Both the position numbers and the translations under genes were made by a program. Below, piece after piece: positions 1-64,000 of a DNA stretch of 64,000 bases (positions are counted from its first letter, which is position 1; every line of letters starts with the position of its first letter). Below the pieces are notes generated by a model. The model saw only the letters and a list, made by a program, of their open reading frames with translations, did no database searches and was not told the origin of the DNA. Origin of the DNA: Hemiscyllium ocellatum (taxonomy: Eukaryota); assembly GCF_020745735.1 (NCBI RefSeq), contig NC_083404.1, positions 11,904,001 to 11,968,000 of the forward strand. The letters are read 5' to 3'.

Positions 1-975
1 CAGGTGTGCGGTCACCCCTGCCCGGACGGAATTTCACATTGGCCCCAAGGTCCCGTATTTCCCGCGGGAGCCTGTGCCCCACAACCTGAGCCGCCTCCGA
101 AATTTTAATTTTGTCCCGTTCAAGGACGTTAAAAGGCATGCCCTGTATCGACTGCTGCTGCACACCGTCCATCTCTTGGGCGGTGGGGATCCCCAGTGGA
201 GGGCCCTCTATGCAGGAGTCCTCCCCCTTTCTCTTGGGGATCTGGGGTGGAGGGTGCTGCACGCAGCAGTCCCCTGCAACCGCAGATTGCGGTGGTTCAC
301 GGACTCCCAGCCCAACTGCTTGTTCTGTGGTGCTGTGGAGTCCGTGGACCATGTGTATATTGGGTGTGGGCGTTTGCACTCCCTTTTTGATTTTCTGAAA
401 AACCTTCTCCTCTGCTTTTGGTTGCACTTCAGTCCCACGCTCCTGATCTTCGGGCACCTGGTGCGGAGGAGGGAGGGCAGGTCTGAAGACCTCCTCGTGG
501 GTCTGCTCCTGGGCCTGGCCAAACTGGCCATAAACAGGTCCAGGCAGCGGGCCGTGGAAGGGGTCGTTAGGGCCAACTGCCTGCCCCTCTTCCGCGGTTA
601 CGTTAGGGCCCGGGTGTCCTTGGAGAAGGAGCACGCGGTGTCCACCAACACCCTGGAGTTGTTCAGGGAGAGGTGGGTGCCGCAGGGAGTGGAGTGCATC
701 ATTTCCCCCTCCAACGCTATTTTGATTTAGTCCCTGCCCTCCCCTTCACTGTTTTGATCACACAGCATTGCCCTTTGATGTGAAGGGCACTGCTTGTCAC
801 TGGCCACTCGGTGTTTTCCTATTTTCCTGGTGGTGGAAATTAAATAAAGATTTGTGCACTTTGTGTCTCACTGTGTCTCACACCTGCACACACACACTAT
901 GGGTGCTGGGGAACAAAAATAAGCACTACTGCAGTTAGGCGGTAGTGTGGGGGTTAATAATAAAAAAATAAAAAC
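1..975 (+). mobile_element. Tx1/L1-clade LINE, 3' end of ORF2 (zf-RVT CCHC) plus 3'UTR and A-rich tail
   Basis: ORF to 730 with CLFCGAVESVDHVYIGC zinc knuckle and F..RW C-terminus; AATAAA and A-rich tail at ~955-975. Confidence 0.8.
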
Positions 976-1221
976 AATGTTAAACTAGTTGGCCCGTAAT
1001 TATTAGGACTATTCTCACACCTCTTTCTTCAACAGGGTGTTAAATTTGCTATTATCCAATCCTCTAGCACTTTCCCTCTATCTAGGAAGATTATGGCTGG
1101 CCATTTCACTACCTCCAACCTGGGATGCAAGTCATCCAAACCAGGCAACTTATCCATTCTAAACATGGTCAACTTTTCATTAATGCTGTGTCTCAATTTT
1201 CATCCATTTACCATTTCCAAT

Positions 1222-1533
1222 ATTAGATTAGATTACTTACAGTGTGGAAACAGGCCTTTCGGCCCTACAAGTCCACACCGACCCGCCGAAGCGCCACCCA
1301 CCCATACCCCTACATTTACCCCTTACCTAACACTACGGACAATTTAGCATGACCAATTCACCTGACCTGCACATCTTGGACTGTGGGAGGAAACCGGAAC
1401 ACCCGGAGGAAACCCACGCCGACACGGGGAGAACATGCAAACTCCACACAGTCAGTCGCCTGAGGCGGAAATTGAACCCAGGTCTCTGGCGCTGTGAGGC
1501 AGCAGTGCTAACCACTGTGCCACCGTGCCGCCC
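1222..1533 (-). mobile_element. HE1-like tRNA-derived V-SINE
   Basis: A/B-box head, central GTTTCCTCCGGGTG-type core, (TCTAA)n tail; near-identical to the 46075-46397 copy. Confidence 0.88.
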
Positions 1534-2291
1534 AGTATCTCCACTCCTTCAGCAGTCAGGGAGAAAAAGTACTCATTAAATATTCTAGCCTTGCCCTGTG
1601 TCTTTAAATTGATCTTAGCCTCTTTGCCACTATAGAAACCCAATCCATCTTTTACTAGCTGTCTACTATATGTCAGATGATTTTTGGATTCCCTTTTATG
1701 TTGACTGTCTATTTTCATCTCTCTTTGTCAGTCTTATTTTCCTCTTCAATTCCTCACATTGCATTTGACCTGACATATGCGGTCTCTTTTTACTTTATCA
1801 CATTCTCCATCCTCATCATCTAAGGAACGTTATCTTTTGCACCTTTTGGCCTTGCTGGAACATACCTAGCTCGTACCTGAAGCATCACTTCCTTAAAAAT
1901 CACTCATTGTTCAATTATATTTGATCCTGTCAATCTTTGGTTTCATTTTGCTCTGGCTAGCTCTCTTTCACATTGTCCATCTTACAATTAAAGTAGTCTA
2001 AACTGTTCTATGCTCAGCATTACCAGTCTAGATAGTATGATCACTTTTATCAAAGTTCTCTCAATAGTCACTTTGTTCAACTAGCTCCCCAATCTCTTTT
2101 CTACATGAGTCCAAATAACTATTCACAGGCAACTAAAGTCATATTTAGTACAGATAAATAAAGATGAATTATAAAGCAAGAACAGATTTGATCAAGAACA
2201 GATTTGATCAAGAACACATAAATTGTGCAGAGATGTGAAAAAATAATCAAATTTTATATTTTTTGTTAGACCAGATAAATAAATGCAGAAC

Positions 2292-2613
2292 ATTAGATTC
2301 CCTACAGTGTGGGAACAGGCCCTTCGGCCAAACAAGTCCACACCAACCCTCCAAAGAGCAACTCACCCAGACCCATTCCCCTACATTTAGCCCTGACTAA
2401 TGCACCTAACATTACGGGAAATTTAGCATGGCCAATTCACCTAAGCTGCACATCTTTGGACTGTGGGAGGAGACCAGAGTACCCAGAGGAAACCCACGCA
2501 GACACGTGGAAAATGTGCAAACTCCATACAGACAGTTGCCCAAGGCAGGAATTGAACCTGGGTTCCTGGCGTTGTGAAACGGCAGTGCTAATCACTGAGC
2601 CACCATGCCGCCC
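2292..2613 (-). mobile_element. HE1-like V-SINE
   Basis: Same head, core and tail as the other copies. Confidence 0.85.
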
Positions 2614-2939
2614 AATTACTCAAGAAATTCAAAAAAATCCAGAGAATTAAAATGGTAGTCCCTCCAACATCTTCCAGAAACTAAAGGATCACCTCAGGAA
2701 ACAGCAAGTTTATAACAGCAACACTTTAAATTGAATTTATCTTAGCAAGCTCTGAAAGTTTTGCTTTAATATATGTTGGCTACCTTCCTATCCTATTTCT
2801 CCATGTAACTTCTCTTTCTTAGCATAGTCATACAAGTAGATCTTTAAAGACTAAAAGTGGTCAATATTTCCAGTTTGAAAATCTTCAAACCTGTTCAATT
2901 CTTTCTGAATTTTTAAAACGTGTTAGTAGCTAGCCAGAA

Positions 2940-3803
2940 GAAAGTGAGGACTGCAGATGCTGAAGATCAAAGTCGAGAGCATGGTGCTGGAAAACCACAG
3001 CCGGTCAGGCAGCATCCGAGGAGCAGAAGAATCGACATTTTGGGCATAAGCCCTCCATCAGGAATCAGGCTTGTGGGTCGGGGCTGACAGATAAATGTGA
3101 GGGGGTTGGAGTTGGGGGGGAGGTAGCTGGGAAAGTGATAGGTGAATAAAGGTGAAGGAGAAGGTGATAGGTCAGAGGGAGCACTGATGGACAGGTCCAG
3201 AGGGCGGGGCCGAGTTGGAGACTTGGGACTGGGATAACGTTGGGGGAGGAGATAGGAGGAAGCTGTAGAAATCCACATTTATCCCATGTGGTTGCAGGGT
3301 CCCAAGTCAGAATAGGAGGCGTGCCTCCTCCAGGTGTTGGTGGTAACGGTTTGGCAATGGAGGACACCCAGGACCTGCATGTCCTTGACGGAGTGGGAGA
3401 GGGAGTCGAAGTGTTCAGCCACAGGATGGTGGGGTTGATGGATGCAGGTGTCCCAGAGATGTTTTCTGAAATGATCCGCTATAGATCAGAGCTGAAAATG
3501 TGTTGCTGGTTAAAGCACAGCAGGTTAGGCAGCATCCAAGGAACAGGAAATTCGACGTTTCAGGCCAGAGCTCTTCATCAGGAATGAGGAGAGTGTGCCA
3601 GGCAGGCTAAGATAAAAGGTAAGGAGGAGGGACTTGGGGGAGGGGCGATGGAGATGTGATAGGTGGAAGGAGGTCAAGGTGAGGGTGATAGGCTGGAGTG
3701 GGGTGGGGGCGGAGAGGTCCGGAAGAAGATTGCAGGTTAGGAGGGCGGTGCTGAGTTCAAGGGAATCGACTGAGACAAGGTGGGGGGAGGGGAACTGGAG
3801 AAA
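2940..3803 (-). mobile_element. Two tandem 3' fragments of Penelope-like element family A (pLTR plus endonuclease C-terminus)
   Basis: Homologous to 57186-57700; hammerhead-like motifs at ~3029-3065 (mutated) and 3550-3585. Confidence 0.8.
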
Positions 3804-3809
3804 CACAGG

Positions 3810-6258
3810 AAGTCAACACCTTCAGCATATTGTCTAGTTATCACCATTGTTAATAGCTAACTCGAGAATACAACTTTTTTAAAAAAAGTTTTGTGATTTG
3901 CACATGAAAGAATACCGTGATAGTTTCACTTCTAACAGATGAAAAGCTTAACAATCAATTTTTCAATGTATAATATCAGTTAAATCACACTGTAAATTTT
4001 TGCTATAAAGTCTGTGTTAGGATTGAGCCCTCCACTATCACTTGATGATAAAGCAGATAAAGGAGGAGCCATTGTCATTCAGAATAGAACAGATCACTGC
4101 AAGGAAGTGTACCGAGAACTGAACAACCAGGAACACTACAGGCAACTACCAGCTGATCCGACCAAAAAACACACCCGAGAATTAAACACACTGATCAGAA
4201 CTTTGGATCCAGTCCTTCAGAGTTCCCTACGCGCCCTCATCCCACGTACTTCTCGTATAGGCGACTTCTACTGCCTTCCAAAGGTACACAAAGCCAACAC
4301 ACCGGCACGTCCCATCGTGTCAGGCAATGGGACCCGATGGGAGAATCTCTCCGGCTATGTGGAAGGCATCTTGAAACCTATTGTACAGGGCATCTCCAGC
4401 TTCTGTCGCGACACTATGGATTTCTTAGAGAAACTCAGCACCCACGGACCAGTCGAACCAGGAACATTCTCGCCACAATGGATGTTTCCACACTCTACAC
4501 CAGCATCCCCCACAAGGATGGCATCACGGCAACAGTCTCAGTACTCAACACCAACAACTGCCAGTCTCCAAACACCATCCTACAACTCATCCGCTTTATC
4601 CTTGATCATAACGTCTTCACCTTTGACAACCAATTCTTCATCCAGATACACGGAAAGCCATGGGGACCAAATTTGCACCCCAATATGCCAACATTTTTAT
4701 GCACAGGTTCGAACAAGATTTCTTCTCCAACCAACATTGTACAGCAGGTACATTGATGACATTTTCTTCCTCTGGACCCATGGTGAGGAGTCACTGATAA
4801 AACTACACAGTGACATCAACAAGTTTCATCCCACCATCAAACTCACCATGGACTACTCTCGACTGTCTGTCTCATTCTTGGATACGTGCGTCTCCATCAA
4901 GGACGGACACCTCAGCACCACACTCTATCGCAAACCCACAGACAACCTCACAATGCTACACTTCTCCAGCTTCCATCCAAAACATATTAAAACAGCCATT
5001 CCCTAGGGACAAGCCCTACACATACACCGGATCTGCTCAGATGAGGAGGAACGTGACGGACATCTGGAAGTACTCAAGGATGCCCTCACAAGAACTGGGT
5101 ACGATGTTCAACTCATCGACCGCCAGTTCCGACGTGCCACAGCAAGGAACCATAATGACCTCCTCAGGAGACAAGACACATGCTGAACTGACAGGGTACC
5201 CTTCGTTGTTCAGTACTTCCCAGGGGCTGAAAAATTATGCCATGTTCTTCGTGACCTGCAACACATTATCAATGAGGATGAGCACCTTCCCCACACCTCC
5301 ACTACTTGCCTTTAAACAACCGCCAAACCTTAAACAGATCATTGTTTGTAGCAAACTGTCCGGCTCTCAGGATAACTCCATACAACCCTGTCACGGTGGA
5401 TGCTGCAAAACGTGTCAGATTGTGGACACAGACACCACTATTATGCATAGGAACACCTCCCACCTTGTACATGGCAGGTGCTCATGTGACTCAGCCAACG
5501 TTGTCTATCTTATACGTTGCAGGCAAGGATGCCCGGAGGCATGGTACATTGGGGAAACCGAGCAAAGGCTACGACAACATATGAATGGGCAACGCACAAC
5601 AATCAACAGACAGGAGGGTTCCCTCCCAGTTGGGGAACACTTCAGTGGTCCAGGACATTCAGCCTCAGACCTTCAGATGACCATCCTCCAAGGTGGACTT
5701 TGGGACAGGCAGCAGAGGAAAGTGGCCGAGCAGAGGCTGATAGCTAAGTTCGGTACCCATAGGGAGGGCCTCAACCGGGACCTTGGGTTCGTGTCACATT
5801 ACAGATGATCACCATTGCACTATACACACACACACAGATATTCCTACACACACACACACGGACACAGGTACACACTGATGCGCACAAGACACCCACACAC
5901 ACACCCTTATAGACATACACACTCACACATGCACCCCCTCACAGACTTAAGACACTCTGCACTCACTACACACATACACACTTTCTCAAACTCACAACCC
6001 CCACCCCAGACAGACACACACAGACAAAGACCCACATGCACACATATATTTTGTGGAGTGAATTTGTACTGCAGAGTTACATTGCACATTGCTCAAAAAC
6101 TGCATACATTCATGTAGCTCAAAAACTGCATGAATTTATGTAAAACTCTGTTATCTCACTTTTTAGATTAGAATCAGTGTAAACATCAGCTCCGAAAGCT
6201 AGTATGCTTCCAATTAAACCTGTTGGACTATAACCTGGTGTTGTGTGACTTTTAACTC
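3810..6258 (+). mobile_element. Penelope-like element family B (Neptune-like), 5'-truncated and frameshifted: RT plus GIY-YIG, CA-rich 3'UTR, terminal repeat
   Basis: ADKGG, FYCLPKVHK, RPIVSG, MDVSTLYTSIPH, RYIDDIF, FLD, LYRKPTD; Cys linker PCHGGCCKTC; VVYLIRC..WYIGET..RL; in-frame TAG at 5004-5006. Confidence 0.92.
5815..6045 (+). repeat. (CA)n-rich low-complexity tract in the Penelope 3'UTR
   Basis: Visible degenerate CA repeats. Confidence 0.8.
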
Positions 6259-6295
6259 TTAAAGCACAGAAGACTTGCAATCTCTGCGAACTTAC

Positions 6296-6582
6296 TCTCG
6301 CAACTCTTCCACCTCGTACATATCGTCTCGTTCTTGGGTAGTCTTGTCGCTGTCCCGGAATGGCTTGGCTTTGGGTCTAGTTGGAGACTGAAGTCCAGCT
6401 TCAGGACTCAAGTGTGAGCCCAGGCCAGTCTGCACGGGGGAGAGGGCCGGCGCCAGATCGCCAACTTTAAACACACGTCGGGGCGGAACCATCGGTCCAC
6501 GTCGCCAACCCTCTGAAACCCCCTCCGGGAGCTGGTAGTCGTCGTCCTCTTCATCATCGTCGTCCGCATCCAACCACGACAT
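6296..6582 (-). CDS. First coding exon of an unidentified gene (MSWLDADDDDEEDDDYQLPEG...MYEVEELRE, phase 2)
   Basis: CpG-rich, non-repetitive ORF ending in a perfect donor GA|gtaagt (the ORF-track TAA lies inside the donor); promoter-like GC island upstream. Confidence 0.6.
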
Positions 6583-6748
6583 TTAGCGTCCTCATTTATA
6601 TTAAAAGATCAATACACAGATTAATGGAGCAAAGGCACCGAACGCACTCCCTAGCGCTCAGCGCTTCCATTGTTGTGAGCGAGGCGGGCCGTTACCTCGC
6701 CCTGCCTCCCGCGCGCACCTTTCCATAACCGCCATTGTGCCCCGCGCC

Positions 6749-6761
6749 GTCTCCTAGCAAC
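6749..6761. promoter_or_regulatory. RFX X-box-like element GTCTCCTAGCAAC
   Basis: Matches the RFX imperfect palindrome with a strong TAGCAAC half-site, in the CpG island upstream of the 6.5-kb exon. Confidence 0.55.
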
Positions 6762-7865
6762 GGGCAAACAGGTGTTCCATCCAGCAGCGAACAGAGGCCT
6801 TCCTTCCGCCACAGTAGACAGGCGGGAGGCTGGAAGAACACAGCAACCTAGGCAGCATCAGGCGATGGAGAAGTCGACGTTTCAGGTGCAGGAATTGGTT
6901 TGCTCCTTTAAAAGAAAATTGCCCCCTTTTGGCAGGCAGCAATAAGCTTATAACCTTGTGGGAGACTGTTAGGGCAACAATAGAATAGTTCAGTTTAAAA
7001 GTTAAAATCAGAAGGATTGATAGAAATGGGGAAAAGGTGTTTTTGCAGATATAAAAAAAGCATACAGAAAAGGGGTACAGCAAGAGAACTATTAACTCTG
7101 CAGGTATTTAGGGAAGAGTATCTCTATTTTTCCAGTGTATAATTGTGGTTAATTAAATACTAACTTCATATAATACTAATTATTATAGCAAATATGTTCT
7201 TTTTAAAAATTATGTTTTCAGCAAAAAGCTGAGATAACCGAAATGCTTGGGCTATACAAAATGATACAAGTTAATTAAATGTCCGAGGATAGAATACACC
7301 AGCAGAATTAATACAAAATGTTAAACCAGATCTTGATGTACTGTCGACAAAATAATGTGTGTTAGTACTTAGAGAGGAAGGTTGCCAACCTGGGGAAGGG
7401 GGCAATGGGCGTGGAGCATACATGGGCAGAAGCAAAATACTAAGAGAGATTGGGCAATGCAGGAGTCAGGAGAGGTGACCTCACACAGCTCAAAAGTATA
7501 ACTGTGTAGTAGTTTGAATAATCATCACTTCAATTGCTCTCTGCAATTGAGGTCCTTTCTTGCAAGATCGTAGAATAAATTGTCTTGTTTCCAGCTTTGG
7601 TGGTCTCATCTAAATTTTATTGAATTTTGTTTCTAGGATAAACCTATTTAATTTACTGGGTTGGCAGGGCTCACTTAGGTCAATCTGAGGTCACTATGAA
7701 GGACTCTCCTGTCCCCTGAGGCATGATGACACTCAGGTTAAACTACCACCAGTCATCTCCCACTAATGACAGCAAGTTCTATGGTCCACTCACACCATGA
7801 CAAATTTACCTTTACATTGGGGTAGGATATTGAATTAGCAGCTCATGTTGAAGTGGGCATATTCA

Positions 7866-8200
7866 CAGAATCCCTACAATGTGGAAACAGGCCCTTTGGC
7901 TCAACAAGTCCATACCAACTCTCTGAAGAATAACCCACCCAGGCGCATTCCCTTATCCTATATTTACCCCTGACCAATGCATCTAACCTATACATCCTTG
8001 AACACTACAGGCAATTTAGAATGGCCAATTCACCTGGTCTGCACATCTTTGGATTGTGAGAGGAAACCAGAGGACCCTGAAGAAACCCACACAGACATGG
8101 GGAGAATGTGCAAACTCCACGAGTTGCCCAAGATGGGAATTGAACCCAGGTCTCTGGCACTGTGAGGCTGCAGTGCTAACCACTGAGCCACCGTGCCACC
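7866..8200 (-). mobile_element. HE1-like V-SINE (older)
   Basis: Head, core and tail similarity to the other copies. Confidence 0.82.
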
Positions 8201-10671
8201 ATTTAAACTTCCTGTCACTGCATCGTTCACATACATAGAAGTTTTTCAGTTCTCAGGAACAGAGATTTGCTTTGTTTTGGCAACTTGTTCATACAAGACA
8301 CAAATTGGTAGGAATCCTGCACTCTTTCAAACAAACCAGGTAGAGACACCTTTGATTGATATCAAGTGATTCAAAATCATTGCAATTAAAGAATGGTGAA
8401 TGTTTCAGTGCAGACTCCTGAGCTGCCAAAAGGCCTGAAAATATAAGTCTGTGACAATTCTCGCTGAGACTTTATTTTCCTGTTTTTATGGGTTTGGAAT
8501 GTTTTAAAAGATGACAGTACTGGATCACTAGCAATTTAAGATGAAACATGGTCAGTAGTTTTAAGCCAGAATTCTAACTGGGCCTTAGAGCAGAAAGCTG
8601 AATATATTTTCCACTGTCCATGCGTTGGCTTTAAAATTGTTAAGTTAGTGAGACTCAAGGTTCAGCTAAAAATAATTTTACATTTTTTACTACTGGGCAG
8701 TCCTGAAACATTAAAAAGGAGGAAATGAGGTGGATAAATTTGACTGGTGAATCTTCAATCCAAGAAGAGTTTGTTGGGAGGTTTTCTGCTGCTTATGCAG
8801 ACGATATGTCTTCAGCCTGCAAGACAATTCTGGATCTGCAATAGGGCTCCATTTTCCCTCTCTTCTCTCAGTGCAGACAAAGAAAAACAAATCTGTGAAA
8901 TAGCCATTAGAGACCCAGAGGCATTACAAGTGTCTGGAAATCACAATATAAATAACATTCAATAGCAACAGTTAGGTTAAAAACATCAATTTCTCAATTT
9001 AAACTAAATCATCATCAGTGCATATTCTCCCAAATTGACTTGGGGCTTCAGTTTGGTTTATTAACTCTTCCAGGAGATTGCATGGATCCAGGTGAAAAGA
9101 GTTGATATGGTATTACAGTTGTGTGAGGCAATCTACATAGCCATACTTTCAGTTGGATTCTCTGATCTATCAGGCTGTTGATTGACTAATCTGAGACAGT
9201 TCTCCCAATTTTGGACTAGCCCCCCAGATATTAATAAAGGACTTTGGCCAAAAAATAAAAGCCATGTTAACCCTGCAGTATCATTTCCAGTGCCTAGGTT
9301 GATGTCATGTGGTCAGTCCAGTTTCAAAGTCTCAACAAAGGAATGTTGTGTTGATACAACTGCTTGCTGGGCCATTTAATTTGCCATTGACAGACAGCCA
9401 CATTGCTATAAGTGTCACACGTAGGCCAGACCAAGCAGAATGTTAATTGATTGCTTTTCCGGCAGTTAGCAATGGTTTCATGGTTGTTAATTCCAAATAT
9501 TTGAATTCAAATTCTACTATCTGATGCGGTAGGGTTTGAATCCACGTGCCCACTACGTTGCATAAGTTTCTTGATTAATAATCTTGCAATAATACAACTG
9601 GGTCACCATCTGCCCATAAAGCATTAAATAACATCATGATCCTCATTCCAAACTGGAGGATAGGAAAAGTGCTTTTTCTCCCACTGCCACCTCCATTCCC
9701 ACATTTTCCTGCCCCCTACCCATATTTTCTTGCTGTTTAAAAATGTACTTCTACAGTACAGGGCCAATACATTGCAGTAGTAATAGGAAAAGAGCTATGA
9801 AGGAAATTGGGCTCTTTGGGGAGAAAGAGGCCAAAGATCTGAGTGGTACAGGTGATTCAATTGAGGTGCAGTGATACACTTTAATAGACTCCAGGAAAAA
9901 AGATGAAATGCACTGAATGAAGCCCAAATAGTAAAAGTCTTTAAACACAACCTTACACAACATCCCAAAGTTACAACTAGAGAACTTTTGAATAAACACT
10001 TTTGGTCAGTCTTCGATTTTCATCTGGAACTCTACTTCCATTATCCTTAATTGCATCACTGTTCACCTGTTATCCCTAGGTTCAGTGTCTTACTTTAGCT
10101 AAGAAGGAAAAAAACCTTTTTTAAAATCTTAAATTCATTGGCTCCCCTCTCCCTTTTGCTGCAGCCTTCAACAGCCCTACAAATCTCAGTTTTGTACTCT
10201 TCCATTCTGCACATTGCTGATTTTAAACATCATAATGGATAGCCATGTCTTCAGCAGCCAGGATCTTAATTTCCAGAATTCTCTCCCTATACATTTTCAC
10301 CTCTTGCCTTTTATTAAAAACCACACCATAAGATATCTTGTTTCCATCTGCCTTGATTCTGAAATCAAACTCAGACAACTTAAATCTCAGTTCTGAAGAA
10401 TGATCACGAGACATGACATTAACTTTGCTTTCTGACCACAAATGTTGCTAGACCTGCTGAGTTTACCCAGCAATTCCTGTTTGTTACTGATTTCCAGCAT
10501 CCGTTTTTTTTAAAATAGGAATCTCCAGTTACAAAGTTGTTGACCACTTCCACTGGCAGAATAGGTAATCCATTTACAAGGATGCTTGATGGGCTAAATG
10601 GCCTACTTCCACACTGGGGGAATTCTATGTTTTTTCTTTTAAATACTCAGCATCTTCAAACTGATTAATTA

Positions 10672-10971
10672 AATTCCCTACAGTGTGCAACATGCCCTTT
10701 GGCCCAACAAGTCCATACCGACCCTCCAAAGAGTCACCCTCTCAGACGTTTTCCTAATGTTCACCCCTGACTATGGATAATTTAGCATGACCAACTCACC
10801 TAACCTGCACATCTTTGGATTGTGGGAGGAAAACGGAGCACCCGGAGGAAATCCATGCAGACACAGGGAGAATGTGCAAACTCCACAGTCAATTACCCAA
10901 GGCAAGAATCGAACCTGGGTCTTTGGCACTGAGAGACAGCAGTACTAACCACTGAGCCATAGTGCCACCCT
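10672..10971 (-). mobile_element. HE1-like V-SINE (older)
   Basis: Head, core and tail similarity. Confidence 0.8.
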
Positions 10972-11904
10972 GATGATGATAACAGAAGAGGAACTGAAAA
11001 CTACACAGAGACACAAAGGAAATGTCTTCCAAAAATGAAGTTTAAAAACACTAGAAGGAAACAAAGTTGCATTTCCTCTTGTTTCTTTGCACTGTATCTC
11101 ATCTCAGGCTTACAATGATGCAAAAGCAGATTTATGATCGAATAGATGGGTTCAGTCATTCCAGTTTTCTTATCTGTAAACATATCCTGTTAAAGAAATT
11201 TCTTCAATCATACATGTGTTTCAGTTTTACGTTTTAGTTTTGTTTACATGAATTAAACTGTACCATATGCAAAATCTGCAATTTCTATCAGTAGAGAATT
11301 TGAAAATTATAAATACATTTAGAGGTATTCAATGCAAATATCACAGCAATTGCTAATAATAAAATTATGAAGGGCATAGATCAGTTAGTAACTTTTTACC
11401 TTGGTGAAGGAATTAGCAGGCACACAGATTTATGGGGCATGAAGTTTACGGGAGATGTGAGGAGTCTGGGACTCAGGCAGAAATCCTCAAAATTTAAGAC
11501 TTATTTAGATGTGCATTTTTAAAAATATATGCACCTGATAGATGCTAACACAAACATGGCTATGGATCATGTGCTGGAAAGTGGAAATTAGAACAAAGTT
11601 AGATGCGTGTTTTTGACCAGCGCAGACTTGATCGGCCAAAGGACCTTTTTCTGCACGGCAGTCCCCTGTGACTATGAATATAATCAGATTCAAAGAATGA
11701 TTTAAATTTGTAGTAAAATGATTTATCCACATTAAAATGTCCTACAAAATCACAGCTGAAATTCATTTAAAGAAACAGATTACACGTGTTTTGCTTCAGG
11801 GATTCTTTAAGAGTGATAGGCCTTCAACTCTCAAATGTAGAGAATCAGCAGTTCAAATTCGATGGGAGCTGGTGGTGGAATTAAAATTCAATTCATTTAA
11901 TCGG

Positions 11905-12160
11905 GTTCTTAAGGTACAGTGGTAGTGTCTTTCCCCTGAGCAAGAAGACCTGGGTTCAAGTCACACCTGCTCCAGAGGTATGAAATAACATCTCTGCACA
12001 GGTTGCTTAAAAAAAAATTAAATAAGAAGTTCAGAAAAAATTATTTATTACCTTGAGGCTCTTGTGGTGCAAAGGAGTATCCCCACCTCTGCGCCAAAAG
12101 ACCTAGGTTTAAGTACCACTTGCTCCAGAGGTGTGTAATAACAGCTGTTGATTAGAAAAC
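11905..12160 (+). mobile_element. Two tandem ~100-bp short tRNA-derived SINE-like repeats (other copies ~12810-12920, 39310-39415, 43555-43655)
   Basis: Shared GGTTCAAGTC(C)CACCTGCTCCAGAGGT.TG.AATAACATCTCTG motif with a B-box. Confidence 0.6.
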
Positions 12161-12166
12161 ATCTTC

Positions 12167-12796
12167 ATAGGAACCTTGATTATCCAAATTTCAGATTATC
12201 CGAAGAATATTCAAGGTCCCACAAAACGTTACATCAAAGAGGCAAGTGTATTCGACTTACCTGAACTGAAGATGTGAAAACGCTGGCAAAAACAAAGAAA
12301 CACAAGCAGCTCAAGCATTAGCGACTGGGTATTTTGCCTTTTGCAAAAGTGAGTGTTTTACAGCATTCCCATCACTTTACTGGGCCATTCATGAAAAAAT
12401 ATGGCTGAGAATATAAATGTATGTGTGAGGTGGTGCTTCTGTCTTTCTTTCACGAGACTGAGTTCCTGGAAACTGACAAATGCTGTTGCAATCAGAGAAG
12501 CTGTTCAGGACCTTGTTTAATACTATCTTAACCACACCTTGCCAAATGCTAACTGCTGCTGAATTTTTAACCCGTTTTCTCATGTTACTATTGCTTTATT
12601 TTGTTCATCATGTGAAATCGGTGTCCTCTTGCACTCAATAAATTTAAGTTATAGATTTAAACAAATCCTCCGGTAGAGCACAGCGTTAGATCAGCGTGGC
12701 TTCCTTTGTTTAAGGTAAAATCGATTATCCAAATTATCAATCCACCAAACGAAATAGTGCCCGTCTATCTCGTTGGGATAATTGAGGTTCCTCTGT
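12167..12796. mobile_element. Non-autonomous DNA transposon (pogo/Tigger-like MITE)
   Basis: Imperfect terminal inverted repeats AGGAACCTTGATTATCC ... GGATAATTGAGGTTCCT, with internal GATTATCC repeats; no ORF. Confidence 0.6.
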
Positions 12797-14814
12797 TTAC
12801 ATATTTTGGGATCTTGTGGTAGAGTGGCAGTGTCCTTAACTCTGAGCCAGGTGACCTGGGATCAAATCACACCTGGTCCAGAGGTCTACTGTAAGCTTTT
12901 CAGATTGATTACAGAAAATATCTATGCATATTGCCAAAGTCATCCCTTATATGGGAAATCTTCCACAAGCATTGAGACTGCTCGTCCACCAGAATGGTAA
13001 GCAGACACAGCTTCTAAGTCTGTCTAGAGTAATAGCCTCCTGGTGTGTAATTGGTAACTGACTTTGTCACTCAAACTGACTTAAGGGAAGGCTTTGGCCT
13101 CTAGTTTAGAGACAGATGGAGCCAAACAACCAGCACGCATAAGCTGTTTATTTTTCTCCAATCTGCCTCTGATAATTCTACAGTGGGGGCCAAATTCTAG
13201 CCACAAGTACTCAAATTATTACAGCAATATTATATGCAAGATTATTTCACGTTTAATATCTAAAGTGAAAGCTTGCATAGATTTATGTATTTGCAGCAGT
13301 AATTAGGTAATCCAGTCCATCTTCCCTGACCTATTTTCATACTATTTTTTTTTCATCTACTTTAGACGTTTACACACTATATGTCTTTCATACTCTCAAC
13401 AACTATGTAAAGAAACCGTACCACTTCGCTCAGTAAGATTTTTTAAAAATCTGTGCAGATTTTTCTTAACCTTCTTTTCTCAATGCAGATAGTTAACACC
13501 ATATCAATTAATTGCAATGGTCTTCTAACAAAGGCTGGTCTGCACACACAGCACACTAATGATAGTATAACCAATACTTTGGAAAAGGGCAAGGTTAAAA
13601 ACTAAGTGCTGAAACACAAAAGAATGAATTTAGCTACAGAAACAGTACCTGAAAAAACAGAAGTAAGGAGATTAATAAAGACACTGATCTAACCCACTGT
13701 AGCAATAATTCTGATGTACGGTGTATAAATTAATCATAGAACATGAAGTGTTCTTAAAAATTGCATCACCTGTAGATTAAATCACTACACTGCTTTCCTA
13801 TTCATTTTGATTCCCTTGTTCTGCTTCAGTTTACGCAATCCAATCCTACTTAGGAACGGCTTTATAAAGCAGACAAGTTCATTCATTCTTAGAGCCAATG
13901 TCACATTAAAAACAGCTTGCCATATCACAGAAAAAACATGCAGCAAAATAAGTAAGTTAAATCGAGAAAATAAATTTCTTAAAAAAAAACATCCAAAATA
14001 CATTTAGAAAAGAAATTAAGAAAAACAACCTATTGGCTAATACATCCTTTCAGCATTCAGTACAAAAACATACTGCTTTGGCCATATCAATATTTAGAAG
14101 TCCCTCAGAGCTCCACTTGGCCATAATAATCGGGTCCACAGGCGTGCCTAACCTGTTCACCCACTAAGAATTTAAGAGAAGGCTGAATTTATTTGGCAGT
14201 AAAACTCAAGTTAATTGTAATATAACCATGAACATTTATTTTATGTACTCTTCGGGATTCAGTGAAATCCAAAAGACGTTGTTGGATGTCAAACAACCAA
14301 TGCACACAGTGATCCAATCAATTCATATGCTACTTTGTGCTAATTATATTGCAATTTTGTAAAAACTAAGCAAGGCATAAAACCAAACCTTAAGAAGTTA
14401 AGAAATCCCATAACAAAAGTCTTTGGCACAATAAATTAATCTCAAGGAAAAATATTAGAGTTAGTCATAGTCTCAATCAACACAGATCATTCTTCTGACT
14501 AATTCACACCAAATGTACAGGCTAAAACTTTGATAGTATGTTCTTCATTTCAAAATATAAAGTTATTGGGTTCTATAAGGGAGTACAGCTAAAGTATGAA
14601 TTTAAACTTGAAGAAAATGTTAAATTTTAATTTTCCCTCAATCCATTACAACGCATTTCAACAAATCTTTTTATGCCAATTACAAAGTCAGAATCTTTGT
14701 AATTTCATACTCCATAATCTCAATTTGAGCTGTGGTTTAAATGGTAAAGGAATCAGACATATCGATTTAAATTTAAATTGCTATAAAAGCAAACAAAGTC
14801 CAAGACAAAAGATT

Positions 14815-14875
14815 ACTGTGTAAATAATTTCTTTATTTAACAGAACACAATGGTAATTTCACAACTGTTGTTTAC
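14815..14875 (-). other. RPL7: RPL7 terminal non-coding exon (3'UTR) with AATAAA at 14837-14832
   Basis: Strong polypyrimidine tract plus tag acceptor at 14877-14876, followed ~40 nt later by AATAAA; 3' end approximate. Confidence 0.75.
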
Positions 14876-16377
14876 CTAGAAGAGAAAAAGAAAAAAAAAG
14901 TTAGAATTTTAAAAAAAATAAACAACAACATTTCTTGGGCTTTTGGACAAAAAGTAGATTGCATTCTATCTGGCAGTGATCTAGAAATCCCTTTTGTCAG
15001 AAATGATCAATTTACACACACATGCTTTTTCATTATTTCCTTCTTTTCTTCCAAAGACGCCAACTTCCTTTCACAAAGGAAAACATTAACTAGAATAAGC
15101 TGCCTTTGCCCTTTAGGATTCCATTAAATCACAAATATTTTCTCCACCTCTGTACTATAAATCAAACAATTTCATGTATCATTCTAACTTGTTTGAAGAC
15201 TTTGAATACATATCTTCTGCAAATGTATTTATACTCATCATTTCACATCCAGGAACATGAAATCTTAATACTCACTAACTTCAATATATTAATAGCTCGA
15301 GGGCATAGACACTGGATATAGGTTTGCTCACTGAGCTGAAAGGTTCTAAGCATAAATACTGCAATTTGATTTGAAATCACCACAGGAATAAATCAAAACT
15401 GTTCATACATTCCCTAACAGAAGAATAAAGTTACAAAAGATCAGTTTAGCTAGAAAAAGAACCCTTACTATATTATTTTATTCATTGCTTCACAGGCATC
15501 ACCTGCACAAAATATCTTGCTACCAATGACATTCTTCTATTATTCATTTTGTACCAGATTCTCTGACATGCAACTGGACCAGAACATACAATTCCTTGTG
15601 GTTACAAAAATTGAAAAATAGGGTTTACATTGCCATTAACTCTTGGTCAAGCAAGTATTAAAAATTCTTACGGAATAAATGTTATAAAGATAGCTTTCAA
15701 TTAAGTGGGACTGCTCATTTCCCTCCAGACTCACTAACAACCACCTACCCTGGATGCTGGTAGGTAGGATACAATATGACAACTCTAGCAATATTGCTGC
15801 TGTTGTTACACTTAGGAGAAAACAAGTTCCTCCCTCATCTCCAAATAACTCAAAGAACATGTTAGTAAGCGAGCCAAAGATTCAACCCAGTCAATGAGAA
15901 TTACAGCCAGATACAGAATAATCCCTTCCCATTCTCTGCTACACCAAATTTGCATCTATTCCCAGAGCTTTGAATGATATTAAAAGATGCCACCTAACAC
16001 AGCTAGCTTAGCTTTTATTGTGCACTTCTTTTAATCGTATAAAACCAACACTTGCTTTAACAATATTTCGAATTGAAATACAGTCATACATTCATTTAGC
16101 TTTCAACACATTTTATTTAGCCTATGTACACTAATTTAAAATTTTTCAGGGCATAGCTGTAGACATGCAGTCCTGCTGTGCAGAGTTCTTCAGAAAATAT
16201 ATGCATTTGAATTTCTTCATCCATCATGTATTCTAGCAATAACCTATCTACATCAAGTTTTATTTGTGACCAGAATAATGTGCCTATTTGTGTTAAGTAT
16301 TAGATTTGCAATTCTTGCTGAAGCATCTTTAATACTCCAGTCATACAGCCCCTTAAAAAAAAAAGCACAGCTTACCT

Positions 16378-16602
<225 letters not shown>

Positions 16603-18087
16603 TCAATAATAATTTGCATTCAATTTATTTAATTACATAATTAAGAGAATTGTACTACAGGAATCTGTTGTCTGCTGTCTACACCTAGTCGAATCCACCC
16701 AGGGTGACTAGCTCCTTTGTCACATGAATGGACAAAATGGATCACACCCCATAAAGAGGGACTAATATTTACTATTTGAATATCATTCCCCACGCAGGAG
16801 AATACCTGCATCTTACTAACTCAATATTAACCTTACACATCTGTAACCCTACACATCTGCACTTCTTGCAGCAATCCAGTTCTCTTGTAGATTCAAATTT
16901 TCTTCTTATCTCAAAGAATCACAGAACTATTACAATGCACAAAGACACTCAGGTCTGCACCAGCTCTGTGAATACCATTCTTCTACCTTTGATCCTTTTA
17001 TAATAACACTTTATCTAAGACAATAAGTTGACAATAATCATATTTTTACATATAAGTACACATAATTAACAAAATGTCACACTTAAGAATCAAATAAATC
17101 CAATCATAATAATCCGTTTTTCCACTACCTCCCTATTCACAACACAGAAAATGCAGATTGGTTGACTACATATAGTGTCAGTTTGTTTCTTTTAAGAAAG
17201 AAATATGTAATTGAATGAGATGTGGCTCAAGTGTTCACAAGATGGATATCTTGAATGAGCAGTTTGTCTTATAGGTTGTCAGATAGGTTGAACAGTCCGG
17301 GCTTGGTTACACTGGCATTTAGAAGATGGGTGAGTTGATTGAAGTATTTAAACTCTTGAATGTTATTGACAAGGTGAATACAGAAATATTTTTTCCTCTT
17401 GTAAATAAGCAAGAGGCACTGTTTACAAACTGGGATTGCTCTTTTAGCACAGAGGTGTGAAGACAATTTTTCTTACATAAGTTGGAGACACTTTGGAACT
17501 CCCTTACAAGGTGGGGTCATTGAATATCTTAAGGTGAAATGTGCTATTTGTTAGCTAAGGGAATGGAAAATTGGAATTTAAAAGACAAACAGTTCAACAC
17601 ACTAATAACTAGCAGATAAGGCTAAAAAGGGGCCAAATGGCTTACTTCTGTTTCTAATTCAAACGTTAAGTCTGCAAGCATGTCACCAGACTTCCTTTTA
17701 ATTTTATATATTCCATTCATACCCTTGGTCTCCTGCAGTGTTCCAACAAAATTCACAACAAGCTTAAGCAACAGTATTTACATTTGTTTGGTTAGGTGAT
17801 CTGCGGTCTTCATGACAACAATTTAGAGCCTTAATCCTAGTCCCTTTCTTTGCAGGTGAGAGTTTTAGTTTCTTTTTGCTTTCATCGTCGCAGCTGCTGT
17901 TCATCATTTCACCATTCGCATCTCAGCAAACAAGTTTCTGTCTGTACATGTCTTATTACCATTGCCCTATACCAAATTTTTAATGTAATATTTCCCAAGT
18001 TCCATTCTATCAATTTTCTTTTCTTATTGGCTTGAAACCTACTAAATTTGATTGCAAAAATACAAGTCTTGCAAGAATGGTAGAAGG

Positions 18088-18214
18088 AGAAAGTGAGGTC
18101 TGCAGATGCTGGAGATTAGAGCTGAAAACGTGTTGCTGGAAAAGTGCAGCAGGTCAGGCAGCATCCAAGGAACAGGAGATTCGACGTTTCGGGCATAAGC
18201 CCTTCTTCAGGAAT
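18088..18214 (-). mobile_element. Solo Penelope family A terminal-repeat unit with 13-bp TSD (GAATGGTAGAAGG)
   Basis: Matches 57186-57296; direct repeats at 18075-18087 and 18211-18223. Confidence 0.85.
18179..18214 (-). ncRNA. Minimal type-I hammerhead ribozyme motif, intact core
   Basis: AUUC-CUGAAGA-A-GGGC(UUAU)GCCC-GAAA-C-GUC-GAAU; stem I AUUC/GAAU, palindromic ACGU helix III. Confidence 0.75.
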
Positions 18215-19904
18215 GGTAGAAGGTATTGGTAAAACCACTGCTAGAGTACTGTGTATAGTTTTAGTTTTCTTACTTAATGAATGCTGATAATTGTAACAAA
18301 AGTCATTCAAAGAAGCTTCACCAGGCTGATTTCTGGAACAAAGGTGTTATCTAATGAACAAAAATTGCACAGGCTGGGCATATTCTCATTTGTGTTAAGA
18401 ATGAGAAACATATTATTAAAACATTAAAGAGGCTTGACAGCATAGTTACTTAAGATCGTGAAGATGAATCATACTACATTCAAAACACTAACTATTTCTC
18501 TCACCAGAGATGCTGTCAGACCTGTTGAGTTTCTCCAACACATGCAGTATTTTGATTTCAAATGCCAAGAAGATACTTCCCCTTGTGGGGGATCTAATAA
18601 CTGGGGTAACAAATAGATTGGCATTTGTGAAAAAAGATTAGGAATTTCTTCTTTCTGAGTCATTAATCTTTGGAATGCTCTTTCAGAGGAAGATTGGAGA
18701 CTGGATCAGTAAATGTATTTCAAGGCTGCGTAACAGATTTTTGATATGGGAGTCAAGCAAGTAGTCAAGCAAGTGCAGTTTGATTCACCATCAGATCAGT
18801 CATGAACTATGGACAATATCCGTATGCAAAACAGCCATTACTGCTAGGTTGAAATCATGAAATTCCCTTGCTACCAGCACTACGGATGTTCCTGCACCCC
18901 AAGACAAAACTATAGGCAGCACACAAACCAGATAACTCTGGAAGGCAAACCAGCCCACCTTGCAATGGACAGCCCTATCTGTTTATCAGACTATCATTAA
19001 AAATGGTGTCTGACTTTATTTCAATATAGTTAGCAGTTCAATATGATTTCTGTTCCTTTGCTGCACCTTGGGCTGTTCAATTATTAACTGACAATTCAAG
19101 TAAAATCATCAATAAATAAATACTCATGCAGGATAGAGTTGACAACTACTTTTAGTTAGCAGTACATGAAGAACTAGTAATAGACATTTTCCTAACAAGT
19201 GTGTGGTAAACTACCAGTAGGCTGGCCAGTCATTTACACTGGACTTCATGCGGTTTTTAATCATCAACTTGCAAAGAAAAAAAACTGTTCCATGACAATC
19301 CCAACATATTCCTGGCTAGTCTGTGAAGTGTTATGTCTTACCTTTACTCTGCTTATCCATCAAATATACATGCTATATTCATTGGTTCAGTCAACAAAGA
19401 CTGGATTTTATTCTTCTTGTTTTTGTTCAAAAGCCTTTATACCCTCACCCCTCCATATCTCTGGTCTTCTTTAGCACTGCTTCACATCACCTATGATATC
19501 TGAGACCAATCGATTCTGCTCATATCCAGCATCTGCAGCCCTCACTTTCTCCCTCCGGATTCCGTCCTCTTCGGCTTTCTTGATTATAGAAGTTTCATCA
19601 CTAATGGCCATGCCTTCAGCTGCCTAGTCCTCAGCTCTGGATTTCCTTTCCTAAACCTCTCTGACTCCCCTTGAGGTGCTGCTTAAAAACCAACTTTTTG
19701 ACCAAGCATTTGGCCATTTGCAATGATATCACCTGAAGTAACTCGACCTCTAATTTTGCTTTAAATAAACACTAAGCACTTTAGGACATTTATACTAATA
19801 CACCATATAAGTTTTTATCGTGTTCTAATGATAATGTTTGGTATTACAAAACCAAAACCTAGCCTGTGTTGGAGACCATGAAACTTCTTTCCATGAAAAA
19901 TGTT

Positions 19905-20270
19905 TATGTTACTGGATTAGTAATCCAGAAGCCCAGAATAATGATCCAGAAACATGTTCAAATCCAATCACATGTGCCTGAGGAATTTAAATTCAATTAT
20001 TTCTATCTGGAATTTAAAAAAAACTAGCAATAGTGGCCATTAAATAGCAGATTGTGATGAAACTCCCAAGACGTTCATCAATATCCTTTCAAAAGGATGA
20101 TCTGCCATCTTTACTACTCTAAGCCCTCTGCAATGTGTGCTACAGCCTTTTGAACTGGCTAAGCAGGTCGCTCAGTTATATTCAAACATCTCACCACTTT
20201 CTCAAGGGCAATTAAGAGAGCTAATAAATGCTGATCTTGCCAATGATACATGGACCCTCAAATAAATTTT
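19905..20270 (+). mobile_element. SacSINE1/Deu-domain-like SINE (other copies ~9370-9600 on -, 52055-52410, 54840-55230, 62765-63057 on +)
   Basis: Shared GTTCAAATCC..GGAATTTAAATTCAA..TCACTAATG.CCTT..GGGCAATTAGGG..ATAAATGCTG blocks between copies; family name from recall. Confidence 0.5.
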
Positions 20271-20670
20271 AAAACACTCAGATGGCAAGAATGGAAACTT
20301 ATGACCGTAAAAGATAGTTGAAAAGAAAACAAGTTGCATCAAACGAGCTAGAGAAGCATAAAAGAAAAAGGAACAGCAGTATATGCTGATGGCATTTAGG
20401 GCAAGTTCACGTGGGACAATAGAAAGCCTTATACAGTGCTTTTCCAGGAGCAGACATCTCAAAGTGCTCTGAACTGTAGTCACTATCTTAACTTAGTAAT
20501 GGTAGCAAACAGCATTCTGAAAATTACCCGTAGTTGGAAATATCATGAGTTAGCGTAGTGGTAAGAATACCAGAAAGATGAAAAGCTACAATAATAAAAA
20601 TTGCTTGCATAAAATTCGAGCATCCATAATATCAAGCTAAACCAGTACTGACAAGTTTAAATAATATTAC

Positions 20671-20780
20671 CCAGTTTCTTTTCAATTAATGAGTTGTCAG
20701 TGAGAGCAATGCGCCGTTGTTTAATCTTCCCAAAGCCACGTTTGTAGATCAATTCACGGACAGATTTCAAATTTGGATAT
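20671..20780 (-). CDS. RPL7: RPL7 coding exon 5 ([37 protein letters not shown])
   Basis: tag acceptor and gtaata donor, 110 nt; YPNLKSV.ELIYKRG motif. Confidence 0.97.
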
Positions 20781-22120
20781 CTATAAAATTAATACAAGCA
20801 ATAAGGTTTATTTAAATGTTAATATCACAAGACATGCCTCCCCCTGAGTTAAATTCCAAATCTATATACTAATGAATCTACAAAGCACTGATGGTCTCAA
20901 TCAACACATAGTTCTGTGATTAGTTAACATTGACATATTCAACCCTTTGCTGATAGCAAATTGACCAAAATTCTTATCAGATTTGAGGAGTGTTTCAGAG
21001 GTGCCACTTCAATACAACTGTATGCTATAAAGCATTTTGCAATGTTTAACAAAAAAAGGCTTAATAATTTAATCTATGAAGCATAGCAAATGTTCAAATT
21101 ATATTTTTATATATGATCTATTTTCTCTTGTTCATTGTTTCTCAATTGAATTTCTGTTCTAGCACAATCAGATTCTCCCCAACAGATCAACATGCTACAT
21201 AGATTTTTGCCACAGGAGGATGAGGTAAGAAAATTAATGTGAGAAAAAGAAAGAAAGAGCGAGTCAGAACAAAAATTTACCAACACTTTTTAAAACTTCA
21301 GAGTGCCCGCAACTGCTTCACTATTGTATCTGTATGCCTGCCCACTTCTGGGATCCCATCCACATTCAAGTGTCAATAGAGGGACAGCATGCGGAGTCCA
21401 CCAGCATGGTTGGACCTGGGGGGCTGGATCCATCAGCACACTTGGAAATTATGCTTTCATTAAGTACGTTTCCTTTATAAATTTCCATCCTACCAAGGTG
21501 CATCCATACCACTGTTCATTTTAAAGAACAGAATTATAATCCAAGAATGGTTGATGTATTTATAACACAATAGTGATGAATCCACAACGCTCTGATTCAG
21601 AATTAATGGTATTACTTTGAGTCAAGACTGACACCCGTGACACAAACCAACAATTTCAGCACCATAGCAAGATGAGACCGAATAAAACAGCATGGTTCCT
21701 TACTTATTCAGCACATTTGTGAAAATTTGGTTGGTAAACAGTCAGACTCAGCTGTTTGATAGCAGAGGCCAATGAATGGCACATGGCACAATGATAGTCA
21801 GATTGCCAAAGTACTCGGTGGTGAACATGCATAATGTTAACCTTGAGGAAACTATTTTAATTGTAAATGTAAAGAAAATTGTGCGTTATGTAGTCAGAAA
21901 ACTAGAAACCTTTCCAATGAAATGGCTAAAAATTAGAAGCAACAAAACAGAAATGTATGATTATTTGTAATCCAGCAATGCATGACTGCTTGTAGCATCG
22001 TATAACATAACAAAGCACCAAATGCATCTATTCAGAAAATATCATACCTGGTTTCACATTGACATCATGCTATATTTCATTTTTAAACTAAAACACAATT
22101 TCAATTTTGTTCATTGCTTA

Positions 22121-22336
<216 letters not shown>

Positions 22337-22447
22337 TTATTTACGGTTTGTAATAATTTGAAAAATGATCGCACACTTTTACATTGATAAAATTTTTATC
22401 ATTCACCCATAACCACAATAAATAACTAAGTATGCATTTAAACTTAC

Positions 22448-22614
22448 CCCCTAATACGGATCACAAAAGCTAGCCTGGGTTCCGCAGGGACGTAGTAATT
22501 ATTAGCTTTACGTGCCATTCTGGCAAGGCGGATTTCACGTCTGTACATTTGTCTGTACTCCTTGTGGTAACTTTCAGCCCTCTTGTAGATTAGTTTTCTC
22601 TTCTCTCTATTTAT
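22448..22614 (-). CDS. RPL7: RPL7 coding exon 3 ([56 protein letters not shown])
   Basis: aag acceptor and gtaagt donor, 167 nt; YHKEY and [14 protein letters not shown] are L7 signatures. Confidence 0.97.
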
Positions 22615-22794
22615 CTTTAAAAATATACTTTTCTTAAAAACTGTAATAAATACATGGCTTAGGCTGTTTTACTTCTGTAATATGATCAACAATTATTCCA
22701 TTATTACATTTTCCTCAACCCTCAGAAAACCTAACCCTTAAAATATTGAAGGCAAATATATACAAGTTTTCATATTAATACAGTTTATAATAAG

Positions 22795-23720
22795 TTCAGA
22801 AGGCAAATGCAATGTTAGCATTTATTTTAAGACTGCGAGAATGCAAATCTAGGAATATATTACAGTGCTGAAAATGTGTTGCTGGAAAAGTGCAGCAGTC
22901 AGGCAGCATCCAAGGAGCAGGAGAATCGACGTTTCGGGCATGAGCCCTTTCAGGAATGAGGAAAGTGTGTCCAGCAGGCTAAGATAAAAGGTAGGGAGGA
23001 GGGGCGTTGGAAATGCGATAGGTGGAAGGAGGTCAAGGTGAGGTTGATAGGCTGGAGTGGGGGTGGGGCGGAGAGGTCAGGAAGAAGATTGCAGGTTAGG
23101 AAGGTGGTGCTGAGTTTGAGGGATTTGACTTGACAAGGTGGGGGAAGGGGAAATGAGGAAACTGGAGAAATCTAAGTTCATCCCTTGTGGTTGGAGATAT
23201 ATTACAACACCTAAATAAGAGTCTGGTCAAATGCATTTGGAACACTGAGCAGTTTTGGGTCCCATATCCATGGAAGCATGTGTTGGCTTTGGAGGGAGTC
23301 CAGAGCATGTTTACAAGAATGGCTTGATTTAGGTGGAGCAGTTGAAAACTCAGAGTCTGTACTCAATGGAGTTTAGAAGAATGAGGGGGAATCGGATTGA
23401 AACTTTCTGGAGATGGAGAAAATTTTGCCACATAGGAGACAGCGAACCTCAGAAGAAAGAGCCAACCCTTTAGAACTGAGATAAGGAGGAATTTCAGCCA
23501 GAGCATGGTGAATCTGATGAACTCATTGACACAGAAGCCTGTGAAGGCAAAGTCAATGAGTATATTTAAGACAGAAATACATAGGTTCTTCATTAGTAAA
23601 GGGATCAAAGATTATGGGGAGAAGGCAGGAGAATGAGGTTGAGAAACATATCAGGCATGATCAAATTGCAGAGCAGGCTCGATTGGCTGAATAGTCTAAT
23701 CCTACTCCGATGTCTTATGT
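22795..23720 (+). mobile_element. CR1-like LINE 3' remnant (split by the Penelope fragment)
   Basis: AAGGCAAATGCAATGTTAGCATT, CAGTTTTGG, TTTAGAAGAATGAGGGGG blocks and a CR1-type 3' tail. Confidence 0.7.
22865..23196 (-). mobile_element. Penelope family A 3' fragment inserted into a CR1 remnant, 10-bp TSD ATATATTACA
   Basis: Homologous to 57218-57530; TSD at 22855-22864 and 23197-23206; hammerhead core carries a deletion. Confidence 0.8.
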
Positions 23721-23779
23721 AAATTAAGATCTACATTGTATGCAAAACTACATCATCATTCACTATACACTTAAGATGT

Positions 23780-24087
23780 TAGAATCATATAATCCCTAGT
23801 GTGAGTCCACGGTGACCCTATGAAGTACACCCGACCCACAGCCAACCACCTTCCAACCTATCCTTGCATTTGCCATGGTAAGGCATCTAGCTTTCACACC
23901 TCGGGACATTATGGGCAATTCAGCATGGCTAATCCAACTAACCTGCACATTTAGGGACTGGGGGAAAAGCCACACAGACACAGACAGAATGTGCAAACTC
24001 CACAAAATCAGCCGACGCTGGAACTGAACACAGGTCTCTAGTTCTATGAGGCAGCTGTACTAACCACTGAACCACTGTGCTGCCACT
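23780..24087 (-). mobile_element. Degenerate HE1-like V-SINE
   Basis: Diverged head and core. Confidence 0.65.
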
Positions 24088-24825
24088 TCCCCCTGTCCCT
24101 CTATGATCTCACTGAATAGCAAGAGACAAGAAAATTGCAGATGCTGGAATCTAAAATAGACAAGCAGGAGGATAGAACTAAACAAGCCAGGCAGCATCAG
24201 GAGGTGGAGAATTCAACGTGTCAAGCATAACCCTTCTTCAGGCAAATGGTGACTTCTCCATTTCCTAATACTGCCTTACTTGTTATGTTCTTCCAGCCTT
24301 CTGTTTGTCTACTTATTGAATAGCAAAGCAATCTAAAGGAGCCAAGTGGTCAATTCTGGCTCCCACTTCATATGGGCAATTGCTCCCTAGTGACCCACAG
24401 CTGGAGGCTTTGCAACTGAACAATTTGTTTATAATGCGTAACAACTGCAGTTAAAATAACCCTCCACAAGGATGCAATCTTCTGACTCTAAATTGCTGTC
24501 GTACATATAATTTACCAAGAATATAGATAATCCTTTTGGTATGTTACTATATTGGGAAGATGCTGAATAAAAGATTACTTCTACAGAAGATGAACATAAT
24601 CAATGAGTAAAGAACATTATATAAGTTTATGGTGACATTTATTCTTCCATAACAAATGGAGAAAACCCAAGAACTGTCAGGAAATCAGAAACAAAACACA
24701 AGTTGCTGGAAAAAGTCAGCAGGTCTGACAGCAGCACAGAAGGGTCACTTGATGCAAAACATTGACTCTGCTTTCTCTCCAAAGATGATGCCAGACTTTG
24801 TCCCAGAACATGTGCTTTTATTTAG

Positions 24826-25307
24826 TTAAAAATCACACAACACCACGTTATAGTCCAACAGGTTTAATTGGAAGCACACTAGTGGGTGACACAGTGGTTA
24901 GCACTGCTGCCTCACAGCGCCAGAGACCCAGGTTCAATTCCCAACTCAGGCGACTGACTGTGTGGAGTCTCCCCGTGTCTGCGTGGGTTTCCTCCGGGTG
25001 CTCCGGTTTCCTCCCACAGTCCAATGAGGTGAATTGGCTATGCTAAATTACACGTAGTGTTAGGTAAGGGGTAAATGTAGGGGTATGGGTGGGTTGCGCT
25101 TCGGTATGGACTTGTAGGGCCAAAGGTGTTTCCACACTAAGTAATCTAATCTAATCTTTTGAAGCACTGCTCCTTCATCAACCACCTGATGGAGGAGCGG
25201 CGCTCTGAAAGCTAGTGTGCTTCCAATTAAACTTATTGGATTATAACCTAGTGTTGTGTGATTTTTAACTTTGTACACCTCAGTCCAACACTGGCATCTC
25301 CAAGTCA
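24826..25307 (+). mobile_element. Palindromic non-autonomous Penelope family B unit (inverted pLTR plus pLTR plus tail), 13-bp TSD, interrupted by a SINE
   Basis: Arms TTAAAAATCACACAACACC... and ...GTGTTGTGTGATTTTTAAC; TSD TGCTTTTATTTAG at 24813-24825 and 25308-25320. Confidence 0.85.
24884..25156 (+). mobile_element. HE1-like V-SINE nested in the palindromic unit
   Basis: Head, core and (TCTAA)n tail with internal deletions. Confidence 0.85.
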
Positions 25308-25448
25308 TGCTTTTATTTAGTCCTTGGTATCGGACGTCAGCACAAATGTTTCCACCATTAAGTGAGTATGCAGAACAATTAAATTTCTAACTTCATAATC
25401 ATAATTGAAACACACTGTTAGTCCAGTAGGTTGAAATGTTTCTCAAAC

Positions 25449-25551
25449 CTTCTTTTCTATTAACAAACGCTTGATGCGCTTGGCCTTCATTAGTGCAAAC
25501 GCCTGGCGCTTTTTCAAAAGGCTTTCAGGCACAGATGGCACTTTCTTCTCT
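25449..25551 (-). CDS. RPL7: RPL7 coding exon 2 (KEKKVPSVPESLLKKRQAFALMKAKRIKRLLIEKK)
   Basis: cag acceptor and gtttga donor, 103 nt; typical L7 N-terminal VPE.LLKKR motif. Confidence 0.95.
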
Positions 25552-26043
25552 CTGGTTAAAACAAGACAGATGGAGGTGGAGAGTTAATCTATCATAAATC
25601 TCAAAACTGAATTTTATCTCAGTACTCTCAATGTAATAGAAGTGTTAAACAATGCGTTTACATCCTGATGCAGCAGCAATCGAAAACTATTTTCGCCCTG
25701 TTAGGCCACAGTCTGACAATTTAGACGCAAAACAAACAATTTTTAAAAAGTGGATAAGCCAGTTGCAACAAAATATGTTTACTTTTTTAAATTCGAAGAT
25801 CTTAATAGTTGATCAGGTTGCTCAAATCTTTTATAATAATTCAAAGCTTCAACAAGGCTCAGTGCAAAACTCCGAACCGAGACGCATCACAACACTGCGT
25901 CCAAACCAACTATCTTCAAGATATAATTGGTAAAATACGTGCATGGCTCATCACACGCAGCAATCCTGCCAGAAAACTACAGCAAAAACTGAGATTTATC
26001 TAAGGATGGATTCGGATTTTAAAAAGCTTCACGACACACTCAC

Positions 26044-26057
26044 TTCGTCTCCGCCAT
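26044..26057 (-). CDS. RPL7: 60S ribosomal protein L7 (uL30), coding exon 1 (MAET, phase 2)
   Basis: ATGGCGGAGACGAA followed by donor gtgagt; directly downstream of a polypyrimidine TOP tract; splices in frame to exon 2. Confidence 0.92.
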
Positions 26058-26577
26058 GATCACTGCCGTCTGAGGGGGGAAAAAGGCAGCAACGCATGCG
26101 CGGAGAACAGTTAAAGCCTGCCGTTGGAAACTGTCTATGTTGCTGCCTGAGTCAATGCGGCAACAGCAGAAGGGTTTCAAAAAAAAAATCCGATGATTTA
26201 CTCTGTTCCTTGGAAGCAACGCCTCTCGTTAAAAAAAATAATAAGTGAGGGATGGATAGGGACCTGGAGTAATTGAAAAAGGGGGAGGTGACAGCACTGA
26301 AGTGGCCTCCTCGGTAGGGGTCCTTGGCCCCGGGGCCGAGCAGGTTCCTTATTTAAAGAGTGACGCGGATTGAAGATGATTAGAGTCGGGGGGAGGAGGT
26401 TGTGCTGGAGGTATTGGGGGCAGGGCTGGTACAGCAATTGGACACTAGGGGAAGAGAGAGCAAGGGTAACACTTATATATTCGTATTCCGAGCAGACGTT
26501 TCGCCTCGCCTTCCCCCCCTCCCCGCGCTCCCTGTAGTAACGGCCCGGCCTCCTGTCTTTTCCCCCCGGCACCCGCC
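26058..26577. promoter_or_regulatory. Compact divergent RPL7/RDH10 promoter region in a CpG island; NRF1-like GCGCATGCGT at 26092-26101; TATTTAAA at 26350-26357
   Basis: 520 bp between the two ATGs, CpG-rich, motifs visible in sequence. Confidence 0.7.
26072..26086 (-). promoter_or_regulatory. 5'TOP / TCT-type polypyrimidine initiator of RPL7 (CCTTTTTCCCCCCTC)
   Basis: 15-nt pyrimidine run 14 nt upstream of the RPL7 ATG, as expected for ribosomal protein genes. Confidence 0.85.
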
Positions 26578-27027
26578 ATGAACATCGTCGCGGAGTTCTT
26601 CGTTGTCATTTTCAAAGTGCTCTGGGCTTTCGTGTTGGCCGCGGCGAGATGGCTGATCAAGCCCAAGGAGAAGAGCGTGTGCGATCAGGTGTGCCTGATC
26701 ACCGGAGCCGGCAGCGGGCTCGGCCGGCTCTTCGCGCTGGAGTTCGCCAAGAGGAACGCCGACCTGGTGCTGTGGGACATCAACCAGGAGAGCAACGAGG
26801 AGACGGCCGAGAAGGTCCGGCAGCTGGGCGCCAGAGTGCACACTTACACTTGCGACGTGAGCAAGAGGGGCAGCGTCTACCGGACGGCTGACTTGGTGAG
26901 GAGAGAGATCGGAGATGTGACGGTGTTGGTCAACAACGCAGGTGTAGTGTCCGGACACCATCTCCTCGAGTGTCCCGACGAACTTATCGAAAGGACCATG
27001 ATGGTCAACTGCCACGCTCACTTTTGG
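26578..27027 (+). CDS. RDH10: Retinol dehydrogenase 10 (SDR16C4), first coding exon, 150 codons, phase 0
   Basis: Kozak GCCATG; [32 protein letters not shown] Rossmann motif, [26 protein letters not shown]; donor gtgagt at 27028. Downstream exons were not found in the window. Confidence 0.95.
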
Positions 27028-30000
27028 GTGAGTTTGAAGAGCTGGGAAAGTGTTTTTTTATCTATTTCCAAATACGTTTAACTGTTGGTAATGTCACTTA
27101 ACAGCCTCTCCTATTTTCCCTACAGTTTACAGTATTAGGCACAAACGCTGTCCTGGGATAAATGAATCAATTTCATTAAAATTGAATAAATTACATCTTT
27201 GTACTGATGAGCCAGGTGTATTGAGATGTGGCGGAAGTTTTCTAATTTCACTAAAGAATGTAGTGTTAACAATGTAAAAGTACACATGCGTTAATTGAAT
27301 GAAAAGTAGGGAAATAAACGCTTGAAAGCAACTATCCGCGTCCCACTAACGATACAAGCTTTTTTCCCCTATAAACTCACTCAGGCTGGTGGTTATTAAA
27401 TAGCATATACTTCACTAATTTAATGATGCAACAGAAACTGTTTCTTAATCTTTTGACTTAAAAACAATTCTCATTTTAACCCCGATCCTTGTGATTCAAA
27501 GCGGTTCCCGGTGATTTGCTGATGCCTCACCGGAATGGTTTCCGGTCCTGAGGGTAAACCCTCGATATCGACCCGCATTCACCCCATCGAAATAGCGATG
27601 TGAGAGATCGCGCATCTTTGGACTTGCCAAAAAGTCCGATGCTTGTTCAAATACAAGCATTCACTTTAAAGTTTTCAAAATCTTTCCTGAATGCTTTCTA
27701 GCTGCCGATATACATAAAGCACAATCTGTTTTCATAACCTTTTTTCTGAAGACTGAAAAACTTGCACGAAATCAATGGCCTTTAACAGAATCGACGGACT
27801 TTTAAAAGCTACAACCGAGAGCAACCAATGAATACTCGCTCTGAGCAACATTCTGATGCTGGGGAATCTCCACACTTGTTTCCCTTGTTAATGTTAACGA
27901 CCCTACTAGTTGGGCTAGGGATCTTGCGGTGCCGTGGTAGTGGCCCTAACTCAGTCCCGAGGTTTGGAGTTCAACCTCTTCGACCAGGTGGATCAGGGCA
28001 AAATAAGCTGTAGTTGAATTGTGACAGGCGTGTTACTGTTTCGGAAAAGACTCTAACCTCTATCCCACTAGCACTATTAAACCGATTCCTTCTTGACGCG
28101 AGTTCGCTCAATCCTCTTTTTGAACTGTCCGAACTGTTAATTTCTACTGTAAAGTTTGCTGTGATTGCATAACCTGCGTCGATGGTAACTGTACACATTT
28201 TTAAAAAAATAAAACCAGATCGTAGTAATGAGTGCCGTTTCTATGAGGATCTAACCCCTGTAAACTGAATCTACAATGTGAATAAAAGCGAAGTACTGTG
28301 GCTGCTGGAAATTTAAGTAATGAAGTGGTTATTCCACAGCATTGCGTGAGTGTATTTTATTTTAATGACCAGTTTTGTTCACGCGCTGTTATCGACAATA
28401 AACACGATTCTGGAACTCCCCAAAGGAGTTCCAAATAGCGTGTCGCTTCAAAGATTTCACCTCACATGAATTTGGGGCTGTAAACGACTAAGGCTGATGC
28501 TTTTTAAGTGAAAGTACTAAGTTTCAAAGTCTGTGTCATTTTTACATCTTCAGCATTTACATTTAGTTTTTTTTGTATAGGTTTTAAACATTTGAAGGCC
28601 TGGGAGGTGTCATGTTCCAACTTAATTCCATGTGTAGTGTGACTTTGTTTCATACCGTTCAGATCTAGCTGAAAGATAGCTGGTGAAATTTGGTTCTGAC
28701 TCAGTCGAATTACTGTAGACTCTATTCATGGAAGACGTGTGACTTTTGTGTGACCAGTGAGACAATATACGCGTCAGTAGCACTGGGTTTAAATAAATCT
28801 ACCACTCCACTAGATTTAAACTACAGTAACCATTCCTCTATTTTCAGCATGCTTCTGCACCAAACTTTTAAAAATAAAAAAAAATGAAAGCCTGGATCTA
28901 TTTGTCACCTGAATAGTGCATTACTTCTTTACAGTTAGACCTGTGATTTCATTTTCAAAATAAAAGGAATTCTGGGTGCTAAGGACACCACTGTAAATGC
29001 TATACCAATATTACAGTTGCTTCCATTCTACCATGTATTGGATAACAGATTTTAACCTGAACCCCTGGCTGAAGTGTGATAGCTCGAGTGATGCCTCTGC
29101 CTGGAAAATACATAGTACCATCTGCTTATTATGAGCCAAGCTACTCTAAGTGAAAGTGGGATAATGAGTCTGCCTTTACAAATAGCTGGCCAAATTTAAA
29201 CTGATGGATTAGCTCTGAAAAATTCAGCTTGAATTCACAATATAGCAACAATGCAATGGAACATAGAACAGTACAGCACGGAACAGGCCCTTCAGCCCAC
29301 GAAGTTGCACTGACCACAATGTTGAAGCTTGAATTGCTATACTCTGAAATTTTGAACACCAAGCACATCTGGTTCTGAAGTAGAGCAAACTATCTCTGAC
29401 AATCCCACTCTAGTAGCATGAAAACATATTAAGGCTTAACTAGAACTTCAAAAACATGGAATATAGCTTCCCCTTTTGCCTCTGCCAGTTCTGAAAGTAG
29501 TGAGTACAGTGTAATCTATATACAGAAAATTGCCAAGCATAGTGTTTTCTTACTCCATTTCCCCCACTGGTCAGAAAGTCTGACAGTACATTAAATTATC
29601 TTGCCTCTTCAGTCTAATACTCTTCAACTCCTTGAATTCTGTGCATGGACTGCAAAACCCTAAGTTGTTCAGTGGAGTGACTATAGTGTGACCTGCAGAA
29701 ACAAGTGGAAAGAGCTCCTTGCAGATCCCATTGAATTGGAAGGTAGAATGTATCTTTGTGCAAATGATCACAGCACTAAATATTTTTGGCATTTATGTTT
29801 GTATTTTGTTTGCAATCCATCCATGCAGCTACATATCCTGACCATTAAGTGGCACTACTGTAATTTTCTTAGACTATATTTCAGTAATCTTTTATTCTTT
29901 CAAACTAGCTTTGATTCTTTAAAACCACCTTTATCCGTTTTACTGTCATTCAATGAGATCATGGCTGATCTGATCCTCCTCTAATCCACTATCCTGCCTT

Positions 30001-33000
30001 TTCCTCATAACTATTGATGATCTTAGTGATTAAAAAAAATCTGTCTGTACTTAACAACCCAGCCTTTACACCCCATTGCAGTAAAGAACTCCACAGTTTC
30101 AGTACCCTCAGAAGAAATTCCTCCTTGCCTCTGTCTTAAAGGGTGACCCTTATTCTAAGGTTGTCCTGTGCCTAGACTCTCCCACAAAAGAAAACAAACT
30201 CTCTAGATTTACCCTGCCATGTTTTTTGGATTTAATCAGATACTGTCCTCCAATCTGAAACACTTCAAAGCTTTTGAGAGTTAAAAATATAAATAATCCT
30301 TATTTTTAATCATATTTGCTCTGGAGATTTTAACTAAGGATGTCTCCCTCAAATAGTGATTTTAACTGATTTATAATTTGGATGTATACCTTTCTCTTTC
30401 ATTGCAGGCCTATAGTTTCACAGGATAGTTGCCATTCTAGCCTGGGTAGACGTCTTGTAAAGTCATATATTCTTTGTTAGCTGCAAGGCTTCTTATTGTT
30501 GAATTGCCAGAAACTCCACTTTCCAATGCACAGTAACTTAAGACAGCTTGGGATGGTGCTAGGAAGAAGTCCTTCTATTACTTGAGGAGTAGTCATTTAA
30601 CATTAGTTGCACAGCTCTCTTGGAGCCTGTTCGACCGCTTTCAGATGATTTTTAAGTCATAGGACAACTTCTAATTTTCAAAAGCATATAACATATGTAA
30701 ACAGGTTCAGGGTAAAACTGAAGTTTCAAGTCCCTTTCCCAACTAAGGTGATGTGTTAAGCAGATGCATGTTCTGAATTGTAGCTTTTCACACTTCATTT
30801 GAGACAGCCAAGATTTGTGCTTGTCTTGCCCCTTGATCCCAAAGTAAGGTTGATGGATTATTTCCAATGTCTCATTTGTCTATGACCAAGCAGAAAAGGG
30901 AGGCAGCTGGAATGCTGCACATTTTAAGAAAGTGTCAATTTTCCAAGTTGCTGTGATTATGCATATTAGGGTTTTTTTCTTGAATTTCGTGACCATGGGA
31001 ACTGATACTGCCAAAAGTCTTGTCTGCTGGAGCCATCTTTTCCCTTTTTTTTAAAACAGTATGGCTTTAAAATTTGTAACATCATGCCTGTACTGGGCAT
31101 GAAAATTGAATGAATCAAATGTTTAACTTGATTCTTTTGATTCAAATTTTGACCTGTTGTGCAAGGACTTTGTGACATTGGATCACCCTTGTTGGATCCA
31201 CTAAAATGACTGAAGTCTTTAAGTGAGGGTGCATTCACTGTCTCAATGCTGCAGGATTGTTACAAGGGAATGTCAAATACAGGATTTCTCTGGAGTCTGT
31301 ACAAGGAACGTTGTATTTTCATGATCTGTGCTAATGACCTAAACTTATATAAAACAGAAATTTTGATTGTGTAGATGATACAAAGCGTTGTAAACTGACA
31401 ATAGTGATGAACTTCAAAAGGACATAAAACATGACTGTGGAATAGGTGGACACATGACAGATGGAATTAAATTCCATGAACTCTGAAGTGATACATTTGT
31501 GAAGGAGAAACAAAAATGCAATATTAAGTAAAGAATATAATTCTAAAGGGAAGGAAAAAGCAGAGGAACCTGGGGGTTATTAACAACACTGCATATGTGA
31601 AAGATACAAACATTAAATATAATCGAGGGAAGAGTGATAAATGAGGCAGGTGAGTGGTCGTGCCTCAACTGCAGTACTGTCAAATTCTGAGTACAGTGCT
31701 TCACAAATTATATGAAGGCTTTAGTGTTGCAAAATTTTAATCATTTCTTGGTTTGTGATTCTGGTTAAAAGGTTAGTTTGGAGAAGCTTTTTTTTTCTCA
31801 GCTGTTCAAAGTTATTAGAAACACAGTGCATTAGGAATAACTGTGCACCTATTAAAGCATTGAGAGCCAGTGGCAATGTAAGTTTTTGCTTCTATGTTGC
31901 CAGTGATTGGGATTTGGCATTCACTCCTGGAGTATGAAAGACAAATTGTATCACTGCTTTAAAAAGGGAACTGGATAGTTTTCTAAAGAGAGGTTTGTGA
32001 CCTGAGGGGAAAAGCCAGGGAAGTGAGTTGCTCTTCCATTACTGACAGGAAACAAAGGACCATGCAGCCACCTTTGTTGTTATTCTATCATCTCCAGTGG
32101 ATTTTAGCCAGGAAATACAGATTTTCATGAAAGATTTTTTTGGAAGTTTTAATTAAAAATTTCAGACAACAACATCTGTTTGAGATTTTGAAGCTTTTTC
32201 TTAGACTAATGTCTGTATAAGTGAAGCTAAATTTCTTGAACTTTAATAATTAGTTTGCTTCAGTGCAATTGCTTAGATTGCATCCTAAATGTAAGGGAGT
32301 ATCTTTAGAGATTTAATTGTTAATTGGCTGCAAGAATTTAAAACTACTTTTTTCAGTTTTTCAATTGAGGACTTACAAAGAGGATGATAGTAAAGATTTA
32401 TCGCCAGTGGCTCATTTGAGTCAGATTCTGGGTTTCATCCCTCTCCAGGAATTGGACATAAACATCCGGGTTCGTACTCCATCCTGCAAGAGTACCTCTC
32501 TCAAATCAAGAGCAGTGTAGCTTTCCAAAACCTACTAATCCTGAGGGTTAAGAGCCCACTTACGTAAAGCGAATTGGGTTTCAGTAATGCAGGAACTGGG
32601 AGCAGAGGTGGACGTGGTCCTAATCACTTAGACTCATGTTTTCAGAGGGGCTTTCATAGCACCGCATCTCTCTCAAGTGACTGCTCACACTCTGGGGCTA
32701 GTGAAAACCACACTACATCTTTTGGTAACTCTGAACCCTTGGTTCAACTTGCAGTTTTTACTTTACGGGTAGCAACACTCATTTTGTGCACAGCTTTGTC
32801 AATCATTACTACAGGCCACACTGAAGTTCTTGACTCTAGAACCTGGTTGTTATCCCTGATTTGACAAAGCTCCTTGATGTGGTATCCTAAGTGATTACTT
32901 TCAGACTGATCGGCCTAACCGGAATGTGAGTCTCCCTTCTGTGAACAGAGCATATAAACATAAGAAATTGGAGCAAAAGTAGGGCATTTAGCCCTTCAAG

Positions 33001-33077
33001 CCTGCCCCAATATTCAATAAGATCATGATAGGTCTTATGTTTTGAACTCCTTAGATTCCCATCTACCTACATACTGT

Positions 33078-33187
33078 CTGATGAAACAGCAGTGCTCCAA
33101 AAGCTAGTGCTTACAAATAAACCTGTCTGACTATATCCTGGTGTTGTGTGATTTTTAACTGATCCAACAGTAGCATCTCCAAATCAT
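33078..33187 (+). mobile_element. Solo Penelope family B terminal repeat with a degenerate hammerhead (similar copy ~38995-39125)
   Basis: CTGATGA..CAGCAGTGCTCC.AAAGCTAGTG..CCTGGTGTTGTGTGATTTTTAAC. Confidence 0.7.
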
Positions 33188-33389
33188 CTTTTCCAGTTTT
33201 TTTTTTACTCTATCTACCAGATTTCTGCCAATTCACTAAATTGGTCTACAATTTTAAGTTGTCTTCACAACATACTATTCTACCTATCTTCAGATTTGTC
33301 TATGAATTTATCTGCCATTCGCTCTCCCTCATTTGTTATAGAAAGCTGAGGCCACCATAGATCCATGCAGAGCTCCACTTGTCAGAAAA

Positions 33390-35490
33390 AAACAATTTTT
33401 TTTCAATAAAAATATTTTAAATTTACTCTTACAAAAATACAAAGATACAGAAGAATAGAGATAACACAACATTATTTTATTACAATAATAGTAACAATAA
33501 AATACTTACTATACAGGATACAATTATCTCCTGCTTACTTAACTTAATTCAAGTTGAATTAAAATCATTAAATGAAGTGAAATTAAATTAAATTACATTA
33601 CATGACATTACTCCACTTGCCACACTTCCACTGAAGCTCCCATCCATGGGAGCAACAGTTATTATACCCGTATTTGCTAAGCCTTCTCAGCTGGAGTCCC
33701 TGGACCACCAAATCTGGCCCTCGTGGCTATGTAAAGGCCCTAATCAGGATTGCCGATCAATCCTTGCCTATCTAATTTAGAAAGGGTCATTACGTCATAT
33801 AAAATTTCTGTGTTCTGTAGTGGACCATGTTTGTAAGATAGTCTTGGGTGATGTGCTTCATTGTGGGTGTGCACCTCCCTCTAATACGGGGGGGGGTGTA
33901 TGTTCTGATATCCACTTCATGTGAATGTTCTTGCACAGTGTGTAAGAATGTTAAGTAACTTTTTAACGTGCTCATTCAGGGAGGGTAGATTCGGCAGTAC
34001 CAAAACAAGGGATATCAGGTCTGCTTTTTACTTCAATTCCCAGGATCTTCTCCAGCTCATTCACAATGGCATCCCAGTATCCATAAATCTTGTAGCAGGC
34101 CCAAAAGCAATTTGTAAGGGTACCTGTGCTAATTTTATATTTGGGACTTATAGAGTCAGAGAGTTGTAAAGCATAGAAACAGACCCTTCAGTCCAACATA
34201 TCCGTGCTGACCAGATATCTCAACCCAATCTCATTCCCACCTGCCAGCACCCAGCCCATACCCCTTTAACCCCTTCCTATTCATATACCCATCCAGATGC
34301 CTTTTAAGTGTTGCAATTTTATTAGCCTCCACCACTTCCACTGGCAACTCCTTCCATACACATACCACCCTCTGCGTGAAAAAGCTGTTCCTTGGGTCTC
34401 TTTTATATCTTTCCCCTCTCACCCTAAACTTGCACCCTCTAGTTCTGGTTCCCCCACCCCAGGGAAAAGCCTTGGTCTATTTATCCTATCAATACCCCTC
34501 ATGATTTTATAGACCTCTATAAGGTCACCCCTCAGCCTCTGACACTCCAGGGAAAACAGTCCTAGCCTATTCAACCTCTTCCTACAGCTCAAATCCTCCA
34601 ACCCTGGCGACATCCTCGCAAATCTTTTCTGAACCCTTCAAGTTTCACAATATCTTTCTGATAGGAAGGAGACTAGATTTGCACACAATATTCCAACAGT
34701 GGCCTAACCAGCCGTAACATGACCTCCCAACTCCTGTACTCAATACTCTAACCAATAAAGGAAAGCATACCAAATGCCGCCTTCACTATCCTATCTACTT
34801 GCGACTCCACTTTCAAGGAGCTATGAACCTGCACTCCAAGGTTTCTTTGTTCAGCAACACTCTCTAGGACCTTACCATTAAGCTTATAAGTTAAGATTTG
34901 ATTTACCAAAATGCAGCACCTCACAGTTATCTAAATTAATCTATCTTCCCACTTCTTGCCCAATTGGCCCATCACATCAAGGTCCCGTTGTAACTCCTGG
35001 AGAAGATCCTTACTCAAACTTTGTGAACCTCTCTGGTGCTATATGGGCTCTGTGAAGGATCTTCAATTGCATAACCTATGCTTTATTTCCTACTAAAATT
35101 TTTTTCACATTCTCCCGTATATCCTCCCATTTTTCCAATGAAATTTCTTCTCCTGGTTCCTGATTCCCGATCCCTTGGAGTCTCTCCATTATCTCCCAAG
35201 GAGCCCCTTCTGTGTGGGTATATGGTACTGACCAAGAGAGCGCTCCCATATTGGAGCACTCTTCTCTCTGTCTGGCTTGTAGGGCTGAGCCAAAAGCATG
35301 ATCTTTTTCTGCATGTAATCCCTAACTTGAAAGTATCAGAAGAGTTCTCTACTAGGTATCCTGTATTTTTGACTTAATTGGTTAAAAGACATCTAGGCAT
35401 CTCCCTCAAATAAGTCTCCCAAACAAGAGATTCCCTTACCCTCCCATGCTTTGAAGCTGGAGTTAAAGACAGGCTTTTATGTATAAATTG
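33390..35490 (-). mobile_element. Degenerate L1-like LINE 3' remnant, interrupted by a CR1 copy
   Basis: T-run with TTCAATAAAA end at ~33396-33412; residual ORF2 C-terminal-like reading (MVHYRTQKFY..PFL). Confidence 0.45.
34150..34997 (-). mobile_element. CR1/HER1-like LINE 3' fragment
   Basis: RLNRLGLFSLE..RLRGDLIEVYKIMRG and FFTQRVV.VW..LP..VVEA in the ORF track; CR1 tail. Confidence 0.88.
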
Positions 35491-38400
35491 TATTCTACCA
35501 GTTAGCCAATCTTCTGTCCGTGCTAAATATGTTGCCCCCTACACAATGTCTATTTACTTTCCATAATAACCTTTGATATAGCACATTGTGATGGACAATA
35601 AATACTGACCCAGCCAGTGATGCCAACATCCCATGACTAGATTTAAGAAAAAAATACAGGCAATGTTTCTGTAAAATCATTAGTTCAATGTAAAATTTTA
35701 AGGTTTTAAAATATATTCTTTCCTCTTAAATTTACTAGAAAGCACCTTTCGAATTCCAGGCCAGTTCATAACTGTCTGTGCTGACATAGCAGGGTCTAAA
35801 ATAAAGCACTATCTTGTTTGACTTGCATAAACTACAGCATTATCTTTTTCTGAAATGGAATGTGGGCATGTTTATGTCATCATGTACCAATGCAAATTGA
35901 GTTTCCAAAAATAAAAACTCTTCCCTGACAATAGCATATGGAAAGTTACTTATAGAAGACCATAAATCCTTGCGTAGTCAAAAAAACATTTGTTAAATCC
36001 TTCAGAGTATTTTCAAGTTACTGCAAATGAGATTTGTTTATCTGAAGTAGTCTTGTTGATCATCTTTGTTGTTTTAAATAAAAGCCTCCTTGGAGGAGGA
36101 ATCTGTTCTAAGCCACTGTCATATGACTAATATTAAGCTATAAATTGGTATTCCACACCAATCTATTGTAATACCGTTTCTTAATATACTTAATTATGGA
36201 GAAATACAAATACTTAATTTTATTTAATAAGCTAGAGAATTAAGATAGATCACAATCTCTGAATAAGTGAAGAATTCACTCCAGTACATTGCTTACTTTT
36301 GCCATACTATTTATTCGACATTCTTAATTTTCTGAGACATTTCCCTGCCTGGTTGGTACTCTTGAGAACAAGGCTGAAAAAATAAACTTTTTTGTTTTAA
36401 CCAGCTTTCATCCAACTAAGGAGGTTTTGTTTGAATCAGCATTCAACAACTTGCTTGGAAAATTCTGCTCACATTTTGATAGCTGTGGCAAATTCTAGCC
36501 CTGCAGCTGAGACAACCCTCCAGATTCTTGTCATTTAATGATAACTCACAATGCTAATTGATCCTTAAAATGCCAAAGATTCAAATACACATTTTTATAA
36601 ATAAAACAATAATTTCTTCTGCTGTCCATACTCTTATATTTATACCAAATATCATTGAATTCCACCACTTAGTTTGAGTTGTATAAGTAGAGATCAACAT
36701 GTTACTTCCACCGCCTTCAGTGGCAGAGATAATAAGTTTTGGACCAAATTGGAAATTTTCTTCACTTGTGACTCTTTGGAATTCTCTCTGCTTGGGAGCT
36801 ATGCATGATTTGTACAGGTTGTTGGATTCCTAAGTAAGAGTGAATGAAGATGAAGTTGAGGTAGAACAGCAACAAACTAAATGGCTTTCTCCAGTTCCTT
36901 ATGTTCTTAAAGCACCAAGGTTATAAAAGGTGCTAAATAAATGCATGTGTTTTCTTTCCTATCTCTCTCTCTCTTTGCTACCATTTTTCCAGCAGTGACC
37001 TTATTGCTAGATGCAGAATTTTGTTGCACACTCTAAGTGAAAATACCTTGGTTTGAATTTCAAATTACATTCAGATTTTATTTCTATCCTAATTTTGTTA
37101 TCCAGTTATGTTGTCTGTCTGATCAGTTTTAATGTCAGAACAATCCCTCTCTCTGCTATTCTCTGTCTCTAAACAAGAAATTTAAGGTTAGTATAGTAAT
37201 TTAAGTCAAACAAAACCACTATGTCGGAATTAATTCCGACAAATTGTCTCTTTTGAGAAAAGAGTTCCAAAAATTTCCCAATTTTTATTCATTGTATGCA
37301 TCTTTTTAATTGTACACCTAGCTTTAGAAGATGTAAACAACCAAGGGAGAGTTAATTTTAACTGGCTATTTGCAGAGGTGCATTTTCAAATCTGTTATGA
37401 TGCACCATCTTAAGTGGGCTAATTGATTTTGTAAGCTTGGTAATATTTTTGTTTCAATGAAGCATATGTACTCCACCCAATGTGCGTTTTGTTTTTGAAA
37501 GCTATATTAATATGAAGCAAATGAAAAATAGGAGACTAATCTTAATAATTAAATACAATAATGAGGGTTGTGCGGCAAGACAATGAAGAGAAAACAGTGC
37601 ATTCAAGCTAAAAGCAATTAATGGCAAGCATTATTTTTAAATTTATTTGTAAAGCTACTGTAAGTAAAGCTGATGCTATGTGAGTTTATTTTTAAGGATT
37701 AATTCCGGGGAACAGGTCAGCACCTTGAAGTGAGATATTTTGAGTTTGATTAGTGGGGGATGCTTTACTGGAGAAAATATGAGCACTAAAGTTATTTAGG
37801 AGAGGTGGGGTTTGCCTGTTGTGAAGGAGAGGATTCATTCTTTTGGAGATCTTATTCGCAAAGTTTCATCCTTCTATCCACCACCACACCACATTATTCC
37901 AGCCCAGTAAATGAGATACTGATTAGACATCAGCAAGAGCCTAGTGCGATCTCCACTGTAAACTTTAGTGCTCCTGCTAAGCAAACATTCATGTCTAGCT
38001 GTGAAATGTGAATATGTAATATTGGTTGATATCTTGCATTGTAGTAATTTGCCTCCTGCTCAGGTGGACATAATGTCTGATGGTATTACTCGAGAGTACT
38101 CAAAGTGCCTTTGTACAAAAAATATAGGGCATAAGCTTGTCAATGATTTAAGGTCAAAGGACAAGGAGGGTACTTGAGGACAGTATTCATGTTGTAAGTT
38201 TAAAATGATCTAGGATGTACTGACCTGAAGAGTGGAAATTATCCAGTAGTATTCAAGAAGTATACTTGAAGTGGGTAAATGGAGTGGAATGGGGCAAATC
38301 GTAAAGAACCAGAATGGGCACAGAACAAATGGCTGCATTTTTGTGCTATATCAAAGTTATTTAACTTGTTTGCCAAATTGTGTCTACAGGGAATTATACT

Positions 38401-40569
38401 TGCACATTGGCTGCTGTTTACCTACAGCTATATTTAAAGAGTTTTGACACCTCTTAATGACTTACTCCTGTCCTAGCTTGCTCCTGAAAGCTGGTTTTGT
38501 CTCATTGAAGACATTTTCTTTGAACAGGTATGAAAAGCAGATATTCCCAAATATTAGTTTTAATTTAGGAGCAAATTACTGCAGATGCTGGAATCTGTAC
38601 TGAAAACAAAAAATGCTGGAATTCACAGTGGGTCAGACAGCATCCGTGGAGAGACAGCAAGCTAATGTTTCATCTAGACTCTTGGTTGCTAGCTCAATAT
38701 AACTACACAACAACATGTTTGCAAATGCCAGCTGGGTCAAATGTTAGGACTGAAAATGTATCTTTCTGATCTATAAAAGTCATAATGTATAAAACAGTAC
38801 ACAAAGTGAACAAGAGGAAAATATTGAAAATAATTTTAATCAATGCACAATAGATAATAAAAGTATGCTCAGTTTAAATGTGGTTAAAGGAGATTAATCA
38901 ATTTAAAATTAATATTTAGGAATATCTGCTTTTAGTGCCTCTTCATAGAAAATATTCCACTTAAATATTCTCTGCCAGTGCACCTTTCTCCACTTCACCT
39001 GACAATGGAGCAGCACTCTGAAAGCTTGTGATTTTAAATACTAAACCTGTTGGACCATAACCTGGTGTTGTGTGACTTTTGACCTTGCCCATCCCAGTGC
39101 AACAACTGATATCTCTACATCATGGCTTCATGGGACGATTGGTGAAAGATGCATTTACCTTTTACAAAGGCTATCACAACTCTAATCTGGCCCCATTGAG
39201 CAATTCATTTATGCCAGGCTCTCTAGTAGGAAAAGAGTGGGCTTTTTAGTGTGGCCAGATAGCTGTCAGGAATGAATGTGAGCTTCGCAGTAGGTCAGTA
39301 CTGCATAGGTGTGTTGTGGCGTGAGAGTAGTGTCCCTGACTTTCTTAACAAGCAGACATGGGTTCAAGTCCCACCTGCTCCAGAGGTATGTAATAACATC
39401 TCTGAACAGGTGGTTAACTACTGATATTTTCTAATGCGGCTTTTCAGCTTTGGACCCCAATATCTTGTCATGTGATCCCAATGGGGGTTGGGAACCACAA
39501 TTTGATAAGCCATACACTAGAAATGGTGCTATGTGGGTGTGTGCAGTTCATATGGAGGTCAATGTGAAATACTGCCTTGAAAGGATGAAATAGCAATAAG
39601 GGCCACAAATGTGCTGCATCTATTTTTTTTTAAGCAGTTTGCCACTGCCTTTTTCAAAGGTGATCATTATTCTGAAGTATGTATTTCTGGTAATTTAAGT
39701 CACATGAAATTAAGTTTGGAGCTAAATCCACCCATGAAGACACTGAATTGAAAGGAGTTTTCTGCTCAGCTAGTGTGCTCTCTCTGCAGTGTGATTAGGA
39801 TGTGAGCTGTTTAATATTTGGAAAAATTGACCGAAAGCAACCAAAAAGGGGGATTTTATTGGAATTCTCCGGAAAAATTCATCTGTTACAATTCAATGTG
39901 TTAAGTCTGAATGTCCAGAATTGTACAATAAACCAAACCTTTTTACAAGGATGCACTAAGCAGATTTGTGCAATCTACAGCCAGAATTTCAAACACTTAT
40001 TAAAGGAGATTAAGAGGATTATCCAGTGTTCCAGTTCCCTTGATCCCTCTACCATTCCATCAACAAGCGGATCAAAGGGTCTTGTCAACTAATCAGATTT
40101 AAAATCTTGTTTATATGCTTTGTGAGAATTGGGAGAAATGCCTTGACTAACTTTTGTTCCATTGACCTTGTTTCAAAAATTATAATTTGTAAACCACTCA
40201 ATCCAATTTCTTAAGTATTTATCTTTGTGCAAAAGTATATGTGAAGCTTAGCAAGGATCTATTGTGCGCCTTCTAAATTTTCTGACTTTGAATTTTAAAG
40301 CAATGATAAAGCTTTTCGCACTAGGAAATACAGAAGGTTGCTTTAGTCAAAAAAACTTATAGCATTTTGGTTATTCCCATTTATCGTGGTCTGGGAAGTC
40401 AAATGTAAAATAAATTTTACATTACCTTTTGCAAGTAGCAATATTAACGTTGTCTCAGTCAGCATGGAATTTTAAGGTGCGACGTCTCTTTAAAGGACAA
40501 AGGAAGTAGGCAGCTCTTAGCTATAGAATCTACCAAAATTGAGATATAATGTACTTTGCACTGGTGTAA

Positions 40570-43000
40570 AAATAAACTGTTGGAGAACCTCAGCAAGTCT
40601 GGCAGCATTTGTAGAGAGAGAAGTTGGGTGACCATTTTAAGTCTCCAATATGACACTTCAATTCTGAAGAGAGGTGGAGAGCAATGATGTGTGTTGGGTC
40701 AAGTGGAACTGAAGGGAAGTTCTGGGAGATTGGATATCAAAGGTGTCAAAGGGAAAAAAAGAGGTGGCAATGTTGAACTGAAGACAAGGCGTACATCCAA
40801 GAGTGTGTATTAAAACAGAATAAAGATGACTTCTGCAGCAGTAATAGGGGAAAGTACTAAAACAGACAGAGTTCATGAAATTGGTGATCTCTGCTTTCAG
40901 TAGTCTGTATTGTGGGCGGCACAGTGGTTAGCACTGCTGCCTCACAGCGCCAGAGACCCGGGTTCAATTCCCACCTCAGGTGATTGACTGTGTGGAGTTT
41001 GCACGTTCTCCCTGTGTCTGCGTGGGTTTCCTCCGGGTGCTCCGGTTTCCTCCCACAGTCCAAAGATGTGCGGGTCAGGTGAATTGGCCATGCTGAATTG
41101 CCCGTAGTGTTAGGTAAGGGGTAAATGTATGGGTGGGTTGCGCTTCGGCGGGTCGGTGTGGACTTGTTGGGCCAAAGGGCCTGTTTCCACACTGTTGGAA
41201 ATCTATGGAAAAGGAAGTGCTGTTCCTCCTAATTGTACTAGGCTCCATGGAATCCTACAGCAAGTCTAGAACAGATGAGAGTAAGAACAGCATGTCGTAC
41301 TGAAATGGCAAGTGACTGGAAGGTTGGGGTTTTGTTTGCAGACTGAACACAGGTGTTCTGCAAAGCAGTCATCCAATCTGCATTTCTCAAAATATATAGG
41401 AGGCCATATGAGTAGTAAAAGAGGTACAATTAAATCACTGCATCACATGGTGTGTTTGGGGCAATAGTGAGGGAGGATGTAAAGGGCCTTGAACAAATAG
41501 TGAGGGAGGATGTAAAGGGCCAAGTATTACACCTTTTTGTAAGTGATAGAGTAAACCAGATGTTGCAGATGCAATAATCCCTACAGAACAGTCTCTGTGA
41601 AAGAAAAGGAAAGATATTTGTTGGAATTATGTTGGAGGTAGCAGAAATGCCAGAGAATGATTCTTTTGAATGTGGAGGCAGCGAGGTGAAAAGTGAGGGC
41701 AGGGAGAATCCTATCATGACGTTGGGATAGAGGGAAACCGGTAAGGGCAAAAATGTGTAATATGGGCTAAGGATCCAGTCAACCGCACTGGATGGGAGGA
41801 AATTATATCGAGATAAGTCTCCCTTTTTTCAGCACTAATATTGTGGCTTCTAGTATTATAAAAATAAATGTGATGGCGAAATGGAGTGCTTTCCAGGAAG
41901 ATGTGAGAAAGTATATTCACATAGTTGTGGGAGTTGGTGGATTTGTAATGAATGTTGGTAGACAGCCTATGCTTAGAAATAGGACTAGAAGTTCAGGAAG
42001 GGAATGAACAAGAATGATATGGACCAGGTAAAGATTTTTTAAAAAGGTGAAAATTGGAAGCAAAATTGAATTGAATTTTTCCAGTTCCAGTTGCGAGCAG
42101 GAAGCAACATCAATGTAGTTATTTGTTTTGGAGAAAGTGAGTTGTAGCAGGAAACTTAAATAGGACTGGAATAAGGAATGTTCTTTACTCAAAGACAAAC
42201 AAAACTAAGGCCCCTCTGGTATGTGCGTAACCACTTCTTAAAATATAATTTAGAGAAAGTAGGACGAGTTGAGAGAGAAATTTTACTGATGAGGAATGAG
42301 CTCAGTCAAACAGAGGAAAGTGGTGATGGATGTTGACTGTTCGGGTCTCTTCAGCACAGAGCCCTCAAACTGGCATAATAGGTTGCATAGAGGGTTATGT
42401 CCTTAGTGAAGAGAAGGAAGTTAGGGACAAAAACTTGAAAACTGTTGAACTAACACAAGGTGTCTGAATAATTACTGATATAGTTGTGAAGAGGCTGGAC
42501 AAGGAGAATAAGCAGCCAAGATAGGAGGAAATTTGTTGGAGAACATAAAATAGAAAGCTGCGGACAGAATACCTCCTCTGATGTTGAGGTCACCTACAGT
42601 CCTTGCAACAAATGCTGTGCTCAGTGCTACGATCGTGGTCCAGGGAGATGAGACATGTTTGAGAGTTGGCACTCAGTCTCTGCACCAGCAATCAGTATGG
42701 CAGATAACAACAGCATGTTGGCAGCATGTTTGAAAGCAAATTCAGAGTTAGTCCTCAGAGAGCCAAGTTTGGAATGTTTAGGGGAAAATCGATTGCACTT
42801 AGTGAGGGGAGCAGAGAAATTCAGGCAGCTTGAATGGTCTGATATGAAAACGTATCGGGTGGAAAGGTCTATTAAGTGGGGAGAGGGCCCCTGTCCAAAG
42901 AAGTGTGCAAAGAAGAGTTCAACGTCATACCTTGTTTTGGAATTCATTTCCAAGGCACAATAACAGTCAGTTTTCAAGATGTTTCCTCTTTGATACTATT
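40570..43000 (-). mobile_element. Old degenerate Penelope-like element (split by the SINE at 40914-41205)
   Basis: pLTR-like CTCAGCAAGTCTGGCAGCAT block; residual GIY-YIG (LYI..KCRLDDCFAEHL-like) and RT-like blocks; boundaries approximate. Confidence 0.55.
40914..41205 (+). mobile_element. HE1-like V-SINE (young)
   Basis: Near-identical to 46075-46397. Confidence 0.88.
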
Positions 43001-45737
43001 AACTTAATGCAAGTCTGTAATCTTGACTGTCTGTTAAGGACAACTTATGTTTCTGGTCTTTGTAACACCCATGAGTAATAGCAAAAAATGTGTAAGGTGG
43101 TGAGGCAAATAGTTGAGGCATATGACAATTTTGTGTATTTCTAATGGATTTTATCTCAATTATTTGAAGATTCATTTTCTTGTGGAAGGATTTTAATGTT
43201 AAAAGGAAACCAGCATTTTTGCTATTACTGATTAAGAGCTTGCACATTTCTATATACCTGTCTAGTCTCTTTACTGTAATTTCATGCAGCTCCTCTTTTA
43301 GCTTAGCTGCAAAGAAAGTTATTGCAATATGGCAAAATAAGTGGCTAATACCTAATTGTTTGCTTGAGAAATAAATTTAGCAAATGGAAGAGCTGCATTA
43401 AATTGATTATAACTCAAATTAAATTACATAAACTAGACCGGTGTGCAGTTTCTGCTCCAAGGAGAGCAAAGAACAATATATGCAACATTAAATAGCGGTG
43501 CAGCTGGAACCCACAAATATTCAAGAGTTTTAACCTTGCATAAAGCTCTACTTTAGGGTCTTTGTGGTGCAATGGTAGTGTCCCTACATCTGGGATCAAA
43601 TCCCACACTGCTTTAGAGGTGTGTCATAACATCTCTCAACAGATTGTTTAGAAATATGTATATAGCTCAGGGATAATTTGTTTTTTTTTGTCTAAATTGT
43701 TTGAAATAGAAAAAGATAAAAACAACAATTGTCATGTGATTTTAAAGAAATGTACAGAAAGAAATTTCAAGAATCTTACTGCTGTGGTCTGTTTAGACTA
43801 TACTTTGAATAGTTTTTATATTTGTAGTTCAATGTTTTTAAACTCCTAAACAGTTGGATGATGCATTTCCAATCTTGCTGATTAATTATACTGCTGTACT
43901 CTAGAAGGTGTTTTGTTTTAAATGTGCAGATAATACTTGATTCTGTTTCCAATCAAGTTGGTTTCTGTCATATTCTTTGATTTTAAGAATTTGTTTCTAT
44001 TTACTGAAATCCAAAGGATGGTTTGTTAATAACATCCTGTTGCTTTCCAACCGACATGAGGCTGCATGGATTGCTATCCGGAATAAACTACTTCTGTCAC
44101 CTCCCTCTTGCCTGCAATGTTCAGTTCCTTTTTTGAATAAGAAATTAACTTCTGAATTCCCACTCTGGCACTAACTGTTGGAGTAATATTTGTGGGTTCT
44201 AAGAAATTTAATTAATAGCCATCCCTATTTCCTTATGTAATTTTTTGTGGAAATATTTAGAGATTCTTCCTGGTGTGGGAATAGTTAGGGTTTCTTCCTT
44301 GCCTTATTCTTTTAGAAAAAAAACTAAACAAACATTTTGTAAATCAAGTGGGGATTTCCAAATCATTCAACTTTTGTGCTACATCATTATCTATGAAGGA
44401 ACAACAAACCATATTTGCTTCTATAAACTGGTTTGTGTTAATTGGAGACTTTTTTTATTAATGTTCCACAAGTGGATTGGGGAAATTCCAAATGTGCTTG
44501 CATGTAAAACATTATGCAAAAGATAAAGTTGAAGCACTCACCACAATCTTCAGCCAAAACTGCCAAGTGGATGATGCAGTGATCACCAGCATCACAGATG
44601 CCAGTCTTCAGCCAATTCGATTCACTCCATGTAATATCAAGAAATGGTTGAGGGAACTTGAATACAGCAAAGTCTATGGACCCTGACAGTGTTTCAGTGG
44701 TACTGAGGACCTTGTGGTTCAGAAATTATTTTTCCCCAAGCTGTTCAAGTGCAGTTATAACACTGGCATTTACCTGACAATGTGGAAAAATTGCCCAGGT
44801 CTGTCCTGTGTACACCGCCAATTCCTGCCCTATCAGTCTATTCTCGATTATTAGTAAAGTGATAGAAGTGCTATCAAGCAGCACCTCAGCAATAACCTGC
44901 CAGTGACACTTAGTTTAGGTTCCCCCGGGCCACTCAGCTTCTGACTTCATTACAAACACCATTCAAAGATAGACAAAAGCACTGAATTCCAGAGGTGAGG
45001 CTAAAGTGACAGCCCTTGACATCAAGGCAACATTCAACTGAATGGAGCATCAAGGAGTCCTAGAAAAACAGGAATCAGGTGGGTACTGGGGGCAGATTCT
45101 CCAGGTTGGAGTCATACCTGGCACATAGGAAGATGGTCATAGTTGTTGGAGATCCGTCATCTCGGCTCCAGGACCCTTCTGCTGGAGTTCGTCAGGGTAG
45201 TGTCCTAGGCCCAACCATCTTCAGCTGCTTCATCAATGACTTTCTTTCCATCATAAGATCAGAAATGGGATTGTTCAACAATGGTTTGGGCTTACAAATG
45301 GCAAGTAACATTCATACCAACCATTAGGAGACAATCTAACCACCATCCTTGATAGGAATGGTGTTACATGACTAAATTCTCCCTTATCAACATCCTGGAG
45401 GTTACCATTGACCAGAAGCTCAACTGAACTTGTCATAAACATGAGCAGATCAGAAGCTTGGAATACTGCAGTAAGTAACTCACCACCTGACTCCCCCAAA
45501 GCCTGTCCATCATCTACCAGGCACAAGTCAGAAGTGGTGGAATACTTCCCACTTGCCTGAATACATGCAAAACCAACAATGCTGAAGAAGCTCGATACCA
45601 TTCAGGTCAAACGACCAACTTGAATCGCACCATATCCACAAACACGCTGTCCCTCCACCACTGACATTTAGTAGTAGCAGTGTGCATCCTCAAGATGCAT
45701 TGCAAAGATCCTCACTTACCTGTTTTTTTTATTATAT

Positions 45738-46030
45738 TCTCTACAGTGTGGAAACAGGCCCTTCGGCCCAATCAGTCCACACCTGCGAAGAATAACCCAC
45801 CAAGACCTGTTTCCCCTCTGACTAATGCACCTAGCAATAGGGGCAACTTAGCCTGGCCAATTCACCTTGCCTGTACATCTTTAGACTGTGGGAGGAAACT
45901 GGAGCACCTGGAGGAAACCCACACAGACACTGGGAGAATGTGCAAACTCCACACAGACAATCATCCAAGGCTGGAATTGAACCTGGGACCCTGGTGCTGT
46001 GAGGCAGCAGTGCTAGCCACTGTGCTGCCG
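45738..46030 (-). mobile_element. HE1-like V-SINE
   Basis: Head, core and tail similarity. Confidence 0.85.
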
Positions 46031-46074
46031 CGGTTGAGTACTGCTTCAACAACATTCAAGCTTAACACCATCCA

Positions 46075-46397
46075 GGGCGGCACGGTGGCACAGTGGTTAG
46101 CACTGCTGCCTCACAGCACCAGAGACCTGGGTTCAATTCCCAACTCAGGCGACTGACTGTGTGGAGTTTGCACGTTCTCCCCGTGTCTGCGTGGGTTTCC
46201 TCCGGGTGCTCCGGTTTCCTCCCACAGTCCAAAGATGTGCGGGTCAGGTGAATTGGCCATGCTAAATTGCCCGTAGTGTTAGGTAAGGGGTAAATGTAGG
46301 GGTATGGGTGGGTTGCGCTTCGGCGGGTCGGTGTGGACTTGTTGGGCCGAAGGGCCTGTTTCCACACTGTAAGTAATCTAATCTAATCTAATCTAAT
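46075..46397 (+). mobile_element. HE1-like V-SINE, full length, young
   Basis: GGGCGGCACGGTGGCACAGTGG A-box, GGTTCAATTCC B-box, V-domain core, LINE-like tail GGGCCGAAGGGCCTGTTTCCAC, (TCTAA)n. Confidence 0.9.
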
Positions 46398-48222
46398 AAA
46401 GCAACGTACTTGACTGGTACCGCATCTACTCCCTCCACCACCAATGCTCAGTTCACCCCACTGCTTCTATCTATAGGTGCACAGCAGATACATGGGAACA
46501 TCACCTTCAAGTTCCCTCTCAGCTACTCACCATCCTGACTTGAAAAAATATATTTCTGTTCCTTCACTGTGACTGGGTCAAAATGCTGGGACCAGTACTG
46601 GATCAAAGGAAGATTGAAAGTAAACAGAAGCTAACTCTGCAGTTTTAATAAAAAGCTCAATTTAAACTTGAAGAAACTTGGTTACTTTTCTGCGGTAGTT
46701 AGTGTGAGTTATGTCTGATTCATTGATTCAGAAGACATTTTTGAAGTGAATCAGTCGCTTACAAACCAATGAAAGTTTCCAGAGAAGGATAACCTGAAAA
46801 ACAAGGGTTTAACCAGCTGAAGAAGGATCGTGTTAACATCGGGAAGCATAAACTACTGAGCTGGTTTCCGGATTTTTTTTCACCTTCCACAAATAATATA
46901 TTTTGCGCGCGCGTGTGTGTGTGTATATATAAGTGGATCAAAGTTTTAATTAGTGTTAAATGCCAGTAGTTTATCTGTTTTCCTATAATTTTAGTTTAAT
47001 TGCTTGTAATAAACCTGATTTTTGATTTCTATTAAACTTGCTCTGAACGTCAGATAAATTGGGGTGCTTTGTGTTCGTTAACTTTAACATTTGATACTCC
47101 TTTAAACAACAGGATTCAGTTATGGCACGCGAGCCCAGCAGGTCATGACAGCCTCATAATTTCTTACTTTCAATTAGCTCTGGGACTTATTCATCCTGTC
47201 TTTACTTTTTGTGGGAAAATTACTTTGTGCCTCAACTATCTCTCTTTGAAAAGTAACTTGTTGTTCAATCACTGTTTCTCCTGCCAACATTTGCATCTTA
47301 ACTGGATGATTTTCTTCTTGAGTTAATTATTCTTACTGTTTGTTTTTTTTTAGAATCCACTTGAACAAACAGGTAAATCTTTTTATCCAAAAGAAAGCTC
47401 TAGGAATAGGAAAGCAGAGAGTTCACCAGATTTTTGAAAACTGACTTATCTGGTTATTCTGAATGTATTATTTGTGGAACTGCATCTGTTTCAATAAAGT
47501 TTGGATACTCCAAGGATGTGATCTGCATTTTTAAAATATAATTTCATTCTTCTATTTAATGAGGTGATAGCAATGTTCCCATTGCATTATAGGTTTATTA
47601 GCATTGCTTGTGCAAGAGATGATAATGTTGGAAATATGTCCACATTGATGTCTTCTCCATTTTGTAAATCTACAGCCCCTTTTTCTTTTACAAAGGAGGT
47701 ATTATTAAATGGCAAAAGAATAGTTTGTATACTATAGAAAACATAGCTGCTGTTACCAGTTTCTGCAATCATTTGTTGATTATGCTCTGGGAATTATCCC
47801 AAGTCGGTGATTATAGCTGTTATTTACTTCCCCAACTGACAACTTAGTAACTTAGAACTTTCACTTCTTAAAAGCATTTCTTATGAAACAAAAACAAAAT
47901 ATAATGTGCTAAAAACATAAAACAAAAATGCTAGAAATTCCTCTCTACAAATGTTGCCTGGCTTGCTGGGTATTTTCTGTTTTATTCAACTGTTGAGTAT
48001 TTTCTTCAAATCTAACATTATTTGACCCTAAAGCAAGGGCAGTGTCAATTTTTGTTTTTTTTAATACATATTTTAGTCAATAAGTTTAAAACCAATTTGC
48101 ATAATTTTTAATGGCAATTTTCAACTATACTGAATAATGTATATTTCTGTGCAAGTATCTTAAAGAAGTGAAATTTAAAAGAATAAGATCAGGTACTGTC
48201 AGATGCTGACATGATTGAGGAT

Positions 48223-50935
48223 CTAGAATCCCTAGTGTGGAAACAGCCTGCTGGCCCAAAAAGTCCACACCGACCCTCTGAAGAGTAACCCACCCAGATC
48301 CATTCCCCCTATATTTACCCCTGACAAACGTACCTAACATACACATCCTGGAACACTCTGGGCACACCATCAAGGCAGCAGATAAAGGGGGCAAAGTGGT
48401 AATCTGGCGCACTGACCTCTACACCGCTGAAGCCCAACCCGCGCTGGCCTATTACCCGCCCTCGAGATCTTCATTTCCAACTGCCGCCGGGACATTAACC
48501 GCCTCAACCTGTTTACCCCCTCCCCACCCCCACCCCCACTCCAACCCCTCACCCTCACAACCCGCAGCCCTCCAATCCCAACCTCACCGTCAAGCCAGCA
48601 GATAAAGGGGGCGCAGTGGTAGTCTGGCGCACTGACCTCTACACCGCTGAAGCCAAACGCCAACTCGAGGACACCTCTTCCTACCATGACCCAACCCCAC
48701 CATCACCAAACTATCATCTCCCAGACCATACAGAACCTCATCACCTCAGGAGATCTCCCACCCACAGCTTCCAACCTCTTAGTCCGGGAACCCCACACTG
48801 CCCGGTCCTACCTCCTTCCCAAGATCCACAAGCCTGACCACCCTGGCCGACCCATTGTCTCAGCATGCTCCTGCCCCACTGAACTCATCTCTACCTACCT
48901 CAACATTGTTCTATCCCCCCCCCCAGTCCAGGAACTCCCCACATACATTCGAGACACCACCCATACCCTCCACCTCCTCCAAGACTTCTGTTTCCCCGGC
49001 CCCCAACACCTCATCTTCACCATGGATATCCAATCCCTCTACACCTCCATCTGCCATGACCAGGGCCTCCAAGCCCTCCGTTTTTTTTTCTCTCCCGACG
49101 TCCCCAACAGTACCCTTCCACCGACACACTCATTCGTTTGGATGAACTTGTCCTCACCCTTAACAATTTCTCCTTTGAATCCTCCCACTTCCTCCAGACC
49201 AAAGGGGTAGCCATTGGCACACGTACGGGCTCCAGTTATGCCTGTCTCTTTGTTGGCTACGTAGAACAGTCGATCTTCCGTAATTACACCGGCACCACTC
49301 CCCACCTCTTCCTCTGCTACATTGATGACTGCAATGGCGCCACCTCATGCTCCCGCGAGGAGGTTGAGCAATTCATCAACTTCACCAACACATTCCACCC
49401 TGACCTTAAATTTACCTGGACCATCTCTGACACCTCCCTCTCCTTCCTGGACCTCTCCATCTCCATTAATGATGACCGACTTGACAATGACATTTTTATC
49501 AAACCCACTGACTCCCACAGCTACCTGGATTACACCTCTACCCACCCTACCTCTTGCAAAAATGCCATTCCGTATTCCCAATTCCTCGGCCTCTGCCGTA
49601 TCTGCTCCCAGGAGGACCAGTTCCACCACAGAACACACCAGATGGCCTCCTTCTTTAGAGACCGCAATTTCTATTCCCACATGGTTAAAGATGCCCTCCG
49701 ATGCATCCCGTCCACATCCCGCACCTCCGACCTCAGACCCACCCCTCCAACCGTAACAAGGACAGAACGCCCCTGGTGCTCACCTTCCACCCTACCAACC
49801 TTCGCATAAACCAAATCATCCGCCGACATTTCCGCCACCTCCAAAAAGACCCTACCACCAGGGAGATATTTCCCTGCCCACCCCTTTCCGCCTTCCACAA
49901 AGACCGTGCTCTCCGTGACTACCTGGTCAGGTGCACGTCCCCCTACAACCCACCTTCCCATCCTGGCACTTTGCCCTGCCACCGCCGGAACTGTAAAACC
50001 TGTGCCCACACCTCCTCCCTCACCTCCATCCAAGGCCCTAAAGGAGCCTTCCACATCCATCAAAGTTTACCTGCACATCCACTAATATCATTTATTGCAT
50101 CCGTTGCTCCAGATGCGGTCTCCTCTACATTGGGGAGACTGGACACCTCCTAGCAGAGCGCTTTAGGGAACATCTCCGGGACACCAGCACCAATCAACCA
50201 CACCACACTGTGGCCCAACATACTCCCTCTCCCACTCTGCCGAGGACAAGGGGGTCCTGGGCCTCCTTCACCGCTGCTCCCTCACCACTAGACGCCTGGA
50301 GGAAGAACGCCTCATCTTTCGCCTCGGAACACTTCAACCCCAGGGCATCAATGGGGACTTCAACAGTTTCCTCATTTCCCCTTTCCCCACCTCACCCTAG
50401 TTCCAAACTTCCAGCTCAGCACTGTCCCCATGATTTGTCCTACCTGCCTATCTATTTTTCCACCTGTCCACTCCACCCTCCTCCCTGACCTATCACCTTC
50501 ATCCCCTCCCCCACTCACCTATTGTACTCCACGCTACTTTCTCCCTACCTCCACTCCCACCCTCCTCTAGTTTATCTCTCCACACTTCAGGCTCTCTGTC
50601 TTTATTCCTGATGAAGGGCTTTTGCCCGAAAGGTTGATTTTGCTGCTCCTTGGATGCTGCCTGAACTGCTGTGCTCTTCCAGCACCACTAATCCAAAATC
50701 TGGTTTCGAGCATCGGCAGTCATTGTTTTTACCACCGCAATGAAGCATAGCCAATTCACCTAAGCCCACATCTTTTGGATTGTGGGAGGAGACCAGAGCA
50801 CCTGGAGGAAACCCATGCAGACACAAGGAGCATGTGCAAACTCCACACAGACAGTTGCCCGAGGTGGGAATCAAACCCAGATCCCTGACGCTGTGAGGCA
50901 GCAGTGCTAACCACTGAGCCACCGTGCTGCCCCCT
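48223..50935 (-). mobile_element. HE1-like V-SINE split in two (48223-48364 and 50737-50935) by a Penelope insertion
   Basis: Tail half ends ...ACACTCTGGGCA; head half resumes GCAATGAAGCATAGCCAATTCACC. Confidence 0.8.
48365..50736 (+). mobile_element. Penelope-like element family A, 5'-truncated and frameshifted: RT plus GIY-YIG plus pLTR
   Basis: ADKGG, YLLPKIHK..PGRPIVS, MDIQSLYT, QTKGVAIG, YIDDC, FLD, KPTDSHSYL, PCHRRNCKTCAH, YIGET; pLTR with hammerhead motif at 50604-50640. Confidence 0.93.
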
Positions 50936-53109
50936 GCTGAACGTTAGATTCTTGTTGGTAAATTGCCTGAATGCATTTATCTTTTCATAATGAAGAACTT
51001 GGATTGTTCTACATACTTAATTGAAATTAAAATTTTATCTTGTGAGTAAATGTTAAAATCTCTCATTTTGGCTATGCCAAATATGCTGTCTAGATTTATG
51101 AATCAAAATCTATTCTGTGGGAAAGAAGTTGAATGAGCCAGAATCCAGAATTGGTTGAGTTTTTTGCACACAAAAAAAAATTAAAGTCTGTGTCATCCCT
51201 TTTCTTTTTTCATTCACTGTCCTTTCAAGACAGAAAGCCAAAATTGAAATTCTTGTGAAATATTAACATCGTGATCGAGTGGAGAACGGTTAACTGATAG
51301 AGATGTGTGGGACAATTGAACATTTTAAATGTGAATTTAGCTGGTAAAGAAAGTAATTTCAGGAAATTCTTGCAAACATCAAGCTTTGGAAATGTAAACT
51401 GCACTGCTTTCCCCCATCCCCCCAAAATTGAAAACACCCAGTTCAGTATTACCTATTTTACTCTTTCTGCTCTTTTGCTACTCTTGGAAAGTAAGCATAT
51501 TAGAAGTAAGCATAATATGACATATCAGCATCACTGGCAAGGCAGCATTCACTACCCATTCTAATGTTCCTTTGAATGGAATGGCCTGGTAGGCCACTGC
51601 AGAGAGTTGTTAGGTCAACCATATACTACTGGTAAACATAAAAAGAATACAGATTGCAAAGAACTTTCAGGGCTGCCAGTAATGGTGAAGCAAATGTAAA
51701 AGGCCGAGTGACTGCTCTGTGTTCTTTGATTCATGGAGGCTTGTCTCCAATCCTTTTTTTTTGAGGCTGTTTTGTCAGCAAGCTATTGTGTTCATGTTGT
51801 CAGTACAAGCCAGTGATGAGTCTTTTCATTGAGCTGACAGATGAGCAGCATTTAACCAATGAATGGATATGTAAAGGGTGGTTCATAGAAGAATAAACCT
51901 GAAATGAATTTTTTGGATAAATGAATGAAATAGTGGATAGGAGAATGCCAAATTGCTTCTGGAAGTTCATGCAAACAACATCCACAAAACCCTAAAAGAA
52001 ACTATTAGCTCAAGTTGAAGACAAATTATCAAGTCTCTTGAGAGACATGACTGCATAGCAGTAATGTCACTGAATTAGACATCCAGGGGTTTGTACTCCT
52101 GGGATGTGGCTTCAAATCCTTCCACAGCATCTAGTGAAATTTTAAATTCAATTAATAAGTCTGAATTGAAAGCTAACCTCAGCAATAGAAATTATTAAAC
52201 TAGAATTGATTGTAAAACTCATCTGGTTAACAATTTTCCCTTTTTTTAGGGAAAGAAATCACTGTCATTGTGCAGCTTAGCCTACATATGATTCTAGACC
52301 AACAGCAGTATATGGTTGACTCTTAACAACTCTCTACAGTGGCCTATCAGGGAACATAGGAATGGGTATTGAATGCTGCCTTTGCAGTGATGCCCATGAA
52401 AGAATAAAGGAACAAATATTGCCAGTTGAGGAAAAAATTGGCTTAGCGATAGCAGACAACAGAGGTAATGGAAAGTAGTGGCAGCAATGCATCTTTCCCT
52501 TGTTTCTACACAATATATGAGACTAACGGATTTCAACAAAATTAGTGCACAGAGTATGGCCCAAGAAATAAATTTAGTTTCTGACAAAATTCCAGATCCT
52601 GAAATTTTTAAAGGATCTGTTAACTTTAGGAAATAGGGTAAATTAATACTTTTTAAGAATGTTGTGGAAAGTCTCACTTGTCAAAATATGAGCACAATTT
52701 TCACAGCAGGATGTTGGATGTGGATTGGACTATAGCCGTCTTAGGTTTTTTCAGCTTTGATTATAAACACGACAGGGAACCACTCAAGAAAGACACTTGT
52801 GATTGTAATTTTGACACAGCACAGAAGATCTACATACTCCGCTCTGTTTGAGTGCCCTCTTCATTTATTGGTAAATGTGACCAGAGTTTCCCACAAGGAA
52901 CTGTGACAGTCTCTACTATGTACCAAATTTATTAATCAATACGATGGAATAGAAATTTATAGATTTACCAATTATTCAAAGAAAAAGTAAATCCTGAGTA
53001 CATTTTTGTGAATGAAAATATAAAATTACTAAATCTTGATTAAATTTAAATGGGCAAAAACGTAACTGAAACCAATGGATACAATATAGTCACATACCTT
53101 CCATTACTC

Positions 53110-53700
53110 AAGAAGTGATAAGAATAAAGCAAAAAACTACAGATCAGTGAGTCTGACATCTGGTAGAGCAACTATTGGAAAACGTTGAGGGATCGAAAAA
53201 TCTCCATTTGAAAAGCGAAGATAGTCAGGATGATTTTGTAAGGGAGATATCATTGGCTAACATTTGATTGAAATTTTCAAGGACGTGAATAAGTGTGTAG
53301 ATGAAGGTAACACACTCTAAATTGACTTCTGTAAGGTTTTTGACAAAGTCTTATGTAGACGAGTTAAGAGCCCATGGCATCCCCAGGATAATTTGGCAAA
53401 TTTGATCCAAAAATGACTGAGTGACAGGAAGCAGAGGGAGATGGTCAAAAGATTTTTTTGTGACTGAAAGTCAGTGGCACACTACAAAGTTAGGTGCTGA
53501 ACCCTTTGCTGTTGTATACATTTTAATGGTTTTATATATGAATGTAGAAGGTCAGTAAGTCTGCAAATGCAAAACATTGGTGGTGTCATAAGCAACAAAG
53601 AGGAAAGCCTGAGATAATAAAGCAACATAGATTTGCTGGTCAGATTGGCTGAATAGTGGTAAAGGGAATTTAAGTGGGAATGTTCATTCTGCAATACTCA
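53110..53700 (+). mobile_element. Degenerate CR1-like LINE RT fragment
   Basis: Residual NYR.VSLTS and DF.K.FDKV-like blocks. Confidence 0.55.
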
Positions 53701-55043
53701 ATTTCAGCATAATTTGTGATTTATCAGCTATTGAAGCAGTCCATGTTCAAATGAAACAAAATCTGGACAGTATCCATGCCTGAGGTGACAAGTGCCAAAT
53801 AACAAGAATACCACTTACGCCAGGCTATGACCATCTCCAGTACAAGACAATCTAACCACTACCTTGACATTCAATGGCATTACCGTCACTTAATCCTCCA
53901 CTATCAACATCTTGAGGGTTACCATTGACCAGAAACTCAACTGAACCAATAGACTGGGAGCAAGAGCAGATCAGAGACTAGGAATACTGCAGTGAGTAAC
54001 TCACCTCCTGACTCCGAAAGCCTGTTCACAAGTCAGGAGTGTGACAGAGCACTTTGCCACTTGCCTGGATGATTGCAGCTCCAACAACATTCAAGAAGCC
54101 TGACACCATCCAGCACAAAGTAGCCCACTTCATTGGCATCATACCCACAAATATGCACTCATTTCATCTATAAGATGCACTGCAGCAATTCACCAAGGCC
54201 CCTTTCGACAGCACCTTTCAAACCCGCAACCAACTCGAAGGAGAAAGGCAGCAGATACGTGGGAACGCCACCTCCTGGAAGTTCCCCTCCAAGCCACTTT
54301 CAGCGCTGATCTGGAAACATACTGCCATTCCTTCCGTGTATTTTGGTCAAAATTCAGCAATCCCTACCCTAACAACATTGTGGGTCTACCTGCAGCACAT
54401 AGATGCAGTGGTTCAAGAACGCAATTCACTATTACCTTTTTCAAGGGCAACTAGGGATAGTTCAGCAGCAATGCTCATGTCTCATGAGTGAATTTAAAAA
54501 AAATAGGTGCAAGTATTTTTCTTGACCTTGCTATTGTCAACAAAGTTACTGAAGATGAAACTACATTGACAGAACAGGAAAGATCATGTCTAAAATTTTA
54601 TGGTAGAATTGGAACTTTGATCATTTGAGAACTTCCTTTGAGCAAGACAAGGGGAAAAGGGGAAGATAGTATTGCCTTTGTTACTTGCCACCCTTCTGAA
54701 GAAAATGTTAAGATCAAACTAAAGAAATGAAAACACAAACTCTCTTTATACTCTTTTTATAACTTTATTCTCTTTTGCTGATCAAAGAGGAAAGAAAGAC
54801 AAAAAGCTGCTAAACCTTTGCAGGTATGTGGTGTTATTCTGATTATGTCATTGGCTAGTAATCCGGATCCCCAGGCTGCACGCATACATTCAAAGGGCAG
54901 ATGACATGTGAATTTAATAAAATCTTTGAAGAGAAAGTTAACCTAATGGCGACCACAAACCATTGTTGATTATCATTAGGGGAAACAATTTGGTTCACTA
55001 ATGCCCTTTAGGAAGGAGACTCTGCCACCCTTACAAGTCCTGG

Positions 55044-55137
55044 GCTGAAAGTATGCTGCTGGAAAAGCGCAGCAGGTCGGGCAGCATCCAAGGAGTAGGA
55101 GAATTGACGTTTCGGGCATAAGCTCTTCTTCAGGAAT
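55044..55137 (-). mobile_element. Solo Penelope family A terminal unit with a hammerhead motif (55101-55137), inside a Deu-like SINE
   Basis: ATTCCTGAAGAAGAGCTTATGCCCGAAACGTC on the minus strand; one stem II mismatch. Confidence 0.75.
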
Positions 55138-56507
55138 GACCTCCTTACATGTCCCTCCAGATTTAAATACGCTGCAGGCAGTTAGGGGTGGGCAATAAAT
55201 GCCAGCAGTGATGCTCATGTTCTATACGAGAATTTATTTTAAATTAGGATAGTGATACTTCAGTTTTAAAAGCTGTCAAATCCTAAGAACTACCTACGAA
55301 TAACGCAATCTTTGGGGGACAAGAGGGTTAAAATAGCAGAATAAAACAAAACCTGCAGATGTTGAGGATCAGAAATGAAAGGCAGACATTGCAGGACAAA
55401 TTCTGCACAGATACTACCAGATCTGCTGAAAAAGCAGAATTCACATTTCAAGCCCCGTGACCCTTCAGAGCAGATGCTGTCAGACCTGCTGAATTTCTGC
55501 ACCATTTTATTTTTAAAATGTCAGATGCTTGCAAATATTGATGTGAGTACAGCTGCAATTATACTTTGGAGCCAAGAATGACTTTCACTCCAGTGTTATC
55601 CTATGGTGACTGAATAGCTGGATCGACACCTCTTGCTGTTTGAGGTGGGTGGGATGCTGAGGTTTGGGCATGATCTTTCTGTTATATGTGCTTTACCTCC
55701 ATCTGGGCCTGTTAGAGGCACTTAAAATGATTGGCATCTTTTGTGCACACTTCTTTTCCAATTTGGGTGGACTTAGTTGGGACTATTTTGATAAGGCAGA
55801 GAGGAGTTTACATTTTATTTTTCACTAGGATTTGAAGGATATACTAAAAGCCATTCCTCTGCCCTCCTGGTAATTGTTTGCTGTGACAAAGCTATTGACA
55901 GTTTGTTTTTGAAGTCTTTGTCTATAGGCTAGAGACATGTGACCTGCCCATTGCAACTGACTGAATATAAATAGTGTCTTGAAACTGGCCTGAGAGGGGC
56001 TACTAATACTGGAGTGCCTATTCTGCCAGTTATTTTGCAGAGGCATCACCAGAGCTTTTCTCAAGACATCGAAGTTTCTGTTGTTCGTGATCAAGAGCTC
56101 CAATGCATCCTCAGTGCTGGTAGCACTACTGCCATGTAAACCATGACCCTTGTGTCTGGCTTGAGGTCTTTGGCAACTAACATTGTTCATCAAACAGTCA
56201 AGACTGCACTGGTAAACTGGAAGTGCTGTTGAATTTCAATATTCTTGAAACGAGACAACCTATTATAAAGTTTCTTTCTTTCCTGTTACCCATTTTGTGA
56301 ATGCTAATGTCTAGGTAAGTTGTTTTACTTCCCCCCCAGCTTTACATCAGATTAAATCAATACTAAGTACAAATTGCACTAGTGTTTTAGAATGCACCAA
56401 AAAACAATTGTATGGTACTTTAATTGGCCAGTTTGTGGTAAACAATTGGGAAAACATTGATGCTGAATTCTAATTTAATGTAATTTAATTAATTTAATAA
56501 AATTCTA

Positions 56508-56870
56508 GGCCTTTTCTCATTGGAACAGCAAAGGATGAGGGGTGACTTGATAGAGGTTTATAAGATGATCAGGGGAATAGATAGAGTAGACAGTCAGAGA
56601 CTTTTGTAACAGAGTGTTACAAAAGGGCATAAATTTAAGGTGAAGGGTGGAAGGTATAGGGGGGATGTCAGGGGTAGATTCTTTACCCAGAGAGTGGTGG
56701 GGACAAGGAATGTGCTGCCTGTGTGAGTGGCAGAGTCAGAATCTTTGGTGACCTTTAAGCGGCAATTGGATAGGTACATGAGTAGGTGCTTAAGCTAGGA
56801 CAAATGTTTGGCACAACATCGTGTGCCGAAGGGCCTGTTCTGTGCTGTATTGTTCTATGTTCTATGTTCT
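56508..56870 (+). mobile_element. CR1/HER1-like LINE 3' end with (TTCTATG)n tail
   Basis: GLFSLE..RMRGDLIEVYKMIRGIDRV; tail GCCGAAGGGCCTGTT shared with the HE1-like SINEs. Confidence 0.88.
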
Positions 56871-57185
56871 CGTCAATGATAATGGTGTTTTCTGGACGTC
56901 TAAGATGGCTGTGCTGACCAAGTTATTTTACAATTATGTACTTGTTTTGAGCAATTTGATTAAATGCCAAATGACAGAGCAAATGCAATGTTGATAGCAC
57001 AGCATTTTTACTGTCCCTGCGAGTAATCAATCTTGCCAGGCAAGGGATCTAGCTGTTAACATGTATGGCAAGTGTAAGGAACACTTCAGTTTGGATGCCT
57101 TGAGGTATACTTTTATTTATGCCTTCCAATCAGTGTATTCTGTCTGTCTTTAAAACTTATTGCAAGTAACTTAATATTTTCATGT

Positions 57186-59054
57186 AAAAAGTGAGGTCTG
57201 CAGATGCTGGAGATCAGAGCTGAAAATGTGTTGCTGGTTAAAGCATCCAAGGAACAGGAAATTCGACGTTTCGGGCCAGAGCCCTTCATCAGGAATGAGG
57301 AGAGGGTGCCAGGCAGGCTAAGATAAAAGGTAGGGAAAGGGACTTGGGGGAGGGGCGATGGAGATGTGATAGGTGGAAGGAGGTCAAGGTGAGGGTGATA
57401 GGGCGGAGAGGTCAGGAAGAAGATTGCAGGTTAGGAGGACGGTGCTGAGTTGAGGGAACTGACTGAGACAAGGCGGGGGGAAAATGAGGAAACTGGAGAA
57501 ATCTGAGTTCATTCCTTGTGATTGGAGGGTTCCCAGGCAGAAGATGAGGCGCTCTTCCTCCAACTGTTGTGTTGTTATGTTCTGCCGATGGAGGAGTCCA
57601 AGGACCTGCATGTCCTCGGTGGAGTGGGAGGGAGAGTTAAAGTGTTGAGCCACGGGATGGTTGGGTTGGTTTGTCTGGGCGTCCCAGAAGTGTTCCCTGA
57701 AGCGTTCCGCAAGTAGGCGGCCCGTCTCCCCAATATAGAGGAGGCCACATCGGGTGCAGCGGATGCAATAGATGATGTGTGTGGAGGTGCAGGTGAATTT
57801 GTGGCGGATTTGGAAGGATCCCTAGGGGCCTTGGAGAGAAGTAAGGGAGGAGGTGTGGGCGCAAGTTTTACATTTCCTGCGGTTGCAGGAGAAGGTGCCG
57901 GGAGTGGAGGTTGGGTTGGTGGGGGTGTGGACCTGACGAGGGAGTCACGAAGGGAGTGGTCTTTGCGGAATGCTGATAGGGGAGGGGAGGGGAATATATC
58001 CCTAGTGGTGGGGTCCGTTTGGAGGTGGCGGAAATGATGGCGGATGATATGCTGTATATGGAGGTTGGTGGGGTGGTAGGTGAGAACCAGTGGGGTTCTG
58101 TCTTGGTGGCGGTTGGAGGAGCGGGGCTCAAGGGCAGAGGAGCGGGAAGTGGAGGAGATGCGGTGGAGGGCATCGTCGATCACGTCTGGGGGGAATCTGC
58201 GGTCCTTGAAGAAGGAGGCCATCTGGGCTGTCAGGTATTGGAACTGGTCCTCCTGGGAGCAGATGCGGCGGAGACGAAGGAATTGGGAATATGGGATGGC
58301 GTTTTTACAGGGGGCAGGGTGGGAAGAGGTGTAGTCCAGGTAGCTGTGGGAGTCAGTCGGTTTATAGTAGATGTCTGTGTTGAGTCGGTCGCCCGAGATA
58401 GAAATGGAAAGGTCTAGGAAGGGGAGGGAGGAGTCTGAGACAGTCCAGGTGAATTTGAGGTCCGGATGGAAGGTGTTGGTAAAGTTGATGAACTGTTCAA
58501 CTTCCTCGTGGGAGCACGAGGCAGCGCCGATACAGTCATCGATGTAGCGGAGGAAAAGGTGGGGTGTGGTGCCAGTGTAGTTGCGGAAGATGGACTGTTC
58601 CACATATCCTACGAAGAGACAGGCATAGCTGGGGCCCATGCGGGTGCCCATGGCAACTCCTTTAGTTTGGAGGAAGTGGGAGGATTGAAAAGAGAAGTTA
58701 TTCAGGGCGAGGACCAGTTCAGTCAGTCGAAAGAGGGTGTCAGTGGAAGGGTACTGGTTGGTACGGCGGGAAAGGAAGAAGCGGAGGGCTTTGAGCCCTT
58801 CGTGACGGGGGATGGAGGTGTACAGGGACTGGATGTCCATCATGAAGATAAGGCGTTGGGGACCGGGGAAGCGCAAATCCTGGAGGAGGTGGAGGGCGTG
58901 GGTGGTGTCCCGAACGTAGGTGGGGAGTTCTTCGACTAAAGGGGACAGAACCGTGTCGAGGTACGCGGAGATGAGTTCGGTGGGGCAGGAGCAGGCTGAG
59001 ACAATGGGTCGGCCGGGGCAGTCAGGTTTGTGGATTTTGGGCAGGAGGTAGAAG
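57186..59054 (-). mobile_element. Penelope-like element family A, young, 5'-truncated; RT uninterrupted, frameshift before the GIY-YIG domain
   Basis: Open frame from FYLLPKIHKPD through QTKGVAMGTRMGPSYA, RYIDDC, KPTDSHSYL; IYCIRC..LYIGET in a shifted frame; complete pLTR. Confidence 0.95.
57261..57296 (-). ncRNA. Minimal type-I hammerhead ribozyme motif, intact core
   Basis: AUUC-CUGAUGA-A-GGGC(UCUG)GCCC-GAAA-C-GUC-GAAU; predicted cleavage between 57265 and 57264. Confidence 0.78.
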
Positions 59055-59678
59055 CCTCCTGTGACAATATTGTGACAATCTGAGCAGTCTTTTCAATAAA
59101 TCTCTAGATTTACATGGTCCAATATAATGCCTATAAGAGCTGATAATACATCAAACCTTTCTGAGCAGAATGTTTAACCAATGCCATCCATTGTTATTGT
59201 CTGGGTGGAAAGCGCTTCTGCTGAGGATGGCCTTTAGCAAACTTGTTTTCCTGCTATGTAAAGTAACACCATACACTAAAGTACATGCCACACAAGACCC
59301 TTGCAACAATCAGAAGATCTAATTCATAGCTTGGTTTCTGGAAGTGGAGAAGGAGCAAGCTCACTTGATATTGCTACTGAACCAAATAAATAATTAGATT
59401 AAGTTTTCACTAATTAGAGCAAGTGAAAAACTAAACATGCCTTTTCCTTTAACTGTATAAAAGGAGGAATTTAAGAGTTTTTTTTTGGAAATATCTGTTG
59501 TATAGAAAAACTAATCGATTTTCATTCTAAGATGCAGAATTTCATTGTTAATGCATTTCTAATGCTTAAAGGCAGGTACTCAATTGGACTCTATTCAATA
59601 AGTTTTACAATTTATTTGCCAAGGGTTCACATGGCAAAATTGTGTTAGTTTCAGCATCTACAGTCCTTACTTTCTCCT

Positions 59679-61745
59679 AACATCCTTGTAAATCTTTTCT
59701 GAACCCTTTCAAGTTTCACAACATCTTTCCAATAAGAAGGAGATCAGAATTACACGCATTTTTTGAACAGTGGCCTAACCAATGTCCTGTACAGCCTCAA
59801 CATGACCTCCCAACTCGTGTACTCAATATTCTTACCAATAAAGGAAAGCATACCAAAAACCCTCTTCACTATCCTATCTACCTTTTGACTCTAGTTTGAA
59901 GGAGCTATGAACCTGCACTCCAAGGTCTTTGTTCAGCAACACTCCCTAGGACCTTACCATTAAGTGTATAAATCCTGCTAAGACTTGCTTTCCCAATGCA
60001 CCTCACATTTATCTGAATTAAACTCCAACTGCCAGTTCTTAGCCCATTGGCCCATCTTGTCAAGATCCTGTTGTAGTCTGAGGTACCCTTCTTCGCTGTC
60101 CACTAAACCTCCAATTTAGGTGTCATCCGCAAACTTACTAACTTAAAACACTATGCTCTCATCCAAATCATTTGTATAAATGACGAAAAGTAGAGGACTC
60201 AGCACCAATCCTTGTGGCACTTCACTGGTCACAGGCTTCCAGTCTGAAAAACAACCCTCTACCACCATCTTCTGTCTTCTACCTTTTGAGCCAGTTCTGT
60301 ATCCAAATGGCTAGTTCTCCCTGTATTCCGTGAGATCTAATTTTGCTAACCAGTCTCCCTCCCATGGGGAACCTTGTTGAACGCCTTACTCAAGTCCATA
60401 TAGATCATAAATACCATTCTGCCTTCATCAATCCTCTTTGTTACTTCAAAAAAACTCAACGGTCTACCTTGTCCATGCTGACCAAGTTTCCCAAAATAAA
60501 CTAATCCCGCTTGCCTGCGTTTGGCCCATGTCCCTCAAAACCTTTCCTATTCACGTACCTGTCCAAATGACTTTTTTAAATGTTGTGACTGTACCTGTAC
60601 CTGTACCTGTACCTGTACTTGCAACTACCATTCCCTCTGGCAGTTTATTTCAGAAACAAACCACAGTGTGGAAAACGTTGCCCCTCAGGACCCTTCTAAA
60701 TCTCTCTCCTCTTATCTTTAAAAATATGCCTCCCCACTTTTGATCTCCCCTACCTTAGGGAAAATACTTTTTACCGTTCACCCTGTCTATGCCCCTCATG
60801 ATTTTATAAACTTCCATAAGGTTGCCCCTTAACCTGCCACTGAAAAAAAGACCCAGCCTCTCTTTAATTCAAATCCTCCAGTTCTGGCAACATCCTGGTT
60901 AATCTTTTTTTAATCCTTACTATAGCAGGGCGACCAGAACTGTACAGATGACATTGGTGAGACCACCTTTTACTGCACTGTAAAACCTCAACAAGACGTC
61001 CCAACTCCTATACTCCATGGTCTGAGCAATAAAGACAAGCACACTAAATGACCTCTTAACCAACCTGTCTATCTGTGACCTAACTTTTAAAGAACTATTT
61101 ACTGAACCCAAGGTCTGTGTTTGACAACACTATCTAGGACCCGACTATTAGCTGAATAAATTATGCCCTTGTTTGCTTTATCAAAATGTCATACCTTGCA
61201 TTATTCCGAATTAAACTCCATCTGTCACTCCTCAGTCCATTTACCCAATTGATCAAGATCTCTTTGTAATTTTAGATGACCACCTTCACTGTCAACTATA
61301 CCACCAATTTTGGTGTCATTCACACACCTACCAACCCATGCCTCCTATATTCTCATTCAAATTGTTTGTATAAATGATAAAAAAAAACGGCAGACCTAAT
61401 ACTGATTCCAGTGGAACACCACTGGTCACAAGCCTCCAGTCTGAAAAAAAACAACCCTCCATCACCACCCTCTGTCTCCTATCGTCAAGTATTTTTCTAC
61501 CCAATTAACAAGCATATCCTGAATCCCATGTGATCTAACTTTTCCAATTCAGTCTACCATGCAGAACCTTGCCAAAGGCTTTACTAAAGTCCATGTTGAC
61601 AATGTCTACCACTCTGCCCTCATCAAACATTTTGGTTAAGTCCTCCAAAACTCAATCTGGTTTGAGCAACGTGATGTCCCACAGCCATGTTAACTATCCC
61701 TAATCGGTCCTTGCCTTTACAAATTAATGTAAATTGCCTCTATCT
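59679..61745 (-). mobile_element. Two tandem CR1/HER1-like LINE fragments (59679-60460 and 60461-61745)
   Basis: First fragment begins with sequence nearly identical to 34610-34990; both carry GVPQG/KFADDTK-type RT blocks; a second 3' tail begins at ~60461. Confidence 0.82.
60589..60618 (+). repeat. (CTGTAC)5 tandem repeat
   Basis: Directly visible. Confidence 0.9.
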
Positions 61746-63058
61746 ACACTAGGGATTCTGTGACAAGAAGCAAAGGTTTTCTTTCTGTGGAATTAGAATT
61801 GTGGAAAGTAAACTTATGAGACTAACTGCATTGAGCAAGAAAAACAGGTACACAGAAGTATAAATTGGTGCATGTTGCCAATTGTACCTCAAAGCTGTCC
61901 CGTGGAAGTGTATTCTGACTGCCTCTGGCAAATGGACTCCTTTCTTGTTGCTTTAACAGTACAGAAATGTAAGCAATCTGAACTATTAATAAGCTGTTTC
62001 TTATAAATCCTAACATGACTGACTTCTTGGTATTGCTGGGAATACTAGAAAAACAATTGAAGCTAATGAAATCCAGGTGGCTTTTTGAAAATGACGTCTG
62101 TTTAAACATTGTTGCACTAATGTGGAGTGACACTACAGCTGAGATCAGCTTGCTTTTTAAAAATTGATCCCTAATCTTCCTGGTAAAGATGTAACAGGAA
62201 AATTAATTACGAGAGGTGCAAAGCAGCAAAATGAATCTTCTCACTTTTGTGAATTAATCTGCTGTAAGCAGAAACTGGAGTGCTTTGTGTAACAACAGCC
62301 GAAGGTCTCTGAACTAGGATCAGGAGCCTTGTTTGCTTTAACACATTTTGTGTATTGGAGGGCCCAAGGCCACATACATCCAATAAATTGCTTTCAGTTT
62401 ATACATTTCTGCTAGTTATTCATATCTTCTATTTTGTTAGTGCACTGATCCTTTCAAAAGCAATTTACGCAGTAAATATAAATTTTTGATTTACAGCTCC
62501 GTTCTGAAGGTAGGCCCAAGAAGCTAGATTAAAACAAAGAAAAGCACAGGACTTGATCAATTGTAACAAAAAAAATGAACTACAGATGCAAAAACAGAAA
62601 TTGTTGGAAAAATTCTAGCAGCATCTGGGAAAGAAAGCAGAATTAATGTTTCGGGTTTGGTCACCCTTCTTCAGGTGTCAATTTCTATTTTTTAAGTTGA
62701 TTTGGGCATCCACTGTGCATCAAACACTTGTATATCAAGTATATTATTGCCTGGGTCTTTGGATTGTTCTGGGGACCTGAGCTCAAATCCAGCCACAGCA
62801 GCTGGTGGAATTGGAATTTGAATTCAATAAAAATCTCGAATTAAGAGTCTAATGATAAGCATGGGACCACTGACAATTGTCAAAAAACCCATCTTGTTCA
62901 CTAATGCCCTGTTAAGGAAGGAAACGGCTACCCTTGATTGGTCTGACCTACATGTGACCTTAGACCCATAGCAGTGTGTTTGACTCTCCACTGTTCTTTG
63001 GGCAACTAGGGAATGAGCAATAAATGCTGGCCTAGCCAGCAATGTTCACATCCATAAA

Positions 63059-63277
63059 GTTAAAAATCACACAACACCAGGTTTAGTCCAACAGGTTTGT
63101 TTAGAAGTACTAGCTTTCGGAGCACTGCTCTTTCATCAGGCAGCTGTAGAGCAGGATTCAGCTCCACAGCTCCTAATGAAGGAGTCATACTCCGAAAGCT
63201 AGTACTTCCGATAACCTGGTGTTGTATTATTTTTAACTTTTTGTCCGCCTCAGTCCAACACAGGCACTTCAACATCA
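63059..63277 (+). mobile_element. Palindromic non-autonomous Penelope family B unit with a hammerhead motif in each arm, 13-bp TSD
   Basis: Inverted arms 63059-63150 and 63160-63237 plus 40-nt tail; TSD TCACATCCATAAA at 63046-63058 and 63278-63290. Confidence 0.87.
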
Positions 63278-64000
63278 TCACATCCATAAATGCAGAGTTT
63301 CTATATCAATTTCTGTTTTTATTTCAAATTTCCAGCATCTTTAAATCATTGCACATCTCTTCCAGATACGTTCTCCTTGAAGTTCTGCTCCTCCGTTCTC
63401 TTAATCTTCCTTCTTGTTAAACATCATTACTTTTGTTCTCACTTTCTGTGGCTGATAAGGTATTTGCCAAAACTCCTGCACAGCCACATCTTGCTCCTTA
63501 GTGACTGCCTCCAACTCTAACTCTTCCCAAGTGGATTCCAACTGAATTTCATCCTTCATGTTTGAATCCACTCAGGATCACACCCGTGATGTACAACACT
63601 CATTAGACGGTTGTTCTCTCCATATCCTGAAATCCACACTGAGTGCCATGAACCGTCATATGCGCACTCTGAATGGCTCTCCCTCCATTGGCATCATCTC
63701 ATGCTATCTCAGAGCTATCCTAACTCCTCCTCCCCACTTCCACTTCATTCTTCAGCTCATTTGACGTTCTAGCAAGAAACTTTTTTTTTCCCTCTCGGGT
63801 AATAATGAATGCAAGCTGTAACAACTGAGATACCCACACCCCTCTGGAATCTTTTTTCCACCAAACCCCCAAACTGCATCTCGTCTCTTAACCCCATCTC
63901 TTGTTGGTGTTTACTATCCTTTCTGATCTTCCTTTCTCTGAACGTTCTGTATTCAGAAAAAGATTACATTATGCAGAAAAGTTGAATAGATAAAGTCTAT

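What the first reader, a model, noticed from the sequence alone, without database searches (positions are those of the whole stretch)
18075..18223. Intact hammerhead motif in the sense orientation inside RPL7 intron 5, on a ~125-bp solo unit
Seen: a unit consisting only of a hammerhead plus the Penelope family A tail, with a 13-bp TSD (GAATGGTAGAAGG). Its 5' end coincides with hammerhead stem I, and the GAAT overlaps the TSD as microhomology. All core nucleotides are present (CUGAAGA, GAAA, GUC; predicted cut between 18183 and 18182). It is on the RPL7 transcribed strand. Known: minimal hammerheads with a palindromic helix III are thought to need dimerisation to cleave well. Inference: a highly transcribed housekeeping intron may generate ribozyme-cut intron fragments or act as a source transcript for this mini-element. 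The copy at 55044-55137 ends at the same CAGGAAT boundary.
Basis: partly seen in the sequence, partly recalled or inferred. Interest (0 to 1): 0.72.

Follow-up and report, generated by a model that had tools for sequence, protein, structure and literature searches.

The report
Penelope retrotransposon stub in RPL7 intron
This is a 123-127-base retro-copied tail end of a Penelope-like jumping gene, carrying that element's usual minimal hammerhead ribozyme motif, inserted in the sense direction in the last intron of ribosomal protein gene RPL7; it is real but an ordinary product of a known element, and nothing here shows that it cuts the intron.

Summary
At 18088-18210 (minus strand) lies a 123-bp insert flanked by an exact 13-bp duplication. 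It consists of a complete minimal type-I hammerhead motif, a conserved spacer and a 33-nt tail. It aligns to the 3' end of long copies in the same window that encode a reverse transcriptase and a GIY-YIG nuclease, so it is a stub of a Penelope-like element (PLE). It lies in RPL7 intron 5 on the transcribed strand.

The motif has every feature published for PLE minimal hammerheads. These show no detectable cleavage as single motifs and low activity as dimers or with the element's protein. No Rfam hammerhead model matches. Helix I is 4 bp and predicted to form rarely.

The "cut intron fragments" and "source transcript" ideas have no support here.

The 5'-boundary point is supported. Short copies and hairpin arms in this window end within about 13 nt of the hammerhead's 5' edge, whereas long copies end hundreds of bases upstream.

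The 3' ends fall into tail-bearing and tail-less classes, as the published two-start-site model expects.

The scan already reported the same stub population, and the same edge enrichment, on other pieces of this genome (s1-147033, s1-147081).

Verdict: new member of a known kind, low interest.

The parts
18075..18087 (.). Target-site duplication, copy next to the element's 3' (tail) end
   Evidence: Exact 13-nt repeat GAATGGTAGAAGG. Such repeats are rare in the window.
18211..18223 (.). Target-site duplication, copy next to the element's 5' end. Positions 18211-18214 (ATTC on the minus strand) also serve as the hammerhead helix I 5' strand, giving 4-nt junction microhomology.
   Evidence: ATTC precedes CTGA in all family copies.
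18088..18210 (-). 123-bp inserted stub of a Penelope-like element: hammerhead, spacer and tail
   Evidence: blastn and nhmmer alignment to the 3' ends of long copies, model positions 214-339 of 339. Alignment A1.
18179..18214 (-). Minimal type-I hammerhead motif: AUUC / CUGAAGA / A / GGGC-UUAU-GCCC / GAAA / CGUC / GAAU
   Evidence: Helix II pairing probability is at least 0.87 and helix I at most 0.13. No Rfam hammerhead match.
18182..18183 (-). Predicted self-cleavage site, after C17 at 18183 and before G1.1 at 18182
   Evidence: Position follows from the motif. Cleavage itself is untested.
18121..18151 (-). Hairpin UGCUG/CAGCA followed by an AC-rich stretch and UUUUCAGC. The tail-less copies c22 and c55 end at UUUCAGC, the proximal 3' end.
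   Evidence: Compared with the two reverse-transcription start sites in PMC11167929.
18088..18120 (-). 33-nt tail, the optional 3' extension. Its CAGCAUCU pairs with GGAUGCUG upstream in the centroid fold.
   Evidence: A tail of 30-40 bp is described in PMC8557442 and PMC11167929.
16587..20670 (-). RPL7 intron 5, the host intron (4084 nt)
   Evidence: GT-AG exon model with a 242-aa open frame. Pfam L30_N and L30.
22866..23196 (-). c22: 5'-truncated, tail-less copy of the closest subfamily in RPL7 intron 2, sense strand, with 10-bp duplication TGTAATATAT. Its hammerhead box lacks 2 nt but GAAACGUC is kept.
55036..55139 (-). c55: second solo stub of the CTGAAGA/UUAU subfamily. Its 5' end is 2 nt upstream of ATTC. 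It is tail-less and flanked by GGACATGTAAGG / GGACTTGTAAGG.
57188..61300 (-). c57: long copy of the family. It carries a reverse-transcriptase frame, a C-terminal GIY-YIG nuclease preceded by C-X4-C-X2-C, about 200 nt of 3' UTR, the hammerhead and the tail.

Best explanation
The unit is a retro-copy of only the last 123-127 nt of a Penelope-like element (PLE) that encodes its own endonuclease and has a Neptune-type linker motif. That segment is the element's minimal hammerhead, the spacer that holds the reverse-transcription start region, and the 33-nt tail.

Proposed insertion steps. Each is inferred from the anatomy and from the published mechanism:
1. The element's GIY-YIG nuclease nicked the plus strand after 18087.
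2. Reverse transcription was primed there and began at the more distal of two internal start sites on the element RNA, so the tail was kept.
3. The cDNA ran to an RNA 5' end lying at or a few bases before the hammerhead.
4. It was joined to the other target end through the 4-nt ATTC microhomology.
5. A second nick 13 nt away produced the duplication.

The hammerhead motif is a passenger of this event. It is now transcribed inside RPL7 pre-mRNA in the sense direction. It has no helix III of its own and only a 4-bp helix I. It is therefore expected to be almost inactive unless a second copy or the element's protein is present, and the insertion is most likely neutral for RPL7.

[quoted passage not shown] That could be a transcription start at the A of AUUC, or the edge of a protected RNA-protein particle. 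It is not the hammerhead's cut.
For: Insertion:
- Exact 13-bp duplication abutting both homology boundaries.

Family:
- The unit aligns end to end with the 3' terminus of long copies.
- The upstream frame of those copies has RVT_1 at E 2.7e-6.
- It also has GIY-YIG at 25.4 bits, above Pfam's cut-off of 22.6, and a C-X4-C-X2-C linker.

3' ends:
- c18, c57, c03a and c50 carry the tail of about 33 nt.
- c22 (own 10-bp duplication) and c55 stop at UUUCAGC.
- This matches the two adjacent internal start sites and the optional 30-40-bp tail in PMC11167929 and PMC8557442.

Motif:
- CUGANGA, an unpaired base after A9, G10.1-C11.1, palindromic 15.2-16.2 and a 4-5-bp helix I are exactly the published PLE minimal hammerhead features (PMC4209133).

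Low activity:
- Helix I pairing probability is at most 0.13 in the unit alone and with 50-300 nt of intron flank on each side.
- The ACGU intermolecular helix is worth only -1.7 to -3.1 kcal/mol.
- The whole unit is no more structured than shuffles, z = -0.40.
- Published single motifs are inactive (PMC4209133).
- The Anolis element's hammerhead needs its protein and is dispensable for insertion in vitro (PMC11167929).

5' boundary:
- Stub and arm ends lie at -4..0 (c18), -6 (c55), about -1 (c62), about -7 (c24 long arm) and -2 to -13 (two family-B hairpins), relative to C3.
- Long copies end at about -220, -240, -414, -1800 and beyond -4000.
- By my reading, six of eleven insertion events end within a 14-nt span. 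The binomial P is 4e-7 against a uniform 450-nt null.
- TTTATCT is conserved about 31 nt upstream of the A of ATTC in five diverged long copies, and TCATTCC fits the initiator consensus YYANWYY.
- In Drosophila virilis Penelope the mapped start site lies 46 nt plus a 75-nt intron upstream of the hammerhead (PMC2377424, PMC4209133).
Against: - The reverse-transcriptase match is below Pfam's gathering score (27.7 against 29.6), and the long copy is frameshifted. Clade assignment rests on one linker motif.
- The run-off-to-RNA-5'-end idea is inference. No transcript data exist here.
- The initiator consensus is loose, and TTTATCT is not a canonical TATA box.
- Several 5' ends, notably c62's, rest on weak duplications.
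- Only one 64-kb window was available.
- All four stubs carry CUGAAGA, while four of five long copies carry CUGAUGA (Fisher P = 0.048). This leaves room for a separate stub-forming lineage.
- Inactivity in the intron is predicted, not measured.
Confidence: 0.85

Rival explanations
1. The hammerhead is active in RPL7 pre-mRNA. It pairs through ACGU with a second sense copy in the same transcript (c22 or c24 in intron 2), or with element RNA, or is helped by the element's protein. It then cuts intron 5 at 18183/18182 and yields discrete intron fragments.
For: - The core, helix II and H17 are intact, as in only one other of nine family copies (c57).
- The strand is sense.
- c22 keeps GAAACGUC and lies on the same strand 4.7 kb upstream.
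- Dimer-dependent cleavage is documented for related motifs (PMC4209133, PMC7229834).
- Protein-assisted cleavage is documented for the Anolis element (PMC11167929).
Against: - The 4-bp intermolecular helix is very weak.
- Helix I is rarely formed.
- Single minimal motifs showed no cleavage, and dimers were poor under physiological Mg (PMC4209133).
- No RNA-seq ends were found at the cut site in Anolis (PMC11167929).
- Intron 2 would usually be spliced out before intron 5 is transcribed (inference).
- Intactness is unremarkable for a copy that is 88-92% identical to its nearest relatives.
Confidence: 0.08
2. The hammerhead-plus-tail unit is a self-propagating non-autonomous mini-element, like a SINE or a retrozyme, with a defined 5' end. 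Copies lying in highly transcribed introns such as this one act as its source genes.
For: - The 5' boundary recurs in c18, c55, c62 and the hairpin arms.
- All four stubs share CUGAAGA, which lacks the AUG of CUGAUGA, against one of five long copies.
- The template needs only the segment downstream of the hammerhead (PMC11167929).
- PLE-derived non-autonomous hammerhead repeats are proposed in bioRxiv 10.64898/2026.07.22.740005.
Against: - The stub has no promoter of its own.
- A cDNA made from intron RNA would run on into RPL7 intron sequence, yet c55 and the other stubs have unrelated 5' flanks.
- The nearest relative of c18 (c22, 92% identity) is joined to nuclease-coding sequence and the 3' UTR, so the subfamily exists in long form.
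- There is no tandem arrangement as in retrozymes.
Confidence: 0.1
3. The 5' end at stem I is a coincidence of random 5' truncation followed by microhomology joining. ATTC happened to match the target end.
For: - Heavy 5' truncation is the rule for PLEs (PMC8557442).
- The junction has 4 nt of microhomology, and 6 of 7 nt if ATTCYTG is counted.
Against: - Independent stubs and arms from at least three families end in the same 14-nt span although their target sequences are unrelated.
- An earlier follow-up on another piece of this genome reported the same enrichment (s1-147033). That note is a lead only.
Confidence: 0.1

Closest known systems
Minimal hammerhead ribozymes of metazoan Penelope-like elements (Cervera & De la Pena 2014, PMC4209133)
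   Same: - CUGANGA and GAAA boxes
- an unpaired base between A9 and 10.1
- a G10.1-C11.1 pair
- no loop 3, with palindromic 15.2-16.2 (ACGU)
- helix I of 4-5 bp
- location in the element's terminal repeat
- mostly found as single motifs in truncated copies, also as opposite-strand pairs 100-700 bp apart
   Different: Helix II is 4 bp here, against 7-8 bp in the Schistosoma families. The host is a shark-like genome that the paper does not describe. Nothing in kind differs.
Poseidon element of Anolis carolinensis, PAc (Frangieh et al. 2024, PMC11167929)
   Same: - a hammerhead a short distance upstream of two adjacent internal reverse-transcription start sites
- an optional 30-40-nt tail between those sites
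- product length set by the RNA's 5' end
- both target strands can prime, which explains hairpin copies
- AT-containing nick sites (ATT lies next to both nicks here)
   Different: In PAc the open frame starts in the hammerhead box. Here the AUG of CUGAUGA is followed by a stop after 17 codons in the intact-length copies (read), and c18 has CUGAAGA. The clade is probably Neptune-type, not Poseidon. No biochemistry exists for this family.
Non-LTR retrozymes of animals (PMC7229834; Li, Clavereau & Pollet 2026, bioRxiv 10.64898/2026.07.22.740005)
   Same: - short non-coding hammerhead-bearing units related to PLE terminal repeats
- dispersed monomers occur, 44% of them intronic in Xenopus tropicalis
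- dimer-dependent cleavage
   Different: Retrozymes are tandem arrays with canonical type-I hammerheads and give circular RNAs. This is a single unit of 123-127 bp with its own duplication and a minimal hammerhead.
Conserved intronic hammerheads of amniotes (De la Pena & Garcia-Robles 2010, EMBO Rep; Rfam HH9/HH10) and the intronic CPEB3 ribozyme (PMC10919898)
   Same: A self-cleaving motif in the sense strand of a host intron, where cleavage could compete with splicing.
   Different: Those are canonical, active as monomers and conserved across species. This motif matches no Rfam hammerhead model, lacks helix III, and is a recent transposon copy with an intact duplication.

Membership tests
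PLE minimal hammerhead (min-HHR, PMC4209133) | Catalytic boxes CUGANGA and GAAA, with H at position 17 | tested here: met
   CUGAAGA at 18210-18204, GAAA at 18190-18187, C17 at 18183.
PLE minimal hammerhead (min-HHR, PMC4209133) | Unpaired nucleotide between A9 and 10.1, and a G10.1-C11.1 pair closing helix II | tested here: met
   A at 18203. GGGC/GCCC has pairing probability 0.87-1.0 in all contexts. Other families in the window have GGGU/ACCC and GGAG/CUCC, which are compensatory changes.
PLE minimal hammerhead (min-HHR, PMC4209133) | No stable helix III; positions 15.2-16.2 palindromic so that two copies can share helix III | tested here: met
   A-C-G-U with no loop. The duplex is predicted at only -1.7 to -3.1 kcal/mol.
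PLE minimal hammerhead (min-HHR, PMC4209133) | Short helix I (4-5 bp) | tested here: inconclusive
   AUUC/GAAU can pair and forms in the isolated 49-nt segment. Its probability is at most 0.13 in the unit or the intron context.
PLE minimal hammerhead (min-HHR, PMC4209133) | Self-cleavage of the RNA | not testable with these tools
   Needs transcription and cleavage assays or RNA end mapping.
Rfam hammerhead families (Hammerhead_1, _II, _3, HH9, HH10) | Match to the covariance model | tested here: not met
   No match at gathering score in the window. No hammerhead match even at E up to 10 in 18000-18300. This is expected for a motif without helix III.
Endonuclease-bearing Penelope-like element | Reverse transcriptase followed by a C-terminal GIY-YIG nuclease in the family's long copies | tested here: met
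   GIY-YIG at 25.4 bits against a cut-off of 22.6. RVT_1 at 27.7 bits, E 2.7e-6, just under the 29.6 cut-off. YIDDC and IIY...YIGET motifs are visible. The copy is frameshifted.
Endonuclease-bearing Penelope-like element | 5'-truncated insertions with variable duplications, an optional 30-40-bp tail, and partial tandems or inverted pairs | tested here: met
   Duplications of 13 bp (c18) and 10 bp (c22), and about 12 bp with one mismatch (c55). Tail of 33 nt present or absent. Partial tandem c03b/c03a. Hairpins at 24154-24314, 24813-25320 and 63046-63290.
Neptune clade of PLEs | CX2-5CxxC motif in the linker between reverse transcriptase and nuclease (PMC8557442) | tested here: inconclusive
   C-NRRK-C-KT-C lies upstream of GIY-YIG in c57, and the same pattern occurs in c50. 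No phylogeny was made.
Non-LTR retrozyme | Head-to-tail tandem of two or more hammerhead-bearing monomers | tested here: not met
   There is a single unit. The nearest family copies are 4.7 kb away.

The most novel reading that the evidence does not exclude
The 5' ends of these stubs are a genomic record of the ends of PLE template RNAs. Most mark an RNA 5' end at the hammerhead's 5' edge, either a transcription start at the A of AUUC or the edge of a protected RNA-protein particle. Rarer arms, such as the short arm of the hairpin at 24250-24314, begin at the predicted cut site and would be fossils of hammerhead cleavage in vivo. If so, a genome-wide count of the two end classes would measure how often the ribozyme cuts during retrotransposition, which is the open question about PLE hammerheads. 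Intronic sense copies such as this one could then be tested as natural reporters.
Probability: 0.25. Interest if true: 0.6.

Novelty: new member of a known kind. Interest (0 to 1): 0.25.

Why it matters
As a single locus it matters little. It is one more truncated Penelope-like insertion carrying the family's usual minimal hammerhead, in a neutral position of a housekeeping intron.

Its small value is as a clean, datable example. It has an exact duplication, an intact core and a known transcription context, in a population whose 5' ends pile up at the ribozyme's edge. That pile-up, together with the two classes of 3' end, agrees with the 2024 in vitro model of internal initiation. It could help show what the still unexplained PLE hammerhead does.

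Tried and rejected
- **Rfam:** a scan of the whole window at gathering score and of 18000-18300 at E up to 10 gave no hammerhead match. The four weak matches (LPR10, MIR5286, CRISPR-DR52, Vax2os1_2) are chance.
- **Homodimer fold:** the minimum-energy fold of the 49-nt segment gave a domain-swapped duplex, not the helix III dimer. The true hammerhead dimer is not nestable in dot-bracket form, so only the ACGU duplex energy was evaluated.
- **Longer 5' end from blastn:** blastn extended the c57 match 10 nt into the duplication (18215-18224). I rejected this as pyrimidine-rich chance similarity (4 of 10 matches), because the same 13 nt are repeated exactly at the other flank.
- **Shared ACCATT:** c18 and c24 share ACCATT upstream of CCTGAAGA. 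I considered it as evidence for a longer element 5' end and rejected it. In c24 the first bases belong to the inverted arm, leaving only CC shared.
- **Open frame from the CUGAUGA AUG, as in PAc:** it stops after 17 codons in c03b- and c22-type sequence, read by eye. It is open in c57 only because of a 17-nt deletion.
- **Offspring of c18:** none was found in the window. c55, c22 and c24 lack its private bases and its flank.
- **Older fragments:** nhmmer found fragments starting at model positions 235-265 (6829, 10442, 38575, 55347, 18508, 24700). They have no inverted partners except c24, and their starts are too degraded to use.
- **Not run:** large protein or collection searches, because the contig collections hold bacterial, archaeal, viral and metagenome DNA and the answer did not depend on them.
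Full report
**What is there**

On the plus strand, GAATGGTAGAAGG occurs at 18075-18087 and again at 18211-18223. The repeat runs to 16 nt with one mismatch. In the whole 64-kb window only four exact direct repeats of 13 nt or more lie 60-400 nt apart. One of the others flanks a different Penelope hairpin at 63046/63278. The duplication is therefore not chance.

The 123 bp between the two copies read on the minus strand as follows:
- CUGAAGA, an unpaired A, GGGC-UUAU-GCCC, GAAA, CGUC
- GAAUCUCC...
- a hairpin UGCUG/CAGCA, then an AC-rich stretch ending in UUUUCAGC
- a 33-nt tail ending in CUCACUUUCU

The four bases before CUGAAGA are AUUC at 18214-18211. They belong to the duplication, but they also precede the box in every other copy of the family. 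The junction is therefore ambiguous by 4 nt, which is microhomology.

**Gene context**

Six GT-AG exons on the minus strand give a 242-aa open frame. They lie at 26057-26044, 25551-25449, 22602-22448, 22274-22137, 20780-20671 and 16586-16378. Pfam finds Ribosomal_L30_N (67 bits) and Ribosomal_L30 (63 bits). A pyrimidine tract lies at the 5' end. This is RPL7 (uL30).

The unit lies in intron 5 (16587-20670), 2457 nt from the donor and 1502 nt from the acceptor, on the transcribed strand.

**What family it belongs to**

blastn and a profile of the long copies align the unit end to end with the 3' terminus of seven other copies in the window. It covers model positions 214-339 of 339.

The longest copy, c57 (57188 to at least 61300, minus strand), has the layout of an endonuclease-bearing Penelope-like element, probably Neptune-type (PMC8557442):
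- a reverse-transcriptase frame (RVT_1, E 2.7e-6, 27.7 bits, just under Pfam's cut-off)
- after a frameshift, C-X4-C-X2-C followed by IIY...YIGET
- a GIY-YIG match at 25.4 bits against a 22.6 cut-off
- about 200 nt of pyrimidine-rich 3' UTR, then the hammerhead and the tail

**The 3' ends**

c18, c57, c03a and c50 carry the tail. c22 has its own 10-bp duplication TGTAATATAT. c55 is flanked by GGACATGTAAGG / GGACTTGTAAGG. Both of these copies stop at UUUCAGC, 33 nt earlier.

Frangieh et al. (PMC11167929) showed in vitro that an Anolis PLE starts reverse transcription at two adjacent internal sites. They showed that the optional 30-40-bp genomic tail is the sequence between those sites. The two classes seen here fit that model.

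**The hammerhead**

The motif has the four features that Cervera and De la Pena list for PLE minimal hammerheads, beyond the boxes they searched for (PMC4209133):
- a base between A9 and 10.1
- a G10.1-C11.1 pair
- palindromic 15.2-16.2 with no loop 3
- a short helix I

Other PLE families in this window have GGGU/ACCC and GGAG/CUCC in helix II, which are compensatory changes. Rfam's hammerhead models do not match the motif, even at E up to 10. That is expected without helix III.

Predicted folding is weak:
- Helix II forms with probability 0.87-1.0.
- Helix I forms with probability at most 0.13, both alone and with 50-300 nt of intron flank on each side.
- The shared ACGU helix of a dimer is worth only -1.7 to -3.1 kcal/mol.
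- The unit as a whole folds no better than shuffles, z = -0.40.

Of the nine family copies that still have the region, two (c18 and c57) keep core and helices intact. This is unremarkable for a copy 88-92% identical to its nearest relatives.

**Does it cut the RPL7 intron, or act as a source?**

Nothing here says so.

Published tests argue against strong activity:
- Single minimal motifs showed no detectable cleavage, and dimers showed low activity (PMC4209133).
- The Anolis hammerhead cut only with the element's protein present.
- That hammerhead was dispensable for insertion in vitro.
- It left no RNA-seq ends at the cut site (PMC11167929).

A partner does exist in the same pre-mRNA. c22 in intron 2 is sense and keeps GAAACGUC, although its own box lacks 2 nt. 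It lies 4.7 kb upstream, in an intron that would normally be removed first.

As a source, intron RNA does contain the start region. But cDNA would continue into RPL7 intron sequence, and no other copy in the window carries that flank or c18's private bases. A hammerhead cut would also separate the ribozyme core from the tail. It therefore cannot produce a copy that begins at stem I.

**The 5' boundary**

Relative to C3 of the box, the ends are:

| Copy | 5' end |
|---|---|
| c18 | -4 to 0 |
| c55 | -6 |
| c62 (older stub at 62560-62675, weak duplication) | about -1 |
| c24 hairpin, long arm | about -7 |
| Family-B hairpin at 24813-25320, both arms | -2 to -3 |
| Family-B hairpin at 63046-63290, both arms | -10 to -13 |
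| The five long copies | about -220, -240, -414, -1800, beyond -4000 |

By my reading, six of eleven insertion events end in one 14-nt span. The binomial P is 4e-7 against a uniform 450-nt null, and 1.5e-3 if only the three family-A solo stubs are counted among eight events.

In vitro, product length follows the RNA's 5' end (PMC11167929). The simplest reading is that the template RNA often begins there. Three observations are consistent with this, though none proves it:
- TTTATCT is conserved about 31 nt upstream of the A of AUUC in five diverged long copies, while the sequence between varies.
- TCATTCC fits the initiator consensus YYANWYY.
- In Drosophila virilis Penelope the mapped start lies 46 nt plus a 75-nt intron upstream of the hammerhead (PMC2377424, PMC4209133).

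A protected RNA-protein edge is an alternative. The short arm of the c24 hairpin begins within a base of the predicted cut site. It is a single, degraded example.

All four stubs carry CUGAAGA, while four of five long copies carry CUGAUGA (Fisher P = 0.048). A stub-prone lineage therefore cannot be excluded.

**Comparison and verdict**

The locus is a member of a known kind, a 5'-short PLE insertion with the family's minimal hammerhead.
- Dispersed single motifs in truncated PLEs, opposite-strand pairs, optional tails and intronic monomers are all described (PMC4209133, PMC8557442, PMC11167929, bioRxiv 10.64898/2026.07.22.740005).
- It is not a retrozyme, because it is not tandem.
- It is not a conserved intronic ribozyme of the HH9/HH10 type.
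- Earlier follow-ups of this scan reached the same reading on other pieces of this genome (s1-147081, s1-147182). One also reported the edge enrichment (s1-147033). I treated these as leads and re-derived the points on this window.

Interest is low for the locus and moderate for the population-level boundary signal.

Noticed in passing
window 24130-24314: Asymmetric hairpin PLE unit in RPL7 intron 2, with arms 24154-24215 and 24250-24314 about 74% complementary. The 34 nt between the arms are the hammerhead core of the long arm. The short arm begins within one base of the predicted hammerhead cut site, which could be a trace of in vivo cleavage.
   Followed up: partly
window 22866-23196: A 5'-truncated, tail-less PLE copy (c22) in RPL7 intron 2 on the sense strand, with 10-bp duplication TGTAATATAT. 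Its 5' end lies in the nuclease-coding region. Its hammerhead box lacks 2 nt, but GAAACGUC is intact.
   Followed up: yes
window 57296-57340, 3585-3630, 22957-23000, 3065-3110, 50560-50604: TTTATCT is conserved about 30-33 nt upstream of the A of ATTC in five diverged long copies, while the intervening sequence varies. TCATTCC fits the initiator consensus. Together they could be the element's promoter, with a start at hammerhead helix I.
   Followed up: partly
window 18103-18110 with 18159-18166, and the same boxes in other copies: The tail's CAGCAUCU pairs with the invariant GGAUGCUG just downstream of the hammerhead in the centroid fold. Tail-less copies cannot form this helix. No covariation was seen.
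   Followed up: no
window 2939-3803: Partial tandem of two diverged PLE fragments. c03b ends 10 nt into its tail at 3483 and is followed directly by c03a, which starts inside the GIY-YIG coding region and carries a full tail.
   Followed up: partly
window 24880-25150: A SINE-like, apparently tRNA-related repeat is inserted into the left arm of the family-B hairpin at 24813-25320, splitting its hammerhead.
   Followed up: no
window 48376-48654: Exact direct repeats of 17 and 32 nt lie 220 nt apart, indicating a local duplication of about 220 bp just upstream of the long plus-strand PLE copy c50.
   Followed up: no
whole window: Eight of nine family-A-like copies lie on the minus strand. All three in RPL7 introns (c18, c22, c24 long arm) are sense to the gene. 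This is unlike the usual antisense bias of retroelements in introns, but the sample is small.
   Followed up: no
window 19440-19560: A plus-strand, degraded PLE 3' fragment in RPL7 intron 5, antisense to the gene. It ends in ATCCAGCATCTGCAGCCCTCACTTTCTCC and appears to have an internal deletion between the helix I region and the tail.
   Followed up: no
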